IMG/VR virus record: IMGVR_UViG_3300028920_000001
Coordinates: 362,961-426,960 of that record
Length of the DNA stretch: 64,000 nucleotides
Reading direction: 5' to 3' (one strand)
Shown here: piece by piece, positions 1 through 64,000 of the stretch
Numbering within the stretch: position 1 is the first letter of the stretch
Layout of the letters: the number at the start of each line of letters is the position of its first letter
The notes under the pieces: generated by a model
The model's database searches: none
The model's input: only the letters and a program-made list of their open reading frames with translations
What the model was told of the DNA's origin: nothing
Program-made: the position numbers and the translations under genes

Positions 1-44
1 AGGGAAATATATACTGAAGATTAACATCGTCGCTCGAGCACAAT

Positions 45-50
45 AGGGAG
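45..50 (+). promoter_or_regulatory. Shine-Dalgarno site of tail sheath gene
   Basis: AGGGAG 5 nt upstream of ATG at 56. Confidence 0.6.
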
Positions 51-55
51 CTGAA

Positions 56-3000
56 ATGACAATTGGACCTTTCACGACGTATGCCCCTCCTGGCGTCTAC
101 ACTCAGACTATTGTTGAGCCAGTCGTTATTCAGCTCCTAGGAGGGCTGAGGGTTCCGGTATTGATCGGAACGGCCCAAGAGACACTCACTCAGACCGATT
201 TTGAAATGATTCGTGGGTCCAGCAGCGTGGCTGATACCCCGATCTTCAATGAGGATGTCTCTGGTCGGTGGATTGTTAGTGGGACTAATCAAAATCCTAT
301 TATCGGTAGTCAAGATGGGACCCTTTTTAAATTTAAAGTTCGTAATTATCCGATTGTTGATGGTGATGGTCTTGGTCGTACTACATTTGATGTAACCAAG
401 GTTTCGGTTACTGTTAATGGTGAAGCTACAGTTGTTTCCCAGGTTGATGGCACTAATGGTGTTATTACCTTATTAACTGCTCCTCAGTCTACCGATACTG
501 TTCTAATCAGTTATTTCTTCCATCGGAAAGATACCCGTATCACCGATGACGTTTCTGATCAGGTGACCGAGGACGCAGCGTCCTTGATTGCTCCCAAGGC
601 TGAAACCTACGAGATTACGACTGGTACTAATGATACATTAACTGTGTATATTAATGATGCAATTGCATCAAATTCGGTTACTTTGACCGCTGGAATTCGA
701 AGTGCCACAGACATTGCTAATGATATTAATGGAGCAGGCGTTACTGGGTTGACCGCTACTGTCCATGTTGATAACCAAGGTTTGAATCATCTGCGACTGA
801 ATGCCCAAGGCAACATTTTAATCGGTAGTGGTACTGCCAATGGTATCCTTGGGTTTAATCCCGGAGATTACACTAATCGTACTCGTGTATTCCGTACGTA
901 TCAAGGTCCGATTGTAGATGGTTCTGATGGTGGTATCACTACCACTGAACCTTCCAAGGTGACGGTCTTGGTCAATGGAGTCCAGGTAGTTGCATCCGAG
1001 GTGGATGGTACCAATCGCTTGGTTACTCTGCCAACTGCTCCGGTTCCTGGTGCTATTGTCACAATTGAATATTGGTTCAATACTTGGCAGGATACGTTTG
1101 ATTATCTGCCGAATTCAAATATTGTGACGATGGGCAATGTGGGTATCTCGCCTGGTCGGCGAGATTATCTGAATGGTCCGGACTTTGTAGTCGTTAATGA
1201 AAACGACCAGTCCAAGATTCTGTGGGGCACAGCTTGGCAGGTTGTTTCTGGTGAGGTCACCGGGTCTACGCCGCTTGATTCCACACAGGTTACCGCCATG
1301 TTGGTGGATGACCGAATGTACGCGGTTGAATTAGATCGGTATGTAGATACTACTACTAACACAGTATCTTCTACACAATTTGAGCTTCCACTGATCGCCA
1401 CTACCGGTAATGGACGAGATACGCCGCTTGGTACATCTGTTTACCAGACTGTGACCAATAGCCGGATTGATCTGCCAACAAATCGTCCTGATTTGGTGAT
1501 TGTTCATACTGGCAAGACTCCTAGGGATGCCCTTTCTCGGCCTCCGGTTACGGTTCTCGAGGTTAACATCAGCAATAATACCATAGTTCTTCAGGATACG
1601 GTGCCTGCGGACTATAATGCTTATGCCACTTTCTGGTATAACCGCACAGTTGATGATAATTACACTTTGACTTGTCAAACACCTGGTGCCAGTGGGATTG
1701 GCAAGTTTACGGTTACTTCCGAGCTAAATAACGATGTTAATCTTTACAGTGTCATCTTTGGTACTAAGAATGCATTGCCTCAGACAGTGCAATGGCCAAG
1801 TGGGGTGGAGAAGATAACTGATGCTATCCATTATGGTGGACAGCCTGTGCCCGAGACAGTTACTATCACTTTTGATAGTACGCTGCTTCCAAACACTCAT
1901 GCGTCGTTCTCGAATGCTCTGCCTGAGCCATACGACCTATATACTACTTATAGTGATCAATTTGGTGGGATTCGGATTGATGGAGCTTCTGCATTCTCTG
2001 TTGATTTGAATACGGCGTTCGCTGCTCAGTTGTTAGGTAGTCCGGTTTCCGGTACTCTGCCGGCAGCTATTACGACAACTGATGAGCTCGTGCTTGAGAT
2101 TGATGGAGTTATTCTAAATATCAATGAGACGACTGTTACGGCAGCTGCAGGCACTTGGTCTACCGTTACCACCCTTGCAGGTGTGGTTACTGCCATTAAT
2201 GCTGTAATTGATGCTGACGTTCAAGTTCATCCTGATGGATCTGGCACGTTTGCTTCAACAGCGGCTAATAGTCTGGCTTCCGTAGTTACTTATGGGACTC
2301 AGAGCATTCTGAAGATTGCCGGTAGAAATGTTCAAACTTCTACCAATGGTCTAGAATCTCAGGTTAAGGTTCTGACTCCAACTACTGTTGGTCAGGTTGA
2401 TATTTCGGCCACTCTTGGTTTCACTCCGAATCAAGAATCCCTTGGTAGCTGGGATGGTTTGAATCAGCCAGCAGAGATCATTAGTTCGGTTGATGCTCCG
2501 TACTTGATTACTGCTAGTGTGGATGATTCTTTCCTGTTCAATATTGATGGACAGGATTATCAAGCTACCATTCCGTCTGGTTCGGCGGTGACTCAGGGTC
2601 AGGTGGTTGATGCTATTAATGCTGGGTATCTAGACACTGCTCCTGCTGCTGATCAGGCTACTGCGTTGGCTCAGGCTATTGTAGTGGCGAACTCATTGGC
2701 TACTAATTACGGTGGCCATCAGGCTTTGGCTACTTGGCACGTATTAGCGGATGCTGCTAATAATGTGACAGCGCCTGTGGCCACTGATTTGTCATCATTG
2801 CTTACTTTGTTAGCAGATATTAAGGCCCAGTTCAATGCCCATATCATTAATACTGGTGGTGTTTATCATAATGGCTCGACTGATACCACCAATACGATAT
2901 CAGCAGCTGATCCGACTACTCTGGAAGAAGCTATCAATTTCATCTGGGTTTTGAAGAATAATTTCAATTCGCACTTGGCGACAGCCGGAACCATCCACCT

Positions 3001-4771
3001 TTTGGCTGATGCAACCAACGTTGAGACTAATAGTAACTCTCAGTTGGTAGCAATTGCTGGTGCAGGTTTGTACGCGAATAAGATTATTCTTAGATCGCGT
3101 GTCAATACCATTTCTTCGCGAGTGGCAATTAGTACGTTGGGGACTGCCAATACGAAGCTCGGGTTTACTGCTGGTGATTCGGCCTCTGTTAATCAACCAA
3201 CTGCTTCTCGTTTAGCAGCTGCTTTGAATGCTGATGCTACTTTTGCTGCAGCGGCAGTGGCATGGCCAGTAACGACCCAGGGTCGTGGCACATTCCTCCA
3301 GATTGATTCTCTTTCTGCCGGTATCGGCTCCAGTATCACTTTCACTAGTGTGACTGGCACGGTCTTTACCACAGATACGGGAATCGGTATTACTCCTGGT
3401 GTTAGTGGTGATATCGGTGAGGCAGCCACTGCTGGTTATACAGTTTCCTCTTCGAATCCAAATGGATCAAGCGGAACTGGTGTTCCGGGCCAGACTTATA
3501 CAGATGCTCAGACCGGGCTTCGGTTCACTGTTCTTCCGGCATCTGCTGGTGATTACGCTGATGGTGGTTCGTTCACTTTGATTGTGAATTCCACCTTCAC
3601 TGCTGATGCCTCAATTCCGTCTCGAGCTATTCCGGGCTTGGAATTCTACGTTTTCAACACCCTGAATGTGGGCGTTGATTCGACAGCTATTCTGAGCACA
3701 TTTAATAAGGGTGGTTCGGAACCAGCAGTGGGTGACGTTTACTACGTCAGCTACAACTACGCTAAGTCGGATATTTCCACTGCCCTATTCCGGGATCTGA
3801 AGAAGATTCAGCAGAATTTTGGAGCTCCTACTCCCGAAAATCCGCTCAGTCTTGGAGCTCGGTTGGCTCTGTTAAATGGTTCGGTTCTGCTTGGCCTGCG
3901 TCAGGTGCTTCGAGCCCCGAATTCAGCTCAAGCTTCTCTGCAATCATACGCAGATGCTATCAATGAGCAGAAGAAACCAATTGAGGGCAGCGTGAAGCCG
4001 GATGTATTGGTTGCTCTAGCAACTGATCCAGAAATCTTCAGTTTGCTGAATCAGCATGCTGTGTTCATGTCCGCTCCGCGCCAGGAAGGTGAGCGAATTA
4101 GCATCGGTGGTGTTGCAGCTGGTACCACCCCGTTGGGTGTGCGTGCTATTGCTCAAGGTCTGCAATCTGAGTTGTTCATTCTGACTTATCCTGATACTTT
4201 CGTAATTTCGGTTACGGATCAGCAGGGTAATACGGTTGAACAGCTGATTGATGGCTCGTATGCTGCAGCGGCTTTAGCGGGTAGTGCAACCAATCCGGCT
4301 GTAGATGCCGCTACCCCATGGACTCGTCGTCAAGTTCTCGGGTTCAAGAGGTTGGGCCGCATTCTGGATCCGACTGAAGCTAATCAGGTGGCGGTCAGTG
4401 GTGTCAGCATTATTGAGCGAGTCGACACCGGGATGCGAATTCGCCACGGGTTGACGACTCGAATTGATAACGTCATTACGCGTACACCGAGCGTGACGTT
4501 GACGATTCATTACATCCAGCAGTCTACTCGCCGAACTTTGGATCCATACATTGGGCAGAAGTTCACGAGCACTCTGATTAAGTCGGTTGAGTCCAAACTG
4601 AACGGTATGTTCAGCGGACTTATCGATAAGGAAATTGTAACTGAGGTTGGTGGAATTGCGGTGACGATTGATGAAGATGATCCTACTATCATGAGGACGT
4701 CTGCCATCTACGTCCCAGTGTTCCCGCTTGAGTATATCGTTAGTACCTTCCAGGTACGAATTCGGCTCTAA
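56..4771 (+). CDS. Contractile tail sheath protein, unusually large (1571 aa) with multiple insertion domains
   Basis: N-terminal APPGVY motif typical of sheaths; C-terminal sheath-like domain (…RIRHGLTT…KFTSTLIKSVESKLNGMFSGL…YVPVFPLEYIVSTFQV); lies upstream of tube, tape measure and baseplate genes. Confidence 0.9.
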   Translation: MTIGPFTTYAPPGVYTQTIVEPVVIQLLGGLRVPVLIGTAQETLTQTDFEMIRGSSSVADTPIFNEDVSGRWIVSGTNQNPIIGSQDGTLFKFKVRNYPIVDGDGLGRTTFDVTKVSVTVNGEATVVSQVDGTNGVITLLTAPQSTDTVLISYFFHRKDTRITDDVSDQVTEDAASLIAPKAETYEITTGTNDTLTVYINDAIASNSVTLTAGIRSATDIANDINGAGVTGLTATVHVDNQGLNHLRLNAQGNILIGSGTANGILGFNPGDYTNRTRVFRTYQGPIVDGSDGGITTTEPSKVTVLVNGVQVVASEVDGTNRLVTLPTAPVPGAIVTIEYWFNTWQDTFDYLPNSNIVTMGNVGISPGRRDYLNGPDFVVVNENDQSKILWGTAWQVVSGEVTGSTPLDSTQVTAMLVDDRMYAVELDRYVDTTTNTVSSTQFELPLIATTGNGRDTPLGTSVYQTVTNSRIDLPTNRPDLVIVHTGKTPRDALSRPPVTVLEVNISNNTIVLQDTVPADYNAYATFWYNRTVDDNYTLTCQTPGASGIGKFTVTSELNNDVNLYSVIFGTKNALPQTVQWPSGVEKITDAIHYGGQPVPETVTITFDSTLLPNTHASFSNALPEPYDLYTTYSDQFGGIRIDGASAFSVDLNTAFAAQLLGSPVSGTLPAAITTTDELVLEIDGVILNINETTVTAAAGTWSTVTTLAGVVTAINAVIDADVQVHPDGSGTFASTAANSLASVVTYGTQSILKIAGRNVQTSTNGLESQVKVLTPTTVGQVDISATLGFTPNQESLGSWDGLNQPAEIISSVDAPYLITASVDDSFLFNIDGQDYQATIPSGSAVTQGQVVDAINAGYLDTAPAADQATALAQAIVVANSLATNYGGHQALATWHVLADAANNVTAPVATDLSSLLTLLADIKAQFNAHIINTGGVYHNGSTDTTNTISAADPTTLEEAINFIWVLKNNFNSHLATAGTIHLLADATNVETNSNSQLVAIAGAGLYANKIILRSRVNTISSRVAISTLGTANTKLGFTAGDSASVNQPTASRLAAALNADATFAAAAVAWPVTTQGRGTFLQIDSLSAGIGSSITFTSVTGTVFTTDTGIGITPGVSGDIGEAATAGYTVSSSNPNGSSGTGVPGQTYTDAQTGLRFTVLPASAGDYADGGSFTLIVNSTFTADASIPSRAIPGLEFYVFNTLNVGVDSTAILSTFNKGGSEPAVGDVYYVSYNYAKSDISTALFRDLKKIQQNFGAPTPENPLSLGARLALLNGSVLLGLRQVLRAPNSAQASLQSYADAINEQKKPIEGSVKPDVLVALATDPEIFSLLNQHAVFMSAPRQEGERISIGGVAAGTTPLGVRAIAQGLQSELFILTYPDTFVISVTDQQGNTVEQLIDGSYAAAALAGSATNPAVDAATPWTRRQVLGFKRLGRILDPTEANQVAVSGVSIIERVDTGMRIRHGLTTRIDNVITRTPSVTLTIHYIQQSTRRTLDPYIGQKFTSTLIKSVESKLNGMFSGLIDKEIVTEVGGIAVTIDEDDPTIMRTSAIYVPVFPLEYIVSTFQVRIRL

Positions 4772-4793
4772 TCTCCTCTTGCGAGGTATGTTG

Positions 4794-4833
4794 GCTGTTG
4801 CCTGAGGTCGCGGGCAGGGACCTCAGGCGCAGC
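4794..4833. terminator. GC-rich hairpin between convergent genes; probable terminator or transcript stabiliser
   Basis: Perfect 9-bp stem CCTGAGGTC (4801-4809) / GACCTCAGG (4819-4827), extendable via GCTG/CAGC, between the sheath stop (4771) and the minus-strand stop (4835). No strong U-tract. Confidence 0.65.
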
Positions 4834-4834
4834 T

Positions 4835-5362
4835 CTATTTCCCGCTATTATTCTTGGTAGGCGGAAGCAGGGGCATCGAGTCGATAGCGGCAGTCAAAGC
4901 CTTCATTGATTTACGACTCTTGTTGACCTCCCGCTTGACGTCAGCGCTGAGTTTGTTGACATCTACATTCTTATCTGTGGATTCTAAACTCGCGGCACTG
5001 GACTTAACCCGACGACGCTTTCGACGGTGAACAGTACGAGCCAAATCTTCATCATCAACTGTTGCTCGTACTCCCTCAACTTTATCAAACCAGATTTCCC
5101 GGTGATATTTTCGGCTCAGGATTCGGTTGGCACTGGCTAGAACACTGGAGAGGCGATTTTTGACTTGGTCGCTATCTTCCCCAGGAATTCGGCTCAAGCC
5201 GAAGGCGACCTTAGCGATATATCGTTTATCAAAAAAGGCGAGTGGGAGTTCATCGGCTCCGGTGTTTAAGAACTCGGCAGCTCGTTCGCCATAAGTTCCG
5301 GTGTTGTCAGTTTTATAAGATTTTAGAAATTCAGCAGGTGATCTTACAGTGCGTTTTGACAT
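4835..5362 (-). CDS. Basic 175-aa protein, putative winged-helix + coiled coil (cassette gene C2)
   Basis: Paralog of 7164-7688: shared RAxxFL, RATVxDEDxAR and terminal LLPP motifs. Confidence 0.8.
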   Translation of the reverse strand: MSKRTVRSPAEFLKSYKTDNTGTYGERAAEFLNTGADELPLAFFDKRYIAKVAFGLSRIPGEDSDQVKNRLSSVLASANRILSRKYHREIWFDKVEGVRATVDDEDLARTVHRRKRRRVKSSAASLESTDKNVDVNKLSADVKREVNKSRKSMKALTAAIDSMPLLPPTKNNSGK

Positions 5363-6286
5363 TTATTTCTCCATCTGTTCGTTCCAGAGTTCTACGACCT
5401 CCCACGCTTCATTTACAGCGTGATATTGTTTAACCAGCTTGTCACTTCCATTGTTCCGATCCGGATGATACCTTGCGGCCAATCTTTTGTAAACCGATCT
5501 GGCTCTTTTAATATCGACTTTATGTCTACCTCTAGGTCTAGAGATACCGAGGGTTTCGCAGGCGTTACGGATGGCAGTAACAGTAATAGTGTCGGTGTCA
5601 GAAGGAGTGAAATCCCGCCTAAGATTTCTAATTTTCTTGAGAAGATCTTCATAGGTGACGCGGACTTCGTACTCGAAATCTTCAACTAGCCCTCTTCTTA
5701 CATCAGGTTCAATACCTTCTAATCTTACATTGACGAATGTATCTGTTAACGCCTTGATACTGGCGTAAAACATTCGGGCGTTGTCGGCTCTAAGATCTTC
5801 AGGATTGATTTCTGGAATTGAAGGTTTTGTTTTTTTAGATTTAGGTTTTTTGGGTGGTCGTCTTCGATGAATATACCCGTCTTTATTAGGATAATCTATG
5901 TATTTATCTGAAAAATATTCCTCAAGGAATTCTTTTAATTTGGTAGGATCTCCTTTGGCTTTTTTTCCAAGAACATAAGCTGTAGCCAGGGGCATTTTTC
6001 TAACCGCGATGGCATCCCATAGTGGTTTGGCTAGATCCCCCATTAATAAAATTCCGGCTCTCTTGGCAGGGCCATATGTATTTTTTGCTCCAATTTCTAC
6101 AAACCATTGACTTCTTCTTAGAGGAGTTTTATCTCCTTTGTCACGTCGGTTAATGCTATAGAAGGACCAAACTTTTCTTTCAAGTTTAGCTATTTTATAT
6201 TGATTGGTTGGGATGTCTTTTTCATACTCTTCAAGTAATTCAAGGATTAGCTCTTCTACATGCTTATCAAGGTTCTGCAGATTCAT
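5363..6286 (-). CDS. J-domain (DnaJ-like) protein with HTH-like N-terminus (cassette gene B2)
   Basis: C-terminal ACETLGI…ARSVYKRLAARYHPDRNNGS…YHAVNEAWEVV with intact HPD motif; paralog of 7685-8548. Confidence 0.85.
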   Translation of the reverse strand: MNLQNLDKHVEELILELLEEYEKDIPTNQYKIAKLERKVWSFYSINRRDKGDKTPLRRSQWFVEIGAKNTYGPAKRAGILLMGDLAKPLWDAIAVRKMPLATAYVLGKKAKGDPTKLKEFLEEYFSDKYIDYPNKDGYIHRRRPPKKPKSKKTKPSIPEINPEDLRADNARMFYASIKALTDTFVNVRLEGIEPDVRRGLVEDFEYEVRVTYEDLLKKIRNLRRDFTPSDTDTITVTAIRNACETLGISRPRGRHKVDIKRARSVYKRLAARYHPDRNNGSDKLVKQYHAVNEAWEVVELWNEQMEK

Positions 6287-7157
6287 GTTGCTTTAGGTGC
6301 TTCACAACGGTTTCGATCTCTTTGAATAAAGAGTCCTCTTTTTTCATTTGAGAGGACATTTGATTAATAAGATTCTTACCTCGAGAGTTAAATTCCATTA
6401 CTTTTGCTAATAATTCTATAACTTGAAGTTGGGTCTTGTTGTCTACTTTCTTGTTGATTCCGGTGCAGAGTCGCATCAACCCTGCAGTTCGATCTGCACT
6501 TGCAGACGAAAGTTCTTGAATTGCGATCAATTTAGTATCATATTCTCCGAGGAATTCAAGCTCAGTTTCAATCCCTTGGTTAATTTTGGTGGCAGTGCCG
6601 GCAATTTCTTTTAATTGTGATGTTGTGCCGTTTTGAAAGCTTTCTACTTTTTCTTCGAGTTCTTCAACTTTCTTATAAAGGTTGGTGGAGATTTGAATTA
6701 AGGCAGCTACTCCTCTTATTAATTGATCTGCAGTGTTTTCTTCTTGTTCTTGGGTAACATCAGAACCTACGTTATGAGCTATGACTGGTTCTTCTTCAGG
6801 TTTTTCCTTCAGGGGATATTCATTTGGCCAAATTATGTGTTTGATATAAACAGTATCATTTGCTGCTTTAGTAAGCAATCCAATAGCTTTGTCCTTGTTT
6901 CCAATTTCGTAAGTTGTATTTCTAAGTGAACCACTTCTAATTGCCAATTCTTCTTCAATCAGGCGACTCATTAATTTGCGCTGCCAGTCTTTTGACATGG
7001 CCATCTTGCGCATTTGTGGAACTTCTAAATCTCCGTCACCTCTTGGAGAGAATAATTCTTTCATTGAAAGCGGGTCCTTTGAACTAATCAGTCTTTCTAA
7101 GACTACTCCAGCCCAAAGGACCTTCGCTTCATTCTTATTTAAGTTACGTGAAACCAC
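6267..7157 (-). CDS. Putative winged-helix + coiled-coil protein (cassette gene A2)
   Basis: GTG start; DPLSMKELF…SKDWQ…TYEIGNK matches the N-terminus of 8545-9660; heptad-like C-terminal half. Confidence 0.75.
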   Translation of the reverse strand: MVSRNLNKNEAKVLWAGVVLERLISSKDPLSMKELFSPRGDGDLEVPQMRKMAMSKDWQRKLMSRLIEEELAIRSGSLRNTTYEIGNKDKAIGLLTKAANDTVYIKHIIWPNEYPLKEKPEEEPVIAHNVGSDVTQEQEENTADQLIRGVAALIQISTNLYKKVEELEEKVESFQNGTTSQLKEIAGTATKINQGIETELEFLGEYDTKLIAIQELSSASADRTAGLMRLCTGINKKVDNKTQLQVIELLAKVMEFNSRGKNLINQMSSQMKKEDSLFKEIETVVKHLKQHESAEP

Positions 7158-7163
7158 GTTCTA

Positions 7164-7688
7164 TTATTCTTTTTCTTCCTGGACTGGAGGCAACAGTTTC
7201 TGAATTCGATCATCAGAAATCAGGTTACTGATTTTCTTGACATTACGGACGAAGCTACGAAGTTTACGACCTTCAGGATTTGAGGTTGAAATCTTACGGG
7301 CATCGATCATGCCGAGGCTATTATCAACACTAACCTTGGCTGAGGCTAATCGCTTAGTACGGTCAGCTAAATCAAATCGAGCTTTATCTTCATCATTGAC
7401 AGTGGCACGGTAGCCAACTCCGCGTTGGCAGATATACCCACGTTGATATTCTTTGCGTAGAAGATCACGGGCTCGAGTCATACATGCCCGTACGCTATCT
7501 GCTTCCTTGGAAGTAGCACGTGGTGTATGATTATAACCATTAATGGCTTTTACGATTTCCTGTGCCGGGAAATACTGATACCGCAAATTCTTAGCGGCCC
7601 AGTCGAGGAAATGAGCAACACGTTGAGTTAGGCTCATCCCAGGAAGTGACTGGTAATCCGCTACTGCCGCCTTTCGTTTCTTGGTCAT
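7164..7688 (-). CDS. Basic 174-aa protein, putative winged-helix + coiled coil (cassette gene C1)
   Basis: VRACMTRARDLLR…ICQRGVGYR resembles the OmpR-type wing motif; paralog of 4835-5362; 4-nt overlap with the upstream gene. Confidence 0.8.
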   Translation of the reverse strand: MTKKRKAAVADYQSLPGMSLTQRVAHFLDWAAKNLRYQYFPAQEIVKAINGYNHTPRATSKEADSVRACMTRARDLLRKEYQRGYICQRGVGYRATVNDEDKARFDLADRTKRLASAKVSVDNSLGMIDARKISTSNPEGRKLRSFVRNVKKISNLISDDRIQKLLPPVQEEKE

Positions 7689-8548
7689 AGCTTCTCCTTA
7701 TTCAAGGAATCATTGTATTCCTTGAGAATTTCGTGTGCTCCTACTGCTTCTTCAAACAAATCCCTAGTCTCTTCATTGCCACCGTGAGCATCAGGATGAT
7801 ACAACCTGGTGAGTCTTTTCATTTGTTTAGTAGCTTGTTTTAGATCTATTGGTTGATTAATTGGAGGCGAATCAATTTGTAGGATTTTACAAGCGCGAAT
7901 CAATTTTTTTCGATCTATTGTAGTTCCGAATTTAATTTTGCTTTTTGCGGCTCGGGCAGCTCTGGATTGCCAACCCATGATTAATGTTTTCAAATCAATT
8001 TCAAATTCTCTTAGAAGATTATCTTTTTCAATTTCAAGTAAATCTCCGAGTTTTCCTTCAAGATGATCAGTGATCATCATTCTGATTTGTGCCCAGAATG
8101 GTTTATCTCCGTTTTCTCGAACAATTAAACCAATCCCAGTTTCAGTTTTTCTTTTAATGATTGGAAATTTTTTCTTAATTTGTTTTCCACTGGGGAGTCG
8201 TGCTTCATAGGATTTATTTTCATATTTATTGAATTCAATATTTAGTGCTTTTTCAATTGGTTCTCCTCGTCTTTTAGCTGTAGTGATTATTCGATAAATA
8301 GTATGAAAAGGCATTCCATTTTCAAGTCTTTCCCAAAGAGGACTTGATAATCTAGGTGGTAACTTATAAATTGACCGTCGAGTTCGATATTGAATATCAG
8401 TGATTCCGAGAGTATGAACGACAGTTTTGGCTGCTCTTTTACTGTTTTGGATACCTTTATAATGTTTCCAAAGGGTATACTCGAATTCAGCTTTCTCCTC
8501 TTGGGTGGAAAGTTTCTGATATTCTTCCACTAATTGACTCGTGTTCAT
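7685..8548 (-). CDS. J-domain (DnaJ-like) protein with HTH-like N-terminus (cassette gene B1)
   Basis: C-terminal ACKILQI…ATKQMKRLTRLYHPDAHGGNEETRDLFEEAVGAHEIL with intact HPD motif. Confidence 0.85.
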   Translation of the reverse strand: MNTSQLVEEYQKLSTQEEKAEFEYTLWKHYKGIQNSKRAAKTVVHTLGITDIQYRTRRSIYKLPPRLSSPLWERLENGMPFHTIYRIITTAKRRGEPIEKALNIEFNKYENKSYEARLPSGKQIKKKFPIIKRKTETGIGLIVRENGDKPFWAQIRMMITDHLEGKLGDLLEIEKDNLLREFEIDLKTLIMGWQSRAARAAKSKIKFGTTIDRKKLIRACKILQIDSPPINQPIDLKQATKQMKRLTRLYHPDAHGGNEETRDLFEEAVGAHEILKEYNDSLNKEKL

Positions 8549-9660
8549 TTCTTGAAAATGCGGGTTTGGACTTTACGGTTAAGTTCAGAATCAAAAATAA
8601 CTGCTTTAGTACGTTTAAATCCGAATTCTCTTAAAATATTAGCGATTTCTTTAGCTTCTTGTCCTTTTGGATTTATTTGAAGTTCCAGATAATTGCAAAT
8701 ATCTTTTATACTTACAGCAGATAAATTTTGAACAAAATCAGCAATATTTTTCCTCAATTCAATTTGTTTCAAATTTGGTTGGGGATAAACTGTATGAACA
8801 TGAGTGTCATGTTTTTGACTAATTTTTCTGAGTTCAGTTTCAATTGCTTCTAATCTGGTTGAATGATACTCAAGAATTTGTAAATATTGAACTAGCTTTT
8901 CAAGAATTACTAATCCAACATTAGTTTGATCAGATTCTTTTAATTTTGGTTCTTGCTTTGATTCAAGAGCTACGGAATGTTTAAGTTGCTTGACATTTCT
9001 TTTTAGAAATCCAGGTGCAGTTACTCTTTGTGTGTATCGATACCATTTAGGGAAAAGTAATTCAACAATTTTTTCGTTATCTGGTTGAATGACGGCTTTA
9101 CCAACTCGAGCTTTATACTCAACCCATCTGGTCCAGCCTTTAACTGAACAAAATCCAGTAGCGACAAGCCGTTTCATAAAAGCTGATTGCCAACTTGCTG
9201 TTTCTTGAAATAAATCATCCCTTCTAATTGGTTTTCCTTTAGCAAGTTTTCTTACTACTTTTGTTGCGTCAATAAACTGAGTATGTTGCTCATCAGTTAG
9301 GCGTTGGAAAATACTGAGTGCATAAATATTTTCAAAATTGCTATCTGCAATGGCGGTTCCGCAAATAGCAACCTCTTGTGTAAGAGGATAATGGGATATA
9401 ATTTGACGAATAGCTTGTTTTTCTTTAATTACATATGTATCGGCATTACGTTCAATAAGCCCCTTTCCGGCTAAATGATACATACAGCCCTTTTGCCAAT
9501 CTTTAGAGGCTGTCTTTTTTCTATTACCGATTCCTATAAAGATATCCTCGATGGTAACTGGTGCGTCAGTTTTAAGCATTTCTTTTAAGGCATTACGGAT
9601 AATCTTCTCAAGGGCAGAGAGGGTTTTTTGATCCATAACTGAACTTACAAGTTGATTCAA
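8545..9660 (-). CDS. Multi-winged-helix/coiled-coil protein (cassette gene A1); start may be ATG at 9636
   Basis: Two internal repeats (APVTIEDIF…ASKDWQ; KPIRRDDLF…ASWQ), a coiled-coil-like segment and a C-terminal wHTH-like segment (SIKDICNYL…EIANILREFGFKR). Confidence 0.75.
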   Translation of the reverse strand: MNQLVSSVMDQKTLSALEKIIRNALKEMLKTDAPVTIEDIFIGIGNRKKTASKDWQKGCMYHLAGKGLIERNADTYVIKEKQAIRQIISHYPLTQEVAICGTAIADSNFENIYALSIFQRLTDEQHTQFIDATKVVRKLAKGKPIRRDDLFQETASWQSAFMKRLVATGFCSVKGWTRWVEYKARVGKAVIQPDNEKIVELLFPKWYRYTQRVTAPGFLKRNVKQLKHSVALESKQEPKLKESDQTNVGLVILEKLVQYLQILEYHSTRLEAIETELRKISQKHDTHVHTVYPQPNLKQIELRKNIADFVQNLSAVSIKDICNYLELQINPKGQEAKEIANILREFGFKRTKAVIFDSELNRKVQTRIFKK

Positions 9661-9670
9661 TCAATTTACG

Positions 9671-9910
9671 ATGTACAGTTTGAATATGAATCATCAATTT
9701 GAAGAATATCAAGGTCCGGAGAAGCACAACAATCAATGGGAATTTACTAATGGGGATGATCGAATTCAAATTAATTTAGAAATGAATATTGTTTATGGAG
9801 ATAAAATGAAAAAGTGTAAATACTGCGGACTCATGTATGCCGTGGAATTTGAACAGCCGAAATTTCAGACTTGTGAAGAAGTGTATGTTGATGAGGTAAT
9901 GAAATCATGA
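9671..9910 (+). CDS. Small hypothetical protein with CxxC and C-terminal VDEVMKS
   Basis: 79-aa ORF, ATGA-coupled to the next gene; CKYC motif. Confidence 0.65.
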   Translation: MYSLNMNHQFEEYQGPEKHNNQWEFTNGDDRIQINLEMNIVYGDKMKKCKYCGLMYAVEFEQPKFQTCEEVYVDEVMKS

Positions 9911-10392
9911 GTTCTAGTGTTCAAGCTCAGATTGATGATGATATCCTTAAGCATTTGCTTAAGGGTTTAACTCAAACAGTATCTTCGATACCAATTTCAA
10001 TCCAAACCAGGATTACTGAGTTTGTTGGGTTTGAATCAGATATTTTATTAGCCAAGCGGCTTTACTCCGGTCTTTTAGGAAAGGGGACATTTCAAGGTCA
10101 AACAATCAAATTTGAAGATACGGAATATTCATTAAGCTGGGCTAGTGAATCTCAAATGCGAATTCCTCCCATTCAGATTCAAACTAATCCTAGTTTTAGT
10201 TTGGATCAGGTCAAGATGGTTTATAATAAGCCTCAGTTTATGGTTTATGAAGAACCAGTGAAGATGGGTACCGAAAATCCATTGGTTGAACTTCGTAATG
10301 CACTCATACGTTGTCATCGAGAAGGTATTTCAATCAAACAAGTAGATGAAACTTATGTGTTAGCAGTAGCTCAATGGGTAATGGATCAATGA
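9907..10392 (+). CDS. Hypothetical protein ending in VAQWVMDQ
   Basis: 161-aa ORF with ATGA overlaps on both sides. Confidence 0.75.
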   Translation: MSSSVQAQIDDDILKHLLKGLTQTVSSIPISIQTRITEFVGFESDILLAKRLYSGLLGKGTFQGQTIKFEDTEYSLSWASESQMRIPPIQIQTNPSFSLDQVKMVYNKPQFMVYEEPVKMGTENPLVELRNALIRCHREGISIKQVDETYVLAVAQWVMDQ

Positions 10393-10799
10393 TTTTAAGG
10401 GTTGTTCTTGACAAAATAAATGCGGGGTCACCGCCGGCCGTCCAATATCAAAAAAATGAAAAGGATAAGTGTCTTATTTCAGTTGATGATAAGACAGCTG
10501 CTACACCTTGGTCTAATGTAAAAGATACTACTTTTTCAGTCCCTTTACATCATTTAGATGCGAATGAAGCTAAACAATTTTTAAAGGATCGATTTGCTTG
10601 CTTGAATGAAGATGGTTGTATTATGGTTCCTTATATGAGTCCTGTAAATGGAGAGGTTGTATTTGGATTAGTATATTATCCTAAAAGAACATTCATGTCA
10701 TTTGATAACAATCATAATATGGCACAACCATTTGAACCGAATGTTTTAGTAGATTATTTAATTAATATTATGCTAGTAGATGAAGTTATGGATAACTAA
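10389..10799 (+). CDS. Hypothetical protein ending in VDEVMDN
   Basis: Start moved from 10374 to the in-frame ATG at 10389, which overlaps the upstream TGA (ATGA). Confidence 0.75.
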
Positions 10800-11404
10800 G
10801 GATTAGCTAAATCAGTAGTATTTCCAGTATCAGCTCGAGCCTTCAGTTTTCCATCTCCTGAGTCTGCCCAAACATACCAAGAACCAGTAGGTGGGGTTCC
10901 AGGATCAGAAATTGTTGAAAGTTCCAATAATGGACCCAATACTCCGGTAGCCCCTTGAGGTCCTGTAGCACCTATTGGGCCCGTTGGACCTATCGGTCCA
11001 GTTACAATTGACCCTGTTATTCCTTGTGGACCTACTGGCCCTGCTGGTCCAGGTGATCCCTGAGGACCTGCTGGTCCAGGTGGACCGATCGGTCCTTGTA
11101 TTCCCTGTGGACCTTGGAACTGCTGGATTTGTGGATCTACTGTGTTATTCTGAAGGAATCGAATAGTGAAGCCATATTCAAAAATATTAGATACTTGAGT
11201 ATTTATACTGGTGATGGTGACTTGAGAAATTGACCACTCATCAGGAGATAGGCTCAGGGTATTAAATATTTGTCTGTAGTTTTCCGGTTTATTTAGTTCT
11301 GTAACAGGATTAGGTAAAATCGCATTTGAGGTTAGGGAAACAAAGGCGTTGACTACATTATTATAATTTGAAGTTAGTTTTTCAACGCCTACGTTCGTAG
11401 TCAT
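10796..11404 (-). CDS. Short collagen-like (Gly-X-Y) protein, possible fibre or decoration protein
   Basis: Central [16 protein letters not shown]…GATG tract between small N- and C-terminal domains. Confidence 0.8.
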
Positions 11405-11445
11405 GCTAAACGATACGAGGCATTAAAGCTGGCTTAAATTATCAA

Positions 11446-11766
11446 TTAGTTTAATTTATCATGGACTAATTGATTTAATTTTTTAACAAATTCACTCCTG
11501 CCAGATTTGGAATCAAATCTGTTTGTTACTTCGATTTTGGCTCTAGGCGCTTTTAAAGCAATTCTCATATCTTCATTTTGGTCTATCCACACTCTTAGTC
11601 GGCACGGATAGGTCTCGCGGCCGATTTTGATGTTTCCGTGGGCATAATAGATATGGTTTCCGGCTTGGGTTTCTTCAAGGTCCAGACTTGGTAATTTTAA
11701 GAGGATACTCTTAAGATGGTCGGTCATCTGGAGCCTATAGAACTTTGAAATCACTTTCTTTTCCAT
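11446..11766 (-). CDS. Hypothetical protein
   Basis: The track start (11862) overlaps the divergent AAA gene. In-frame ATG at 11766 (MEKKVISK), preceded by AAGGA, is more plausible. Confidence 0.6.
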   Translation of the reverse strand: MEKKVISKFYRLQMTDHLKSILLKLPSLDLEETQAGNHIYYAHGNIKIGRETYPCRLRVWIDQNEDMRIALKAPRAKIEVTNRFDSKSGRSEFVKKLNQLVHDKLN

Positions 11767-11834
11767 ATCCTTATATACCAAAAATTGGAGTCGATTTTCG
11801 GGCACTAATAAACCTTCTTTGATTAGGATACGAT

Positions 11835-13382
11835 ATGGGACTATTACGTACAGCCGGTTCATACCTCAGCGCACTTTCCACAGGAGAGTACGAAATCCCT
11901 AATCCTCTGGCAGCTGCGGTCAATTATGCCATTGATTCATATTTTGCTAAGAGAGATGAACGGGCTCGGATAGCTGAAGCTAATCGTAAAGAAATGCCAA
12001 TGGACCTTGATGTATATCTCAAGGAAGTTTGGCTTGGATGTGAAATTCATAAGGCTATCAATCTTTCAGGTAGTTATCCGGCATATGCTAAAGCTGTTAA
12101 TGCTTGGGCATTCACTCGAATGTTTACTGCGTATGCTGGAGCGAATGCTTCGTATGAGATAGTTCCGGTTCTAGATCAATCTGAATATAAAGATTATTTG
12201 AAGAGTAACCGAGAATATAGAACTCAATATGAACCTATAAATATTAGTTTGACCCAAGCTGTCACTCTTCCGGTATACGGGACTTTCTTCGTTAAGAATC
12301 GAAGGACTGGAGCCCATCTAATAATTGCGTTTGACTTCTGTTACTATGGAATGGGATGCAGCGTTAGTGTGATGGCTCATTCTCACGGCCAGCATGAAGC
12401 TGAAGCCTTCCTGGCCGATTTGACTGGTTCAATTCAGGCCAATAACATTTATTTCAAGAGTTGCCTCTCATTCAATAGAGGATACCTTGATTTTCATTAT
12501 GTAATTCCAACTACTTGGCAACAGGTAATTTTAAAGGATAGTCTGAGAACGCAAATTCAGAAGAATTCTGTTGGAGTTCTTGATCATATTTCTGATTTAT
12601 CATCTATTGGAATGAGTGCTAATCAAAGTATGCTTTTGATTTCGCCGCCCGGAATGGCTAAGACTACTATGTTCCGGGCTACTTCCAATGAGATTAATGA
12701 GCAAGCTACCCGAATTTGGTGTACTGGTAAGTCTATTTCATATCCGGAACATGTTACTGCGTTGTTTGAAGCAGCTCGAGATTTAAGTCCGTCAGTTATA
12801 TTTATTGAAGATATGGACCTATTTGGTGGTGATCGTAGCACCTTAGGTCGAGATAGTAGTGTTTTGAATGAATTTTTAGCTCAACTTGATGGGACTCAAT
12901 CTAATGCGGGCGTCGTCATTATGGCATCCACTAATGATCTTGACTCTATGGACGAGGCTTTGATCAATCGTCCCGGTCGATTTGGGGTTAAGATTGAAAT
13001 ACCATATCCGGATGCTGAGGATCGGAAGAAAATGCTGGTTTCCTTCTTTAAGGCGTACCATGCAAGGCCGGCTCCTTCAGTTAGCGATGAAGGCTGGGAT
13101 AATATTGTTAAATTAACTGCTGGTTTTACTGGAGATTATATTAGGGAAGTAGCCAAGACAGCGGTAATTAAGGCTGTGGCTGAGGGCCGATGTTTAAGTG
13201 GTCAAGTTAGTTTTACAATGGACGATTTGACTGCAGCTGGGGAACAAGTTTTACAGAATTACCGGATCGGCAAGAGAGCCAAGAGACATCACACTATCTC
13301 TATTGAAGATGGTGGGGAACCCGTAGAGGCAGTAATAGCTTCAGAAGGTCCGAAGGAACCTTCTATGAAGTTAGTATCATAG
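11835..13382 (+). CDS. AAA+ ATPase (classical-clade, single module) with unknown N-terminal domain
   Basis: Walker A variant ISPPGMAKT, Walker B VIFIEDMD, sensor-1 and second region of homology STNDLDSMDEALINRPGRF. Confidence 0.9.
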   Translation: MGLLRTAGSYLSALSTGEYEIPNPLAAAVNYAIDSYFAKRDERARIAEANRKEMPMDLDVYLKEVWLGCEIHKAINLSGSYPAYAKAVNAWAFTRMFTAYAGANASYEIVPVLDQSEYKDYLKSNREYRTQYEPINISLTQAVTLPVYGTFFVKNRRTGAHLIIAFDFCYYGMGCSVSVMAHSHGQHEAEAFLADLTGSIQANNIYFKSCLSFNRGYLDFHYVIPTTWQQVILKDSLRTQIQKNSVGVLDHISDLSSIGMSANQSMLLISPPGMAKTTMFRATSNEINEQATRIWCTGKSISYPEHVTALFEAARDLSPSVIFIEDMDLFGGDRSTLGRDSSVLNEFLAQLDGTQSNAGVVIMASTNDLDSMDEALINRPGRFGVKIEIPYPDAEDRKKMLVSFFKAYHARPAPSVSDEGWDNIVKLTAGFTGDYIREVAKTAVIKAVAEGRCLSGQVSFTMDDLTAAGEQVLQNYRIGKRAKRHHTISIEDGGEPVEAVIASEGPKEPSMKLVS

Positions 13383-13465
13383 CTTCTTCATCGAACACAC
13401 AGGTTATAATGCCATTCAGACGGCACAAAGATCTGAACATACGGAGCCGCTAGAGAGGATTGAAA

Positions 13466-13966
13466 ATGAGCAACGTTAACGAGATCGTCGAGAACATGGT
13501 TGCGGCTTCCACCCGATTAGCCGCGATGGATCCTAAAGATGCAGCAATCACTAAGGTGATTGATGGTATCCAGGCTCAGGCTCAAATGGTAGCTACTAGC
13601 AAGCCTGAAGTTGAAGAGGAATCCGTTCCTGATGCGGAATTTATCGGGCAGCAGATTAAGAAGCTGTATTCGGCCTGCATGATTCCGGCTAATAACTACC
13701 GTAGACTTGCTAATATCTGTAATGAATTAGACAAGGCTTTCGCGGTGGCTTCTCGGCCTCATAACGCCCATCAGCTTCCGAGGCTGGCTGGAATTATTAA
13801 GCAAGTTGCTGGCGTATTTGCTGAGGTAGATACAGTTCAAGATCTTGATAAGCCGCTAGCTCAAATTGAAAAAGCTGTTCACGGGATTTACGGCGATCAG
13901 TCTCAGAATTCTACTTTCTATTTTGAGCGTCGGGGTAAGGGAAGCCACGCCAATCCCGAGAAGTAA
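13466..13966 (+). CDS. Hypothetical helical protein
   Basis: ATG at 13466 preceded by AGAGGA (13454-13459); codon usage resembles the sheath and tube genes. Confidence 0.75.
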   Translation: MSNVNEIVENMVAASTRLAAMDPKDAAITKVIDGIQAQAQMVATSKPEVEEESVPDAEFIGQQIKKLYSACMIPANNYRRLANICNELDKAFAVASRPHNAHQLPRLAGIIKQVAGVFAEVDTVQDLDKPLAQIEKAVHGIYGDQSQNSTFYFERRGKGSHANPEK

Positions 13967-14245
13967 TTGCCTACTGAGCACGAAGAACCTACTCCGCAAT
14001 TAGCCCCTGGAATTGGATTTGTATTGGAAGGGGATGGGCGGTGGGATGTCCAGACAATTCCGTCGAAGGTAGTTGATTCGGCAGAATTTAATGGATATTT
14101 GACTATTCAAGGATATAAATGTGCAGTATTTATCACCCCTGAGGGTGAGCAATGGGCACAGAAGGTATCTGGAACTCCTGCCCCTAAGGGTGATAATGAT
14201 TTGACACAGATGGCTACTAAAATTGCTAATTTAACTTATAACTAA
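13967..14245 (+). CDS. Hypothetical protein
   Basis: 92-aa ORF with TTG start immediately after the upstream TAA; protein-like composition. Confidence 0.55.
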   Translation: MPTEHEEPTPQLAPGIGFVLEGDGRWDVQTIPSKVVDSAEFNGYLTIQGYKCAVFITPEGEQWAQKVSGTPAPKGDNDLTQMATKIANLTYN

Positions 14246-15779
14246 ATTTGTGTTTTTCAGGGATTTTCATTTTAATTAAATTCATTTGATTAGCATATTC
14301 TAATTCGGTTAGTCCGATCTTTTTTCCTTCGTTGTATACCCATTTCTTATTGATTTGATTTCCATTGATATCTAAATATACATGACTAGTAGAAGTTAAT
14401 TTTTCGTATTTCCAATTTGAAGCTTTATATATAGTACCTTCGTGTCCTTGCATTGTGTCAGCAAATGACACTAGTATTTGAATTTCAGGATGACTTGATT
14501 TTATTAATTTAATGACTTGTCCTAAGATTTTGGAAGCTAAATTTTTCTTTTGATATTCCGGATGAATGCAAAATCGATCCAATTCTAATACTTGAGATAC
14601 TGTATAACCCATAGATGTGGCTACTTCTTTCCTGACTACCGGGGAAAATTTACAAATTGCAATTAGTTTATTGTCTAAGTATACTCCATAGTATATTTTA
14701 GCTGTTCTGCCATATTGAGCGTAATGGTATTTTTCGAGGAATATTCGAGTCATTTTAGGATCAGGATTTGATCTTATCAGGATTTGGTCTAAAGAAAAAT
14801 TGATTTGAGTATAATTTATTTTGGTTTTAGTGATTTGTTTATTCAGCCTTTTCCTGATTTCAGTTCGAATTCTATGACAATTGGCACATACTAATTCACA
14901 TTTGGCAATTTCTTGTTTAATAAAATTCAAACTTCGATTTTGGATCTTATTGATTGAAAAAGTTTTATTTTCAAGATGATCAAAATCTAATATCCAGTAT
15001 CGAAAATTCCGTTTGCAATCTGTACATTGTTTATTGTCCTTTTGAGATATTATGTATGCTTTAGAGGTTCTTAATTTTCTATCTAAATTATTATTATATT
15101 GTCTTAAGCAAGTCTTGCAATAAGAATGTCTATATCCAGTTTTAAGAAGAGTAAAATTGTTAACGTGCTTAGATGTTTGACATTTGGCACAAAATTTAAC
15201 TGGATCTGAGGCTAATAAAATCGGAATTTCATTTATTTTGGGTTTGTATATTCTATTTTTATTAGTATCTATTTCGGTTTCTCTTGTAAAAGTTTCATCT
15301 CGATGACAATTGGCACATATTAATTCACATTTAGCAATTTCTGTTTGAATTCTAGAAATTTTCTTTTCATATAACTTAGAAATATTTGCAACTTTAGTAT
15401 TTAGCTGAAGATGATTAAAATCCATTACGCATTGTGGATAAATTTTTCCACATTTGGAACAAGACTTATTAAGTTTTTCTTCTCTAATATACTTGTATGA
15501 TCTTTGTGCAGTCTTTTTGTGCATTCTTTTTTCTCGTTCAGGATTATCCTTTCTCCATCGTTTAATTTTCTTTTTATGACATTCTTTACAAATTTGTCTG
15601 AATTGATAATTTTGAACAAATTCTCGGAGTTGTTTAGGGTCTTTACAATATTTACAAATTTGTATGAGAGATAAATTTTCAGAATAAAATTGCTGATACT
15701 CTTGGTTTTTCTTTTGATCTAATAATTTTCTTTGTTGTTTTTCTTCAGGTGTTCGTTTCATCCCAATACCATTATACAT
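14226..15779 (-). CDS. Tandem HNH-type endonuclease/zinc-ribbon protein fused to a Mom-like GNAT DNA-modification domain
   Basis: Two CxxC…DF[ND]H…CEL[IV]CANCHR units, two CxxC…CxxC ribbons, and C-terminal ELDRFCI…ILVSFADTMQGHEGTIYKASNWKY. AT-rich and antisense to the tail operon. Confidence 0.8.
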   Translation of the reverse strand: MYNGIGMKRTPEEKQQRKLLDQKKNQEYQQFYSENLSLIQICKYCKDPKQLREFVQNYQFRQICKECHKKKIKRWRKDNPEREKRMHKKTAQRSYKYIREEKLNKSCSKCGKIYPQCVMDFNHLQLNTKVANISKLYEKKISRIQTEIAKCELICANCHRDETFTRETEIDTNKNRIYKPKINEIPILLASDPVKFCAKCQTSKHVNNFTLLKTGYRHSYCKTCLRQYNNNLDRKLRTSKAYIISQKDNKQCTDCKRNFRYWILDFDHLENKTFSINKIQNRSLNFIKQEIAKCELVCANCHRIRTEIRKRLNKQITKTKINYTQINFSLDQILIRSNPDPKMTRIFLEKYHYAQYGRTAKIYYGVYLDNKLIAICKFSPVVRKEVATSMGYTVSQVLELDRFCIHPEYQKKNLASKILGQVIKLIKSSHPEIQILVSFADTMQGHEGTIYKASNWKYEKLTSTSHVYLDINGNQINKKWVYNEGKKIGLTELEYANQMNLIKMKIPEKHKFSYKLN

Positions 15780-15836
15780 TTCTCAAAATAAAATTAATCA
15801 GTTAAGATTCCTATGCTGTTTATTAAAATGAGAAGT

Positions 15837-15841
15837 AGGAG
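15837..15841 (+). promoter_or_regulatory. Shine-Dalgarno site of tail tube gene
   Basis: AGGAG 5 nt upstream of ATG at 15847. Confidence 0.7.
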
Positions 15842-15846
15842 AAAAT

Positions 15847-16530
15847 ATGGCACGTCAAGCTGAAGAGACTTATATTTATCGTCGTGGCGCTTCTCCAAAT
15901 ACGCGCGTCGCCATTAGTCAGAAGAATCGAGTTTTCTCGATTCCTTACGGCTCAACTACATTTAAACAAGTTGGCGTATTGTCAACATTTGATTATAATG
16001 AATCTCGTGCCGTAGATCCAGTTCGTGGAGTTGGTTTCGGCGATAAGATTCAAGAGCTGGTTCCTGGTGTGACTGAGCCGATGACAGTCACCCTTAATCG
16101 GACTCTTCTTTACACTGCTAGTTTGGCGCAGGAGCTCGGTTATCGAGGAGGAGTGGATGGTTTGGTCCGTTCGCTTCGTCACCATAAATGGCCGTTTGAT
16201 CTCCGATCCGAGTTGGTATTTTCTGAGTTAGTCTCTCATTATGACACGGCCCACTTCCAAGAGGGCTTGGCAACAGGTGGCGTGATCCCGGTACAGGACG
16301 GTAGTACTAATTTTGCTATGGTGACGTACTTCGAGGCGTGTTGGCTAAATTCCATTTCGATCAGTTTCCCATCGGATTCGGCGATCGTAATGGAAGATTG
16401 TTCGGCCACGGCTACGGACGTGACTGATGGAACTGCTCGGTACGAGCTTAGTCCTGATGGTTATGGTGATCTCATGGAATCTGGTAACAACCCGATCCTG
16501 GGTGCTGGTTCCAGGTTGTTCACTTCATAA
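15847..16530 (+). CDS. Tail tube protein
   Basis: 227 aa; QVGVLSTFDYNESRAVDPVRGVGFG…ELVPG…TVTLNRTLLY…YFEACWLNSISI pattern typical of myophage tubes; strong RBS; upstream of chaperones and tape measure. Confidence 0.8.
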   Translation: MARQAEETYIYRRGASPNTRVAISQKNRVFSIPYGSTTFKQVGVLSTFDYNESRAVDPVRGVGFGDKIQELVPGVTEPMTVTLNRTLLYTASLAQELGYRGGVDGLVRSLRHHKWPFDLRSELVFSELVSHYDTAHFQEGLATGGVIPVQDGSTNFAMVTYFEACWLNSISISFPSDSAIVMEDCSATATDVTDGTARYELSPDGYGDLMESGNNPILGAGSRLFTS

Positions 16531-16551
16531 TCTTCTATCAACCCGGGTTCT

Positions 16552-16581
16552 GGTTCGGCCAAGGTTTTCCTTGGCCGAATC
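16552..16581 (+). terminator. Hairpin downstream of tail tube gene; probable intrinsic terminator or stabiliser
   Basis: Perfect 11-bp stem TTCGGCCAAGG (16554-16564) / CCTTGGCCGAA (16569-16579), TTTT loop, followed by TCTGTATTT. Confidence 0.75.
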
Positions 16582-16608
16582 TGTATTTGGTATCGTTCAT
16601 AGGATAAA

Positions 16609-17610
16609 ATGGAAGATTTTCTTCAAGAACTCGAAAGAGATATTACTAATGTTGGGATTGATAGGGTCTGGAAGAAGAATGTGGGGGGCAAAATTCTCTG
16701 GTTCTCTCCGATCCCATATGATGCTCAAATACAGATGAATGAGACTTTAGCTCGAGAAGATCTTGGCAATCATGCAATCCAAGAGACTAAACGATTAACT
16801 CTAAGTCATTCTATTATTGGGTTTGGAAAACATGACTTGAGGGAATATCGGGATCAATACGTATTTGAAGTTCCAGATAAGAAAAAGAAAGGTCAAAAAG
16901 TCAAGGTAAATCTTCAAAAATATGTATACTATAAGATTGAAAAATGGGATTCAGATTTTACTGATGTGGCATTCAGTATTTTAGCCGATTGTCTTGAATC
17001 TAATAAGCGAGAGACTCTTAAGGATGTGAAATTTGAAAATTTGAAAGAACCTATCGAAGAATTAGCTGAAATTGAAGCCAAGGTACATGAACTTCGTGAT
17101 CAATTGAATATGCCGCCTTTAGTTGAAAAAGGGTCTGAGAACATACCTAAAGAAGAGGCTCCGGAAGCCGAAGAAGAAGCTTCTGAATCCGAAGCTAGTT
17201 CATTACCCTTTGACCCATTCGAGGCTGTGGAAAACCCAGAGGAGGCGGCGAAAAATATATCCGTGAATATGCCGCAACCTGAGCCACAACCTGAGCAACA
17301 ACCTGAGCAACCTGAGCGACCGTCCAATAAGCCAGTACCGACCGAAGAACCGGTTAGATCTGTTCCAATCCCTCAACCTCCTGGTCCTGAGTTAAGCCCG
17401 ATTCAGCGAGAGCTCCAGAAGCGATCCTCTAAGATTGGAAATACTCCTAATACTGCTTATCCCGCTCAACCTTCAGTCAATGCTTTAGTTCAGAAGGATA
17501 AAGATCAGGGAGTAGTTGAAGAGCAGAAATCTAATCAACCACCAGTGAATCCTCCAAGAATCGATCCTCCCCTTGCGAATAAGAATCCAAGATTTTCACC
17601 TAGAAAATGA
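16609..17610 (+). CDS. Putative tail assembly chaperone with Pro/Glu-rich C-terminal tail
   Basis: Position between tube and tape measure; helical N-terminal half; low-complexity C-terminal half. Confidence 0.55.
   Translation: MEDFLQELERDITNVGIDRVWKKNVGGKILWFSPIPYDAQIQMNETLAREDLGNHAIQETKRLTLSHSIIGFGKHDLREYRDQYVFEVPDKKKKGQKVKVNLQKYVYYKIEKWDSDFTDVAFSILADCLESNKRETLKDVKFENLKEPIEELAEIEAKVHELRDQLNMPPLVEKGSENIPKEEAPEAEEEASESEASSLPFDPFEAVENPEEAAKNISVNMPQPEPQPEQQPEQPERPSNKPVPTEEPVRSVPIPQPPGPELSPIQRELQKRSSKIGNTPNTAYPAQPSVNALVQKDKDQGVVEEQKSNQPPVNPPRIDPPLANKNPRFSPRK
17275..17316 (+). repeat. Four copies of CAACCTGAG (QPE) in the low-complexity linker
   Basis: Copies start at 17275, 17287, 17299 and 17308. 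Confidence 0.8.
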
Positions 17611-18794
17611 CCAATGCGTCAAATAAGAAGAAAAAACGATCAATTCAGATTGATATACCTGATTATTTAAAACATATTGATGAAACTATATGGGAAGAGC
17701 TCGAGACTTATTTATTTCAAGGTTTTTTAACTAGTCCATCTTATATATTCGAAAAGACTTTTGTTTTCAAAACTTTAAATCATCGTGAATTAAAATATAT
17801 TGAATTTTTGCGTCCCCTTAAAAGGTCTCCTCCTGAAATACAAGCTTTGTATCGGGCTGCATTTATTGCTCATAGTATTTTTGTTGTCGATGGTAAAAAT
17901 GTGATATATAAACGAGCGGATCATATAGATAAATTAATAGATATAATAAGAAAAATACCTCCAGAACACCAAATTAAAATTGTTGAAAATCTGGGAGCAT
18001 TAAACCAAAAAGCTTCTAGGCTTTATCCATTGGTTGAAGTTTATGTTTATGAAAATCGATCTCGATTTAAATGGTACTATATTAGTCCTAATCCAATTCA
18101 TTCTCCTATCTGTACTGGAATTCCCGGGACTGATGAATTAGGGATGAATTATTGTCAACAATCTTGGGTTACTCTCAATGCTTTGTTAGATAAACGTGAT
18201 AAAATTGAAGCTGAATGGACTAATGCTAAATTTATAGGGTCGTGCTTTGCTGGAAAAGGTATTCGTGCAGTAGATGAAAAAGATAAATCAAGAAGGAATA
18301 AAGAAAGAGTAGATCGAGAAGATCTTAAAATGAAAGTCTTGTATGAATATTTAAATCGGAGAACTAAGAAAGAAAAAGATAAAATTCAGGAAATGGTTGC
18401 TTTACCAGACGGGAGAAGAGCTACAGTCGAGAGGAGACTGAGAGCAGAATCTGTTGAGGAATTAGCAGACCAATTATCGGCTTCTTTGTCGGGTGAGAAA
18501 GATCATCATGATTTAGTGGTGGAAGCTCATCAAAGACAGGTTCAAGAACGTTATCGGGATATTGAAAGATCTAAGATTCAAATGTATTCGGTCCCTGCCG
18601 TATATCATGAAGGATCTACTTCAGAGCCTCTTCATGGGCCTTCTCGAGTGCTAGGAGGGAAGGCCGAGGCAAATGCCTTAGTTAAGAGATTAAGAGAAAT
18701 ACAATATAAAAATACCCAAAATATAGAGAAGAGAGAAAAAATAGAAGAAATTAGACAGAGTTCTGATAAGCCGGATCTTTCAGGACAGGAATAA
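17607..18794 (+). CDS. Putative second tail assembly chaperone / hypothetical protein
   Basis: 395-aa ORF, ATGA-coupled, directly upstream of the tape measure gene. Confidence 0.5.
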   Translation: MTNASNKKKKRSIQIDIPDYLKHIDETIWEELETYLFQGFLTSPSYIFEKTFVFKTLNHRELKYIEFLRPLKRSPPEIQALYRAAFIAHSIFVVDGKNVIYKRADHIDKLIDIIRKIPPEHQIKIVENLGALNQKASRLYPLVEVYVYENRSRFKWYYISPNPIHSPICTGIPGTDELGMNYCQQSWVTLNALLDKRDKIEAEWTNAKFIGSCFAGKGIRAVDEKDKSRRNKERVDREDLKMKVLYEYLNRRTKKEKDKIQEMVALPDGRRATVERRLRAESVEELADQLSASLSGEKDHHDLVVEAHQRQVQERYRDIERSKIQMYSVPAVYHEGSTSEPLHGPSRVLGGKAEANALVKRLREIQYKNTQNIEKREKIEEIRQSSDKPDLSGQE

Positions 18795-18808
18795 CCTGAG
18801 AAATTAAA

Positions 18809-21800
18809 ATGGCTGTTGACCAAGTAAATCTGGGTGTAGCTCTATCTCCCTATATTGATAAGCAGGCTTCCACCCGGGCGGAAAGAGATCTTACTGCATT
18901 AGTCAGAAAATTATCTGATGTTGAAATTGAATGGGGGAAGATAGCTAAGGCTACTAATATATCTGTTAGGGAAATTAAAGATATATCTACTGCTGCGTCT
19001 GATTTCGGTAAAAAATTATCTGCAGCTACTGTTAGTTCTATTAAAAGAATGCAGGAGCTGGGTAAGAAACTTGAAGATGCTCAAAAGGAAGCTGCGGTAT
19101 TAGAAAAAGTTGCTAAAAAGGCAAAAGGGACACAAGCTGAAAAAGCAGCTGAAGCTTGGGCTGCTGCAATTGGAAAAATATCTCGTACTAGTAAAGAAAT
19201 TGATGATTTTAGAAAAGCTCATCAAAAAGCTCGGAATGAATTTGAAAAAGTTGCTAAAGCTCATGCGGCTTATGCTGATTCACTTCAGAAAATGGCAAAA
19301 TTTGATCGGAAGCAATTTACTTCCGAAATGGGAAAAAGTGGAGGTCGTGCCCTACAATCATTTTTTGCTAAAGATGTGAAAGGAATAATTGGTGGCGTTG
19401 GGGGAATGGGCCGCGCTGTAGCCAAAGCTGGTGAAGCTAGATTAGCAAAAACTGCTTTATCTAGAGGTGCTGGAACAGCAGCTGGTGGAATGGGAGGTAT
19501 CGCTGGTGTTTTAACTAAGATGGGTCCTGTTTTGAGCGGTCTGGCTACTTCATTTGGAATATTTGTTGCTTTGCTCACAGGTGCTAGTGAGCATATGACT
19601 AAATTAAACAAAACTATACTGAAAGGGACAGGAACAATTAATGATTTTTATCTTTCAGGCAGAGATTATGCTAAGACTATAGACGGCCTTCGTCAAGCTG
19701 CCATTAATACGCATGGTGCCATGCTTAAATTAGGTGCTGATTCTGAAAAATCTTTATCAATAATTAATGCTTTTGCTCAGACTTCGACTGGTTCATTAGC
19801 AAAAACCACTGGATTTTTGGAAGATTATGGAGGTGATTTAGAGACAGGAATGCAAAAGTTTGCAACTAGTGCTATTGCTTATGGTAAGGCTCTTGGCGTT
19901 GAAGCTGAAGAAGTTGCCAAGACTATGGGTAATTTTGTAAGTGAAGCTGGTTATGCAGCTACTCAAGCTCAAAGTGTGATGTCTGGGGTTGTTAAATCAG
20001 CTGCTACAGCAAATATGCCAGTTACAAAGTTTATGGACATCTTTAAATCTGTAACTCCTCATGTTGAATTATTCACTAATCGAATTGAGACATTAACCGG
20101 AGCAATTTCTTTGCTTGGTAAAGCAATGAGTCCTGAACAAGTAAAGAAATTCATGCAGGCTTTCGGGAAAGGACTCGATGCTGAAAGTTTCAAAGAACGA
20201 CTTCGTAAAGTGCTGGTTGCAGGTACTGGGAACGTTGGAAAAGTTTTAGAAAAGGACTTTAGATCAAAGGCTGGAGTTATAGCTAAAGGCCTGCCTGTAG
20301 GAATGGCCAAAGAATTTTGGAAGACTTGGAATTATAAAGGTAAAGATTCAAGCAAGAAAATGAATCAATTTATTGCTCGGGCTCAAGCTCGAGGAGGCTT
20401 AACTCCGGCCCAAACCGGTAATTTAACTAGATTATTTGCAGCTGAACAAGAAAGAAGAAAAGGTGGTGCAATTAGTATGGCCTCAGCAGTAAAAGGTGCT
20501 GGGATGTGGGGCCAAGTAAAAATAATGAGTGGTGTAGTTGATAGACTAGTTGGTAGAGGTGCTGGAGGCCGTATTACTGGGTTACAAGAACATGTAGCTG
20601 AAAAATTCTATAGTAGAGACCAGATTGAATCTTTTAATCGAATGATTGAAGCTGTGAATTTAAGTGCTGATCGAATTGAAGCGTATGGAACTACTGGAAG
20701 TAAGGCTATCGACAAAGCATTGGCTGAAGTTGCAGTAGGAGCAGGAGCAATTAAGCCTGGAAAGCAAATAACACGTGAAGATTTAATGAAATTATCATCT
20801 CGGAAAGATTTTCAAGATTTACTTGCTCAGGCCCATGAGGCTGCTGGAGAAGATAAAAAGGTTCAAGTAAAAGCTATTGATTTAGCAGTAGAACAAACCA
20901 CTGCTACACTTAGTATTCTTGATCAATTAAAAAATGTTATAAGTTATTTACTTGAAAAGTTATTTGATATTCTTTCTCCGATTTTGGATGTTTTAAAAGA
21001 TGTTTGGTCATGGATGACTGGTTCTGAAGATGAAAGGGCTAAAGAAAAATCATACAATAAAGCATTATCTGATTTTGAAAAAGAAAAAGGAGCAAGTGCA
21101 GAATCTAAAGCTACGCTTAGAAATATGGTGGAGACTTATACTTCAGAATTAAGAGCTGGCGGGGCTGGCGCTGCATTAACTGCTGCTGGTAAACAAATGG
21201 CTCCGGCTATGGGAACTGGTGAAGCGCAGAAATATATAACTGATTTTCTAAAAGGAGCTGGAGTTACTGCTAAATGGGAGGTAGGTGAAAAAGCGGGACA
21301 AACAATGACCCCTGCTGAGGTTGCTAAAGAATTTCAACGTGTAATGAGCATGGAGGGTGGTGGTAAAGCTATGAAGTGGCTACAAGAAGCTACTTCTAAG
21401 GATATAGCTTTTGGAATGATGGCCTTAAGTTCTCAATTATCTCCTTCTATGGATGCCCTTGAAAAATTTGCTACTAGGAGGGATTGGAAAACTGGTGGAG
21501 CTGCTAATGCGCCTGGGGTTGTTCAGACTAAAGAAGAATTGGAAAAAATTCGAGATGCACAACGGAAAAAGGCCGCTGGAATTGATCCTGGGTTAGTTAA
21601 TGATTTGGAAAATACTACTGCTACAGTTTTGACTGCTGCTGAAGCTGCCACGGCAGCAGCTAAAGGCGGTCTTCCTGGCGAAGCCGGTAAGACTAAGAAA
21701 GGAATGGAGATTACGGTAGGGGAAGCAAAAATAGAAGGAGGTCCGGCAGGAGGGCCATTATCTGAAGCTTCTAAACCACGTACAGAAGAACAGGTGAAAG

Positions 21801-22621
21801 CAATAAATGAAGCTGTTCAAAAGAAATTAGGAACTTGGCAACCGGCGGCTACTCCTGGTATTCAGTGGGGTCCTGCTCCAGGGGCTCCTCCAGGGGCTCC
21901 TCCAGGGGCTCCTCCAGGGGCTCCAGGTAAAGATCCAGGGGCTGTTGCTACAGCTGAGGCTCAACAGCAAACAAGTGAAGATCAGAAGAAAGCTACTAAG
22001 AAGATAGTGGAAACTGAAGAGCAACGTGCTCAAAGATTAGAAAAGGCTACTGACAAAGTATATGAGGGTGTTGACGATGTTGTTTCATTATTGAAGAAAG
22101 GCATTAAACTCGAGAGTAATTTTGTTCAAGGCAGATATAGGAAAGTTTTAAAAGATGCTACTTTAGAAGCATTTCGAATTGCATTAATGGAACACGCTGT
22201 GATTCGGGCTAAAACTGAAGAACAAGAGGGATTCAGAAAATTATTATCTGAACGAGGATGGGAACTTGGAGGCAAACTTAAAGGAACTGAAGGGGAATTT
22301 GCTGAAATGGGAATGCTCCGTCCTGGAGAAGATCCATATAATATTACAGCAGCTGATCAAAAGAAAAGATGGCAGGAATTAACTTCAGGTAAGCAAGCTG
22401 GTGGAGCGATTACTGAAACTGGAATGCATTTATTACATGCTGGTGAATATGTGATGAGTGCAGCTCAAGCTGCTAATATGAGGGCAGCTGGGATGAGTCC
22501 TGGTGGGCGAGGAGGTGGCGATACTTTCAATATTTACGTGAATGCTCAAACTGATGCATCACCGGAGCAAATTGCTTCTGTGGTGCGATATGAAATGATA
22601 CGAACTAAAGAAAAATCATAA
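18809..22621 (+). CDS. Tape measure protein
   Basis: 1270 aa, Ala/Gly/Lys-rich helical; C-terminal GGAITETGMHLLHAGEYV…TFNIYVNA motif typical of tape measure ends; canonical position. Confidence 0.85.
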   Translation: MAVDQVNLGVALSPYIDKQASTRAERDLTALVRKLSDVEIEWGKIAKATNISVREIKDISTAASDFGKKLSAATVSSIKRMQELGKKLEDAQKEAAVLEKVAKKAKGTQAEKAAEAWAAAIGKISRTSKEIDDFRKAHQKARNEFEKVAKAHAAYADSLQKMAKFDRKQFTSEMGKSGGRALQSFFAKDVKGIIGGVGGMGRAVAKAGEARLAKTALSRGAGTAAGGMGGIAGVLTKMGPVLSGLATSFGIFVALLTGASEHMTKLNKTILKGTGTINDFYLSGRDYAKTIDGLRQAAINTHGAMLKLGADSEKSLSIINAFAQTSTGSLAKTTGFLEDYGGDLETGMQKFATSAIAYGKALGVEAEEVAKTMGNFVSEAGYAATQAQSVMSGVVKSAATANMPVTKFMDIFKSVTPHVELFTNRIETLTGAISLLGKAMSPEQVKKFMQAFGKGLDAESFKERLRKVLVAGTGNVGKVLEKDFRSKAGVIAKGLPVGMAKEFWKTWNYKGKDSSKKMNQFIARAQARGGLTPAQTGNLTRLFAAEQERRKGGAISMASAVKGAGMWGQVKIMSGVVDRLVGRGAGGRITGLQEHVAEKFYSRDQIESFNRMIEAVNLSADRIEAYGTTGSKAIDKALAEVAVGAGAIKPGKQITREDLMKLSSRKDFQDLLAQAHEAAGEDKKVQVKAIDLAVEQTTATLSILDQLKNVISYLLEKLFDILSPILDVLKDVWSWMTGSEDERAKEKSYNKALSDFEKEKGASAESKATLRNMVETYTSELRAGGAGAALTAAGKQMAPAMGTGEAQKYITDFLKGAGVTAKWEVGEKAGQTMTPAEVAKEFQRVMSMEGGGKAMKWLQEATSKDIAFGMMALSSQLSPSMDALEKFATRRDWKTGGAANAPGVVQTKEELEKIRDAQRKKAAGIDPGLVNDLENTTATVLTAAEAATAAAKGGLPGEAGKTKKGMEITVGEAKIEGGPAGGPLSEASKPRTEEQVKAINEAVQKKLGTWQPAATPGIQWGPAPGAPPGAPPGAPPGAPGKDPGAVATAEAQQQTSEDQKKATKKIVETEEQRAQRLEKATDKVYEGVDDVVSLLKKGIKLESNFVQGRYRKVLKDATLEAFRIALMEHAVIRAKTEEQEGFRKLLSERGWELGGKLKGTEGEFAEMGMLRPGEDPYNITAADQKKRWQELTSGKQAGGAITETGMHLLHAGEYVMSAAQAANMRAAGMSPGGRGGGDTFNIYVNAQTDASPEQIASVVRYEMIRTKEKS
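21878..21925 (+). repeat. 12-bp tandem repeat CCAGGGGCTCCT (PGAP) x4 within tape measure gene
   Basis: Three perfect copies (21878, 21890, 21902) plus one 11/12 copy (21914). Confidence 0.9.
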
Positions 22622-24459
22622 TGCCGGTTGAGATTCCCAGCGTTCCTAATCCTCAAAAGGAACAAACTTATCAAGCTCGTGGACGACGTGGTCGTCCAAT
22701 GTTATTTCAAATTACTGATCCTCATAATACTCCTCTTTTTCCTTATTTACTAGCTCTCCATATTAATCCTCAAAATTTTGACGAAAAGATGATGACTAGT
22801 AAAACCACGTCAGCAACTCGTGGTGGATTTGTTGAATGGATTTGGCCTGATGAATTAGATTCTATTTCCGCAAATGCTTCTACTGGCGCTTTTATTGGTC
22901 CTGATACTGGATTAGTTGCTGGTTCTGATGGACGTCGCGCTAGTTCAACTGCAGGTGGTTATGTTTCTACTCCTGGTCGCAAAGAAACAATAGCCTGGGA
23001 GAGACAACAGGATTTACTTGAATTATTTCATTGTAATGGAATGATCTTTGATGGACAAGGACGTCCGGTAATTCGTGGCAAGGTGATGTGTGTTTATGAT
23101 CGAGGAATTTATCTAGGTCATTTTACTACATTTTCAGTTAAAGAAAATGATGAAAAGGCTTTTTCATTTGAATTAGACTGGGAATTTAAAGTAGAAGCTA
23201 CGGTTTATATCTTTCCTGGATCACAAACTAAAATTCAGAATGAAGATAGTCAACTTTCTGGAACAGTTGCACCAATTGCTAATCGTGTTGGTCTGGATAA
23301 AGTTGGAGAAATTGAAAGAGAAGATATTCAACGACGAGAACAGGAAGCGGCCGAACGAGCGGAAGCAGAACGAGTAAGACAACTTCGTGAAGAATATGGG
23401 GAATTACATGAAGGTGAAGCTGAGCCGCTGGCTGCTGATCAATTAACTGACAAAGAAAGAGCTAAACTTCCTGATTTCATCCAGGCTTCATTAGTTCCAA
23501 GTCCTCCAATAGACGAATCAGATGATCAATTTACGACTGATTCAGTTCATTTCTTTGATGGGGAGAGACAAGATGTGTTGGATGGTGCGGCTCAAGATAT
23601 GGGCTATGAGAATTGGACTGAATATGTAGAGACAGTGGGACCTGAGAATGCGGCTGCTGCTGGACTGGAAGCGATGGCAGGATATGAATCTCAGATCGCT
23701 GGAACTGAGATAGAACATGATATATTAGAAAGAGCTGCTAGAGAGCGTGGGTATGAAAATTGGTCTGAATACGAAGCAGCAGTTGGTTCAGGCGCAGCTA
23801 GAACTACTCAATTGTTAGCCACGCAAGACGCCTATGAGCAAGCACAACGCAATCTTGATCCGGTCACATTCACTCCTGATGATATTGCATCTATGCGAGC
23901 TCAAGGATTATCGGAACAAGATATTGCAGCGTTGCAACAAGCTGCTGTAGACGCTAATCAACAAACTGCCGTTTATCGTGTTCCTCAACCAGAAAATGTG
24001 GGAACAACTGAAGATCAATATACCACTAGTTTTATTGAAGATCCAGCTACCGGGCAATTAATAGAAATTTCAGTTCCGGCTAACCAACCTACGTCTCCTG
24101 AAGAGGCTGCTGAGTTCCAGCGTCATCTGGCTCGCAGGAGAGGACAACGTCGTACTACTGAAGGAGAAATTGAAGATTATCCAGTTGGCCCATACACTTC
24201 AGATCAAAGACAATGGTTATTAGATGAGACGGCTCGAGAAGAGGGTTATTCTGATTGGAATGCTTTAGTTCAGGCAGAGGGTTCAGCTCGTGCAGCTTCT
24301 ATTGAGCGGTATACTGTTGGATCTAGTACATCAACTTTCACTATTCCAGGTCCTGGAGATCCTATAGATCAAGAATCGGAGGGATTTGTTACATCTTCTG
24401 ATGAAGAAGTTGCTAAATTCCGAGCTCATTTAGAGAGGAAGAGAAGGAGAGGACAATAA
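22621..24459 (+). CDS. Tube-initiator-like baseplate protein with long acidic repeat extension
   Basis: N-terminal ~200 aa (LHINPQNF…IYLGHFTTFSV…FSFELDWEFKV) is paralogous to the C-terminal domain of 24459-26114. Confidence 0.55.
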   Translation: MPVEIPSVPNPQKEQTYQARGRRGRPMLFQITDPHNTPLFPYLLALHINPQNFDEKMMTSKTTSATRGGFVEWIWPDELDSISANASTGAFIGPDTGLVAGSDGRRASSTAGGYVSTPGRKETIAWERQQDLLELFHCNGMIFDGQGRPVIRGKVMCVYDRGIYLGHFTTFSVKENDEKAFSFELDWEFKVEATVYIFPGSQTKIQNEDSQLSGTVAPIANRVGLDKVGEIEREDIQRREQEAAERAEAERVRQLREEYGELHEGEAEPLAADQLTDKERAKLPDFIQASLVPSPPIDESDDQFTTDSVHFFDGERQDVLDGAAQDMGYENWTEYVETVGPENAAAAGLEAMAGYESQIAGTEIEHDILERAARERGYENWSEYEAAVGSGAARTTQLLATQDAYEQAQRNLDPVTFTPDDIASMRAQGLSEQDIAALQQAAVDANQQTAVYRVPQPENVGTTEDQYTTSFIEDPATGQLIEISVPANQPTSPEEAAEFQRHLARRRGQRRTTEGEIEDYPVGPYTSDQRQWLLDETAREEGYSDWNALVQAEGSARAASIERYTVGSSTSTFTIPGPGDPIDQESEGFVTSSDEEVAKFRAHLERKRRRGQ

Positions 24460-26114
24460 TGCCAGCTCAGGATATTCTTACTGGGCTTAATAGTGCCATT
24501 CCCTCTATATTGAGTCAGCTAGAGACTATAAATCGTCAAATCAATTTTGCTACTAAAGCCCCTAATGCTGTTAGCGTAGAATCGGCAAGAAATCAAGATA
24601 ATCGAATAATTAGTGATTCTAGAGGAAATCCTGTATTAGATTTTAAACCAATTGAATCAGAAGCATTTACTGGAATTACAGCTTCTAGAAGAAATGCAAA
24701 GCCATTTATTATCGGTTTTATCCCTCCTGATAATCCGATTAATTTTGTACCAGTTAAAGCGATTAGAAGTGTAGTTTCTGCGATTGAGGCAAATCAAAAT
24801 AGCAATGATCGATATGCACATGTTTCAGGTTCAATAGCAGCTGTCTCCGGTTTGGAAGAAAATACTACACCAGAATTTAGGCGTAAATTAATTGCTATTG
24901 CTGAAGAACTTGGGACTAATCCTGATTATTTAGCGGCTGTGATGTCAGTTGAAAGTGGTCGAACTTTCGACCCTGCTATTCGTAATCCTCAAGGAGGTGC
25001 TACTGGGCTAATTCAATTTATGCCAGCTACAGCACGTAATCATTTAGGCACTACTACAGAAGAATTATCTCAGATGTCAGCTGAAGAGCAGCTGGATTAT
25101 GTTAAGAAATATTATGAACCGTTCAAAGGAAGACTTAAGTCAGTTGATGATGTGTATTTAGCTACTTTTATGCCTTATTATGTTGGTAAACCTCGTAGTG
25201 CAGTGATTGCACAAGAAGGGTCATCAGCGCGTTCTGATAAATCGAGTCATACTCAGGGTAAAGTATATGATCAGAATAAGGGACTTGCTCGAGGGGGAGT
25301 CATTACTGTAGGTAGTGTTACGGCTGTAGCTAGAGGAAGACTTTCAGTTGCTACTAGAAGAGTGGATGTTCCAGCAGCAGCTCCTAAAGTAGATTTAACA
25401 GAGACTCAAAGGAATCCTCGAAATTTAATGACCTATGGTCAGAGATTAGGTCCCGATTCCGTAGATAAATTGAATGGCAGGTGGGGTAGAACAGTAGAAA
25501 TTGATGGTGATAGAAGAAAGTATACTGATAAACAGGTAGATGCGTTAAGAGCTCAAATCGAAAATCTTAAAAAAATCCCTCCTTTGTTATTATTAATTAA
25601 TCCGAGTGAATTTAATCGTTCTTATGAACATACCGTGGATTCTAGTATTAAAACTAGGCATGGTCATATTGTTCATATATGGTTAGAGAAGCCTTTTAAA
25701 ATTTCATCATCAGGTGTTACCGCCGGACAATATATAATCGACGCATCAGGTCGCGGTGGTCTCACAACAGAACATCGTGTTCATAGTTTGAGTTATGCTA
25801 ATTTATCTTCTTTAGTTGGAATGTATAAAAATAATGGTCGTATTTTTATTGGTGATGAGGCTAATCCTGCGAATCGTGGTGTTCAATTATTAGCATTTAC
25901 TGTTTTTATTTATTATGACGAGCACATTTATTTAGGTTCATTTGATGATTTTGGAGTAACGGATGCTGCAGATAAGCCATTTAATATGTCATATGAAATG
26001 AAATTCAATGTTAGGTATGAAATGGCTGTTCCTGCCAAACCGGAATCTCAATATAGAGAAACAGATTATCGTATTTCTAGAGGGGTAGCAACTACTGGGA
26101 CAGCAGAAGAATGA
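24459..26114 (+). CDS. Tail-associated lytic transglycosylase (SLT-like) fused to a tube-initiator-like domain
   Basis: LAAVMSVESG…ATGLIQFMPATA…EEQLDYVKKY lysozyme-like motifs; C-terminal LLINPSEF…IYLGSFDDFGV…FNMSYEMKFNV. Confidence 0.8.
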   Translation: MPAQDILTGLNSAIPSILSQLETINRQINFATKAPNAVSVESARNQDNRIISDSRGNPVLDFKPIESEAFTGITASRRNAKPFIIGFIPPDNPINFVPVKAIRSVVSAIEANQNSNDRYAHVSGSIAAVSGLEENTTPEFRRKLIAIAEELGTNPDYLAAVMSVESGRTFDPAIRNPQGGATGLIQFMPATARNHLGTTTEELSQMSAEEQLDYVKKYYEPFKGRLKSVDDVYLATFMPYYVGKPRSAVIAQEGSSARSDKSSHTQGKVYDQNKGLARGGVITVGSVTAVARGRLSVATRRVDVPAAAPKVDLTETQRNPRNLMTYGQRLGPDSVDKLNGRWGRTVEIDGDRRKYTDKQVDALRAQIENLKKIPPLLLLINPSEFNRSYEHTVDSSIKTRHGHIVHIWLEKPFKISSSGVTAGQYIIDASGRGGLTTEHRVHSLSYANLSSLVGMYKNNGRIFIGDEANPANRGVQLLAFTVFIYYDEHIYLGSFDDFGVTDAADKPFNMSYEMKFNVRYEMAVPAKPESQYRETDYRISRGVATTGTAEE

Positions 26115-29100
26115 GTCGCATTTCTGCATTTCGTGGTACCTGGGAGCCTAATCGACGTCCCTATATTACTCTTACACCTGACGTGTGGGTTGCTATTCAA
26201 GGTGAAACCTCTGTTATTGCATGTGGAGAATGTAAAAAGAGACTTCAGATTAATCGTTATGTCACAGGTATATCAACTGAAGCATCAGTAGATTCTCCTC
26301 CTGGTTCTGCTACCATTAATCTTTCCATTCCTGACACTGACATTACTGAATTTTATACAGAGAATGAGTTTGCCATCATCCCAATGATGGAAGTTGAAAT
26401 TTTTGCTAAGGGTTATTATACTGTTGGAGGTTATCCTCAGTATTATCGAATTTTTTGGGGTTTAGTCCAAACAGTTTCTAAAAGTTGGAGTAATGGTGTT
26501 ACTTCTATCACTCTTAATTGTCAAGATATTTTAAGATGGTGGCAATTAACTAACGTTATTACTAATCCAGCATTCCTTGACATTCCAAAATCACAGGCTG
26601 GACAATATCAATTATTTGGTAATAAGTTTGCCGGTTCTAATCCATATACTGTAATCATCATGTTGGCTAAGGAGGCCATGGGTGATTTTTCTATTACTAC
26701 TAGTTCATTTACTTCATTCCGACCTGAAGATGGTGCTGAACAACCAGTTATCGGTCAATACGCTAAAGATGTTATGGCATATTGGCAATTAAAATTTGGA
26801 AATATGTGGAATAATTTAGTTTTATATGGAACTTCAGGAAGAGCTTATACATTTGAAGGATTACCTGGCAACGTTAATCCAATGAAAATTTCTAAGGCTA
26901 TCTTTGAACAAGAAGCTAAAGAACTAAATTTAAATGAAGCAACAGCTTATTTTAAGATCAAGCCCTATGAAATTGCTGCTTTCAAACGTGAATATTCTAA
27001 AGCCGGGGATGTTGATTTTTTCCAAAATGACACAATGACCAAACTTGAAGTTGCTATGCAAGCTCGAGATCAAGCTGGTCAATATGAATTTTATTGTGAT
27101 ACAACTGGAGATATTATATTTAAACCGCCATTTTATAATTTAAATGTTATTCCGAACAAACCTGTCTCTTGGATTCAAGACTTTGAAATTTTAGATGAAA
27201 GTATTAGTGATACGGAGAGTCAAGTTTATACTCATGTGGTTTCACATGGTAATGCATTTGGTGGTGTAAATGATTATGGAATCAATGATGATATAACTAC
27301 TCCTCGTACTGGTGTTATTGATTGGCATTTGTTAAGGCGATATGGATGGCGTAAATGGGATTTACAAGTAGAATGGGCTGGGAATCCTAAAAAATTATTT
27401 TATCATTGTCTTGACGCGTTAGATAGATCAAATGTAAGAAGAATAAGCGGAAATATTACTATTCCCATGCGACCTGAACTTAGAATGGGATTTCCAGTTT
27501 GGGTGCCATCACATGATTCATTTTATTATGTTTCTGGTATTTCTCATCAATATTCAGTTGGTGGACAGGCTACAACTACTGTTACTTTAATAGCTAAGCG
27601 ATCTAAGTTTATTGCTCCTAAAAATATTGGTAGATTACAAACAATTAGGACTAAAGTAACAACAACTAAGAAGAAAAATGTTGCTACTAAGAAACAACAG
27701 AGTAGGAAACAATCGAAGAAAATCCAAGAAATTGATTACGGGATCAGGGATGCAAATTCAGAAATCTCTTATTCCATTACTTTTCCATCCAACGTTGGGA
27801 AATCTTCAAGTTTGATTGCTGAAGGGGGTCAACAGTCGGAATTTGGCGGGCCAGCCATACTGCGTGATCCTAAAACTGGCAAGCTTTTAGGGTTTCCGAA
27901 TGCAGTCATGGTTTATCGTACTTCTATGGGAGGGAAGGTTTTATCTAGATTATTGGAAGAAAAGGGAGACACGAGAGCTAAACGTCCGAAGAAGCAAGAT
28001 AAAAAGAAAAATGAAGGTACAGATTTTACTGCCGATAAAGTCCAAGGAGAAATTCTTAGACAAATTCATAACGAAGAACGTTCTAAATTAATTGAGCGAG
28101 TTCGAATTCACCGTTACGAGTGGGGATTTTCTAATGCTGGGGCTTATGATTACGCTCATGATGAAGCAGGTGAAGTTCAGGAATTAAATATAGTACCAGC
28201 TTCTACTATTTTGTGGGGAACAGGAACTGATGATCCATCTGAACAAACTGGAGTTTTGAGTCAAAGTGAAGTAGCGAATAGAAGTATTCAATCTAATGCT
28301 GATTTAGTATCTAAACAAGATGAAATTAAAGCTGTTGAAGCTGAAATTAGGGCTGCTCGCGGTGAGCTTGATCTGCTTCGTAGAGAAATTAGAAAATTTG
28401 CTAAAAGTAAATCATATGATGTAGAAGAGGCAGCAGCTCAGTTAACTCGGGAAGAAGAATTAACTGAAAGGCTTGGGTCATTAAATGAAAGACGAACTCA
28501 GTTAAAAGCTGAGGAGGCAACCACTACTGCTAGAGGCTCGATTAAGATATTGCCTGCTCCTAATGTTATGGTTAGACCTGTATCTGATGAGTTTGGATTT
28601 GAGGTGATCGGTCACTATCGATATGGAAGAGGAGCTTTTCTAAGTGGAGGTCAAGTTCAAGTTGAAGATCCTTTAAATTCGAATCAAACTGTTAATCAAC
28701 TTGGCATTCAATTTTCGGCTCATGGAGGACTTTTAACAGATAATCCTAGGCAAAGAAATCTTGGTACTTTATCGTTTAATTTTGCTGAAGCATATGAAAA
28801 AATGGGACCAGATGACTTTACTACCGGTGCTACTTTTACTGGCGGAAACTATGAAAATCCTCAGGAAATTGCGGATATAAATCCAACTAATCAAGCTACT
28901 TATAGTAGTGCAGTCGAAAAAAGTGCTAGGTTGGGTACTACCGTATTTGTGGAAGCGGATGCTTTACGTCGTGCAGTAACTTTAGCTGAATTGAGGCCAT
29001 ACACAAATACTGGATCTGAAGTTGGTGAACCATTCAGTAATTGTGCTTGTCAATTAGGACGGACTAACTGGCTATCAGTATTACCTCAAGAAGCTATTAC

Positions 29101-30346
29101 TAGGATATTAGGACCAAATCAGGCCATTGAAGATGATAATGGTGCTTACACTCATGATATGAATGGTAATTCAGTAATTGCTAGGAATCCTGATCCGTTA
29201 GTTACTCCTAAACGAGATGGTAACACAGCGCGTGCTATTGGCGTAGCTGCTGGTGCGTCCCAATATCAATTATTTGGTACAAATGCTAACCGGCAGCCTG
29301 GTTTTGGAGTATATGAATTTGATGAAAATGATAATTTAATTCAGGTTGGTACACGTGGTGTTCCTAATCGATCTGCATCAACCGGTCTTCCTCCTATTGG
29401 CACAATTGTACCGCCAAATTCAGTGAATCCAAATAGCCCTACTCCAATTAGAGCTGATGGATCTGCTGATTCTAGTTATTCTACCCCTTCAATTACTTCA
29501 GCTGGTCAAGATTATGCATCCAATCCACAAAATCGATCTGGTCAAAACAAATCGATTTTTAAAGGATCTAGTTTTTCAACTGAAAATTTCTTTGATATAT
29601 TAAATCAATATTTAGTTGATAAATTTAGTAAAGAGTATCAGGAAAATGCAGCTAGGGAAGGAATTTATACTGCTCGTTCTTTTAATATCAATCCCCCATC
29701 TCCACACGGGAAAGAACATTTAAATAGCCTGTTGTCCCCGACGGATATTGAGGGTCCTGGCGGATCTTTGTTCGATAGAGCTGCTAGTGGTGACCCGGAT
29801 GCTTTAGCGCGAATTCGAAAACAAGCTAACTTTAATTTTGAACAAACTGAACAGGAGTCAAAAGAATTTACTGCTGCTTTTAGAAGTGGTAGTGAAGCTG
29901 ATTTTCATTTAAGAGAAGCAGGTAGAAAGATTAAAGAAACTGGTCAGGTTTTAAATGATGAGTGGCCTAATTTAGCACTTGGACCTGGAACTACTCAAAC
30001 TGTTGATACTGCGCGAGCTGCGGGTAAAATTATTGTTCCTAAGTATAAGAGTAGACAACCTCAACCTTTGGAAAGACAGCCAAATCCGATAATTAGAGAA
30101 GAATTTTTAGCAAATTTAGAAGATGAGCCGGTAAATATGATTGGATATGGAGAAACAATTCCTGATCCAATTATTGAACCGCCGTCGTCGCAATCGAATG
30201 AAGTTGAGTCTCCACCTCCAGAGCCTGTAATTATAATTACTGATTTAGAAGAATCAATCCCGGCGGATGGAGAATCAGTCCCTGGTGAAGTTGAAGAGAA
30301 TACTGAACAATTTCCGCAGCTTGAACCAGATGAAGAGGATGTCTAA
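26111..30346 (+). CDS. Baseplate hub protein (gp27/GpD-like) with long C-terminal extension
   Basis: RIFWGLVQTVSK…ITLNCQD…EFYCDTTGDIIFKPP…RPELRMGFPV…YYVSGISHQY pattern; located before the spike gene. Confidence 0.7.
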   Translation: MSRISAFRGTWEPNRRPYITLTPDVWVAIQGETSVIACGECKKRLQINRYVTGISTEASVDSPPGSATINLSIPDTDITEFYTENEFAIIPMMEVEIFAKGYYTVGGYPQYYRIFWGLVQTVSKSWSNGVTSITLNCQDILRWWQLTNVITNPAFLDIPKSQAGQYQLFGNKFAGSNPYTVIIMLAKEAMGDFSITTSSFTSFRPEDGAEQPVIGQYAKDVMAYWQLKFGNMWNNLVLYGTSGRAYTFEGLPGNVNPMKISKAIFEQEAKELNLNEATAYFKIKPYEIAAFKREYSKAGDVDFFQNDTMTKLEVAMQARDQAGQYEFYCDTTGDIIFKPPFYNLNVIPNKPVSWIQDFEILDESISDTESQVYTHVVSHGNAFGGVNDYGINDDITTPRTGVIDWHLLRRYGWRKWDLQVEWAGNPKKLFYHCLDALDRSNVRRISGNITIPMRPELRMGFPVWVPSHDSFYYVSGISHQYSVGGQATTTVTLIAKRSKFIAPKNIGRLQTIRTKVTTTKKKNVATKKQQSRKQSKKIQEIDYGIRDANSEISYSITFPSNVGKSSSLIAEGGQQSEFGGPAILRDPKTGKLLGFPNAVMVYRTSMGGKVLSRLLEEKGDTRAKRPKKQDKKKNEGTDFTADKVQGEILRQIHNEERSKLIERVRIHRYEWGFSNAGAYDYAHDEAGEVQELNIVPASTILWGTGTDDPSEQTGVLSQSEVANRSIQSNADLVSKQDEIKAVEAEIRAARGELDLLRREIRKFAKSKSYDVEEAAAQLTREEELTERLGSLNERRTQLKAEEATTTARGSIKILPAPNVMVRPVSDEFGFEVIGHYRYGRGAFLSGGQVQVEDPLNSNQTVNQLGIQFSAHGGLLTDNPRQRNLGTLSFNFAEAYEKMGPDDFTTGATFTGGNYENPQEIADINPTNQATYSSAVEKSARLGTTVFVEADALRRAVTLAELRPYTNTGSEVGEPFSNCACQLGRTNWLSVLPQEAITRILGPNQAIEDDNGAYTHDMNGNSVIARNPDPLVTPKRDGNTARAIGVAAGASQYQLFGTNANRQPGFGVYEFDENDNLIQVGTRGVPNRSASTGLPPIGTIVPPNSVNPNSPTPIRADGSADSSYSTPSITSAGQDYASNPQNRSGQNKSIFKGSSFSTENFFDILNQYLVDKFSKEYQENAAREGIYTARSFNINPPSPHGKEHLNSLLSPTDIEGPGGSLFDRAASGDPDALARIRKQANFNFEQTEQESKEFTAAFRSGSEADFHLREAGRKIKETGQVLNDEWPNLALGPGTTQTVDTARAAGKIIVPKYKSRQPQPLERQPNPIIREEFLANLEDEPVNMIGYGETIPDPIIEPPSSQSNEVESPPPEPVIIITDLEESIPADGESVPGEVEENTEQFPQLEPDEEDV

Positions 30347-30720
30347 TTCCCTATTACATTTCTGATATGTGCTACAAATTTAGGATCTGAATTATTCTTG
30401 TCTAGTAAATGAACTAATACTTGTTCAACAGTTCGGTTAATAGGAACGACTGTGATCATACTTTGAATTTGTTTTTGAGGTGGTTCATATAGATGTCTAA
30501 ATCCTGTAATTGTGACACTTAAATTTACTGAGTATTTTTTGCCATCTTTGTCCAACACAGTATCAGTTGTTTTGCTCAAATATTTTATCATATTAGGTTC
30601 TTTGACCGGTATATTTATCTGAATAATTTGCCCTTCTCTTACGTTTTCAAGGGTATCGATTTCCCATTTGGCTTTCTCAATTAACCTTCCGCTGATAGTT
30701 GTGGCTTGAATAATTGGCAT
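30343..30720 (-). CDS. Hypothetical protein, antisense within the baseplate operon
   Basis: 125-aa ATG ORF filling the gap between hub and spike genes. Confidence 0.6.
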   Translation of the reverse strand: MPIIQATTISGRLIEKAKWEIDTLENVREGQIIQINIPVKEPNMIKYLSKTTDTVLDKDGKKYSVNLSVTITGFRHLYEPPQKQIQSMITVVPINRTVEQVLVHLLDKNNSDPKFVAHIRNVIGN

Positions 30721-30754
30721 AATAAATTTTACATTTTAAGGTACAGTTAGAGAA

Positions 30755-33022
30755 ATGGGAAAAACAGAAGAAGCTAAAGCTAGATATCGGGCGATGCATA
30801 ATATTGCATCAACACAAGATCCGGTCAGAACTACTAAACAGCAATCCCAAAATGCTGATGATGCTAAGGCTTTCCTATGGATAGGGCGGATTCTCCATGT
30901 AGATGTGGAGACTATGGTTTGTTCTATTCAGATGGAATCAGGGCAGGGAATCTGGCATGATGTTCCTTTACCTGCTCCTGGAGGAGGTGGCCCTAGATCT
31001 TGGTCAGGAGTGATTCCAGAACAAAATTCGCGTGCTTTGATTGGATGGAAAAAATATGGAAATCGAGGCCATAAGCCCTATATCATTACATATTGGACGA
31101 TAGGGACATTTTCAGCTCGAGAATTTGAACCATTTTCAACAGTTGATCCAAATGACGCAAATTCAGTTTTGACAGCAGATGCCGATTTAGCTAATTTTCC
31201 AGAATTAAATTTTAATATTATTAGATTAAAGTCTAGAAAAGCTTATGCTGGAGACTGGATTGCAACTTCTAGTGGAGGAGCTCATGCTCAATTAGATAGA
31301 GACGCATATTTAACCAATCGAGCTAACAATGAATTTAGATTACGAGATTCTGATCAAACTAGTATTCATCAGACAGTAAATGAATTTACTACTAATGCTG
31401 CCGGATATTATCGAAGAGGATTGATTAAGAGGAATGCATACAATTTTCAATTAGATTTAGCTCTTCCTCTTTATGATTATGAAGAACAGGATTTTGATGA
31501 ATTTGTTGATAGTCGAATTATTACTGGTACAGATAATCCTCAGTACACTTATTTAACTAAAGTTGATACTCTTTCTCCTGCTTACAGTAAATTACGAGAA
31601 TTTGAATTAATTAATGAGGATGGAACTCCGGTATTTCCGAATAATCCGGATGATTTGGTTTATCCGTATGTTGTTACTCCTGATGGACAACGGATTAGTT
31701 ATGTGGTTAGAGGAGAGCATGAAACCAATTTTAATCAAACTAACGAATGCTATGTTGAAGATAGAATAGAAATGCGGCATGTTAGTGATGGAATAATGGC
31801 TGTCACTGAGGAGGGCGATGGATTTCAAATTGATAGAATTTCACCAGTTTTCATTGAAGATGTGAAAGGCACAATTGTCGGAAATGATCCATATACGGAG
31901 GCAGGACGTAAAACATATAAACGAGTAGTTAAAATGAGAGTGTTTGAGAAGGAAGAACAAAGTCTTCCTTCCAATACTCCTGTATTTGAACCGATCGATA
32001 CGTTAAAACGGCCTAATGACACTGATACTGTGGCTTTGGCTCGTTTGTTTAAAGTTCAGTGTCCTGCTGAGGGTAGTAGTTCGAATCAATATGCTTTTGG
32101 AATTTCTAAGGAGGGGCAAGTATTTTTACATTTACCCAAAGCAACGGTTGGTGAAACACGGGGTAGATCTCTTGATGCAAATATTATGGGAGCTGTTAAA
32201 GCTATCCTTGGATCAGATGGTAGTCGTAAATCAATTGATTTAACTACAAGTGGTGGGATTAGAGCTAAATTAGGCACGTTAGTAGATGATACTGATCCAA
32301 ATAATCCAGAAAATGTTTCTGCGGATTTTGAATTTGATGGCGTAGTCAGATTAAAATTCAATGGTCCGAAAGCGATAGAAAAGATAGTTGAAGGGAGTGA
32401 AACCACATTTTGTAGTCAAACTTCTGCTAGAGTGGCAGGAGATGTTACTGACATTGCCCAGGGTGGTTCTGTTACTGCTGAAGGAACTAAAGTACGACAT
32501 ATTGCTGGTGATGGAGGATATACTCGTCTAGTTGGTGGCGATTCCGGGATGACTCATCTTGGTAAAACTGATCGACAATTCGCTCAAGATCGAACATCTA
32601 CATTTGCAGTTAATGATACTAAATTAGTACTAGCCGGGGTAGATTCAACTACAGTAGTAGCTGGTAGTATGAGTAGGACAGTCACTACCGGTAGTATTTC
32701 ACATAATGTCGCGACTGGAAATCATAGTATCACGGTTGGAGTTGGTAATGCTTCTTTAACTACAGGTACTGGAAATGTATCGGTAGCAGCTGGATCAGGT
32801 AATGCTTCTTTAGCTGCGGGTGCCGGGGCTGCAAGTATTACTGCAGGTGCTGCCGCTTCTTTAGTTGGTGGCACTGTCGCTAATGTTACAGCACCACTAG
32901 TTAAAATTGGAACGGTGCCTGTTGGTGTGTGCGTGGCTGGAGTTCCCGGTCCTCCCGGTCCAATGTTAGACTATGTAACCGGTTTACCATTGAGGGGTAT
33001 ACCAACTATATTGGTAGGATGA
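30755..33022 (+). CDS. Baseplate central spike (gp5/gpV-like)
   Basis: N-terminal OB-fold-like IGRILHVDVETMVCSIQM…VIPEQNSRALIGW; C-terminal ~9-residue periodic beta repeats (SITVGVGNASLTTGTGNVSVAAGSGN). Confidence 0.75.
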   Translation: MGKTEEAKARYRAMHNIASTQDPVRTTKQQSQNADDAKAFLWIGRILHVDVETMVCSIQMESGQGIWHDVPLPAPGGGGPRSWSGVIPEQNSRALIGWKKYGNRGHKPYIITYWTIGTFSAREFEPFSTVDPNDANSVLTADADLANFPELNFNIIRLKSRKAYAGDWIATSSGGAHAQLDRDAYLTNRANNEFRLRDSDQTSIHQTVNEFTTNAAGYYRRGLIKRNAYNFQLDLALPLYDYEEQDFDEFVDSRIITGTDNPQYTYLTKVDTLSPAYSKLREFELINEDGTPVFPNNPDDLVYPYVVTPDGQRISYVVRGEHETNFNQTNECYVEDRIEMRHVSDGIMAVTEEGDGFQIDRISPVFIEDVKGTIVGNDPYTEAGRKTYKRVVKMRVFEKEEQSLPSNTPVFEPIDTLKRPNDTDTVALARLFKVQCPAEGSSSNQYAFGISKEGQVFLHLPKATVGETRGRSLDANIMGAVKAILGSDGSRKSIDLTTSGGIRAKLGTLVDDTDPNNPENVSADFEFDGVVRLKFNGPKAIEKIVEGSETTFCSQTSARVAGDVTDIAQGGSVTAEGTKVRHIAGDGGYTRLVGGDSGMTHLGKTDRQFAQDRTSTFAVNDTKLVLAGVDSTTVVAGSMSRTVTTGSISHNVATGNHSITVGVGNASLTTGTGNVSVAAGSGNASLAAGAGAASITAGAAASLVGGTVANVTAPLVKIGTVPVGVCVAGVPGPPGPMLDYVTGLPLRGIPTILVG

Positions 33023-33753
33023 TGAAAAGGAAATGTTCAAAATGTGGAATTTCTAAGGATGAAAATGAATCCAATTTCAATAGAAGAGGTTATCCTAGAG
33101 TTGGATTTAGGTCTGAATGTAAAGAATGCTCTGCTAAATTAAAAAAGATGTATAGAGCTAACCCATTTGTTAAAAAAAGAGAAGCAACATATGAACATCA
33201 ATATAGAAAGACTGTAATGGGTAAGCTTAAAAAATCTAGACTTGAATCACGTCGAAAAAAAAATATGAAAATTAAAAATCGTAGATTAATTCAATCATTA
33301 AAATCAAATTCATGTACTGATTGTCATATTGTATATCCATATTATTGTATGGATTTTGATCATTTAGATCCGAATATTAAAAAATGGAATATTAATTCAA
33401 TCATGAATAAAGGAACTAATACGATTTTATCAGAAATACAAAAGTGTGAATTAGTTTGTGCTAATTGTCATAGATTGAGGGAATTCCACAGTAATATCAA
33501 ATTTTATGAATCATCTAGATATAAATCAGTATGGGATAGGATTCTTAAGATAATTAAAATAAAAAGTAAACCTTGTATGGATTGTGGAGGTCAATTTCAT
33601 TATTCTCAAATGGATTTTGATCATAAAAACGGAAAGATTCTAGAGGTAGCACGAATGAGGTATTCACCAAGTGTGTTTGATGAAATTAAGAAATGTGAAT
33701 TAGTTTGTGCTAATTGTCATAGAATTAGAACATATCAACGTGCAGTGGGATAA
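33019..33753 (+). CDS. Free-standing tandem HNH-type endonuclease (homing-endonuclease-like)
   Basis: Start moved to ATG 33019 (ATGA overlap with the spike stop). Zinc ribbon CSKC…CKEC plus two CxxC…DFDH…CELVCANCHR units; AT-rich. Confidence 0.8.
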   Translation: MMKRKCSKCGISKDENESNFNRRGYPRVGFRSECKECSAKLKKMYRANPFVKKREATYEHQYRKTVMGKLKKSRLESRRKKNMKIKNRRLIQSLKSNSCTDCHIVYPYYCMDFDHLDPNIKKWNINSIMNKGTNTILSEIQKCELVCANCHRLREFHSNIKFYESSRYKSVWDRILKIIKIKSKPCMDCGGQFHYSQMDFDHKNGKILEVARMRYSPSVFDEIKKCELVCANCHRIRTYQRAVG

Positions 33754-34334
33754 TGCCACTAACTCCACCAACCGTTATTCCATTAGTTCAAGCTGGACTA
33801 TCAGGAAATGGAATTCTAGGAATAGCTGCTCCATTATTGGCGACTGCTGTTTCTAATGGATTCACACAATATACCACATCTGCTTTGACTGTTACTACCA
33901 AAGATACTGGAACCGCGGGTGGCGGGCCGGGCAATGGACTTGGATTATTTTTAGCTGAACCTATTTTAATTTCAGCTATGCAGGGAACATTTTCTGGCAA
34001 TGGCATTAATGGTGCTATGCGGAATAATGTGATCAATGCAATAGCATTTGGAATTTCTCAATCTTTAAAATCTGCTGTTATAATTACAGCGCATACCGGG
34101 GTAGGTGCTGGAACTGGATTTGTGACGTTGGTTGTAAATACTCCAGCTTCTATAACATTTATGATTACTAATTTTGTGGCTATCGGAATTTCCGGAGTAT
34201 ATAGTACACCATTGGCTACTGCAATTGCCCAAGGAATAGATATTGCTCTTCCATCTGCTACAGGAATTGTAGCCATTACTGGAGCGGGCTCTCCGTATGC
34301 TGCAGTAGGGATTGGTACCGGGAAAGTTTTGTAA
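33753..34334 (+). CDS. Gly/Ala-rich protein with three internal repeats; candidate spike-tip protein
   Basis: 193 aa, first structural-looking gene after the spike; three GIxG…AI…G…G-rich units. Confidence 0.5.
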   Translation: MPLTPPTVIPLVQAGLSGNGILGIAAPLLATAVSNGFTQYTTSALTVTTKDTGTAGGGPGNGLGLFLAEPILISAMQGTFSGNGINGAMRNNVINAIAFGISQSLKSAVIITAHTGVGAGTGFVTLVVNTPASITFMITNFVAIGISGVYSTPLATAIAQGIDIALPSATGIVAITGAGSPYAAVGIGTGKVL

Positions 34335-34343
34335 GGTTAAGCA

Positions 34344-37300
34344 ATGTCTACTTTCGATAGGAGCGGAGCCTTACTTGAAGGAATCCGGATTAGTTCCGGG
34401 AATAATGGGTTGACTTTTCCCCCACATAGCGTAATCTCCAATTCTAATATTTTTGATGGGATTGTTGAAAGGACTGAATATGCCATTCTTGCTGACAGTT
34501 TAGATCCTACTAAATTTGATCTTGAAATAGCTGATCCAGATTTAATTTTTAGATGGGTCAAAAATTCAACCGGAATAAATCGATTTGATTATTCTCAATT
34601 TAGTAATCGTTTCTTGCCTTTGCCTGGTGGACCACCTACGGAGCTCGGAGAAATTGGAAACAGTCCTAGACTTTCGGTTACGCCACCGGATACTAATAAA
34701 TTAATTGAATCTCCAATTGATATTTATATATTTAATTCTACTTCTCGCCTGGTTACTTTTAATATTCAATATGTAGGGGCTGATGTAGATTTTTCTGATC
34801 CAATAACTTTAGCGATTGGAATTGTTGAATTATCTTTAGCAACTGGAAATCTTAATTTTAGCAACATTGACATACAGCTTTATGAAGGAAAAATTGTTTC
34901 AAGTCAGAGTCAAAATTTCTTGGATCGCAGGAATGCAACTGGGATTATTGGTCAGCTATCGTCTTCATCTAGTGAAGAATATTATTTATTTTTAAATCCA
35001 AAACCATCTAGTAATAGTTGGCCAAGGGTAAGGATTGATTTTGGTCCTTATTTGACTCCGATATCAGTTCCAAATGAAGGTTCTTTAGGATCACCGGTAA
35101 CAGGAACATTTACCTGGTCATTAGATACCGGAAGAGTTAGATTCTCTGACTTTGATGTTGATAGCAATAGCGGTAAGAATATTTATTATGATGGTTTAAC
35201 TCAAGATTCTATTCAATTTACTCGAGTTTCGATTTCAATTTCAGGATCAGGAGGAAAAAATGATCCAGTTTTTACTATCCCAAATATTGGGACAGATGAT
35301 GGACAAATTCATCTTGACTCTGATGCGAGTGTTGATGCTGAGAGATTTGTTATTTTTGCAGAAGAAATTGATTATGATTCGGTTTCAGATGAAAATCACA
35401 CTTTATCTGGATCTGATAAAGTATCACTTAATTCAAGTGGAGTAGTAATTTCAAGTATTCAGGTACTAAGTCAAGATCATACAACTATATATAAAGGACC
35501 AACAGATCTTAATCCTGATTTCTTAATAGCGGCAGGTCCTACATCAGAACGTCCTAAAATTTATAGAACTTCAACTTCTCAAATTGAAGATTCTGAAACA
35601 GTTGCAGTTTTTTACGACACTGTAGAAACAGATAGATATTACTGGATTGTGGTTTTAACCGAAGGCGAACCGTCTGGTACGACAACTGGTCGAGCTTATC
35701 TTGATATTGAGACCGGTGACGTCTACATGACGTCTAGAGATTTAAGAACTACATCAGGAAAGTCTTATTATTATTTTGATTCTGTTCTCGAGATTGAAAA
35801 TGGTTCTGCAGTTCAATTCTTTCGAAGTGGTGCGAATGGTTCAGGACGTCCAGAGACTTCTGATTTTTGGATAAAGTATAAAGTAGAAGATCAATTAATT
35901 GTAGATAATATCGGTCCATTTCCTTTTGTTACTGTTCCTACTGTTCCGATTGTAGATGCGAGCTTAACTTATACGGTTGATGGGAACAAGGGTTTTACTG
36001 GTGAATTAAACGCTGGAGGAGATCCTAATACAGAAGGATTGTGTTATTTCCTTGATTTAGCGGCAAGACAATTTAGTTTTGCTGAACGACGTCAAACTGA
36101 ATATGAATTACAAAAAGACGCTTCATTTATCAAATTTGATAATGTGATGTTGAGTGAAGATGGGTTATTAATTAAGATTGATGGACAGGATACTACGCCT
36201 GGTACAGATTATTCTTTTGATCCAACTACTGGTGTAATTGAGTTCACGACACCAGTTGGTGAAAATGATCCTGGAAATAGATCTGGCATTCTGGGTCGAG
36301 TGGTAATGCCAAATGCTTTTATTGTTGATAATGACACTTTTAGTATTTCAGATGTTGGAAAATTTTTGTTAATTTCAACTGGAGATAATGAAGGATTATA
36401 TTATATCGCTTCGGCTGGAACTAATAGTGTTGTTGTTACTCCGGATTTTATTTCAGCTGGATCAGTTACCGCAGACATAAAATCCCGTCCTGAAGTTTTA
36501 GTAGATCGAATTTGGGCTGCACTTAATCCTCCATATAAACAATTTTCACTTTCTCGAGCTGATAGTGCAGCTGGCCCTTTTACAGAATTAGAAAAATCAG
36601 AATTCTCCGTACAAGAGAATGTAGCTCAGATTGGTCTTAAAACAGCTGCTAATCCTGGTGAAGTATTTTCAATTACATACGTTGCTTTAATTACAGATGA
36701 TAATGGAGCTACCTATACCGAAGAGAATCGGACTGAACGAGCATTATTTAAAATCAGACAAGAAACAGCTATTAGCACGGTTGGATCAAATAAAGTTGCA
36801 TTTAATCCTAACGGTAAAACAGTTAGCACTGATAGGCAAATAGACTGTTATGTTAATGGAATAGTTTTAGATCCAGATGAAGGTGAATTTAGTTTTACTC
36901 CTCCTGGAACTTTGACTTTAGATAGAAAAATAGAAGATCAAACTGTTATAGTGAATTATTGGGTTGAAGAAGCTAGTGGGGGTGAGACTAGTTTCAATCT
37001 TCAAGCTGATCAAATTAAATTAGACCGTCCTGAAATTAATGAAAGCGAACAAACTGCAACTTTCAATGGTGATCAAACTAATTACATTACAAACGGATCG
37101 GTCTTTTTTATTGAATTAGTTGAAATTTTGGTTGTTAGTTCTGTATCTTATAATTCATTGGATGATGTTACTGTTGTTACCTTTGAAACTAAACCTACTA
37201 TTAGTACGACAGGTTCTGATATTTTAGTATCTCAACCAGTTACTCTTGAAGAGGAAACATATAATGTTGATATTATCCCGGAGGGAACTAATGTTCTATC

Positions 37301-40082
37301 TGTTCAAGGTAACGTAACTGAGAATTATCCTGCTGGCACTGTTATTGAAGTAGATGATGATCCATATTATGTCGTAGGTTCTACTTATGATACAGATTTC
37401 AATAAAACTAGAGTCGTTATTGCTGGTTCATTTAGTCAAAATTATATTATTCCGGTAACTGCAAGATCAACAAGTCCTATTATATTACCAGCTTTAGGTT
37501 TTTCTACATCTAAGTCTGCTCATCTTGATTATCCTGTTACATTAGTAAAGATGGGTATCACCTTAAGAAAAATTTTGATTAGGGATGTTGATTATTCTAT
37601 TTCTGATGGTGGTACTATCCGATTAACAGAAAATCTCGCTTTTGGTGATGTTCTTTATATCATGTATGTCGGACGGGAGGATTTACCCGCAGAGACTGTC
37701 TTAGATTTAAATTATGCTTTCTACATAGCACCTGCTGAATGGAATAGATTACCAGGTCAAAAATTATATTCTACCTATAATTTATATGCTCCTGATACGT
37801 TTTTCTATCGAGTTGAGACTGTCGATTCATTTTTACCTGAAGCTAATGACTATGTACGTTCTTCAGCTTCTACTGGAGCATCCGGGCCTAATATTTCAGA
37901 TGCATTTTCTAGTTCAACTAAAGATGCAGGTACTGGTAGTCCTTGGTATAACGAGCAACATTTAGCTAATTTAGATACCGTAATGATCAGATTGTTGAAA
38001 TACTACAATGACTTAATTAATATTTATGAGGATATTCTTTCTAATCTAGATGGGCGCATTGTGGGTGGAAATAATGGTAGATTCAGATTTGATGGTAATT
38101 CCCATTTCCGCAAAAGTTATGAAGCAATTAGGAATGATATTGATGACAAATATGTATTTCGTAGTAATTATGAATTAATTGATTTTTGGAAATATGAAGA
38201 AATTCCAGAATATTTAATTATGGCAGTACCAAGTTCTATTTCGAGACTATTCTCGACTTTATTTAATGCTGGAGCATATATTATTGGAGACAGGACAGGT
38301 ACTGATTATTACGAAGAAGTTATTGGTTCATATGGAATTGAAAATTTAAGAGCTGTTGGTACTTCACAAAATGCAAAAGCAAATCATTTCTTCACATCAG
38401 GTGCAGCTGGGATTTCTACTAGTATAGAACTCACTCCTCAAAATGGAGATCCGATTAACTTATTACCAGCGTTTTCAAGTAGTGATAATGAAGTAGATAT
38501 TTATACTTATGACGGAGTTTTAGTTGATACATATACCGTTAATTCAGTAAGTGGTACCACTCTTGTTTTAGATGCCGCACCTCCTCTTGATAAAGGAAGT
38601 GTGTTATTGAAGGATCCAATAGGCACATATGAACCTGGTGCTGATTTTGAGGTAAACCTCGAGACAGGTCAAATTATCAATCATAATAGAGATGATGGTG
38701 GAGATACTTCATTATTACTCGGGGATCAGATTATAGTTTCTCCTTTATTAATTAATGACCCTGGTTTGGATCCAAAACGGATTCCTGTGTTGGATGGCTT
38801 AGAGGCTAACGACAGTGGGAGAATTCCGGAACCTAGGCTGAAAAGGAAAGCTGAATTTAATGCAATTAATGATGAATTAACTACTTTTAGTAATTATCTT
38901 TCATTCGGAACAGTAGCTGCAGACAAAATTACTGTTACTGGTTCCAATATTGGTTCGTTATTTAATGTTGGGGATATCATTAGATGGTTGGATGGCCCTA
39001 ATGCTGGATTTCAAAGGAGAATTATAAATACTCCTGTGGCTGACAGCTTTGTGTTAAATGTAGCGCTTCCATTTGTTGATTCAACGGGAAGTACATTTCA
39101 AGTCGGGTCTGCACTAGTTACTGTATTCGGGAATCAGCTTACTGGCAATAATATTGGGAACAATTTTGCAGTTGCTAATAAACTGGAATTCATGAATGGC
39201 CCTAATATTCATCTTGAATTAACAGTATCTACGATTGTCGATTCTGAAAACATAATTGTTACTGCATCAGGAGGATCACTAATTGATGATCCCACAGCCA
39301 GAGAAATAGGATTTCAGATTGAATGGGCCGTTAGTAATGGCCGTACCCCAATAGTAGAAACTACTACTTCTATCGTAGCTAGAGAGATTGGATTATTATC
39401 TGGTAATGCAGATATCTCTCCATCCACATCTTTAGCTCAAATAAGCACAATAAATTCGGAATTAATCAGTGCAGATTTGATAATTACTTCTTATGGGGAA
39501 GTGATTGTTTCAGGTACTGGAACAGTTACATCTACTGTTCTAACTGATGCTACCGCTGATTTTACTTTAGCCGGCGTAAATTCTTCTTCTTTAGTTTACA
39601 TCCCATCTGGGAGCAATCTTGGGTTGTATCGGGTTTATTCGGTTACTGCTACTACTATTACGATTGTGTCCAGTGATCCATGGACAACCTTCCCTGCACC
39701 TGGTACAGTTGACTATCAGATAATTCAACCTGAATCCTTTTTAGATTCAGAGCAATTTGGAGTTGTGTCAGAATTTATGCGTGAAACTTTAGATTTTTAT
39801 CTTAATACTATTTCTTGGTATTCTTCAATTTCAATTAATAATACTCTGGCTAGAACTAATGAAATTGTTGCCAGGCAATCTCAGATAACTGATTTTATTG
39901 GAGAAATTGAAAATATACTCATTAGTGGACTTTATGATGTGAGGTACTTATGGATTCAACAGAGAACAAATCGGAGAATTGGGACACTAGCACAAAAACT
40001 GAGCACGGAGGAACAAACACAAGAGAATCTTCAACAAATCAAGTCAGATCAGAAAAAGTTGGTTCTAATGGATCAACTATGA
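34344..40082 (+). CDS. Large virion structural protein (baseplate/fibre-associated, beta-rich)
   Basis: 1912-aa acidic, Ser/Thr/Val/Ile-rich ORF in the baseplate operon; no specific family recognised. Confidence 0.6.
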   Translation: MSTFDRSGALLEGIRISSGNNGLTFPPHSVISNSNIFDGIVERTEYAILADSLDPTKFDLEIADPDLIFRWVKNSTGINRFDYSQFSNRFLPLPGGPPTELGEIGNSPRLSVTPPDTNKLIESPIDIYIFNSTSRLVTFNIQYVGADVDFSDPITLAIGIVELSLATGNLNFSNIDIQLYEGKIVSSQSQNFLDRRNATGIIGQLSSSSSEEYYLFLNPKPSSNSWPRVRIDFGPYLTPISVPNEGSLGSPVTGTFTWSLDTGRVRFSDFDVDSNSGKNIYYDGLTQDSIQFTRVSISISGSGGKNDPVFTIPNIGTDDGQIHLDSDASVDAERFVIFAEEIDYDSVSDENHTLSGSDKVSLNSSGVVISSIQVLSQDHTTIYKGPTDLNPDFLIAAGPTSERPKIYRTSTSQIEDSETVAVFYDTVETDRYYWIVVLTEGEPSGTTTGRAYLDIETGDVYMTSRDLRTTSGKSYYYFDSVLEIENGSAVQFFRSGANGSGRPETSDFWIKYKVEDQLIVDNIGPFPFVTVPTVPIVDASLTYTVDGNKGFTGELNAGGDPNTEGLCYFLDLAARQFSFAERRQTEYELQKDASFIKFDNVMLSEDGLLIKIDGQDTTPGTDYSFDPTTGVIEFTTPVGENDPGNRSGILGRVVMPNAFIVDNDTFSISDVGKFLLISTGDNEGLYYIASAGTNSVVVTPDFISAGSVTADIKSRPEVLVDRIWAALNPPYKQFSLSRADSAAGPFTELEKSEFSVQENVAQIGLKTAANPGEVFSITYVALITDDNGATYTEENRTERALFKIRQETAISTVGSNKVAFNPNGKTVSTDRQIDCYVNGIVLDPDEGEFSFTPPGTLTLDRKIEDQTVIVNYWVEEASGGETSFNLQADQIKLDRPEINESEQTATFNGDQTNYITNGSVFFIELVEILVVSSVSYNSLDDVTVVTFETKPTISTTGSDILVSQPVTLEEETYNVDIIPEGTNVLSVQGNVTENYPAGTVIEVDDDPYYVVGSTYDTDFNKTRVVIAGSFSQNYIIPVTARSTSPIILPALGFSTSKSAHLDYPVTLVKMGITLRKILIRDVDYSISDGGTIRLTENLAFGDVLYIMYVGREDLPAETVLDLNYAFYIAPAEWNRLPGQKLYSTYNLYAPDTFFYRVETVDSFLPEANDYVRSSASTGASGPNISDAFSSSTKDAGTGSPWYNEQHLANLDTVMIRLLKYYNDLINIYEDILSNLDGRIVGGNNGRFRFDGNSHFRKSYEAIRNDIDDKYVFRSNYELIDFWKYEEIPEYLIMAVPSSISRLFSTLFNAGAYIIGDRTGTDYYEEVIGSYGIENLRAVGTSQNAKANHFFTSGAAGISTSIELTPQNGDPINLLPAFSSSDNEVDIYTYDGVLVDTYTVNSVSGTTLVLDAAPPLDKGSVLLKDPIGTYEPGADFEVNLETGQIINHNRDDGGDTSLLLGDQIIVSPLLINDPGLDPKRIPVLDGLEANDSGRIPEPRLKRKAEFNAINDELTTFSNYLSFGTVAADKITVTGSNIGSLFNVGDIIRWLDGPNAGFQRRIINTPVADSFVLNVALPFVDSTGSTFQVGSALVTVFGNQLTGNNIGNNFAVANKLEFMNGPNIHLELTVSTIVDSENIIVTASGGSLIDDPTAREIGFQIEWAVSNGRTPIVETTTSIVAREIGLLSGNADISPSTSLAQISTINSELISADLIITSYGEVIVSGTGTVTSTVLTDATADFTLAGVNSSSLVYIPSGSNLGLYRVYSVTATTITIVSSDPWTTFPAPGTVDYQIIQPESFLDSEQFGVVSEFMRETLDFYLNTISWYSSISINNTLARTNEIVARQSQITDFIGEIENILISGLYDVRYLWIQQRTNRRIGTLAQKLSTEEQTQENLQQIKSDQKKLVLMDQL

Positions 40083-40234
40083 ACAGACCGAAGTGGATTC
40101 ATGATCAGGACATTGGGGTCCAGGGATTAAGAGATTCATTAGAATTGATCCAAGGACAGATAATGGAAGTAGTGAAAGAAGAACAGCAGAAGCTACAGAG
40201 ATATCGGAAAGTATTGAAAAGGTTCAAAAAATAA
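40079..40234 (+). CDS. Small coiled-coil protein (51 aa)
   Basis: In-frame ATG at 40079 overlaps the upstream TGA; MNRPKWIHDQ…LQRYRKVLKRFKK fills the gap exactly. Confidence 0.55.
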   Translation: MNRPKWIHDQDIGVQGLRDSLELIQGQIMEVVKEEQQKLQRYRKVLKRFKK

Positions 40235-42700
40235 GTGGCTAGTTGGCGTACCATAGAGTTTGAGTTTGATTTACTCAAGCCTTTACGACCTCCATTAGAG
40301 GCCGTTCTTTCTTTTTTGGAAGCTATTGAAGCCATCCTGGAAGCTTTATTAGATCTAATCAAAGTTTTCCTTGCTGATATTTTGAATCCTATTCGTGCTA
40401 TTGTTGCTGCTTTATTAGCTGCACTTCGGGCAATTATAAATCAAATTGCTAGCACCGGATTTTCCATGTTGCTAGTTTATCCTGATTTTAGTCAACCGGA
40501 TTTTGCAGGTGTGTTAAATTCGGTATCGGGTGCATATCCCGGATTTGAATCTAAAGTAATTAATAAATTTTATGATACAAACGATATTTTTAGACCGCAG
40601 TACGGCCCCGGCATGACTGTGGGGATGATTGTTTTATATCTAGGTGCTGATTCACCTGGAGATATTATTTCTCAAATTTTTGCTTTAATCGCGTTATTTA
40701 AACAGCCAATTAAATTTGGGCTTCCGGCTCCTGTTAATGTCAGGGCAGTTCCTATTACTCAAGGAGGAGATGCAGCTACTCAGTTCCGTGCTTTATTTGA
40801 ACCTGGTTTAGAACAAGCAATTCAATTAGAGTGGGATATGCCTACTGGTCCTTCAGGATCTTCAGCTGGAGGATTTGCTGGGCAACTTACTTCTATGTAT
40901 AATTCTTTTACATTTCCGAATTTTATTATTGAACGCACTGGGCCTTTTCCTCCAGATGGTGACGAGCCTCTTGATCCTCGTGGTGAAGTAGTTAAAAGAA
41001 GGATTCAGACTCAGACTTTAGGAAAAACTGTCGAGCTTTCTATCGAGAAATATAATCTTCCTAAACCAAACAATCTTCTACCAATAAGAGAAGAAGATGG
41101 ATCGGTTTTTCGTTATTTTCCAACCAAGTTTGCAATTAGATTTGGGGCGGATGGTGAATCTACGATTAATGAAGACAAAGGTGATACAACTAGTGCATTT
41201 TCATCTACTATTAATTTAGTTAGAGGTCGTTTATCTGGAACTTATCGATACTTAGATGACGATGAGAATTTAGTTGCAGGTAAGACCTATTATTACAGAA
41301 TTCGAGCATTTTTCGGAGATCCCAAACAATACATAACTTGGACTAAGGATGACTTAGAAAATGAGGACTTGGTTGATTTAGTTCAGGATCTTGGTCAATG
41401 GAAGCTCGCTCCTGCTCCTGAATTAACTTTGAGTAAACCTAGTCCAGTAATAAGTGGATTTGTTCCTAGAAAAGCTGAAGAAAAGACTTTTAAGCCTTAT
41501 CAGGATATTTATAATGCAGTTCGAGCTGGACTGCTTCTGAATTTTGAATTACCACCTGCTTTTCCTCAAAGACCTCCTACGGCATTAATTCCTGAGGAAA
41601 TTCCTGAGGCTGGAACTCGAGCTTATGAATTATATCAGCTCAGTCTTCCACCTGAGCAAACTATTTTTAGATCAGAACAAATGACAGGGTGGGGAACGCT
41701 TGGTGTATTAGCTGGGCCGATTTCAGTTCTTAAATCTTCTTCGGATTCTGCTGAATTAATTAATAGTCTGGTTTTTAATGCTGCTGCTCGGAGATTAGCT
41801 AATCGTTCTCTCGAGATTATAGCTAATCAACCATTTCTCGAGGATATGTTAGCTGATAAATGGGATGGTGTTAGAGAAACAGTTAATAATTTAATTGAAA
41901 CTGCTGAAGCAGTAACTTATGATAACGACGGTAATCTTAAACTTGGGGCGGTTTGGAATTTTCCTACAGTTATAGGTGGTATTACAACTCAATCAGCTTA
42001 CGTAATTGATCAATATTTAAATCAAGAAGAAAATTATGCTGGTCCAATTGATGAATATAATGGACCTTTTCCTGTCGTGCCTCCTGGGAGCGAGATTGAT
42101 CGTGGAACTGGAGCAGAACCCCAACCTTTAGTTCCTTCATATGAACGATTTACATTTGTTGGTACTGAAGAAAGGGCTGATCTCGCTGCTTTTCTAAGAA
42201 CAGCTTTAGCATTTGGTGGGGCGGGTGGTTATCTTTCCTGGTATTCGATTACTATAGGAGATTTTTTCCCTGCCTTGATTCCTATGTTGCGTGATTTTGA
42301 GCAGTGGCTTTTAGCACTTTTGAAGGCCATTGAAAGTGCAGTTAAAGAAATTACTGACATAATCGAGAATATTATTAAGAAAATACGAGTATTGATGAGA
42401 TTTGTTGAAATGTTGATTGAGCTTACTAAAATTCTCAACATTCGTTTGGTTGCTAGTTTGCTTACAGTTGGTCCAATCCAAGGCAGTGTTGATACTTTAG
42501 TTCAACAGTTGCAAACATCTGAAGATAAGCCAGGTGATTCTCCTTATGGACTTCATTCTGGGTTGGTTATGACATTTGGTGTTCCAGGGCAAGGTCTGAT
42601 AGCAGCTTTTGATACTTTGATTTATTTGTTGACGTTTGGATCTCAGAAAAATGTTGCCAGTGACGCTGCAGGTTTTGATGTATCAATTACGGCAGGATAA
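40235..42700 (+). CDS. Hypothetical virion protein with N- and C-terminal amphipathic helical segments
   Basis: 821-aa GTG-start ORF, TAATG-coupled to the next gene. Confidence 0.6.
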   Translation: MASWRTIEFEFDLLKPLRPPLEAVLSFLEAIEAILEALLDLIKVFLADILNPIRAIVAALLAALRAIINQIASTGFSMLLVYPDFSQPDFAGVLNSVSGAYPGFESKVINKFYDTNDIFRPQYGPGMTVGMIVLYLGADSPGDIISQIFALIALFKQPIKFGLPAPVNVRAVPITQGGDAATQFRALFEPGLEQAIQLEWDMPTGPSGSSAGGFAGQLTSMYNSFTFPNFIIERTGPFPPDGDEPLDPRGEVVKRRIQTQTLGKTVELSIEKYNLPKPNNLLPIREEDGSVFRYFPTKFAIRFGADGESTINEDKGDTTSAFSSTINLVRGRLSGTYRYLDDDENLVAGKTYYYRIRAFFGDPKQYITWTKDDLENEDLVDLVQDLGQWKLAPAPELTLSKPSPVISGFVPRKAEEKTFKPYQDIYNAVRAGLLLNFELPPAFPQRPPTALIPEEIPEAGTRAYELYQLSLPPEQTIFRSEQMTGWGTLGVLAGPISVLKSSSDSAELINSLVFNAAARRLANRSLEIIANQPFLEDMLADKWDGVRETVNNLIETAEAVTYDNDGNLKLGAVWNFPTVIGGITTQSAYVIDQYLNQEENYAGPIDEYNGPFPVVPPGSEIDRGTGAEPQPLVPSYERFTFVGTEERADLAAFLRTALAFGGAGGYLSWYSITIGDFFPALIPMLRDFEQWLLALLKAIESAVKEITDIIENIIKKIRVLMRFVEMLIELTKILNIRLVASLLTVGPIQGSVDTLVQQLQTSEDKPGDSPYGLHSGLVMTFGVPGQGLIAAFDTLIYLLTFGSQKNVASDAAGFDVSITAG

Positions 42701-43407
42701 TGGCGTTTAATTTTTTTGGTACTTTTACTATAGCTCAGTGGGAAGCTTTTAAAGCTTTCACAGCTATACAAGAATATGATTTAATTGCTCGAAAAGACTG
42801 GCTCGAAAAGCAATTAAATAATAACGGAAAGTTTACCACTATCTATGATGGCAATAATCTTCCAGTAAAATTTACGGCTACAGGCTATGCTGGTAAATTG
42901 CTAGAGGCATATCGCATTCTTGGAGGATATCCCGAACGCGAAATGTTATTGAGAACTAGGGATAAACCCGTATTTTTGGTTCGGGATGAAGTCGAAAGAA
43001 GAGATTCAAATGGCACTGTAACTGGAGGATATGGAGAGACTTATTCTAATGGCCGACGTTGGCGCGGTAACATGAGATTTGATAGGGATTTAGGACTATT
43101 CGTTGAAAAGATTAAGGATTGGCAACTCGAATCTATTAAGTTAAAGCGTGAAAAACTGGAATTTAAAATCAAAGCAGCTTTAGATTATTCAGATCAATTA
43201 GAACAAGAAATTGTTAAAATCAATACGGTTATTACTGAACTCGAATTTTGGATTGATTTTGTTGAAGTAAATATGGAATCTAGTGCAACTGATGGGGATG
43301 AATTTGGTCTAAGCATTGGAGAGGTGGCCGAACTGACGAGTGAAAATGCTGGTGATGATATAGCTTCTAAGAATCAGAGGACATTTACCAGAAGTGGGTC
43401 TGTATGA
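42700..43407 (+). CDS. Hypothetical protein (coiled-coil) in baseplate operon
   Basis: 235-aa ORF coupled on both sides. Confidence 0.65.
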   Translation: MAFNFFGTFTIAQWEAFKAFTAIQEYDLIARKDWLEKQLNNNGKFTTIYDGNNLPVKFTATGYAGKLLEAYRILGGYPEREMLLRTRDKPVFLVRDEVERRDSNGTVTGGYGETYSNGRRWRGNMRFDRDLGLFVEKIKDWQLESIKLKREKLEFKIKAALDYSDQLEQEIVKINTVITELEFWIDFVEVNMESSATDGDEFGLSIGEVAELTSENAGDDIASKNQRTFTRSGSV

Positions 43408-44579
43408 GTTACGATTTTGCCACTAATCAGGTTTGTACTCATCAGGTTTTCTTTGAGAAGGTTAATTTAAATAATGTTTCTCATCAGACTGTACAGTTTC
43501 CTTTTACTCCATCTAATTTAAATGATATTGCTGTTTATATAGATAGAGTTAAAGTCCCTAAAACAGGTTTGTATTCTTATGCAGAGCTTCCTCTTTTAAG
43601 TCCAGAACCGTATCGAATTAAGGTTAATCAAAACGATTTGATTTATTTAAGTATTGGTAGTGGTTCCCCTCAATTTTATCAATTAATTCCCGGTTCTAAT
43701 GTTTCTGCCAAAGACTTGGCTCGGCATTTGCAGAAACTTTTCCCAAATTTATATATTTATGTACAAAATAAGCGTGTAATATTTAGATCTAGAGAAAGAG
43801 TAAACAGTAAAGCTTTTCAGTTTCATAATCCTCAATGGACTGATACCACCAGTTCTCTTCCGACTACAGTTAGAACCTTAGCAGCTTATACTACCCTAGG
43901 AATCAATCCAGGTAGAATAGCGGCAGGAAGAAGATTGTTTCCCGGTTGGTCGATTGAAAGAGTTCCTACTTCACCAATTGATACTGATCGGCGTATCAAA
44001 TTCAATGATCCCTTGCCTAATAGTATTCCATTAATTGAAATTAACTATACGACTGACGCAAGAAATTGCAGGCGATGTCATGGATCAAAGATGGAATTCG
44101 ATTATGCAATTTTAAATAATACGTATGAAGAGGTTAGGGATGTTAACTTATTGGCTCAGGAATTTGACAAATTCTTAATTACTAAGATTGGATCTCATTG
44201 GAAATGGCCTTGGCTCGGTTCTGGTTTGGTGGACAGAATTGGAGGTAAAGGCTCAACTGGAGGGATATCTGCTACATCCTTAATTACAGTAGATGTCAAT
44301 CAGGCTTTTAAGACTTATCAGAATATAAAACAACAACAAGAACAGGGATTTCCGCAGGCTCAGGTATCTGATGGCGAATTCCCACTCAAATTGGCTAACC
44401 TGGATGTTCAATCTCTGCCGAATGATCCAACCGTGGCTATTGTTTCCGGCACCATTGTTAGTAGGAGTCGAGTCCCGGTTGAGAATATTAGGGTGGTTGG
44501 AGATCCGAGTCCTTTCATTCTTCAAAATGATCCGGTCTCTCGACTCGCAATTACTACCGGTCTCAGGTTTAGGGGCTAG
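43404..44579 (+). CDS. Baseplate wedge / sheath-initiator (gp25-like C-terminal domain)
   Basis: LLAQEFDKFLITKIGSHWKWPWLGSGL… followed by a beta segment; CRRC motif; upstream of the J-like gene. Confidence 0.6.
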   Translation: MSYDFATNQVCTHQVFFEKVNLNNVSHQTVQFPFTPSNLNDIAVYIDRVKVPKTGLYSYAELPLLSPEPYRIKVNQNDLIYLSIGSGSPQFYQLIPGSNVSAKDLARHLQKLFPNLYIYVQNKRVIFRSRERVNSKAFQFHNPQWTDTTSSLPTTVRTLAAYTTLGINPGRIAAGRRLFPGWSIERVPTSPIDTDRRIKFNDPLPNSIPLIEINYTTDARNCRRCHGSKMEFDYAILNNTYEEVRDVNLLAQEFDKFLITKIGSHWKWPWLGSGLVDRIGGKGSTGGISATSLITVDVNQAFKTYQNIKQQQEQGFPQAQVSDGEFPLKLANLDVQSLPNDPTVAIVSGTIVSRSRVPVENIRVVGDPSPFILQNDPVSRLAITTGLRFRG

Positions 44580-44613
44580 TTTTAAGGTTTCAGTTGTCGT
44601 ATAGTGGTATAAT

Positions 44614-47600
44614 ATGGCGACCGCACCTCAAATTAGTCTTCCGGATGGATCTGGTACTACAACCAATCTAAATCTTACTAGTAATTCTTTTGATTTCATT
44701 TTTACAGGAGAAGTTGATTCTAATGTCATTGATATCCAGATCAATATTAATGGAGCAGGGTTTGTTTCTAATCCTAGTTTAATTGAGTTATCTCTTCCTA
44801 ATTTTACTATTCCAAATTTATCCGCTTCCCCAAGCGGTCTGATGCTCGAGAAGGGATTGAATACCATCCAACTTCGGGCTATAGACATAGCTGGCAATGT
44901 AAGCCCAGTTTCTACTATCATTGTTAGAATAATTCCAATTAATCAATTTGAACAAATTTTTCCTGCACCTACAGCTATTCGAATGGAAAGATACGCAGAG
45001 CATATTATTTTAAGTTGGAATTCACTTCAAAATCCAGAAGAGGACTTCGTATTTTCAGGGATTAATTTTAATCCCACTCTAATAGGTTATAATATTTATG
45101 CTTCAACTGAATCTGGAGGTTCGGGATCTGGTTATTTAAGAGTCAATCGAGAAACTATTTCAACTGATTCACCTACTAAGACTACTGAAGAAGAACTTCC
45201 TGCTGATATTGTTAGTATTGAATTCGAAGATCCTACTTCAGAAGCTAACAATCTTCATGATTTGGTTATTGATACTAATATTGTTGATAATATAACTAAT
45301 GAATTAGTTGAGCCTACTTCTTCTAATCAAATTCAGCTCGGGATAGCCCCGAAATATCGAATGAATATCAATATCATTCCTATTCGAGAGATAAAATTAT
45401 ATGAATTCAGGCACAATCGAGATGATGGAGTTGGGAACGGAATCTTAAATTCGGATACATTTTCAATTATTTCTTCCGAAGATCCTCTCTATTATGTAGT
45501 TACTGCTTTATATTATGATAAAGCAAATGGTCAAATTCAAGAAAGTCGTTTCTCGGCAGAAATGTCTGGAGCTCCGTTGCCTCTAGATACCACCATTCGT
45601 GGAATTAGAATTAGAGAGCAAGATATTGTAGCACGAGATTATATTAGAGAAGTTAATGAAGCTCAGCCTACATTATCTTTAATTCCAGGGTCTACAGTTC
45701 GCGAAGTGCATATTGAGCCATTTTCGAATGAAGCTCAAAAAGCGTACTTTTTAATGGATTGGATTCATCGATCCAAGTCATTTGCAGCAATGTTAGCAAT
45801 TGATGATCCTAATCTAACAGGAACTAGTATTGCAGTTTCAAGTTCTAACTACAAACAAAATTTACGAGCGGCTTTGAATTTAAGTAGTGATGCTGCAGTG
45901 CAAGCGTTGATTGATAATTCATTTGATTCATTGGCTCAGAATTTTGGAGAAGAAAGACAAAATCGACGTCCTGCTAAAGTAACTCAAACTTTCTATACTA
46001 CGAGTCCTCCCTCCAAGGACCTAATTATTTCGCAGAACGCTATTGTTGCATCGTCTATCAATAATATAGCTCCTAGGTTTAGAGCCCGAGCTTCATCTGT
46101 ATTCGATTCAGATAACCCGCAGGCTTATTACAATCCAATTAGTCGGCGGTATGAGATTAAAGTACAGATGGTTGCCGAAGACCCGGGAGCCTTTGGTAAT
46201 ATTCCTGCTAATACATTAGATACGATTGTATCAGGTGCTACTGGATTTCAAACTGTAAATGAAGAAGCTGCGCGATTCGGTCGAGATAAACAGAGCAATC
46301 TAGGTTTAGCTGAGGCGGCATCTCGGGTACTTTCTGGACTCGATACAGGAACTGAAGGAGGTTATCTTAGAACAGCTTTAGGGACCCCTGAAGTTTTGGA
46401 AGCTCGAGTTGTTAAATCCGGTGATCCGGATATGATGCGTGACTATGATGATATTAGAGGAAAACATATTGGTGGAAAGGTTGATGTTTGGGTTAAAGGT
46501 ATAACTGAGAGAACTGTATCCGAAACTTTTGCATTCCAATTTGAAGTTGCTAGAAATGTTAGATTTGATGTTATTGATGCAATAAATCTGATTTTCCGGG
46601 CTCGGGATTCTAGATTGAGTGAAAATAATCCGATTGCGGAAATGCTCTACAATCCTTCACAAGGGTTTGGTCTTCGTAATCAGTCTATTAGTCCTACTGA
46701 AGAATACGACCTTACTGGTGTATCCATTATTGATTATCAAACCATTGCTTTAAGTACGTCTATTCCTCAGCCTACTACTTTAGTAGATGATTTTGTGGAA
46801 GGTGACTATCGGTTCCGCAGTAACAATAAATTTATTTCTACTTATCAACCTATTCGACGAATTACTTCAGTTATAGGCGAAACTTCCGGAGCTTTAGATA
46901 CGACAGACGGATTCACTCTTTTTAAGACTGAAGACCCATTATTATATGGGGAAAGTACCCAGGCTAGTGATTATGTAGAAATTAATCAGATTGATGATAT
47001 TCCATCCGGGGATACTGTTGCAGTGAGTAATGAACAGCATGTAATGGTTGGCCAATTTGAGGAGCCATTAAATTCAGTCGGGATCAACATTTTTACAATT
47101 GCGGTTTATAATCAGGATAGAACAATTCAATACAAGGGACCAACTGATTCTGATCCAGATTATTTGATTGTTGGAGGGTCTCAGACTGAGCCAGTTCGTT
47201 TACTTAGATCTACAGATACTAATATTGAAAATGGTGATACTATTTCAGTTGATTACGAGAAAGATGAAAATTTTGTAATTACTTATGTTATTAATGATGT
47301 TCTTCAGCACGTGCAAGATTTATACAGTCAGATGCGACATACAACTGCTGATGTGATTGTTAAGCAAGCAATTGAGAATCCATTATTGACTGAGGCAACA
47401 GTTCAATTATTGGCTAATGCTGAACAAAGCACAACTGATTCCGATATCCGAACAAATGTTACAGTTTTGACTACCAATAAAGGTGTTGGTAATTCTGTTC
47501 GTCAGTCTGATATGGTAGCTGTCATTGATGATTCCAAAGGTGTGGATTTTGTAGTTCAACCGTTCTCGGTTTTTACTTTAAATGATAATGCTCTTAGAAT

Positions 47601-48093
47601 CAGAGATCAACTTCCATCTGATTATGTAGCACTTCCCACATTAAGTCAGTTCTCAAATGCAGTTTTTATTTTAACCCAATCATTTCCATTTGATACTACT
47701 GATGGTGGTGGTCCTGATACACTTCATCACGGCGTGTTCATGGATGAGCTCATCATGGATATGGCTGATTCTTTAGGTAATGTGGGATTTGGTCTTCATA
47801 AGGCATGGATTATTGGTAAAGATGGTGCTGTAATTGAAGGATACTCTGATGATGCTACTTTAGAACCTGAATTTATTACTAAATCAGCTATTGAAGCTGA
47901 AAGATTGGAAAGAACAGCAAACAAAGTAGTCATTTCTTTGGATGCTGGTGTAGTTCCTGCAGACATTCCTACTAATCATTCTTTTGCTGTTTCTTATGTA
48001 GTGAATGGAGATAGAGGAGTTAAGGATATTGAAACGTCCCAGACTGAATATATCACTCCTGGTTCTCTTACCATCACATATCGACAAGCGTAA
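44614..48093 (+). CDS. Baseplate J-like wedge protein with N-terminal extension
   Basis: LSLIPGSTVREVHIEP…LAQNFGEERQ…VQMVAEDPGAFGNIPA…FGRDKQSN…GTEGGYLRTAL…VDVWV pattern of P2 gpJ / T4 gp6-like proteins. Confidence 0.8.
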   Translation: MATAPQISLPDGSGTTTNLNLTSNSFDFIFTGEVDSNVIDIQININGAGFVSNPSLIELSLPNFTIPNLSASPSGLMLEKGLNTIQLRAIDIAGNVSPVSTIIVRIIPINQFEQIFPAPTAIRMERYAEHIILSWNSLQNPEEDFVFSGINFNPTLIGYNIYASTESGGSGSGYLRVNRETISTDSPTKTTEEELPADIVSIEFEDPTSEANNLHDLVIDTNIVDNITNELVEPTSSNQIQLGIAPKYRMNINIIPIREIKLYEFRHNRDDGVGNGILNSDTFSIISSEDPLYYVVTALYYDKANGQIQESRFSAEMSGAPLPLDTTIRGIRIREQDIVARDYIREVNEAQPTLSLIPGSTVREVHIEPFSNEAQKAYFLMDWIHRSKSFAAMLAIDDPNLTGTSIAVSSSNYKQNLRAALNLSSDAAVQALIDNSFDSLAQNFGEERQNRRPAKVTQTFYTTSPPSKDLIISQNAIVASSINNIAPRFRARASSVFDSDNPQAYYNPISRRYEIKVQMVAEDPGAFGNIPANTLDTIVSGATGFQTVNEEAARFGRDKQSNLGLAEAASRVLSGLDTGTEGGYLRTALGTPEVLEARVVKSGDPDMMRDYDDIRGKHIGGKVDVWVKGITERTVSETFAFQFEVARNVRFDVIDAINLIFRARDSRLSENNPIAEMLYNPSQGFGLRNQSISPTEEYDLTGVSIIDYQTIALSTSIPQPTTLVDDFVEGDYRFRSNNKFISTYQPIRRITSVIGETSGALDTTDGFTLFKTEDPLLYGESTQASDYVEINQIDDIPSGDTVAVSNEQHVMVGQFEEPLNSVGINIFTIAVYNQDRTIQYKGPTDSDPDYLIVGGSQTEPVRLLRSTDTNIENGDTISVDYEKDENFVITYVINDVLQHVQDLYSQMRHTTADVIVKQAIENPLLTEATVQLLANAEQSTTDSDIRTNVTVLTTNKGVGNSVRQSDMVAVIDDSKGVDFVVQPFSVFTLNDNALRIRDQLPSDYVALPTLSQFSNAVFILTQSFPFDTTDGGGPDTLHHGVFMDELIMDMADSLGNVGFGLHKAWIIGKDGAVIEGYSDDATLEPEFITKSAIEAERLERTANKVVISLDAGVVPADIPTNHSFAVSYVVNGDRGVKDIETSQTEYITPGSLTITYRQA

Positions 48094-48908
48094 TGGCTAT
48101 TATCCGAGTTAATTATAATACCTATGAAGATGGTGAAGAATATCGAAATAGACTAATTGATGAAGCTAATTTTCAATTTCAGGTCTTTTTAAGATTGCTA
48201 TCATCCTATTGGCAATCTACTATAGACGGGCCTAATTATACTCGTGAAATTAAAACTATGTGTATTGAGTTGGCTCGAATTAGATTAGCTCTTGAAGATA
48301 TCCAAACTGATACTTATTATAATCAGACTCGAGGCGAATTTATCTATCAAGTTTTAACTACTATTTTATTTCCAAAGAAAAATGCTCCTCGTCCTGGATT
48401 AAGTGATATTGGATTCAGAGCCTTTTTGAATGAAGTAGTGAGAATTTATTTTCAGGGGAGCATACCTGCATCAATTAAGGAGGCTGTTGAGCTCATCACA
48501 AATGGTCAGGTTATAGTAACTGAAAATTTTATAGAGACTAGAAAGCCTGGTTCTAAATTCGATATTTCGGATCAGTTTGGATTTAAGGTTGATGTGTTGA
48601 TGGAGAGTCCGAGTGATTTTGACATATTTTTAGCAGATAAGAATATAAGAGTTCTCCTTAATATCATTCGGCCAGCACATACTCTTTACAGGATTTCTTA
48701 TATTCTAGAAGATGAGTACACAGGTCAACAAGATTCTGATCCAACTGTTAATAAACCATATAAGGTTGTGGATACTTTTAGTTGGATTTTAGAAAATTAT
48801 GGCTATGAAGATTTTCGACGGTTTTTTGGCGGGATAAAAGGAATAGACTTACTTGGAATGAAGCAATCTGTGGCTGTTGTGGGCGAGGATCATAGTGGTG
48901 ACTTTTAG
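48093..48908 (+). CDS. Baseplate wedge protein (P2 gpI-like)
   Basis: [19 protein letters not shown]…[12 protein letters not shown] motif; follows the J-like gene. Confidence 0.7.
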
Positions 48909-48910
48909 CC

Positions 48911-50461
48911 ATGACTGAGCAATTTATAAATGCAGCGCAGACTACTATTGATCAAGCAAGTGGGATCACTGCATTTGATTCTTCTGTTACTGTCAAAGAT
49001 GCTAGTTTATTTCCGACTGTTGCTCAATTTCGTATTCTGATTGATGATGAGTTAATGCTGGTCACTGGGGTGGCCGGTAATATCTTTAATATTACTCGTG
49101 GTATTGAGGGTACCACTCCTGCTGAACATGCCCACGGGACGCCGGTTACTCATGTTTTAACTGCCGGTGGCCTCAGTCAATGGGCGATTGACATTATTGG
49201 TCTTACCGGGCCTCAGGGGGCTACTGGAGCACCTGGTGCACCCGGTCCTCAAGGGGCAACTGGTGTTCAGGGCCCTACAGGTCCCACAGGCCCACAGGGT
49301 CTTCAGGGATATCAGGGTACTACTGGACCCCAGGGTCCACAGGGCGCTACTGGTATTCAGGGAATTCAAGGATCGCCTGGAGTCACGGGTGTTACTGGTC
49401 CTACTGGTCCTTTGGGACCAACGGGGCCCTCAGGAGGCCCGGTAGGCCCCCAAGGTAGTCCAGGTGTTACAGGTGCGACGGGACCTCAAGGAAGCCCGGG
49501 AGCTACCGGTCCTACGGGTTCACAAGGAATTCAGGGATCACCTGGCGTCCAGGGACTCATAGGTCCTCCAGGTCCTCCAGGTCCAGCTGGTTCCCAAGGT
49601 GCTACTGGTGTTCAGGGTCCTACTGGGCCTACCGGACCTGAAGGGCCTACCGGACCACAGGGTATTCAAGGTATTCAGGGTACTCCAGGTGTAACAGGAA
49701 TTCAAGGTGCAATTGGTCCAACTGGGTATACCGGTCCACAGGGAGCTACTGGCCCGACTGGTCCAGAGGGCCCTACTGGTCCTTCTGGTGGTCCTATAGG
49801 TCCAACTGGACCACAGGGAGCTACCGGTCCTACTGGTCCAGAAGGCTCGACTGGTCCTACTGGTCCTGCCGGTCCACAAGGGACAGCTGGCCTTCAAGGA
49901 CCGACTGGTGCTATTGGACCCACGGGTGGATTAGGCACTGGAGCTACGGGTCCACAAGGTTCGCCTGGAGTAACTGGAGCTACTGGTCCTACAGGACCAC
50001 AAGGATCGCCTGGAGTAACTGGACCACAAGGTGTGCAGGGAAGTCCAGGAGTAACTGGAGCTACTGGACCTACTGGACCTGCCGGAGCTCCACAGGGCAG
50101 TCCAGGTGTAACCGGTGCTATCGGTCCGCAGGGTGTAACAGGAGCTACTGGACCTGCCGGTCCGCAAGGGCAACCTTACTTACAAATTAACCAAGATATA
50201 AAGACAGCTAGCTATGTTGCGACATATGGTGAGATGATTCTTTATAATCCTGTAGCAAGCTTTTCAATCATTCTTCCTACTCCTCTTGGATATCTGGGTC
50301 AAGAAATCGGAATGAAGAATGTTACTGATTCAGTGAATAAACTTAGAGTTGCTGCTACGGGGGGAGCTCAAATTGATGGAAGTGCATACGAAGAATTAGC
50401 TTCTGCCCGGACTTCCAGAATCTATAAGAGTATTGGTACTGGTTATATAGTTATTTTGTGA
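48911..50461 (+). CDS. Collagen-like tail fibre protein
   Basis: About 100 Gly-X-Y triplets (GPT/GPQ/GAT-rich) between an N-terminal DDELMLVT…TRGIEGT…H domain and a small C-terminal domain. Confidence 0.85.
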
Positions 50462-50491
50462 TCATTTGCTTTTATTTACCCGTAACGATCG

Positions 50492-52924
50492 ATGGCATTT
50501 ACAGGCCGACTCGGAACTCCAAGTAGTAAACTTGGAAATATTGTACTTGGTATCTCCGATGAACTCGGAGCTTCGATTTTTAACTGTCAAGTGCATGTTT
50601 TAACTTCTAGTCAGATTCGTGTTAGTTATACTTTTGAAGTTACCAATACTGGTCTTGATCCTGATAACTATGTACTTACAGCACTAGCTGATCCTCCTAC
50701 TGAAGCGGTTCTTCCCATAATTGAATCTATTCATTGGTATGATTCAACTCATCGGTCGGTTATTCTACAATTATCCCAGCCTTTAACTTATAACTATGGT
50801 TATTCTCTTGAATCTAATGGGGTTTATGCTAAGATTGATCATGAAGTTATTTCTGGATTCGTACGCAATTTTATAGCTAATGTTCAGGATCCTCCTCGAG
50901 CCATCGGAGCCTGGTTATCTAAACGAGGTAGAATAGATGTTAAATTTGATCGATCAGTAGGACCCACTTCTGGCTCAGCGCAATTTGAAATTGATGGAGT
51001 ACCTTTAGTTCAGGATACGTGGGCGACTGAGAATCTGCCTGAGGACACGCTGAGGCTTGACTATACAGGTACGCTTCCCGTTTCATTTACAGAATTGACT
51101 CTTGATTATATTGATGTAAGGGATGAGTCTCTTAATTATGGAACTGGCTCAATTCCGATTACATTAGCTCTTCGATCTGTATCTCCTTATGCTGAAGCTG
51201 ATGCATTACAATTGCAGTTTATTGATGCCTTTGTTATTGATATCAATTCTGATTTAATCGACACAACTACAGTTCGAGTTTTCTTTAATGGTCCTGTTTT
51301 GGATGCTGATGATACATCGAAGTGGACTATTACTCAAGATGGAGCTCATATTTGGCCAGATAGTGTTAATGATATTACAACAGCCGATGCAACAAATTTA
51401 GGTACTTTAACCGGACTTTGTGACGCCATAAGAGTCAGATTCAATGGTCATCTGACTGAATCACAAGTTCATGTTGAAAATGATGTAGAAAATAGTCTTT
51501 CTGGGTCACCTATTAGCTTAGGCCAGTGTATTGCTTTTTTGCTTATTGCTCAAACTAATTATTTAGCGCATGTAACTACTGATAGTTATCATAAATATCG
51601 TGATTCTGTTAATGTGTTTGATGCTTTGCCTATCTATGATTTACCTACTGCAATCACTGCGGCTAATACGATCAAGGCATATTATAATAGTCACATTTCA
51701 GCTACTTATCCAGTTAATTTTTCTACTTCTTACCCGACTCCAATTGATGCAATAACTGCATATGCTAGATATGGTATATCTGATCGAGTGTTTGATGTTT
51801 TAGATGCGTATACTTATTTTGCAGATTTACATCTAAATACTAAGTCATTTGATGCTCCACTTAATATTGAAGCTACGCTTACTAGTGAAGATAGTGCTAG
51901 TACTACTAATCCAGTTAATTATACTGGCAGTATTCAGGCTAGACCTTTATCTACTACAGCTCAACTAATTACTGATAGAGTTTTTCCTGATTCTCAGATC
52001 AGTCTAAGATTCGATAAAGGAATCGTAATTCAGCCTTTAGATATGGTTAAAGTATCTGGACCTGATGGGTCAGAAATTCCAAACAATTATGAAGTTTTTG
52101 CTACTTGGCCAACTGCATTATGGGCTTTGAATAATTTGATTTTCGCTTATAGTATTCATATTGATCCTTCAAATGGAGCAGGTCACTTGTCTCAAGATAC
52201 GATAAATACTATTTCATCTTTAGATTATGCTGAATTACCTATATCAAATATTATTGACTTAGCCAATTCATTTCGAGTAAAAATGACTAATCATATTACT
52301 AGTATTGTTTTTCATTATCAACTGGATGAAGACATTGTAATTACATCTCCTGCTTCTGATCTTAAATCCTTGATCAAATTGATTGGTGATCTTCAGCGTG
52401 TTTTAATTATTCACAATTCTAAACTTGGTGTCCATTCTTTTGCAGGTCGTAGAGCAATTTCTGCTCCTTTGTACGATTTTTTGGAATGCAATCTAGATTA
52501 CATGGTTGATGGAGAAACTCATCAAATTGAAGGAACTATTCAACACTATTATACAGATAATGATACTTTGATAGATCCAAATAAAATCACTTCATATTTA
52601 AATCCTATAATATTAGCACATGAATTTGATGGATTAGCTATTTTACCCTCGTTATCTTCTGCGATACCTAAAAATGGATTAGTTATTGATGAAGGAGGGG
52701 TTCAGTTTGAATCTGATGAAGTTGAAATTTATTTTTCTAAGCCTATGCGACAAATACCGTTGGATATTTCTAATTTGACTATTAGTGGAGGAAGCATACT
52801 GCAAAAGGAAGCTAGTTGGACTAATGATAGCGTGGTTTCGATACGGGTATCTAATATGGAATCTGTATCTTATACAGTTACGGCCACCGGTTTGACCGAT
52901 ATGGCTGGGAATCCGGTATACTGA
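50492..52924 (+). CDS. Virion structural protein with Ig-like segments and two His-repeat triplets
   Basis: 810 aa; repeated Ig-like starts (IRVSYTFEV, IDVKFDRSV, ISLRFDKGI, VEIYFSKPM); His repeats at about 51340-51700 and 52120-52440. Confidence 0.65.
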   Translation: MAFTGRLGTPSSKLGNIVLGISDELGASIFNCQVHVLTSSQIRVSYTFEVTNTGLDPDNYVLTALADPPTEAVLPIIESIHWYDSTHRSVILQLSQPLTYNYGYSLESNGVYAKIDHEVISGFVRNFIANVQDPPRAIGAWLSKRGRIDVKFDRSVGPTSGSAQFEIDGVPLVQDTWATENLPEDTLRLDYTGTLPVSFTELTLDYIDVRDESLNYGTGSIPITLALRSVSPYAEADALQLQFIDAFVIDINSDLIDTTTVRVFFNGPVLDADDTSKWTITQDGAHIWPDSVNDITTADATNLGTLTGLCDAIRVRFNGHLTESQVHVENDVENSLSGSPISLGQCIAFLLIAQTNYLAHVTTDSYHKYRDSVNVFDALPIYDLPTAITAANTIKAYYNSHISATYPVNFSTSYPTPIDAITAYARYGISDRVFDVLDAYTYFADLHLNTKSFDAPLNIEATLTSEDSASTTNPVNYTGSIQARPLSTTAQLITDRVFPDSQISLRFDKGIVIQPLDMVKVSGPDGSEIPNNYEVFATWPTALWALNNLIFAYSIHIDPSNGAGHLSQDTINTISSLDYAELPISNIIDLANSFRVKMTNHITSIVFHYQLDEDIVITSPASDLKSLIKLIGDLQRVLIIHNSKLGVHSFAGRRAISAPLYDFLECNLDYMVDGETHQIEGTIQHYYTDNDTLIDPNKITSYLNPIILAHEFDGLAILPSLSSAIPKNGLVIDEGGVQFESDEVEIYFSKPMRQIPLDISNLTISGGSILQKEASWTNDSVVSIRVSNMESVSYTVTATGLTDMAGNPVY

Positions 52925-52930
52925 GGAGGT
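52923..52930 (+). promoter_or_regulatory. Shine-Dalgarno site
   Basis: GAGGAGGT just upstream of ATG at 52934. Confidence 0.7.
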
Positions 52931-52933
52931 CTC

Positions 52934-55900
52934 ATGGTTACTTTCATGGGCCTGAATTCAGTTATTGATCGGACATTATTTACCAAGCACGGTCCGATTG
53001 TTAAGAAACCTTTGAGTTTGTTAATGGGTACGGATCTCCAGATTTTATCTAGAAATGAAGTTCGGATTCCCACCGGTAATTTTAATTCTTCTGCTGTCAA
53101 TAAATTAATTGAAATTACTGGTAGTGCTGGTTTAAGAAACGATGGTGCATTTTATATTGCAGAAGTAATAAGTTCTACTCGTTTAAGACTGAGAGATACT
53201 GATTTTGATACAGTAGATACTATTGCGACTGAAGCAGATATAGTTGCTTTAGTAAATGATATTAGAATTAATTATGAAAATCACCGAACTCAAGTAACCG
53301 TAGTAAATAGTGTAATAGAAGGAATTCATGGTACTAATGATACTACTAACATAATTACTGCTCCTGTTGCAACAGATTTAACTTCTGCTATTACACTCAT
53401 TAACGATATTAAAGTGCAATTTTCTGCCCATATCATTATGATTAGTGGTACTCCACCAGTTCATAATGATGTAGATACTGAAAATGAAATCTTCTCAACT
53501 GATGCGGTTGATTTAGGTAGTGCAATTCGACTAGCTAATGAAATTCGTAGAAAGTACGAAGATCATCGACAAAATAAATTTATTCATCAGAATTCTGATT
53601 TGATTAATACTATTTCTCAATCTAATATTATTCCAACTATTGGAACCTATCCTAGTCCTTTAACCGGTCCCTTTACTTGGTTATATAAAGATCCTTTACT
53701 CGGAAAAGTAGCAAATACTCCTTATGATGTGGACGTGCTTGTTAATGGTTCACCAGCCATTGTAGATGCAGTATTTGGTTCACTTGGAGCAATAGTTTTA
53801 CAAAATAAGCCAGCTGGATCTGATACTGTTAATGTTGATTACAACTATCTTTGTAATCCTCCTTCTAGGTATTTAAGAACTAATTATCCAGGTTATGTTA
53901 CTAATCAAGCTCAAAATCGAGGGTTTTCAGGCTTACCGGAACATCGGTATCGTGCTCGTTCTCATCTAATTGATCCGCGAATTGTGGATTTAGATAGAGA
54001 TCCAGAGTTTATTGCAGATATCCAGCCATTTCGAATTGGGTGGAAGTATAAAGGGTATGAAAGACGATATTCTGCGGTTACAAACGATCCTACTACATTA
54101 CTAACTAACGTTCCTACTAATCGAACTGCATTTCCTGTTCTATTTAAACAGGTATCAGAAGTTACAATTTCTTATGATCCAGTTACTTTGCCTCAAAATG
54201 CAGTTGATCCATGGACTTTACACGGAGAGGGAGTTTTTTCATTAGCTCCTGGTGGGAATATACTAACCATTGCAGATGAAAATGAACAAGCTGGTACTGA
54301 TAGTAAGCCTCCATTCTTTTCTCATGAAGTTGATATAAAATCAGATAGTATTATAAATGCTGCTTTTAGGGCTAGGGTAATTGATGATGATAGCCTAGTT
54401 CTAGACAGGGTTTTTTCTGGTGTTGCTTTCGGTGTTTCTGATGGCCTTAAAACCATTTTAGTAGGATTCTTAATTACTGACGCTAGTAATTTATCCTCTT
54501 CAATTGCATTAGCTAATGACATTAAAGCTAAATATGAAAATCATAGGATAGATGCTCGAGCCCATAATCCAATTGACGAAATAAATGCAATCGGGGTGGT
54601 AGATGCTACCGATTTAACTTCATTGATTATTTTAATTAATGAGATTAAGAGTGAATTCAATAGTCATATTGCATTAGGAAGTGGGGTTGGCAGTGTTCAT
54701 CAGTTGTTAGATTCTGTTAATGTTGTTACTTCTTCTAATGCAGTTGATTTAAATACCGCTATTACTTTAGTTAATGAACTTCGTGATAAGTTCAATTCTC
54801 ATAGAGAAGAAATTAATGTTCATTTTGAAAATGACATACTAAATGAAGTAAAACAAGTTAAACAAGTAGGCATACTAACTAACGATGGTTTCCCTGAGAA
54901 TATAAATTCTTGGGTTTCATATGCAGTTGATTGGACTGAATTTGTTTCTTATAGAATTTTTCGAGATGTCGACGGGAATGTAGAACTCTACTTAAGTGGA
55001 TCAATTGATCCAATCATATCTGTAGATGCAGTTGATTTACAGTCACTGTCTAATATTGATGCTAGTTTTGCTAAAATTCAACAAACATTTTTTGGTTCTA
55101 TCGGGCGAGAATCTACTAGCGTCAGTCAATGGCAATTTATTCGTGTAAATATTGTTCCCACGTTGGCTGTTTTAAGTGAAGATAACAAATCAGTAAATTA
55201 CGACGCGACAGTATTACCTGAATTAGATACTACGGCTCCTTGGATTACGGTTGGGCAAGGAGGTAGTGATCGAATTATATCAGGGCCACAATTAAATGTA
55301 GACTCAGTTGCTTCAGCTTCAGATGGAGATGTCCAAGAATTGGGCCAAGCTTCCGGGGCTTATATTGGATATATCAGGCTTGAACCTATTCTATCTAGGG
55401 ACACTACAGTTAGTATCGAATTTCAAACTGAGATAGATTATTATACATTCGGGATAAATAATAAGGCTTGTGGTGTATATCTGGAAGATGGCAATCTTTC
55501 AGTTCAATTGGCTTTTTTACAATTTGATCCTATTCCTGCTACAATAACAGGTGTTATTTCTGAACCGTTTTCAATTATAGCTGGTGATAATATCGTTCTT
55601 CAACTTGGTGATACAGCACGACAAGAAATCATTTTCACATCATTTTTGAATACTGCAGCTGGAATTGCTTCATTTATTAATACCGTTCTTGGTTTTACCT
55701 TTGCTTCTGTAGTAGGAGGAAAAATACAATTTACTTCTGCAGAGGTAGGCTCGGATTCAAGTATTAACTTAATCAGTGGTAATGCTTTACTCAAATTAGG
55801 ATTTAGTGCTGGCTTGTATTCTGGTGCTGATTCTAATCCTGAACCTCGAGTATCTTGGTTTGGTGCTGATTTTCCAAACCAAGATAATCCAGTTTGGCAA

Positions 55901-58900
55901 GCTAGTGGATATCAGAGTGCTTCCATGTTTGGAAGGACTATGAGGATTACTGATACGTCAATCACTGATTATCTAGCTTATATTCAAAGTAACGATTTGA
56001 TTACTGGTGATGTTTTAGATCCTAATTCTGATTGGAAATTAGATTTTCGTCTTAATGTTTTGTCATTTTCAGCAGGAAATGTAGTTCCGGCTTCAGGTCC
56101 ATATCTTAATTTATATCCAGCCGGTGCTTTAGTCTCTATTGACGAGGGTTTGTCTGGAAAGAATATTGAAATCCATTTAGCTGTTGATGTTTCTGGTAAT
56201 TCATTCCTAAATTTGTTATCTTATGATATTTCAACTACTAGTCTTGATGTTATTTCTCAATATGCATTTAATTGGAATGATGGAAATCCACATTCATTCA
56301 ATGTTTATACTTCGAAGAATGCTGATCAGATATTAGTTTACGCTGATAGTGTAGCTCTATCTCCTTATGTTGGACCATCTCCTACTTATTCTAGTTTGAA
56401 TCCTGGATTTGCAGGTCCTTCAATCTCATTCGGTTCTGGAAGTGAACCTGTCACTGGAGTAGACTTAAAGACTTCCCGATCAGTGGTCGATTGGGAATCT
56501 GTTGCAATTTTTAGAGATAGTAAGATTAACAATCCTGATGCTCCAAATAATAGATATGTCGGAATTTATAGGGGTGGGGATGCTAGTCTGCTGAGTTCAT
56601 ATTATCTATATCAGATAGATTGGTCAGTTCCACATATTTATCGATTAGTCCGAGATCCAATTACATCTGTCGATTTATTTATTGATGGAAGTTCCATTCC
56701 ATCCATTTCTACTCCATATGATATTTTATCCCTACCGCCATTTGATTCTACATTTTTTAGACAAATTTCAAGTAACAATTCTATTGTTGGATTTGGTGCA
56801 TTTAATCCTCAAGAAATTTCTAGGTCAAGATGGTCTTTTGTCAGATATTCGATTGGAAAATTGACTTTAACTGATAGATTAATTCCACCACATCATCTTA
56901 CTAATCAAGCTAATGTAATTGCTTCTCCTGATCATGTTTATACTCAAAAATATCATAGTCATTACGGATTCAAAGTATACTCTGGTGGGACTCCTCTTGA
57001 TGATTTTATGGCAGATGAGGAAGTCGCATCTTTTACTGAATTAGGTGAGAATACTCCTCCAGTTCCGATGACTCAGGATTTGGAGTCTCGAGGAGGATTA
57101 GTTAAAACAGCAACTTCAGTCGGAAGTATTCCATCGGTAGATTTTGTTAATACTGACGGTTTTATTTCTCATCTTGAAAATGATACTTACAATACTGTTA
57201 CATCATTATCTTCGTTAGAAATTCTGGTAAACTTGGTAAATGATATTAAAATTCAATATGAAGCTCATCGAGCTACAGAATCTCCTTTTCATTTCGTTGC
57301 AGATGCAGTTAACATTGTCACTGCTGCTGATGCTACTGATCTAGCTACGGCTATTACACTGCTTGTTGATTTAAGAGCTGTAGTTAATGCTCATCGAATT
57401 GAAGGTGGAGTTCATATTGCAAATGACTTAGTAAATGTAATTACAGCTTCAACTCCTATTGATCTTGAAAGTGCTGTAATTTTAGCTAATGACATTAAAA
57501 CTCAATATGAGGCTCATCGTGATCTCGCAACTTCCCACTATCCTAGTGTAGATGAAATTAATATTGTTACAGCTCCTTCATGTGATGCATTGACTGATGC
57601 TTTAACCTTAGCTAATGAATTGAGAGAAAAATATTTACTACATGTTGTACATAGAAGCGTTCATTTAGCCAATGACACTGTAAATGTGGTATTGCCTGCA
57701 GCTGCTACCGATCAAATCACAGCTGAGGAATTGGCTAATGCATTCAAGGGAGAATTTAATGATCATCGAATTGAGGTTATAGATACTCAAAAAGTTCATA
57801 CTATGGATGATACGGTTAATATCATAACTGCCACAGATGCTGGTGATTGTAGTACACTAGCATTATTACTACATGATGCAAAATTAAACTATAATGCTCA
57901 TTTAATTGAGCCTGGTGTACACGGAGCTACTGTTTTTATCAGGATTGATCCGCCTTCTCGAGTTTTGTATGAAGGGATGAAATTCTGGGAATTTTCGAAT
58001 GAAGGGGAAGAAGCCATAGTTTCATCATTTACTGATGATAGTTGTCTCCTACCGGAAGGGATTGAACAATTTTATACTGAGTATCATAGTTTATTTTATG
58101 ATGGAGAAGTTCTTCCCGAAGATGCGGATGAGCAAGCTGTTTGGTTGTTAGCTAATGATTTAAAGGCTCAGATTAATGCTCACTATTCACAAATTGGAGT
58201 TCATCCTATTGATGATATTTGGAATCCTATTACTTCTCCTGATGCTACTGATTTAGCATCAGCCATAATTTTGCTTAATGAAATGCAAGGGGATTACAAT
58301 GCTCATTTAATTCAGATCGGGGTTCATGTAGTAAATGATACTGAAAATACCTCAATCAGTCCACCTGCTGCTGATATTGGAACAGCTTTAGCTTTAGTCA
58401 ATGAGCTTAAATATAGATACGAGTTGCATCGAATTAGTACTGTCTATCATTTAATTTCAGATATTATCAATATTGTAACTGTAGAAAATGCTCCTCCAGT
58501 GGCAGATTTGGGATGGCAATTACTGGCCGATAATCCAAGTTTTGTCAGCACTAATATTGCATCTGGAGCATTAAGATATGGAACTACCGGACTAACTAAA
58601 ACAGCTTATATTAAGGAAACCGGTCTTCCAAGTCATCCATCTTTGGATTTTGAAATTACAGTTCGAATGAGATTAAATTTATTTGCTTGTGGGTCGAATA
58701 TTGATACTGGGATTTATTTTGGATTTGTGAGTCCAATTGGTCCTGGAATAGCAGCCGGTCTCGGGTTCGATAGTGTGAGCAGTATTCCGTACGTCAAAAT
58801 TCAAGATGTTAATTCCAATACCCCGCTTTATCGAGTGCCATTTGAATGGCATGATGGTCAATTCCATACTTACAAACTAATTAAGAATACTCTGACCGAT

Positions 58901-58927
58901 AGTTTGGAACTGATTATTTTAAATTAA
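52934..58927 (+). CDS. Very large virion protein with four related beta-sandwich (ConA/LamG-like) domains and 15 His-repeat units
   Basis: 1997 aa; recurrent Y(D/x)xxxLP…W starts and DW/WxDG…[HS]xYxxx ends; His repeats in four clusters. Confidence 0.65.
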   Translation: MVTFMGLNSVIDRTLFTKHGPIVKKPLSLLMGTDLQILSRNEVRIPTGNFNSSAVNKLIEITGSAGLRNDGAFYIAEVISSTRLRLRDTDFDTVDTIATEADIVALVNDIRINYENHRTQVTVVNSVIEGIHGTNDTTNIITAPVATDLTSAITLINDIKVQFSAHIIMISGTPPVHNDVDTENEIFSTDAVDLGSAIRLANEIRRKYEDHRQNKFIHQNSDLINTISQSNIIPTIGTYPSPLTGPFTWLYKDPLLGKVANTPYDVDVLVNGSPAIVDAVFGSLGAIVLQNKPAGSDTVNVDYNYLCNPPSRYLRTNYPGYVTNQAQNRGFSGLPEHRYRARSHLIDPRIVDLDRDPEFIADIQPFRIGWKYKGYERRYSAVTNDPTTLLTNVPTNRTAFPVLFKQVSEVTISYDPVTLPQNAVDPWTLHGEGVFSLAPGGNILTIADENEQAGTDSKPPFFSHEVDIKSDSIINAAFRARVIDDDSLVLDRVFSGVAFGVSDGLKTILVGFLITDASNLSSSIALANDIKAKYENHRIDARAHNPIDEINAIGVVDATDLTSLIILINEIKSEFNSHIALGSGVGSVHQLLDSVNVVTSSNAVDLNTAITLVNELRDKFNSHREEINVHFENDILNEVKQVKQVGILTNDGFPENINSWVSYAVDWTEFVSYRIFRDVDGNVELYLSGSIDPIISVDAVDLQSLSNIDASFAKIQQTFFGSIGRESTSVSQWQFIRVNIVPTLAVLSEDNKSVNYDATVLPELDTTAPWITVGQGGSDRIISGPQLNVDSVASASDGDVQELGQASGAYIGYIRLEPILSRDTTVSIEFQTEIDYYTFGINNKACGVYLEDGNLSVQLAFLQFDPIPATITGVISEPFSIIAGDNIVLQLGDTARQEIIFTSFLNTAAGIASFINTVLGFTFASVVGGKIQFTSAEVGSDSSINLISGNALLKLGFSAGLYSGADSNPEPRVSWFGADFPNQDNPVWQASGYQSASMFGRTMRITDTSITDYLAYIQSNDLITGDVLDPNSDWKLDFRLNVLSFSAGNVVPASGPYLNLYPAGALVSIDEGLSGKNIEIHLAVDVSGNSFLNLLSYDISTTSLDVISQYAFNWNDGNPHSFNVYTSKNADQILVYADSVALSPYVGPSPTYSSLNPGFAGPSISFGSGSEPVTGVDLKTSRSVVDWESVAIFRDSKINNPDAPNNRYVGIYRGGDASLLSSYYLYQIDWSVPHIYRLVRDPITSVDLFIDGSSIPSISTPYDILSLPPFDSTFFRQISSNNSIVGFGAFNPQEISRSRWSFVRYSIGKLTLTDRLIPPHHLTNQANVIASPDHVYTQKYHSHYGFKVYSGGTPLDDFMADEEVASFTELGENTPPVPMTQDLESRGGLVKTATSVGSIPSVDFVNTDGFISHLENDTYNTVTSLSSLEILVNLVNDIKIQYEAHRATESPFHFVADAVNIVTAADATDLATAITLLVDLRAVVNAHRIEGGVHIANDLVNVITASTPIDLESAVILANDIKTQYEAHRDLATSHYPSVDEINIVTAPSCDALTDALTLANELREKYLLHVVHRSVHLANDTVNVVLPAAATDQITAEELANAFKGEFNDHRIEVIDTQKVHTMDDTVNIITATDAGDCSTLALLLHDAKLNYNAHLIEPGVHGATVFIRIDPPSRVLYEGMKFWEFSNEGEEAIVSSFTDDSCLLPEGIEQFYTEYHSLFYDGEVLPEDADEQAVWLLANDLKAQINAHYSQIGVHPIDDIWNPITSPDATDLASAIILLNEMQGDYNAHLIQIGVHVVNDTENTSISPPAADIGTALALVNELKYRYELHRISTVYHLISDIINIVTVENAPPVADLGWQLLADNPSFVSTNIASGALRYGTTGLTKTAYIKETGLPSHPSLDFEITVRMRLNLFACGSNIDTGIYFGFVSPIGPGIAAGLGFDSVSSIPYVKIQDVNSNTPLYRVPFEWHDGQFHTYKLIKNTLTDSLELIILN

Positions 58928-58964
58928 TATCTTTGTGGCCTCCTTATTGCTAATTTGATTTAGC

Positions 58965-61900
58965 ATGGCTGCCACAGCTCTAATTAGATTTGTTCAAGGT
59001 GCTCCGGGTCCGAACGGTGAAGCTCTCATCGGTTCAACAGGCACTACGGTCACCGTAGAAAATTCGGATAACACCGACGTTGCTGAATGGCTGATCGAAC
59101 TTCTTTATGTTGAGCCTAATAGTACTCTAGGTCCTATTGTTCCTGGTACTCCTGTTATTTTAGGACAGGCAATTAATGATACTCCATCTGCGAATTTCGA
59201 TCCGGATGTTTCTGGATCTTATCGAGTCCGATTAACAGTATGGGATTCTGTAGGCACACCTGACGTAGATATTAGAGTATTTGCAGTTCCCCTTCCAAAT
59301 AGGGGAATTATACTTCCTCCATACCAGAAACTTCCTGATCCATTACCACTCCCGGGAAGTGGGGGATCGGGAGAGAAACCGGAGGAAATGAATTTTGATG
59401 GCCAGCCATATGGTTGGTGCGGCGATAATCTTCATCAATTGATGAATCAGACACTCATCAGTGTTGATGGGTTAGTAACATTCACTGCTCCTACTAGTGG
59501 AGCCCCACCAGGTGGGGATGATAATAAAATTGCCTATGCTTCCAGCGGTGATCTTGCTTACAGCAGTTTTTCCACCAATGGATCTAATGAAGCATACTGG
59601 CTAAATAGTGTTTCTGCACCTACGTTATATCAAAAAGATGACACTACTACAACTGGAACTCAGGTAGACTCTCTTACCATCCATGCACAAAATGCTACTG
59701 GATCTGGAACCACTGGTGGAGATTTAATACTTCAATCTGGATCTGGCACAACAAATGATGGTGCTGTCATCATTAATGTAGGAGCTACACAAGTATTTAA
59801 AGTTAATAATTCAACAGGATCTCCTTCTGCTGGATATATATTAATTTGGAATGTTGGTGGTTATGTGCAGTGGGTAGCTGCATCCGGCATTTCACTTACT
59901 CCACCTACTAGTGGAGCCCCACCAGGTGGGGATGACAATAAAATTGCCTATGCTTCCAGTGGTGATCTTGCTTACAGTGAATTTTCAACGAATGGAACGA
60001 ATGAAGCGTACTGGTTAAGTACTACTACTTCACCTACCATTTATCAAAAAGATGATGTTACCGCTAGTATTACCGGTGATTCTCTTACCATCCATGCACA
60101 GAATGCTACCGGTTCTACTACAATTGGTGGTGACTTAATTCTTCGATCCGGATCTGGTACTAGCGATGATGGTGCTGTCATTTTTCAAAGCGGAACTGGT
60201 CCGCAGGAAATAGCACGATTTGATGATAATGGGAGTCAGCGTTTATATTTCCCATGGACATATGGGGAAAGTCCTAAAATCGTAGCTGGGGATGCTGGTT
60301 CTGGTAATGCTGCGGCTCAATTCTATATTCAGTCCGGTGATGGTAGTAGTGGTACTATAGGGTATAGTGGTGGACAATTAAATATTTGGTCCGGCGCTGG
60401 TGGTGATGGTAGCTCAGGATCTGGTGGTTCTGGTGGAAATATTATCTTACGTGGTGGATCAGCTGGAACGGGTACACCTGCAGGAATTGATGGTACTGTT
60501 CAATTCAGAAGTGCTTCTATTAAGATTGCTGAATTTGATGCTCTTAATACTAAGGTTAGATTAGTATTTGACTCAGCTACTAATCGTCCAGCTGTTATTA
60601 CTGTTGAAGATAGAACTACAGCTCCTTCATTAACTCTTCAGGGAGGGACTTCAACTACTTCTGCTGCCATAGGTGGCGATGTATATGTTATCGGGGGACA
60701 AGGCGGAGCTACCGCTGCATCTGGTGGTGATGTTTATCTTAAAGGTGGTTCAGCTGGATCTAGTCCGCCTAGATATGGTGATGTTGTTGTTCAATTTGAC
60801 TATAATGCTATAACTTTTACTAGAGTATCTAATAGTGAAACGGGCGTTGAGTTTAATGCTCTTAAAGATGCAACTATAAAGATTATTGATGGTGCTTCTC
60901 CTCATGATTTAGTCATTCAAGGCCAGGACACTATTGCTACTGGTGGTGACTTAATACTTCGCTCTGGTTCAGGTACGACGGATGACGGTGCTGTCATTAT
61001 TCAAAGTGGAACTGGATCTACTGAGATTGCTCGATTTGATGATAATGGAAGTCACAGATTACTCTTCCCCTGGAAGTACGCTGAGTCGGCTATACTAAAA
61101 ATAGGAGATGCAGATCCTGGTGAGCCCTCCATGGTGTTTGCTATTGAGGGCTCAACACCTGGAACTGTTACATCGACTGGCAGACCTGGTGGTCAAATCA
61201 TCATTAGATCCGGTGATGGCGGTGATAGTAGTGGAGGAAATTCTGGTGGTGCCGGTGGGCTTTTGCGTTTATTGGCAGGCGGTGGTGGGAGTGGTACTCC
61301 AGCTGGTGCTAATGGATCTATAGAATTTGGTGCTGGCGATTCAACATTTGTATATCTGAATGACGTTGGCCCGAATGGCAGCCGTCAGATGCTTTTTAAA
61401 TCAGATGCTCCAGGCGCCATTGTTATGCAACAGGGTACTGGCGCTGTTGATGGCTATCCAATTTATGTTATTGCAGGGTCCGCTGCTGCTGGGACCAGTA
61501 ATGCTGGTGGTGCTTTATACTTACAAAGTGGCAATAGTGGTAGCAGTGGTGGTGCTGGTGGTAATCTTAATTTAATTAGTGGAACTGGTGTAGCTAGCGA
61601 TGGATTTGTTGATATATTTATTGGTGGTACTGCAGCTACTGATAAAGCAGCACGTTTCGGGAGTGCTACTGCATCTACATGGGATGGTGCTTCTGATGGT
61701 TGGTATTTAGCCTACGATTCATCTGAATATGCAGAATGGAGAACACTACCTGCTGGTGCGAGTTTAACTCCACCTACTAGTGGAGCCCCACCAGGTGGGG
61801 ATGACAATAAAATCGTTTATGCCTCGAGTGGCAATTTAGCCTATGGTGAATTTTCAACTAACGGCACGAATGAAGCATACTGGCTAAATACTACTACTTC

Positions 61901-63998
61901 ACCTACGTTATATCAAAAAGATGACACTACTACAACTGGAACTCAGGTAGACTCTCTTACCATCCATGCACAAAATGCCACGGGGTCGACCACAACTGGC
62001 GGTGACTTAATACTTCGCTCTGGCTCTGGCACTAGTGATGATGGTGCTGTCGTTATTCAAACTGGAACGGGCTCAGCTGAGCTCGTTCGATTTGATGATA
62101 ATGGTAGCAAACAAATGATATTCCCCGATGGGGGTGCTGAATCTCGCATCACAGTTGAGAGTGCTGCGGGTGCTTCCATTCCTTTCTATATTTCTGGTCA
62201 ACCCGGTAACACTGTCGGTGGTCTTCTTTCTCTTTATGGTGGTTCAGGTACAACTGGTGGATCGCTATCTTTGTCAGGCGGTTCAGGTACTTCTGGTAGT
62301 GGTGGTTCTGTTCTGCTAGCTGCAGGGACTAGTGCTTCAGGGACCGCTGGTGCTGATGTTACTATTAGATCCGGGAATGGCTCTGTTAGTGATGGTGCTA
62401 TTATTCTTCAAACTGGCACTGGTTCAGCTGAGATTGCGCGATTTGACGACAGTGGAACTAGTCCACGTTTAGTATTCGATAATACTGCTTCTGTTGTTCA
62501 GTTCGGCCCTGATGCAAACGTGGCGACAGAAGGTCATGTGCGTTTTGGATCAGATGGTGCGTTGCTTTCCAGAGACGGCTCTACCGACTACGCAATGTTA
62601 GACGCCAGTGGCGATTTGCTCGTAGTTGGAACAGGCAACAGCTCTGGTGGTAGCACGTTTGCAACTACACAGCTTGCCGCAGACGATGAAATTACGCTTT
62701 ACACAAATAATTCTGAGAGTAGTATCAACTTATACGGTGTGGCTGATGGGCTGATTTACTTGGGCATTCAAAGTGGCTCACTAATGGTGTTTAAGTCCAC
62801 TGGTATCGAGCTTGGAGGCTCAGGCAATGTTACTCCATTACAGTGGGTATATAATCATGGCGATGTTACTATTGAACAATTAACATATGATACCGGATCT
62901 GGTACTCAGAATGCTTATGATTTTTATGTTAAAGCTCAAAATCTTGGTGGCAGTATAAATGGTACAGGTGGCACACTTTTCCTTTATGCTGGTGACTCTA
63001 ATGATAGTGGTGCGGTTGCCAGAAATGGTGGTGATGTTGTCTTACGTGGTGGAGCTAAATCCAATGCCGGTAATGACGGTGCTATCATATTCCAAACTGA
63101 GGGAGTGTCAGCAACTGAATTAGCTCGATTTGATAATTTAGGTAGTCCACGCTTGTTGTGGAATGGTGATGCATGTTATCAAGTTCCAAGTAATGATGCT
63201 CATATTTTTGAAGATGATAGTGAAATTCTTAGAATTGATGCACAGGGTGGTAGTGGATCTGTTTTATATAATCGTATTCTATTTTCTAATGTTACAAATG
63301 AATCATGGATTGAAGTTGCAGCAGCATCGAGTGGAGTTGGAAAAGACTTTCGTATAATTGGTAGTGATGCTGGTGGTACAGGAGCTTATGCTGGTGGTCA
63401 CTTTAGATTTTTAGCGGGTGATGGTGCTGACGGAACTACACAAGGAGGTGATGGAGGTAATATTTATTATTCTACTGGAGCTGGTGGAAGTGGGACTACT
63501 CCTGGCGATTATGGAGAACATATATTTCAAACTAATGGTCAAAGTTTCCTTAAAATTTTATGGGATTCAACATTAAGTTCTTCAGTTATTGAATTTTATA
63601 GCCATGCTGAAAATGCCATTAGAGTTGAAGATACTAGTACTGCTGGTACTGCATATTCTCTTGACATATATGCAGCCAATAATTCAAGTACTGGTACTGG
63701 TGGCACCCTCAAGCTCCATGGCGGCGTCGGTGGTACTCCGGGCACAAATGATGGTGTTGTTGAAATTTATAATGGATCCACCTTAATTACTACATTTGAT
63801 AATGGTGGTAGTCCACGTATGCTTTTCCCATCGGGTCAAGATGGAGAAATTGCATCCAACCAAGACATAATTCTACAAGTTGGTGATGATGAAGCTGTAC
63901 TAATTAAAGATCAGAATGGTACAAATGTATCCATTGATGGGATTGGTGGCACTGGATCATCAGGAAATCCAAGAATCACTATTGGTGATGGGGGTCAA
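58965..63998 (+). CDS. Gly-rich tail fibre / receptor-binding protein, partial (>1678 aa, runs off the window)
   Basis: Not in the supplied track because there is no stop in the window. Hand translation from ATG 58965 gives MAATALIRFVQGAPGPNGEALIG…; the frame was spot-checked at about 60960, 61800, 62520 and 63963; GGxLxLxxGxG fibre repeats throughout. Confidence 0.85.
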   Translation, partial: MAATALIRFVQGAPGPNGEALIGSTGTTVTVENSDNTDVAEWLIELLYVEPNSTLGPIVPGTPVILGQAINDTPSANFDPDVSGSYRVRLTVWDSVGTPDVDIRVFAVPLPNRGIILPPYQKLPDPLPLPGSGGSGEKPEEMNFDGQPYGWCGDNLHQLMNQTLISVDGLVTFTAPTSGAPPGGDDNKIAYASSGDLAYSSFSTNGSNEAYWLNSVSAPTLYQKDDTTTTGTQVDSLTIHAQNATGSGTTGGDLILQSGSGTTNDGAVIINVGATQVFKVNNSTGSPSAGYILIWNVGGYVQWVAASGISLTPPTSGAPPGGDDNKIAYASSGDLAYSEFSTNGTNEAYWLSTTTSPTIYQKDDVTASITGDSLTIHAQNATGSTTIGGDLILRSGSGTSDDGAVIFQSGTGPQEIARFDDNGSQRLYFPWTYGESPKIVAGDAGSGNAAAQFYIQSGDGSSGTIGYSGGQLNIWSGAGGDGSSGSGGSGGNIILRGGSAGTGTPAGIDGTVQFRSASIKIAEFDALNTKVRLVFDSATNRPAVITVEDRTTAPSLTLQGGTSTTSAAIGGDVYVIGGQGGATAASGGDVYLKGGSAGSSPPRYGDVVVQFDYNAITFTRVSNSETGVEFNALKDATIKIIDGASPHDLVIQGQDTIATGGDLILRSGSGTTDDGAVIIQSGTGSTEIARFDDNGSHRLLFPWKYAESAILKIGDADPGEPSMVFAIEGSTPGTVTSTGRPGGQIIIRSGDGGDSSGGNSGGAGGLLRLLAGGGGSGTPAGANGSIEFGAGDSTFVYLNDVGPNGSRQMLFKSDAPGAIVMQQGTGAVDGYPIYVIAGSAAAGTSNAGGALYLQSGNSGSSGGAGGNLNLISGTGVASDGFVDIFIGGTAATDKAARFGSATASTWDGASDGWYLAYDSSEYAEWRTLPAGASLTPPTSGAPPGGDDNKIVYASSGNLAYGEFSTNGTNEAYWLNTTTSPTLYQKDDTTTTGTQVDSLTIHAQNATGSTTTGGDLILRSGSGTSDDGAVVIQTGTGSAELVRFDDNGSKQMIFPDGGAESRITVESAAGASIPFYISGQPGNTVGGLLSLYGGSGTTGGSLSLSGGSGTSGSGGSVLLAAGTSASGTAGADVTIRSGNGSVSDGAIILQTGTGSAEIARFDDSGTSPRLVFDNTASVVQFGPDANVATEGHVRFGSDGALLSRDGSTDYAMLDASGDLLVVGTGNSSGGSTFATTQLAADDEITLYTNNSESSINLYGVADGLIYLGIQSGSLMVFKSTGIELGGSGNVTPLQWVYNHGDVTIEQLTYDTGSGTQNAYDFYVKAQNLGGSINGTGGTLFLYAGDSNDSGAVARNGGDVVLRGGAKSNAGNDGAIIFQTEGVSATELARFDNLGSPRLLWNGDACYQVPSNDAHIFEDDSEILRIDAQGGSGSVLYNRILFSNVTNESWIEVAAASSGVGKDFRIIGSDAGGTGAYAGGHFRFLAGDGADGTTQGGDGGNIYYSTGAGGSGTTPGDYGEHIFQTNGQSFLKILWDSTLSSSVIEFYSHAENAIRVEDTSTAGTAYSLDIYAANNSSTGTGGTLKLHGGVGGTPGTNDGVVEIYNGSTLITTFDNGGSPRMLFPSGQDGEIASNQDIILQVGDDEAVLIKDQNGTNVSIDGIGGTGSSGNPRITIGDGGQ
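59490..62108 (+). repeat. Three dispersed ~280-340-bp direct repeats within the tail fibre gene
   Basis: Copies begin CCTACTAGTGGAGCCCCACCAGGTGGGGATGA at 59490, 59904 and 61773 (PTSGAPPGGDDNKI…TIHAQNATG…DGAV). Confidence 0.9.
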
Positions 63999-64000
63999 AC

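What the first reader, a model, noticed from the sequence alone, without database searches (positions are those of the whole stretch)
4835..9660. Tandemly duplicated three-gene cassette: wHTH/coiled-coil + HTH-J-domain + wHTH/coiled-coil
Seen: six tightly coupled minus-strand genes in the order A1-B1-C1-A2-B2-C2. A1/A2 share P(V/L)(T/S)xx(D/E)(I/L)F…SKDWQ…TY(V/E)IxxK and (L/I)(L/I)(F/W)PxxY. B1/B2 share PLW(E/D)…MP…Y, a central F(W/Y)AxI…(E/D)FExxxK/R helix pair and a C-terminal HPD J-domain. C1/C2 share RxAxFL…RxLxxxYxR…G(Y/V)RATVxDEDxAR…LLPP. The paralogs are highly diverged and share only motifs, yet gene order and coupling are preserved, implying an old, selected unit. Established: J-domains recruit Hsp70/DnaK through HPD, and DnaK/DnaJ remodel DNA-bound replication initiators (lambda P, P1 RepA). 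Inference: an undescribed three-component DNA-binding complex that brings host DnaK to DNA, for phage transcription or replication switching, host takeover or anti-defence, with two specificities. I know of no named system with this architecture.
Basis: partly seen in the sequence, partly recalled or inferred. Interest (0 to 1): 0.85.

Follow-up and report, generated by a model that had tools for sequence, protein, structure and literature searches.

The report
Duplicated phage J-domain three-gene module
A giant uncultivated phage carries two diverged copies of a conserved, undescribed three-gene unit: a J-domain co-chaperone plus two partner proteins, one a modelled winged helix, which probably directs the host Hsp70 (DnaK) onto those partners.

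Summary
Six translationally coupled minus-strand genes (4835-9660) form two A-B-C triads. B1/B2 and C1/C2 are homologous over their full length (E about 1e-10). A1/A2 are weak pairwise, but both match an A-family profile built only from other phages.

The triad is a real, recurrent module. B lies immediately upstream of C in all 14 independent large-phage contigs examined, and an A-family gene precedes B in at least 12 of them. The C family has 461 clusters in an exhaustive search. All are metagenomic and unnamed, and none is covered by Pfam, PHROGs, NCBIfam, PADLOC or PDB sequences.

B ends in a canonical J-domain with an invariant HPD. Its fold matches the E. coli DnaJ J-domain at 2.0 Å rmsd. 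C is a confidently modelled basic winged helix plus a helical hairpin, followed by a conserved C-terminal LLPP tail. That tail resembles the IscU LPPVK site bound by Hsp70 HscA.

The two triads belong to two deep clades, so this is not a recent tandem duplication.

Function is inferred only. The most likely reading is a dedicated J-protein that delivers its operon partners to host DnaK. DNA binding, the "HTH" in B and any role in replication are unproven.

The parts
8545..9660 (-). A1, 371 aa. It has two copies of the A-family N-terminal winged-helix-like domain (residues about 9-90 and 124-206), an LLFP motif (9049-9060), and a C-terminal coiled-coil region.
   Evidence: ORF. A leave-out family HMM gives 58 bits with two N-domain matches (iE 4e-9 and 1e-11). 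Domain layout. Motif coordinates.
7685..8548 (-). B1, 287 aa. A novel helical N-region followed by a C-terminal J-domain (about 7691-7903), with HPD at 7790-7798.
   Evidence: ORF. Pfam DnaJ scores 23.7 bits, below the gathering score of 27.8. The family profile hits the E. coli DnaJ J-domain at E 1e-9. HPD is invariant in 13 B proteins.
7164..7688 (-). C1, 174 aa, pI 10. Winged helix plus helical hairpin, with wing motif GYRATV (7398-7415) and C-terminal KLLPP (LLPP at 7185-7196). It belongs to the 'AHFLDWAA' clade.
6267..7157 (-). A2, 296 aa, GTG start. One winged-helix-like N-domain (about 6822-7139), an IIWP motif (6825-6836), an acidic linker (pI 4.3) and a long coiled-coil C-terminus.
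5363..6286 (-). B2, 307 aa. In order: N-terminal helical hairpin; helical domain plus beta-hairpin (residues 51-142, 5861-6136); disordered basic linker; second helical hairpin; J-domain (5369-5581), with HPD at 5459-5467.
   Evidence: Pfam DnaJ scores 33.1 bits, above the gathering score. AlphaFold2 model pLDDT 81. Foldseek matches the E. coli DnaJ J-domain (1xbl, 5nro) at probability 1.0, rmsd 2.0 Å, 36% identity.
4835..5362 (-). C2, 175 aa, pI 10. Winged helix (residues 24-100, 5063-5293), helical hairpin (104-161, 4880-5053), wing motif GVRATV (5057-5074) and C-terminal LLPP (4859-4870).
   Evidence: AlphaFold2 pLDDT 95, pTM 0.84. Column conservation. dN/dS 0.034 against L002.
4774..4834 (.). 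Short gap between the convergent 1571-aa gene (+) and C2 (-). It holds a 9-bp GC-rich inverted repeat (CCTGAGGTC ... GACCTCAGG), a possible bidirectional terminator for the six-gene operon.
   Evidence: Read directly from the sequence. The consensus terminator scan did not call it, because there is no T-run.

Best explanation
The region holds two anciently diverged copies of a conserved three-gene phage module.

- B is a class III (specialised) J-domain co-chaperone. Its canonical C-terminal J-domain should engage the host DnaK/Hsp70 and trigger ATP hydrolysis.
- A and C are B's co-translated partners, and most likely its dedicated clients.
- C is a strongly basic winged-helix protein with a helical hairpin and a flexible C-terminal (K/R)-L-L-P-P-K tail.
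- A has one to three winged-helix-like domains, ending in an LLFP-type motif, then an acidic linker and a coiled coil.

Proposed mechanism: the helical hairpins and coiled coils of A, B and C assemble into a complex. B's J-domain then loads DnaK onto the LLPP tail of C, and perhaps onto the LLFP motif of A. The precedent is the dedicated J-protein HscB, which hands the LPPVK motif of IscU to the Hsp70 HscA. DnaK action would switch the oligomeric or nucleic-acid-bound state of A and C during infection. The two triads would be orthogonal versions of this switch.

Shown: gene structure, paralogy, purifying selection, strict B-C (and usual A) co-occurrence, the J-domain sequence and fold, the fold of C, and motif conservation.

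Inferred: the DnaK interaction, the identity of the client, complex formation, nucleic-acid binding, and the biological role.
For: - J-domain: HPD is invariant in 13 B proteins and all 13 hit Pfam DnaJ. The profile hits the E. coli DnaJ J-domain at E 1e-9. The fold matches at rmsd 2.0 Å with 36% identity.
- Module conservation: B sits directly upstream of C in 14 of 14 contigs, usually overlapping, with an A-family gene upstream in at least 12.
- B and C trees agree on the split between the two triads.
- C model: pLDDT 95. Conserved K/R residues lie on helix 2, helix 3 and the wing (K51 91%, R88 89%, R99 97%). The tail is conserved at L165 79%, L166 77%, P167 87% and P168 69% of about 147 sequences. 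It ends a median of 7 residues from the C-terminus. LLPP never occurs in the first 120 residues.
- An LLFP-type motif follows the N-domain in 10 of 14 A proteins.
- Precedent: LPPVK of IscU is the HscA recognition site, and binding is stabilised by the J-protein HscB (PMC6506825).
- Phage J-proteins that act on host DnaK are known, for example Rki of RB43 (PMC3486835).
- Purifying selection: dN/dS 0.03 for C2 and 0.20 for B2.
Against: - No interaction was tested, and no multimer prediction was available.
- The LLPP tail could bind A, B or another partner rather than DnaK.
- The conserved basic surface of C fits nucleic-acid binding but does not prove it.
- No repeated DNA sites (operators or iterons) were found near the operon.
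- B1's J-domain scores below the Pfam gathering score as a single sequence.
- One C homolog (P0153, locus L011) replaces the tail with a 390-aa extension, and the L024 C has a degenerate tail. The tail is therefore not universal.
- The host is unknown, and so is whether the phage encodes its own DnaK.
Confidence: 0.45

Rival explanations
1. Host takeover in the manner of Rki. B, helped by A and C, titrates or redirects host DnaK. This could stabilise sigma-32 and raise chaperone levels for a very large virion, or shut down host functions. A and C would be targeting or regulatory subunits rather than clients.
For: Rki of phage RB43 is a class III J-protein that binds DnaK, stabilises sigma-32, and needs both its J-domain and a unique second domain. 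B also has a unique non-J region with no known relatives. The phage genome is very large, with a 426,960-bp contig.
Against: This model does not explain why two basic or winged-helix partners are strictly co-inherited and co-evolve with B. It also does not explain why a phage would keep two diverged triads. Rki acts alone, has an N-terminal J-domain, and shares no similarity outside the J-domain.
Confidence: 0.2
2. A replication-initiation or genome-segregation complex. A, C and the N-region of B would bind an origin-like or centromere-like site. The J-domain would bring in DnaK to remodel the nucleoprotein complex, as DnaK/DnaJ do for lambda O-P-DnaB and for P1 RepA dimers.
For: C is a winged helix. 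Weak Foldseek neighbours are all winged-helix DNA binders (OmpR/ToxR/TcpP type, MarR, linker histone, ScpB/MukE). Two independent language-model queries on the N-regions of B2 and B1 both point to the ParB HTH (64/100 and 75/100 hits, scores 0.78 and 0.74). In several phages the triad lies among DNA-metabolism genes.
Against: hhalign of the A, B and C profiles against P1 ParB and P1 RepA gives probability of 0.5% or less. No B protein hits Pfam HTH_ParB. No iteron-like or parS-like repeat array lies near the operon. The atlas scores fall in the range the tool itself calls 'lead only'. In this phage lineage the triad sits beside virion genes.
Confidence: 0.15
3. A morphogenesis helper. The triad would recruit DnaK to fold or assemble giant virion proteins encoded next to it.
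For: In the window phage and its relatives (L014, L024/L031) the triad lies in a syntenic block with the 1571-aa protein, an AAA ATPase and the baseplate/tail module. In L011 a collagen-like protein follows the triad.
Against: In more distant phages the neighbours are nucleotide-metabolism and small early-type genes. Basic winged-helix proteins are not typical assembly chaperones. In the window the triads are transcribed opposite to the flanking structural genes.
Confidence: 0.1
4. Anti-defence. The triad would interfere with host immunity that depends on DnaJ or DnaK, or would mask phage DNA.
For: A published review of large phages notes that DnaJ is required by a bacterial NLR-related defence protein and speculates that phage chaperones act in counter-defence (PMC12619734). 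The A family evolves fast and has an acidic linker.
Against: None of the six proteins matches a PADLOC model, though that library covers defence rather than anti-defence. C is very strongly conserved (dN/dS 0.03), unlike typical arms-race proteins. There is no direct evidence.
Confidence: 0.07

Closest known systems
HscB (Jac1) - IscU - HscA (Ssq1): a dedicated J-protein, its client, and an Hsp70
   Same: A specialised J-protein works with one particular client. The client carries a short Leu-Pro-Pro motif (LPPVK in IscU) that the Hsp70 substrate-binding domain recognises (PMC6506825). C ends in a conserved (K/R)LLPPK tail, and its gene is coupled to that of J-protein B.
   Different: There is no sequence or fold relationship. 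C is a winged helix, not an Fe-S scaffold. B's non-J part is unrelated to the HscB C-domain, and B's J-domain is C-terminal. A third partner (A) is present. The Hsp70 would be the host's general DnaK. This is a mechanistic analogy only and was not tested.
Rki (ORF 057w) of T4-related phage RB43, the first characterised phage J-domain protein
   Same: A phage-encoded class III J-protein with a canonical HPD J-domain and a unique second region. It acts on host DnaK and is not a generic co-chaperone. It lies in a small locus of unknown genes (PMC3486835).
   Different: Rki is 237 aa with an N-terminal J-domain and is monomeric. No conserved winged-helix partner genes are described for it. B has a C-terminal J-domain, about 230 residues of unrelated N-region, and obligate A and C neighbours. 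The only PHROG matches for B cover its J-domain and go to families of unknown function.
DnaK/DnaJ-remodelled winged-helix initiators (P1 RepA, F RepE) and the lambda O-P system
   Same: Winged-helix DNA-binding proteins whose oligomeric state is switched by Hsp70 together with a J-protein (established knowledge).
   Different: Those systems use the host's generic DnaJ, not a dedicated phage J-protein. The profiles of A, B and C show no homology to P1 RepA (hhalign probability 0.5% or less). No iterons were found.
CbpA/CbpM and SV40 large T antigen (J-domain proteins that bind DNA)
   Same: A J-domain is combined with nucleic-acid-binding capacity. CbpA has a co-transcribed modulator, CbpM. B2's J-domain weakly matches CbpA models.
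   Different: In both, the J-domain is N-terminal and the remaining domains are unrelated to B. NCBIfam scores for B are far below the cut-offs (21.8 bits against a cut-off of 403 for CbpA).
Uncharacterised phage proteins that share the fold of C (Gordonia phage Trine A0A2Z4QAN0; uncultured Caudovirales; Escherichia phage adrianh A0A6B9X4A6)
   Same: The predicted structures match the C model over 146-171 aligned columns (E 7e-5 to 0.07, probability 0.98-1.0, query-normalised TM-score 0.48-0.68).
   Different: Sequence identity is 12-16%. All are unannotated. Their gene neighbourhoods were not examined.

Membership tests
J-domain proteins (Pfam PF00226 DnaJ) | His-Pro-Asp tripeptide in the loop between helices II and III | tested here: met
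   HPD is invariant in all 13 aligned B proteins and in all 14 B proteins from the loci. In the window it lies at 7790-7798 (B1) and 5459-5467 (B2).
J-domain proteins (Pfam PF00226 DnaJ) | Significant match to the family model | tested here: met
   B2 scores 33.1 bits, above the gathering score of 27.8. B1 scores 23.7 bits, below it. All 13 family members hit DnaJ, best E 5.5e-11. The family profile hits the E. coli DnaJ J-domain in the PDB at E 1e-9.
J-domain proteins (Pfam PF00226 DnaJ) | Helical J-domain fold | tested here: met
   The B2 model (residues 236-306, pLDDT about 90) matches 1xbl and 5nro chain B at probability 1.0, rmsd 2.0 Å and 36% identity.
J-domain proteins (Pfam PF00226 DnaJ) | Stimulates Hsp70 ATPase in an HPD-dependent way | not testable with these tools
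   This needs biochemistry.
Class I/II DnaJ (generic co-chaperones) | G/F-rich region, zinc-finger domain and DnaJ C-terminal substrate-binding domains next to an N-terminal J-domain | tested here: not met
   Only the J-domain matches. NCBIfam DnaJ models score 16-33 bits against cut-offs of 338-619. No DnaJ_C or zinc-finger Pfam hit was found. The J-domain is C-terminal. B is therefore class III.
ParB/Spo0J/KorB HTH (Pfam PF17762), considered for the N-region of B | Detectable sequence or profile similarity to the ParB HTH | tested here: inconclusive
   Language-model feature searches on B2 (residues 1-232) and B1 (residues 1-215) both favour HTH_ParB clusters, with scores of 0.78 and 0.74. 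The tool rates such scores as leads only. No B protein hits HTH_ParB in Pfam at E up to 1. The profile finds no ParB in PDB sequences. hhalign against P1 ParB gives probability 0.1%. No profile of the wider ParB family could be built.
OmpR/PhoB-type winged helix (Trans_reg_C), considered for C | Match to the family model or a close structural match | tested here: not met
   None of 149 C proteins gives a consistent Pfam hit. Foldseek hits to ArlR, TcpP, ToxR and RstA are weak: E 1.1-3.2, query-normalised TM-score about 0.3. Only the generic winged-helix topology is shared.
Iteron-type initiators (P1 RepA-like) | Homology to RepA WH1/WH2 domains and nearby iterons | tested here: not met
   hhalign of the A, B and C profiles against P1 RepA gives probability of 0.5% or less. 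No repeat array lies in 4700-11900.
Kite/kleisin winged-helix partners of SMC complexes (ScpB, MukE/F, Nse1/3) | Structural match, plus an SMC or kleisin gene nearby | tested here: not met
   Foldseek E 3-4, probability 0.07-0.3. Two of 149 members hit MAGE, at E 0.035. No SMC-like gene appears in any locus.
Known anti-phage defence systems (PADLOC) | Match to any defence-system protein model | tested here: not met
   No hit for any of the six proteins at E up to 0.1.
The A-B-C triad itself (a new family defined here) | Gene order A, then B (C-terminal J-domain), then C (wing motif GxRATVDDxD, LLPP tail), tightly coupled | tested here: met
   Both window triads meet this, as do L004, L005, L007, L009, L010, L011, L014, L015, L016, L019 and L024. 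L018 has B and C, but no clear A.

The most novel reading that the evidence does not exclude
A client-dedicated Hsp70-hijacking switch specific to large phages. A phage J-protein (B) loads host DnaK onto the LLPP tail of a basic winged-helix protein (C), and onto the LLFP motif of a winged-helix/coiled-coil protein (A). This would gate assembly or nucleic-acid binding of a phage nucleoprotein complex. One genome would keep two orthogonal versions. This would be the first virus-encoded counterpart of the HscB-IscU type of dedicated J-protein/client pair, and a new family of chaperone-controlled DNA-binding proteins.
Probability: 0.3. Interest if true: 0.8.

Novelty: new variant of a known kind. 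Interest (0 to 1): 0.62.

Why it matters
Only one phage J-domain protein, Rki, has been characterised in the literature I could search, and it acts alone. This finding is a widespread module: at least 461 C-family clusters at 50% identity, found in contigs of 134-427 kb as well as in shorter ones. In it, a J-protein is locked to two partner proteins, one of which carries a conserved Leu-Pro-Pro tail of the kind an Hsp70 recognises.

If B does deliver A and C to host DnaK, three things follow:
- Large phages would be shown to re-target the central host chaperone to a specific phage complex, rather than using it only for general folding.
- Three sizeable protein families that no domain library covers would gain an annotation.
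- Chaperone research would gain a compact, testable J-protein/client pair, present in two natural orthogonal versions within one genome.

If the partners turn out to bind DNA, the module would be a new type of chaperone-gated regulator. The closest analogues would be Hsp70 control of HSF1 or of plasmid RepA.

Tried and rejected
- DNA similarity of 4800-9700 to GenBank phages: none.
- tblastn of C1 and C2 against GenBank phages: none.
- Pfam, PHROGs, NCBIfam and PADLOC on the six proteins and on family alignments: only the J-domain matched.
- Profile searches of C, B and the N-region of B against PDB sequences: only J-domains.
- Foldseek of the C model against the PDB: nothing below E 0.5, only generic winged-helix neighbours. 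Foldseek of the B model: only the J-domain.
- Idea that A, the N-region of B and C descend from one duplicated winged-helix protein: rejected, hhalign probability below 1%.
- OmpR-type wing, suggested by the RGVGYRAT motif: not supported.
- ParB-HTH lead: not confirmed.
- P1 RepA homology: none.
- Operator or iteron search in 4700-11900: nothing convincing. The only meaningful direct repeat is residual C1/C2 coding similarity.
- Sigma-70 promoter hits: no more than in shuffled sequence (13 against 12.5).
- The fused C-terminal extension of P0153, and the genes inserted between A and B in L024: no Pfam hits.
- Bacterial and archaeal genome scan with one C-family pattern: no relatives. Sensitivity was limited to that one pattern.
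- Metagenome scan: found only the source contig.
- Three related-loci runs failed because the alignments were too diverse.
- Word-based protein searches for B found few relatives, so the B alignment stayed shallow at 13-16 sequences.
- Language-model atlas search on A2: uninformative.
- Literature searches found no description of this triad.

Full report
**1. What is there**

The window is the last 64 kb (362,961-426,960) of a 426,960-bp viral contig, IMGVR_UViG_3300028920_000001, also held as Ga0272441_10000011. Six ORFs lie on the minus strand between 4835 and 9660, in the order A1-B1-C1-A2-B2-C2.

Their junctions are typical of translational coupling:
- A1/B1 and B1/C1 share ATGA overlaps.
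- C1 and A2 are separated by 6 nt.
- A2 and B2 overlap by 20 nt.
- The B2 stop is directly followed by the C2 ATG.

A GC-rich hairpin sits in the short gap between C2 and the convergent 1571-aa gene. HMMs of the three families find no other copy in the 64-kb window.

**2. Is the paralogy real?**

- B1/B2 align over 288 residues (22% identity, E 4e-10).
- C1/C2 align over 150 residues (26% identity, E 2e-10).
- A1/A2 align only over 69 N-terminal residues (E 6e-4).

To test A more firmly, I built an HMM from the A-position proteins of twelve other triads, leaving out both window copies. It scores A1 at 58 bits and A2 at 64.5 bits (E 5e-20 and 6e-22 for a single comparison). It also shows that A1 holds two copies of the N-terminal domain, at residues 9-90 and 124-206.

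Against the related 4.5-kb contig L002, dN/dS is 0.034 for C2 and 0.20 for the part of B2 present there.

**3. Does the triad recur?**

Searches with B2 and with family alignments gave single triads in the same order and with the same coupling in many contigs:
- L004 (109 kb), L005 (47 kb), L007 (274 kb, high GC)
- L009, L010, L011
- L014 (182 kb), L015 (134 kb), L016 (210 kb)
- L018 (102 kb), L019, and L024/L031

Sources.

B is directly upstream of C in all 14 independent contigs. A recognisable A-family gene precedes B in at least 12 of them. L024 has two A-like genes with two unrelated genes inserted between them, and L018 has no clear A.

An exhaustive HMMER search with the C profile found 461 clusters (50% identity) at E up to 1e-3, and 345 at E up to 1e-10. 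Nearly all of the 150 best-scoring hits listed are 170-200 aa. The ten I looked up are metagenomic singletons without names.

Nothing was found in GenBank phages. A single C-family pattern also found nothing in one genome per GTDB species.
- The alignments are significant.
- A, B and C co-occur.
- No described operon matches.

**4. Anatomy**

*C.* AlphaFold2 with 149 sequences gives pLDDT 95 and pTM 0.84. The model has these parts:
- A short N-helix.
- A winged helix: H24-38, H46-54, a long H65-86, and a beta-hairpin at 90-100.
- An antiparallel helical hairpin: 104-132 and 140-161.
- A flexible tail.

Conserved positions are R27, A29, L32, P40, K51, P60, L82, Y86, R88, G97, R99, A100 and D106. 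Helix 3 and the first hairpin helix are rich in K/R. The pI is 10.

The tail motif (K/R)-L-L-P-P-K is conserved at L 79%, L 77%, P 87% and P 69%. It ends a median of 7 residues from the C-terminus. The exact LLPP string occurs in 49 of 150 tails and never in the first 120 residues.

*B.* AlphaFold2 with 13 sequences gives pLDDT 81 and pTM 0.47, typical of a multi-domain protein. The model has these parts:
- A helical hairpin, 8-46.
- A five-helix domain plus a beta-hairpin, 55-142, at pLDDT about 90. It carries the invariant W90 and G137.
- A disordered Lys/Arg/Pro-rich linker.
- A second helical hairpin, 170-226.
- The J-domain, 236-306.

The J-domain is canonical, with a YKRLAxxYHPDRNxG-like sequence. 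HPD is invariant. The profile hits the E. coli DnaJ J-domain at E 1e-9. Foldseek matches it at probability 1.0 and rmsd 2.0 Å. Nothing else in B matches the PDB, Pfam, PHROGs or NCBIfam.

*A.* From the alignment, A has one to three copies of an N-terminal domain of about 100 residues. Its pattern (…eLF…WQ..l..RL...G…Y…) looks like a winged helix. This domain usually ends in an LLFP/IIWP-type motif (10 of 14 proteins). An acidic, Pro-rich linker follows, then a C-terminal coiled coil.

A, the N-region of B, and C are not detectably related to one another (hhalign probability below 1%).

**5. History of the two copies**

In maximum-likelihood trees of 14 B and 14 C proteins, triad 2 groups with L004/L005/L009. 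Support is 100/99 for C and 85/85 for B, and the B value is below the tree tool's strong-support mark. Triad 1 falls among the other sequences, nearest to L007/L014.

Among the 150 best C-family hits, 112 score better against C1 and 38 score better against C2.

GC3 differs between the triads:

| Genes | GC3 |
|---|---|
| A1, B1 | 0.21, 0.25 |
| A2, B2, C2 | 0.32, 0.33, 0.45 |
| Large genes elsewhere in the window | about 0.19-0.22 |

So this is an old split. Either an ancient duplication was kept only here, or a second triad was acquired later. The composition hints at the latter, but that is inference. It is not a recent in-place duplication. B and C agree on this split, so B and C have travelled together across it.

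**6. Context**

In the window phage and its relatives (L014, L024/L031), the triad lies in a syntenic block with three other elements: the 1571-aa protein, a classical AAA ATPase (11835-13382) and the baseplate/tail module. Its position and orientation within the block vary.

In more distant phages the neighbours are different. They include thymidylate synthase ThyX, dCMP deaminase, a DNA polymerase fragment, a ligase, an SNF2 helicase, a DHHA1 protein and many small ORFs. No neighbour is conserved across the whole family, so the triad is a self-contained module.

**7. Mechanism**

It is established that J-domains act through HPD on Hsp70. It is also established that class III J-proteins give Hsp70 a specific client or location. 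The best-supported reading is therefore that B recruits host DnaK.

B is strictly coupled to A and C, which suggests they are its clients or partners. The conserved Leu-Leu-Pro-Pro tail on a flexible C-terminus is the kind of short hydrophobic, proline-containing element that Hsp70 substrate-binding domains hold. The precise precedent is the LPPVK motif of IscU. The Hsp70 HscA recognises it, with help from the dedicated J-protein HscB (PMC6506825).

I therefore propose that B presents C, and possibly A, to DnaK. This would switch the assembly state or the nucleic-acid binding of these basic winged-helix proteins.

All of this is inference. No interaction, DNA binding or phenotype was tested, and no DNA target was found.

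The rivals are set out in their own section:
- DnaK titration or sigma-32 stabilisation, as with Rki.
- A replication or partition complex.
- A morphogenesis helper.
- Anti-defence.

The ParB-HTH idea for B rests on two low-score language-model searches. Alignment-based tests did not confirm it.

**8. Comparison and novelty**

B is a member of the J-domain superfamily, class III. It is not a DnaJ, CbpA, DjlA or Rki ortholog. C and A belong to no described family. C has structural look-alikes among unannotated phage proteins.

I found no description of the triad in domain libraries or in the searchable literature. A 2025 survey of large aquatic phages only notes generic 'DnaJ' genes. I rate the finding a new variant of a known kind: a phage J-domain co-chaperone that here has two obligate partner families and is duplicated.

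**9. Verdict**

- Observation: confirmed.
- Interpretation: partly supported.
- Interest: 0.62.

The module is real, widespread and unannotated, and it offers a concrete, testable chaperone-hijacking hypothesis. Its function remains inferred.

Noticed in passing
window 56-4771 (+): A 1571-aa protein with no PHROG hit and only a sub-threshold DUF2460 match. It is 49-55% identical to a protein in L024 and is also present in L002. It is always near the triad in this lineage. GC3 is 0.41, above the genome norm.
   Followed up: partly
window 11835-13382 (+): A classical AAA ATPase (Pfam AAA, E 2e-22), 46-51% identical to ATPases next to the triads in L014 and L031. It is followed by conserved small genes (13460-13966, 13967-14245).
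   Followed up: partly
window 14226-15779 (-): A 517-aa ORF combining HNH-endonuclease and Mom-like DNA-modification PHROG matches, with very low GC (0.28). It is probably a mobile homing-endonuclease insertion. HNH-like relatives lie beside the triad in L014 and L031.
   Followed up: no
window 10796-11404 (-) and 48911-50461 (+): Collagen-like Gly-X-Y repeat proteins. The second gives strong tail-fibre PHROG hits. A collagen-like protein also follows the triad in L011.
   Followed up: no
window 18809-58927 (+): A run of very large plus-strand genes (1270, 1411, 1912, 1159 and 1997 aa), together with a baseplate-hub/lysozyme-like protein (24459-26114). This is the tail/baseplate module of a megaphage. 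Most of these proteins have no family match.
   Followed up: partly
L011 3285-4979 (protein P0153): A C-family protein fused to a 390-residue C-terminal extension that replaces the LLPP tail. The extension has no Pfam match.
   Followed up: partly
L024 6103-10194: Two A-family genes (6103-7881 and 9277-10194) are separated by two unrelated genes (7890-8390 and 8357-9280), all upstream of B. The A slot therefore tolerates duplication and insertion.
   Followed up: partly
window 15847-16530 (+): A 227-aa protein with no family match is unusually conserved, at 71-72% identity to L014 and L031. Neighbouring genes are 36-54% identical.
   Followed up: no
window 5037-5068 and 7378-7409: The only residual DNA-level similarity between the two triads (75% over 32 nt) lies at the RATVxDEDxAR wing motif of C.
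   Followed up: yes

Follow-up and report, generated by a model that had tools for sequence, protein, structure and literature searches.

About a quarter of the proteins encoded by an uncultivated huge phage end in the same short peptide. The motif E-x-x-[VI]-x-x-[IV]-M-[EDNKQ]-S, immediately followed by the stop codon, closes 146 of its 549 open reading frames (ORFs). We argue that this proteome-wide C-terminal tag is probably a recognition or docking signal, which a single conserved, putative reader would bind together with the free alpha-carboxylate. An earlier note on this DNA had described the tag on three neighbouring proteins. Those three are genuine carriers, but the scale had been missed: ~27% of the proteome carries the tag, and it is found across a whole clade.

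Cells are known to use short terminal address labels, and T4 and encapsulins do so on a modest scale. In the literature, we found no report of a phage-wide C-terminal motif, or of a virus with one label on roughly 150 unrelated proteins. If the tag is a sorting or docking code, sequence alone would define the accessory ‘effector’ proteome of the clade, that is, hundreds of unannotated dark-matter ORFans. Such a code would also provide a direct handle on the carriers’ common partner and would suggest a route by which newly born genes enter an existing pathway. From an applied perspective, the tag could serve as a ten-residue label to load or steer foreign proteins in large phage particles.

The phage genome and the analysed window

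The window is a 64,000-nucleotide stretch, bases 362,961–426,960 of a 426,960-bp single-contig IMG/VR virus record (40% GC, standard genetic code). The record has direct terminal repeats and a completeness rating of 100%. The GenBank phage set held no cultured or annotated relative of this phage, which is a member of an uncultivated clade of huge phages of about 360–440 kb. The recognisable genes in the window are a collagen-repeat tail-fibre-like gene, a Mom-HNH fusion, an SLT lysozyme, a Cdc48/VAT-like AAA+ ATPase and a run of giant ORFs. Elsewhere, the genome encodes RuvB, RuvC, a clamp loader, DnaB, primase, ligase, RecA, sigma factors, a full DnaJ and an actin-like protein.

The giant ORFs (window 56–4771 and 18809–63998) encode proteins of 810–1997 aa, are almost without Pfam matches and are syntenic in all relatives; several of them are paralogues of one another. 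The run is presumably the virion module. The Mom-HNH fusion (window 14226–15779, minus strand) is a 517-aa protein combining HNH endonuclease-like modules with a Mom-like (GNAT) DNA-modification domain, and related pieces recur at 13967–14245 and 32929–33753. A two-gene module, encoding proteins of ~175 aa and ~300 aa, is present in tandem duplicate (window 4835–6286 and 7164–8548, minus strand). Its larger protein ends in a J domain, and the genome holds four J-domain proteins, including the full DnaJ (genome 37,762–38,847).

Three coupled genes with a shared ending

Three small ORFans on the plus strand introduce the tag. ORF1 (9671–9910, 79 aa) carries a CxxC...C arrangement right before the tag and ends in CEEVYVDEVMKS, with VYVDEVMKS as its final residues. 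The last ten codons, which encode the tag, lie at 9878–9907, and the stop overlaps the start of ORF2 (ATGA). ORF2 (9907–10392, 161 aa) ends in AVAQWVMDQ, a weak copy of the tag (8.9 bits with the position-specific scoring matrix, PSSM, described below; 10360–10389) whose last codons double, in another frame, as the first codons of ORF3. The latter (10374–10799, 141 aa) closes the unit and ends in MLVDEVMDN; its tag lies at 10767–10796, with no co-directional gene downstream. We place the start of ORF3 at 10374 because MGNGSM-type starts are kept in three of four database sequences (P0122–P0124, beginning MGDG, MGDE or MDNG), and it is from this start that the overlap with the tag codons of ORF2 follows.

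All three endings are as the earlier note had given them, and a re-reading agrees that the two VDEVM copies (ORF1 and ORF3) differ synonymously at three positions. The motif had been seen in its VM form. This form is real, but it is just half of the motif, since Ile is commoner than Val at position -4, and the ORF2 copy is weak. Homologues keep these endings: the ORF2 homologue P0126 (62% identity) closes with AVAQWVMEQ, and the ORF3 homologues P0122–P0124 (70, 57 and 39% identity) all retain LV[DE]EVM[DG][ND]. None of the three ORFs has a match in Pfam or in PHROG. An AlphaFold2 (AF2) model of ORF3, built from four sequences, is too poor for use (pLDDT 44) and hints only at a terminal helix.

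Convergent to ORF3, with a 4-nt overlap, lies the collagen-triple-helix repeat gene (10796–11404, minus strand), recognisable by its G-x-y repeats and tail-fibre-like PHROG matches. A 735-kb uncultured phage shares 70% identical DNA across the repeat of this gene.

Genome-wide enrichment and strict register

Genes were called crudely, as non-overlapping ORFs ranked by a codon log-odds model, so the tag counts among the resulting 549 genes are approximate. A protein was considered tagged when a PSSM of the last ten residues scored above 8 bits. Scores are bimodal: this threshold is exceeded at the terminus of 146 ORFs and in only 10 of 106,328 internal windows. The register is equally strict. 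Matches displaced by 1–12 residues from the terminus occur in 0–1 ORFs, and the tag stands at offset 0 alone in this genome and in three relatives.

Simpler counts agree. The pattern [VI]x{2,3}VMxx$, proposed earlier for a genome-wide scan, ends 57 of 549 ORFs against 0.11 expected from internal positions. C-terminal enrichment of the motif is enormous in the relatives too. The dipeptide VM at -4/-3 is found in 68 of 549 ORFs (0.86 expected; 0–2 at other C-terminal offsets), and Met at -3 in 161 of 549, a 13.8-fold enrichment. The remaining positions are I/V at -4, V at -7, E at -10, E at -2 and S at -1, with [EDNKQ]-[ST] as the last two residues of most carriers. The clade consensus, (C/P/D)-E-x-h-[VI]-x-x-[IV]-M-[EDN]-S-COOH, most likely folds as a short amphipathic helix at the end of the protein.

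Tagged proteins are typically small (median ~100 aa in this genome, range 60–365) and somewhat more basic than untagged small ones, significantly so in only two of four genomes. Their genes lie outside the structural module, mainly at 60–250 kb of the genome and often in runs of 2–7. Some tagged genes converge and end on each other. In one pair (genome 121,434–121,457; L004:11434–11457), the codons for ...VMES and the stops form a perfect 24-nt palindrome, GTTATGGAGTCA followed by TGACTCCATAAC, sharing TCATGA; in a second pair (genome 35,231–35,234), the overlap is TTAA.

A subset of carriers has Cys at -12, which is 2–3.5-fold enriched in all four genomes (9–25% of carriers, depending on the genome) and accompanied by an upstream CxxC. 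The CxxC lies 20–35 residues upstream, often as CxRCG...RH...H...C, and ORF1 (window 9671–9910) is an example. By this layout, a small zinc ribbon leads directly into the tag helix, and in these proteins the tag may be part of the fold.

A peptide signal rather than a DNA signal

One explanation places the conservation in the DNA, with the peptide as a by-product. That is, a conserved ...GGTRATGGAATCATGA would be a Shine-Dalgarno or termination-reinitiation element of the overlapping gene downstream, or a cassette recombination site. Some observations had pointed towards Shine-Dalgarno pairing or translational coupling: GAGGTGAT looks like an extended Shine-Dalgarno sequence, ATGA stop-start overlaps occur at ORF1/ORF2 and at many more tagged genes, and the junctions read GAGGTAATG...ATGA (ORF1/ORF2) and TGGGTAATG...ATGA (ORF2/ORF3). 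However, tagged and untagged small genes are alike in their downstream context (27% of both are convergent; 34 versus 31% overlap the next gene). The tag of ORF3 cannot be a coupling signal because no co-directional gene follows, and convergent tagged pairs likewise carry the tag without a downstream gene.

The codons themselves argue in the same direction. Third codon positions hold ~0.1 bit of information, and the 30 nt after the stop hold none. At -10, -7, -5 and -2, codon choice follows that of the genome, Ser at -1 is encoded by all six codons (AGY as well as TCN), and the same peptide is enriched at C-termini in genomes of 40, 50, 50 and 57% GC. Selection on the peptide rather than on a DNA motif, as the earlier note had read it from two synonymous copies, is borne out by these data. 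Together, downstream context and wobble positions rule out the coupling and recombination-site readings as the main cause, and we regard a nucleotide signal as the source of the motif as extremely improbable.

The tag nevertheless carries some signal at the nucleotide or translation level. Ser(-1) shows an excess of TCA codons, whether or not a start codon overlaps there, and G or C is favoured at the wobble position of -4 (genomes G000, G003 and G006). Moreover, TGA stops are commoner in tagged genes, significantly in G000 (p 0.02) and G006 (p 0.0006) and not in G003 or G013.

Unrelated and hypervariable carriers

The tag is shared by hundreds of fast-evolving ORFan proteins, most of them 60–250 aa long, that are otherwise dissimilar. 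After removal of the last 12 aa, a BLASTP paralogue within the genome is found for only 5 of the 146 tagged proteins. Pooling four genomes, 289 tagged proteins of 60–433 aa fall into 258 phmmer families, of which 16 have both tagged and untagged members. On these numbers we rejected a single paralogous family. Neither outcome that would have refuted the earlier note, a lack of C-terminal enrichment or carriers that are full-length homologues of one family, was observed. Since unrelated proteins experience selection on a common C-terminal peptide, a signal or docking motif in general, as the earlier note had proposed, is strongly supported.

Known domains among the carriers are rare. The 141 tagged proteins of this genome searched against Pfam yield only RuvC and a DnaJ-zinc-finger-like match, and 140 from relatives yield only a GIY-YIG match. 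RuvC is particularly informative. Most of its 120 homologues in a large protein collection end in ...LLxWLE plus a few residues, and the extra ...E[IT]V[EK][SE][IV]M.. is limited to the nearest relatives, which identifies the tag as an add-on; an AF2 model places it in a separate terminal helix, with low confidence. Both the RuvC resolvase and a GIY-YIG nuclease have thus gained a tag that members of their families elsewhere do without.

Tagged genes are the hypervariable fraction of the genome. Only 11 of 146 (8%) have a BLASTP homologue in three relatives, compared to 206 of 403 untagged genes (51%), and just 2 of the 117 genes common to all four genomes are tagged. Where orthologues are present, they mostly keep the tag, with the remaining sequence 21–40% identical. 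As a separate observation, a PhageMetallopep protein of 157 aa encoded beside the clamp loader (genome 278,803–279,276) shows phmmer likeness to two small tagged proteins of the 436-kb relative G003.

These data bear on the idea that the tag reflects common descent without a reader. Here, one ancient family would have diverged explosively, and the terminal helix would be a remnant kept for folding or self-association. Dense tandem arrays of tagged genes (e.g. 25 in 11 kb of a relative), the CxxC...C plus tag common to a subset and the recurrence of local sub-patterns such as EE[WYF][IV]V.EVMES are what such descent could leave behind. On the other hand, 258 families among 289 proteins and lengths of 60–433 aa fit it poorly, as does the presence of a tag on RuvC and GIY-YIG domains, whose families at large have none. 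An exact C-terminal register is not expected for an internal fold element, and conservation would still need a function. We consider common descent quite unlikely.

Spread and drift of the tag in the clade

Relatives were found by alignment of RuvC homologues, which gave 18 IMG/VR loci; the AAA+ ATPase as a single query in IMG/VR retrieved no close relatives. The strict DNA pattern RTNATGGARTCNTRA occurs 36 times in this genome and 56, 22, 5 and 4 times in four other complete genomes (363–436 kb), with no occurrence in reversed controls. At the protein level, tags end 81 of 529, 38 of 453 and 24 of 423 ORFs in relatives, and 14 of 191 in a 200-kb portion of a further one. An exact 15-mer scan of IMG/VR returned multiple matches within this clade only. 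A tag-rich 193-kb contig, IMGVR_UViG_3300036766_000359 (L156), belongs to the same clade. In G003, 25 tagged ORFs of at least 50 aa lie within 11 kb (50–61 kb; L131), so that tagged ORFs make up much of this array.

The tag is not identical everywhere. In G014 (L100–L109), the Met form is almost absent and many small proteins end in [VIL][VL][DE][SGA] with T at -7 (e.g. ...EVVDS, ...LLES or ...VIDG). Here V or L replaces Met(-3) and T replaces V(-7), and the ending looks like a variant of the same tag. Some orthologues in GC-rich genomes have Q or H at -3. These comparisons suggest that the tag drifts from lineage to lineage. In other lineages, RuvC homologues have a ...DVTS... tail.

Drift also matters for the possibility that the ten terminal residues do their work within the terminating ribosome (release, recycling or rescue) and not in the finished protein. 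The motif is as long as the upper ribosomal exit tunnel, its register to the stop codon is exact, and both the TCA over-use at -1 and the enrichment of TGA stops in tagged genes could be read in this light. Yet all three stop codons are in use, and this explanation offers no hint why hypervariable accessory genes alone would need the tag. The amphipathic i/i+3/i+4 pattern and the lineage change at -3 (M to V/L, or Q/H) resemble a co-evolving binding interface instead. Action on the nascent chain would also be without precedent at such a scale, and we judge it improbable.

Candidate readers and the question of degradation

If the tag is a docking signal, which protein could read it? One candidate is the Cdc48/VAT-like, single-ring AAA+ ATPase at window 11835–13382 (plus strand, 515 aa), which has a unique N-domain of ~240 aa. 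It is a core gene, present in every complete relative and in the variant-tag lineage, and it is the only such unfoldase found in the genome, where the other identified PF00004 matches are RuvB and the clamp loader. Because of its Cdc48/VAT-like nature, its conservation and its being the sole such unfoldase, this ATPase, which the earlier note had named as a candidate, is a reasonable possibility but nothing beyond that: we found no link between it and the tag, and a position beside 3 of the 146 tagged genes carries little weight. The full DnaJ of the phage (J domain, zinc finger and DnaJ_C) is likewise a core gene and a candidate. A single co-fold of the AAA+ N-domain (residues 1–250), the C-terminal part of DnaJ (120–361) and ORF1, run without controls, scored 0.01, a value that counts neither for nor against binding. 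A profile of the last 20 residues compared with all PDB sequences gave matches at chance level only.

Proteolytic enzymes were also considered. The subsite logic of a papain-like peptidyl-dipeptidase fits the motif (P2 = I/V, P1 = M, with a dipeptide leaving group). Peptidase_C1 is found in four relatives and is absent from this genome, the most tag-rich of all, and we rejected it as the processing enzyme. A split FtsH-like protease, made of a metallopeptidase and the adjacent AAA protein, was rejected as well: that AAA protein is the clamp-loader gamma/tau subunit, and another is RuvB. Searches of the genome for ClpP (PF00574) and PDZ_2 (PF13180) found neither, so a phage-encoded degradation route is short of parts.

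Would the tag then be a C-degron? In such a scheme, accessory (early) proteins would be destroyed at a set time. A host protease could do this, as could an unfoldase (e.g. the phage Cdc48-like AAA+) in partnership with a host peptidase. The presence of one Cdc48-like unfoldase as a core gene suits this, and known C-terminal degrons (ssrA read by ClpX) are recognised with their free carboxylate. Known bacterial C-degrons, however, end in non-polar residues (e.g. -LAA), and the polar -E-S end of the tag is unlike them. Neither ClpP nor a PDZ protein comes with the phage, the papain-like peptidase of the relatives is missing here, and it is hard to see why a phage would destabilise a quarter of its proteins. 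A degradation signal thus appears unlikely.

A probable docking tag and its possible destination

The docking or targeting signal is favoured by five properties taken together: the strict register, the helical i/i+3/i+4/i+7 hydrophobic pattern, purifying selection, repeated acquisition by unrelated proteins and lineage-specific drift at key positions. Such features characterise short linear recognition signals that co-evolve with one reader. Such a tag would give interchangeable accessory proteins one common handle.

Where the carriers would go is a more tentative matter. Our leading guess, held with limited confidence, is that the tag targets the head or the packaging machine, so that diverse small effectors would travel with the DNA. 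This guess is modelled on the conserved capsid targeting sequence of the diverse T-even internal proteins. T4 endonuclease VII is known to associate with the portal, and a tagged resolvase would fit an association with the packaging machine. Against this, the tagged genes are located away from the structural module, and a cargo of 146 different species would be unprecedented. Alternatives to packaging are timed turnover (the C-degron above), delivery to the phage DnaJ and docking to some other hub.

A more elaborate version of the docking signal is that the phage clade may run a sorting code of its own, an idea that we offer as speculative. A C-terminal ‘zip code’ would be carried by up to a quarter of the proteome, on small effectors that are interchangeable and rapidly invented. 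A dedicated conserved reader, possibly the Cdc48-like unfoldase, would route them to one destination (e.g. the capsid or ejection pathway), and new genes would become cargo by acquiring ten terminal residues.

Comparison with known systems

Large, rapidly diversifying effector repertoires that carry one short motif are known from RXLR and PEXEL proteins and from the C-terminal E-block of Dot/Icm substrates. The Dot/Icm signal is C-terminal and Glu-rich, with a hydrophobic residue near -3/-4. These systems belong to cellular pathogens with dedicated secretion machines, whereas no secretion system is evident in the phage.

The extracellular contractile injection systems (eCIS) may be similar in their genetic setting. 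In these systems, a Cdc48-like AAA+ protein (Pvc15/Afp15) is encoded beside tail-like structural genes; here, the neighbours are the conserved giant ORFs, and Pfam identified no family of sheath, tube or baseplate proteins. The known cargo signals of eCIS are leaders at the N-terminus, in contrast to the C-terminal phage tag.

In cells, the peroxisomal PTS1 (-SKL), KDEL, the EEVD end of Hsp70/90 (bound by TPR proteins or the DnaJ CTD) and ssrA (bound by ClpX) all combine an exact C-terminal register with few key residues and many unrelated carriers. Their receptors are known. The phage tag matches none of these cellular signals and reaches further into the protein, to -10 or -12, and in most carriers it ends in [EDNKQ]-[ST] rather than in the non-polar residues of ssrA-like degrons.

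Encapsulins provide another parallel, as a short C-terminal cargo-loading peptide docks unrelated cargo inside a shell of the HK97 fold. The phage tag is, likewise, a C-terminal peptide on unrelated carriers. The encapsulin consensus is Gly/Ser/Leu-rich, unlike the tag, and these shells take few cargo types each, with no strict distance between peptide and terminus.

Finally, the internal proteins of T-even phages are diverse defence-countering proteins whose sole common part is their targeting sequence (PMC3012670). Both they and the tagged proteins described here are diverse, fast-evolving small phage proteins with a short conserved terminal peptide. The T-even sequence sits at the N-terminus of a handful of proteins, from which the prohead protease cleaves it; the phage tag is C-terminal, keeps a strict register to the carboxylate and is carried by ~146 proteins.

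What the first reader, a model, noticed from the sequence alone, without database searches (positions are those of the whole stretch)
14226..15779. Tandem HNH nuclease fused to a Mom-like adenine-modification domain
Seen: one 517-aa AT-rich antisense ORF arranged as zinc ribbon, HNH-like (DFNH…CANCHR), zinc ribbon, HNH-like (DFDH…CANCHR), then a GNAT-like domain with ELDRFC and SFADxxQGHxGTIYKASNW. Established: phage Mu Mom is a GNAT-fold enzyme that converts adenine to N6-carbamoylmethyladenine and protects DNA from restriction; HNH domains cut DNA in homing endonucleases. Inference: a single-chain cut-and-protect element. It could be a restriction-modification-like system using a non-methyl mark against competing phages or host DNA, or a homing endonuclease carrying its own immunity. 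Alternatively the Cys-rich units act only as DNA-targeting modules for the modifier.
Basis: partly seen in the sequence, partly recalled or inferred. Interest (0 to 1): 0.8.

Follow-up and report, generated by a model that had tools for sequence, protein, structure and literature searches.

The report
Mobile tandem-HNH–Mom cassette in jumbo phage
An uncultured giant phage carries a swappable gene that joins two DNA-cutting (HNH) modules to a Mom-type DNA-marking enzyme; nuclease–Mom fusions are already known with a different nuclease, so this is a new variant of a known kind, not a new kind of system.

Summary
Window 14226-15779 (-) is one intact 517-aa ORF (possibly 511 aa from Met7). It encodes two copies of a zinc-ribbon + HNH unit, then a Mom-family GNAT domain (Pfam Mom 99 bits against a cut-off of 27; best PDB fold match is Mu Mom, 8BV8).

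About 25 independent metagenomic homologs at 41-47% identity share the whole architecture. Every expected Zn-ligand and catalytic residue is invariant in both HNH units, as are the equivalents of Mom H58, Y59, R111, S124 and D149. All three modules are under purifying selection.

The gene is a low-GC antisense cassette in a hypervariable slot just upstream of the probable tail-tube gene. Related phages carry HNH-HNH-Mom, HNH-HNH alone, one HNH, a Zn-finger-REase-Mom protein, or nothing there. Two phages with 96%-identical tube proteins carry different cassettes.

The cut-and-protect idea is already published for REase-Mom fusions in jumbo phages (Iyer et al. 2021). The slot's REase-Mom proteins are homologs of the "Hef-like homing endonucleases" of cultured phages, whose C-terminal domain aligns with Mom.

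Best reading: a mobile, homing-type nuclease with an attached, probably active adenine modifier. Function is inferred, not shown. Novelty: new variant of a known kind.

The parts
14226..15779 (-). Whole gene: 517-aa (or 511-aa from Met7) tandem zinc-ribbon/HNH + Mom-family protein; stop codon TAG at 14226-14228
15276..15668 (-). Unit 1 (residues 38-168): zinc ribbon (C42, C45, C64, C67), long helical linker, HNH core (C107, C110, D120, H123, C155, C158, H159). The window protein has N122 where >=90% of the family has His
14844..15203 (-). Unit 2 (residues 193-312): zinc ribbon (C197, C200, C221, C224) + HNH core (C252, C255, D265, D267, H268, C298, C301, H302)
14763..14843 (-). Poorly conserved linker (residues 313-339); low model confidence; relaxed selection (pN/pS 0.60 against 0.13-0.21 in the domains)
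14229..14762 (-). Mom-family GNAT domain (residues 340-517). Keeps the equivalents of Mu Mom H58/Y59 (H352, Y353), R111 (R402), S124 (S416), D149 (D441), Y159 (Y451) and a two-helix HTH-like insertion (helices 478-487 and 492-498). The Mu R151 position is Met443
15780..15846 (.). 67-bp divergent intergenic region between the cassette and the tube gene. It holds a TTTAT motif (15819-15823), shared by filled and empty slots in related phages, and a GGAG ribosome-binding site before the tube ATG
15847..16530 (+). Right flank of the slot: conserved 227-aa gene, probable tail-tube protein, 63-79% identical among phages whose cassette proteins are only 36-47% identical
13967..14245 (+). Left flank of the slot: conserved 92-aa gene whose 3' end overlaps the cassette's 3' end by 20 nt (convergent)

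Best explanation
The gene is a free-standing, horizontally exchanged nuclease-modifier cassette of a roughly 427-kb uncultured contractile-tailed phage. Shown: the protein is two zinc-ribbon/HNH units followed by a Mom-family GNAT domain. All three modules are conserved and under purifying selection. The gene sits in one fixed intergenic slot, between a 92-aa gene and the probable tail-tube gene, whose content differs between closely related phages. Inferred: the two HNH sites, one per DNA strand, make a break in DNA. The Mom domain transfers an aminoacyl group from charged tRNA (glycine in Mu) to N6 of adenine in double-stranded DNA, giving a carbamoylmethyl-type mark. DNA already carrying the mark, such as the carrier phage's packaged genome, would be spared by the fused nuclease and by host restriction enzymes, while unmarked DNA from a co-infecting relative, a superinfecting phage or the host would be cut. 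Repair of a cut relative from the carrier genome would copy the cassette into the same slot. That would make it a homing-type element with restriction-modification logic, the HNH counterpart of the REase-Mom / Hef-like proteins that occupy the same slot in other phages.
For: Domains: Pfam Mom 99.2 bits against cut-off 27.1. PHROG HNH families E 6e-47 and 5e-37, two stretches each. AF2 model pLDDT 88, whose best PDB match is Mu Mom 8BV8 at E 8e-12, against >=7e-6 for generic GNATs.
Active sites: in 26 homologs at 41-47% identity all Zn ligands, D120/H123/H159, D265/D267/H268/H302 and the Mom equivalents of H58, Y59, R111, S124 and D149 are invariant (Y159 in >=90%). The same Mom positions are invariant across Mu Mom and all fusion types.
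Selection: pN/pS 0.21, 0.13 and 0.17 for HNH1, HNH2 and Mom, 0.60 for the linker.
Mobility: every homolog context examined (L002-L007, L170, L171) lies divergently next to the tube gene. Among 25 non-redundant related loci the slot holds HNH-HNH-Mom (4), HNH-HNH (2, plus 1 with an adjacent REase-Mom), HNH-HNH-REase-Mom (1), Zn-finger-REase-Mom (4), a single HNH (6), or no nuclease (7, two nearly empty). L032 and L034 have 96%-identical tube proteins and about 80%-identical flanking DNA, but cassettes with no nucleotide similarity and 34% protein identity. GC is 0.28 against 0.40-0.44, with steps at the gene ends. The C-terminal partner of the HNH module changed at least 3-4 times on well-supported branches.
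Precedent: the slot's REase-Mom proteins are homologs of Hef-like homing endonucleases. Phage U5 Hef has endonuclease activity and cleaves nrdB near its own locus (PMC2988022, PMC3322345). Cut-and-protect was proposed for REase-Mom fusions (PMC7824862).
Against: No experiment exists on any member of this family. Cleavage, modification, donor, target motif and homing are all inferred.
Mom-less tandem-HNH genes sit in the same slot (L024, L032, L170) and are close relatives of Mom-bearing ones, so the nuclease can exist without a fused protector.
Mu Mom's essential R151 is not conserved (Met443 here), and the dimer-interface W48 does not align with a Trp.
A trans-acting mark cannot by itself tell apart two genomes replicating in one cell; discrimination would have to come from history or timing.
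The window protein has Asn122 where the family has His.
The single-unit model gave no significant PDB fold match (best is the Gme HNH nicking endonuclease 4H9D, E 0.69), and Pfam's HNH model did not hit.
The cassette's GC tracks each host genome's GC (0.27-0.67), so transfers are not frequent or recent between distant genomes.
Confidence: 0.45

Rival explanations
1. A dedicated single-chain restriction-modification weapon, as Iyer et al. proposed for REase-Mom fusions. Mom marks the phage's own DNA and the HNH units degrade host or superinfecting-phage DNA. The slot variability reflects arms-race turnover of an accessory hotspot, not homing.
For: Published prediction for the sister architecture (PMC7824862). 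Both activities appear intact. Several nuclease-Mom paralogs of different nuclease class occur in one genome: P0001 and P0097 on the same contig, and five momylating enzymes in PA5oct. The slot also holds non-nuclease accessory genes, such as a nucleotidyltransferase in L018.
Against: Mom-less tandem-HNH genes occupy the same slot, which would be self-destructive for a frequent cutter unless another Mom protects in trans. The sister REase-Mom proteins are homologs of Hef, for which site-directed cleavage next to its own locus is reported. No PADLOC defence model matches.
Confidence: 0.2
2. An ordinary free-standing HNH homing endonuclease in which the Mom-like domain is only a DNA-binding or target-recognition module, through its HTH-like insertion and basic cleft, and no longer modifies DNA.
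For: Homing endonucleases normally pair a nuclease with DNA-binding modules. Plain HTH domains are the second most common partners of this Mom subfamily. In one cultured Hef-like protein (Shigella phage vB_SdyM_006) the D149 equivalent is Asn and Y59 is Leu. Mu R151 is not conserved in any fusion.
Against: In this family H58, Y59, R111, S124 and D149 equivalents are invariant, and Y159 nearly so, over deep divergence, and the domain shows pN/pS 0.17. That is hard to explain for a mere binding module.
Confidence: 0.15
3. The Cys-rich HNH-like units are catalytically silent targeting modules, and the protein is simply a sequence-directed anti-restriction Mom enzyme.
For: HTH-Mom fusions show that Mom domains are often given extra DNA-binding modules. 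There is no significant solved-structure match for the unit. Asn122 replaces the family's His in unit 1 of this protein.
Against: The putative general-base His (H123, H268), the metal-ligand His (H159, H302) and the Asp residues are invariant in both units. The tandem-HNH module exists alone as a 300-340-aa protein in the same slot, which makes no sense for a targeting module without cargo.
Confidence: 0.1
4. The GNAT domain acts on something other than DNA, for example aminoacyl-tRNA as in TacT/AtaT toxins, or a protein.
For: The substrate of a GNAT cannot be predicted from fold (authors' own caveat in PMC13219725). Pfam Acetyltransf_1 also matches weakly (E 1e-5).
Against: The Mom family score is far higher than any generic GNAT score. 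The best fold match is Mom by six orders of magnitude. The Mom-specific HTH-like insertion is present. The consistent fusion partners are DNA nucleases and DNA-binding domains.
Confidence: 0.05

Closest known systems
REase-fold-Mom fusions of jumbo phages (Iyer, Anantharaman, Krishnan, Burroughs & Aravind 2021, Viruses 13:63)
   Same: A C-terminal Mom-family domain fused to an N-terminal DNA endonuclease in a very large phage. Several paralogs occur per genome, and a cut-and-protect reading has been proposed. This genome also has one (P0097), and related phages carry one in the very same slot.
   Different: The nuclease here is a tandem zinc-ribbon/HNH (beta-beta-alpha-Me) pair, not a Vsr/MTES_1575-type REase fold. 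Among the 150 closest Mom-domain representatives, about 93 have a REase-like domain and 8 the tandem HNH. The Mom domains of the slot's REase-Mom proteins are a more divergent subtype, about 30% identical.
Hef / Hef-like homing endonucleases (phage U5 Hef; Campylobacter phage NCTC12673 Hef168; LIMEstone1 F-LimIII/VII/VIII/X; Klebsiella K64-1)
   Same: Free-standing nuclease genes inserted between conserved phage genes, multi-copy and polymorphic. One LIMEstone1 copy also sits next to the tail-tube gene. Their C-terminal domain aligns with the Mom domain with R111, S124 and Y159 equivalents conserved. Their homologs occupy the same slot as this gene in related phages.
   Different: Hef nucleases belong to the Vsr-like EDxHD family (PMC3239194), not HNH. 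Hef has experimental support for cleavage and this family has none. Some Hef-like proteins have lost the D149 equivalent.
Phage Mu Mom (PDB 8BV8; Silva et al. 2026)
   Same: Same Pfam family and best structural match. Catalytic H58, Y59, R111, S124, D149 and Y159 and the HTH-like insertion are conserved.
   Different: Only about 18-20% identical. Mu Mom is a stand-alone 241-aa dimer under Com/Dam control in a temperate phage. R151 (essential in Mu) and W48 (dimer interface) are not conserved here. Donor and target motif are unknown.
Free-standing HNH homing endonucleases of phages (T4 MobE, I-HmuI type) and actinophage HNH endonucleases of phrog_2255
   Same: HNH catalytic core with CxxC zinc site; intergenic, antisense, AT-rich, presence/absence polymorphism. 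The single unit is 30-39% identical to annotated actinophage HNH endonucleases.
   Different: Here the unit is duplicated in tandem in one chain and carries an enzyme domain rather than NUMOD/HTH binding modules.
Type IIG/IIC single-chain restriction-modification enzymes (e.g. MmeI, BcgI; from general knowledge)
   Same: Nuclease and base-modifying domain in one polypeptide, so cutting and protecting share DNA recognition.
   Different: Those use SAM-dependent methylation and PD-(D/E)XK nucleases and are cellular defence genes. This one would use an aminoacyl-tRNA-dependent GNAT and HNH sites, and it is phage-borne. No homology is implied.

Membership tests
Mom family (Pfam PF25680; Mu Mom-type DNA adenine N6 modifiers) | Sequence profile match above the curated threshold | tested here: met
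   99.2 bits against gathering score 27.1, E 3e-28, residues 342-514; phrog_1384 Mom-like E 2e-29
Mom family | GNAT fold closest to Mom, with the Mom-specific HTH-like insertion (Mu 175-209, essential) | tested here: met
   Foldseek best hits 8BV8 chains B/A, E 8e-12 and 1e-11, TM(target) 0.65, next GNAT E 7e-6. Two helices, 478-487 and 492-498, lie between the last strands. The region aligns across all fusions
Mom family | Catalytic residues R111, S124, D149 (essential) and H58, Y59, Y159 (strongly reduced activity when mutated) | tested here: met
   R402, S416, D441, H352 and Y353 are invariant in 26 homologs and Y451 is kept in >=90%. All six positions are invariant in the 14-sequence alignment that includes Mu Mom
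Mom family | R151 (essential in Mu) and W48 (dimer interface) | tested here: not met
   The R151 position is Met443 here and varies in all fusion Mom domains. An invariant His446 sits at the Mu R154 position. W48 aligns with Lys. These residues are Mu-specific rather than family-wide in my alignments
Mom family | Transfers glycine from Gly-tRNA(Gly) to N6 of adenine in dsDNA, giving N6-carbamoylmethyladenine | not testable with these tools
   Needs LC-MS and in vitro reconstitution as in PMC13219725
HNH (beta-beta-alpha-Me) endonucleases | Profile match to HNH families | tested here: met
   phrog_2255 E 6e-47, phrog_3106 E 5e-37, phrog_4234 E 3e-14, each with two stretches; endonuclease VII phrog_1035 E 3e-5. 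The nearest Atlas clusters for one unit are HNH endonuclease families, 0.94-0.95. Pfam PF01844 itself did not hit
HNH endonucleases | CxxC...D-x-x-H (general base)...CxxC-H (metal ligand) on a strand-strand-helix core | tested here: met
   C107/C110, D120, H123, C155/C158, H159 and C252/C255, D265/D267, H268, C298/C301, H302 are invariant or nearly so. Predicted strands 119-123 and 151-155, then helix 156-169; likewise 264-268, 294-298, 299-318
HNH endonucleases | Significant structural similarity to a solved HNH nuclease | tested here: inconclusive
   Single-unit model pLDDT 91. Best PDB hit is the Gme HNH nicking endonuclease 4H9D at E 0.69, probability 0.66. Cap5, PacI, Cas9 and type I-E HNH appear among non-significant hits. 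Profile against PDB sequences: 4H9D E 0.11, McrA E 0.3
HNH endonucleases | Metal-dependent DNA cleavage | not testable with these tools
   Needs biochemistry
Free-standing homing endonuclease genes | Presence/absence or replacement polymorphism at one fixed intergenic site between conserved genes in related genomes | tested here: met
   Same slot in all contexts. 25 related loci have 6 kinds of content, including two nearly empty. Cassette replacement between L032 and L034 with 96%-identical tube proteins
Free-standing homing endonuclease genes | Cleaves the cassette-less allele near the insertion site and is copied in by recombination | not testable with these tools
   No cultured host or phage. 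Flanking nucleotide sequences are too diverged to infer a target site
Hef-like (EDxHD / Vsr-like) homing endonucleases | Vsr-like EDxHD nuclease domain | tested here: not met
   No MTES_1575/Vsr/DUF559 match in this protein. Its nuclease modules are HNH. It shares only the slot and the Mom-type C-terminal domain with Hef-like proteins
Restriction-modification-like single-chain systems | The modification made by the protein blocks its own nuclease | not testable with these tools
   Needs cleavage assays on modified and unmodified DNA. Indirect counter-evidence: Mom-less nuclease versions exist

The most novel reading that the evidence does not exclude
Nuclease-Mom fusions as a whole, meaning this tandem-HNH form together with the widespread Hef-like 'homing endonucleases' of T4-like, ViI-like, Campylobacter and jumbo phages, are homing elements with epigenetic immunity. 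They use an aminoacyl-tRNA-dependent adenine hypermodification to pre-mark the carrier genome, so that only naive genomes are cut and converted. That would be a selfish-element strategy merging homing and restriction-modification, with a non-methyl mark that has gone unnoticed in many cultured phages.
Probability: 0.2. Interest if true: 0.8.

Novelty: new variant of a known kind. Interest (0 to 1): 0.5.

Why it matters
Mom's chemistry (glycine from charged tRNA onto adenine in DNA) was only worked out in 2023-2026 and has been studied only for the stand-alone Mu enzyme. This survey indicates that, for the Mom subfamily found here, stand-alone proteins are the exception: 9 of the 150 nearest representatives. 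Fusion to a DNA nuclease is the rule.

The tandem-HNH form shows that the Mom module has been combined with at least two unrelated nuclease folds in one genomic slot. That argues for a functional reason to couple cutting with this mark.

The analysis also connects two literatures that seem not to cite each other in the searchable library: "REase-Mom restriction-like systems" and "Hef-like homing endonucleases". The second group includes cultured, tractable phages (Campylobacter, Klebsiella, Acinetobacter, Dickeya, Shigella). In those phages one could test directly whether a homing nuclease carries an active DNA hypermodifying domain.

If both activities are real, these proteins are also candidate tools: a sequence-directed non-methyl adenine modifier linked to a nickase pair.

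Tried and rejected
1. Assembly or frameshift artefact: rejected, because 25 further sequences from independent assemblies have the same uninterrupted architecture.
2. Near-identical or annotated relatives in GenBank phages: none. Megablast of 8 kb found nothing, and no record covers >=80% of the protein. Cultured phages hold only stand-alone Mom-like proteins at <=30% identity to this domain.
3. NCBIfam and PADLOC: no matches.
4. A solved-structure anchor for the HNH unit: sequence profile against PDB gave only chance CxxCH (cytochrome c) hits and sub-threshold HNH/McrA hits. Foldseek of a confident single-unit model gave no significant hit.
5. Conserved core gene of the phage clade: rejected, since it is absent from many close relatives and from all 50 loci of the more distant clade.
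6. Flanking repeats, target-site duplications or att-like sites: nothing convincing, only AT-rich 12-16-nt matches.
7. Defining a homing target by aligning filled and empty slots: intergenic DNA is too diverged. Only a short TTTAT motif upstream of the tube gene is shared.
8. Phage-encoded tRNA(Gly) as a cofactor source: no tRNA genes in the window; the rest of the genome was not available.
9. Host clue from cellular genomes: only one small MAG contig (L088, binned with Methylobacter) has the HNH-to-Mom architecture, probably a mis-binned phage fragment.
10. The original Hef paper (Sandegren et al. 2005) and two Aravind-lab papers were not held. Statements about Hef rest on secondary sources.
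Full report
**1. The observation**

Window 14226..15779 (minus strand) is a single open reading frame of 517 aa with an ATG start. A >=90%-identical cluster member is 511 aa, and most homologs begin at the position of Met7, so the real start may be 15761.

The gene is antisense to every neighbouring gene. Its GC content is 0.282, against 0.435 and 0.402 for the flanks. The composition steps sit exactly at the gene's ends. Its 3' end overlaps the 3' end of the upstream 92-aa gene by 20 nt. Its 5' end lies 67 bp from the start of the next gene.

**2. Domain anatomy**

- **HNH units.** PHROG HNH-endonuclease families match twice each (phrog_2255 E 6e-47; phrog_3106 E 5e-37), and an endonuclease VII family matches weakly. 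The two halves of the N-terminal 330 residues are 32% identical to each other (E 5e-17). Each unit is a CxxC-x18-CxxC zinc ribbon, a long helix, then a CxxC...D-x-x-H...CxxC-H core.
- **Mom domain.** Residues 342-514 match Pfam PF25680 (Mom) at 99.2 bits against a curated cut-off of 27.1. Generic GNAT models score far lower.
- **Structure.** An AlphaFold2 model built on 26 homologs is confident within domains (mean pLDDT 88) but not in their mutual arrangement (pTM 0.50). Its best match in the PDB is the crystal structure of Mu Mom, 8BV8 (E 8e-12, TM 0.65 on the target). That is about six orders of magnitude ahead of ordinary GNATs.
- **Weak point.** A confident model of one HNH unit (pLDDT 91) found no significant PDB match. 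The top hit is the Gme HNH nicking endonuclease (E 0.69), and several other HNH nucleases appear among the non-significant hits. A sequence profile against PDB gave only chance CxxCH matches to c-type cytochromes and sub-threshold HNH/McrA hits. The HNH assignment therefore rests on the PHROG profiles, the motif geometry, the predicted strand-strand-helix core and language-model neighbours, not on a solved relative.

**3. Not an artefact, and conserved**

The large protein database returns about two dozen full-length homologs at 41-47% identity and 98% coverage. They come from JGI, ENA, Logan and NCBI assemblies, several on contigs of 127-377 kb. In the 26-sequence alignment the following are invariant:

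- all eight zinc-ribbon cysteines;
- C107, C110, D120, H123, C155, H159 in unit 1 (C158 is kept in >=90% of sequences);
- C252, C255, D265, D267, H268, C298, C301, H302 in unit 2;
- in the Mom domain H352, Y353, R402, S416, D441 (Y451 in >=90%).

With Mu Mom added, these Mom positions are the equivalents of H58, Y59, R111, S124, D149 and Y159. Silva et al. 2026 found those residues essential or strongly required (PMC13219725). Two Mu features are not shared. The essential R151 is Met here and varies in every fusion Mom domain, and the dimer-interface W48 has no counterpart. One oddity of this particular protein is Asn122 where at least 90% of the family has His.

In the closest pair for which I hold DNA (L033/L034), synonymous sites are saturated. 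Non-synonymous change is low in all three modules (pN/pS 0.21, 0.13, 0.17) and high in the linker (0.60). All three modules are therefore being maintained.

**4. Genomic setting**

The window comes from a roughly 427-kb viral contig (IMGVR_UViG_3300028920_000001). The gene to the right (15847-16530, 227 aa) is probably the tail-tube protein, by structure and feature neighbours to Phi812 and T4 gp19-type tube families. A baseplate-hub-like lysozyme protein and collagen-like fibre proteins lie downstream. The nearest cultured relative of the tube protein is an Acidobacteria jumbo phage at 40% identity. The host is unknown.

**5. A hypervariable slot**

Every homolog whose context I fetched lies in the same place and orientation, divergent from the tube gene. 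This holds for four Mom-bearing homologs, a Mom-less one and an HNH-HNH-REase-Mom one.

Using the tube protein to fetch 80 viral loci, I found the order AAA ATPase, 168-aa gene, 92-aa gene, [slot], tube, 333-aa gene, 395-aa gene conserved in the 30 closest. The slot's content is not conserved. Among 25 non-redundant loci:

| Slot content | Loci |
|---|---|
| HNH-HNH-Mom | 4 |
| HNH-HNH without Mom | 2 |
| HNH-HNH plus an adjacent Zn-finger-REase-Mom gene | 1 |
| HNH-HNH-REase-Mom fusion | 1 |
| Zn-finger-REase_MTES_1575-Mom protein (~650 aa) | 4 |
| Single short HNH gene | 6 |
| No detectable nuclease next to the tube gene | 7 |

Of those seven, two are nearly empty (277 and 442 bp) and one holds a nucleotidyltransferase. 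The 50 loci of a more distant clade have nothing of the kind within 7 kb.

The sharpest case is L032 against L034. Their tube proteins are 96% identical and their flanking DNA is about 80% identical, up to the end of the 92-aa gene and again from about 22 nt inside the tube ORF. Between those points one has a 309-aa tandem-HNH gene and the other a 520-aa HNH-HNH-Mom gene. The two share no nucleotide similarity and only 34% protein identity.

Slot genes have lower GC than the rest of their locus in 13 of 14 loci. They still track each genome's overall GC (0.27-0.67), so they are long-term residents of this phage group rather than recent arrivals from far away.

**6. Modularity**

A maximum-likelihood tree of the tandem-HNH module shows that its C-terminal partner changed at least three to four times on well-supported branches. 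The partner is either the strong-Mom type, nothing, or REase plus a divergent Mom. The window's module groups at 98/96 support with two HNH-HNH-REase-Mom proteins and a Mom-less one.

From the Mom side the picture is simpler. All tandem-HNH Mom domains fall in one moderately supported subclade, together with a few one-unit or truncated forms. This suggests one original HNH-Mom fusion followed by losses and replacements.

**7. How common is the fusion?**

An exhaustive search with the Mom domain alone found 2264 representatives at E <= 1e-3 and 146 at E <= 1e-30. Of the best 150:

- 9 are stand-alone;
- 8 have two HNH units;
- 8 have a partial unit;
- 125 have other N-termini.

Pfam finds REase-fold nuclease domains in those 125 (MTES_1575 26, Vsr 12, DUF559 10), HTH DNA-binding domains (about 12) and classical HNH (3). 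A more sensitive, locally built REase profile flags 93 of the 150. So nuclease-Mom is the normal state of this Mom subfamily, REase-Mom dominates, and tandem-HNH-Mom is a minority lineage of about 5%.

In species-representative bacterial and archaeal genomes, only one small MAG contig shows the HNH-to-Mom architecture. The same phage genome has a second fusion, P0097, with a weak REase match plus Mom, in its replication module.

**8. What is already known**

Iyer et al. [quoted passage not shown] They propose that momylation protects phage DNA while the nuclease attacks host or superinfecting DNA, and they note that one phage has five such enzymes (PMC7824862). I found no mention of an HNH-Mom fusion in the searchable literature.

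**9. The Hef connection**

The Zn-finger-REase-Mom proteins of the slot match PHROG families annotated "HNH endonuclease" and "homing endonuclease" end to end (E 8e-84 and 9e-61). By tblastn they match the "Hef" and "Hef-like homing endonuclease" genes of Campylobacter, Vibrio, Acinetobacter, Klebsiella, Dickeya and other phages, at up to 11 places per genome.

The Mom-like C-terminal 169 aa alone hits 307 cultured-phage records inside such genes. One annotator called the gene a "putative nuclease/acetyltransferase". Two examples:

- **Campylobacter phage NCTC12673 Hef168.** Its centre weakly resembles the solved I-Bth0305I catalytic domain (3R3P, E 0.018). Its C-terminus aligns with my Mom profile (hhalign E 2e-5).
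- **A Shigella T4-like phage Hef-like protein.** It does the same (E 7e-6) but has Asn at the D149 position.

According to secondary sources, Hef of phage U5 replaces mobE between nrdA and nrdB, has endonuclease activity, and cleaves nrdB close to its own locus (PMC2988022, PMC3322345). Hef-type enzymes have been placed in the Vsr-like EDxHD homing family (PMC3239194). In Dickeya phage LIMEstone1 a Hef-like gene also sits beside the tail-tube gene. No paper in the library pairs "Hef-like" with "acetyltransferase". The original Hef paper was not available.

**10. Interpretation**

Shown:
- the architecture;
- its conservation and selection;
- its residence in an exchangeable slot;
- its kinship through the Mom domain and the slot with REase-Mom / Hef-like proteins.

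Inferred:
- the HNH sites cut DNA;
- the Mom domain modifies adenine using charged tRNA;
- the mark protects against the fused nuclease.

I favour a mobile, homing-type nuclease with an attached active modifier (0.45). The rivals, in order, are:
- a non-homing restriction-like weapon (0.2);
- a plain homing endonuclease whose Mom domain only binds DNA (0.15);
- a targeted anti-restriction Mom with silent HNH units (0.1);
- a non-DNA substrate (0.05).

The main difficulties for cut-and-protect are twofold. Mom-less nucleases live in the same slot. And a trans-acting mark can distinguish genomes only by their history, as in restriction-modification systems.

**11. Verdict**

It is a new variant (tandem HNH) of a known kind (nuclease-Mom fusions of large phages). 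Its added value lies in the slot analysis and in linking these fusions to Hef-like homing endonucleases.

Noticed in passing
window 32929-33753 (+): A second tandem-HNH gene (274 aa, two HNH cores, no Mom; phrog_2255 E 5e-38) sits inside the tail/baseplate gene block. It overlaps the end of the preceding 755-aa ORF and has low GC (0.305 against 0.37-0.40 for its flanks). It is probably another free-standing nuclease insertion.
   Followed up: partly
same genome, outside the window (protein P0097, 548 aa): A second Mom fusion (Pfam Mom E 2e-20 plus a weak REase_MTES_1575 match) lies in the replication module, next to primase-like, clamp-loader AAA, 5'-3' exonuclease and sigma-factor-like genes. 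No DNA could be fetched.
   Followed up: partly
L168:1447-2919 (Campylobacter phage NCTC12673 Hef168); L169:1622-2998 (Shigella phage vB_SdyM_006); 307 cultured-phage records: Genes annotated as Hef-like homing endonucleases carry a C-terminal Mom-like GNAT domain with R111, S124 and Y159 equivalents conserved. The Shigella-phage copy has Asn at D149. I found no paper in the library noting this.
   Followed up: partly
window 15819-15823, and the equivalent positions in L009-L036 (alignment A5): A short TTTAT motif about 25-45 nt upstream of the tail-tube start codon is shared by phages with filled and empty slots. It may be part of a late promoter.
   Followed up: no
window 14862-14921 and 15291-15350: The two DNA segments that encode the conserved motif ending in CANCHR in each HNH unit are 83% identical over 60 nt, although the units are only 32% identical as protein. 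This may reflect gene conversion or strong local constraint.
   Followed up: no
alignment A2, between HNH2 and Mom (P0010, P0014, P0017, P0018, P0023, P0024, L026): Some family members have an extra Cys/His-rich insertion of about 25 residues (C-x-C-G ... H ... C) in the linker, like a small zinc knuckle. The window protein lacks it.
   Followed up: no
window 5363-6286 (-) and 7685-8548 (-): Two proteins with C-terminal DnaJ (J) domains (E 6e-8 and 5e-5) sit in a minus-strand block of otherwise unknown genes. The region 8-10 kb has low GC (0.34).
   Followed up: no
window 10796-11404 (-), 48911-50461 (+), 49729-50023: Collagen-like tail-fibre proteins with Gly-X-Y-type tandem DNA repeats (periods 27 and 45).
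   Followed up: no
L018:4426-5307 (-): In one related phage the same slot region holds a nucleotidyltransferase (phrog_388, E 3e-51), so the slot is an accessory-gene hotspot and not exclusively a nuclease site.
   Followed up: no
L005:5359-6900 (-); L012, L015, L024, L026 downstream of the tube gene: A second variable position lies just downstream of the tube gene. Several relatives carry another Zn-finger/REase or Mom-like gene there (e.g. a 513-aa DUF4379+MTES_1575 protein in L005).
   Followed up: no
one search hits in Streptomyces, Mycobacterium and Myxococcus phages: The closest cultured-phage relatives of the single zinc-ribbon/HNH unit are HNH endonuclease genes that often lie within or next to phage tRNA gene clusters.
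   Followed up: no
window 11835-13382 (+): A 515-aa AAA+ ATPase (PHROG families of unknown function; Pfam AAA in the homologs) is conserved two genes upstream of the slot in all related phages.
   Followed up: no
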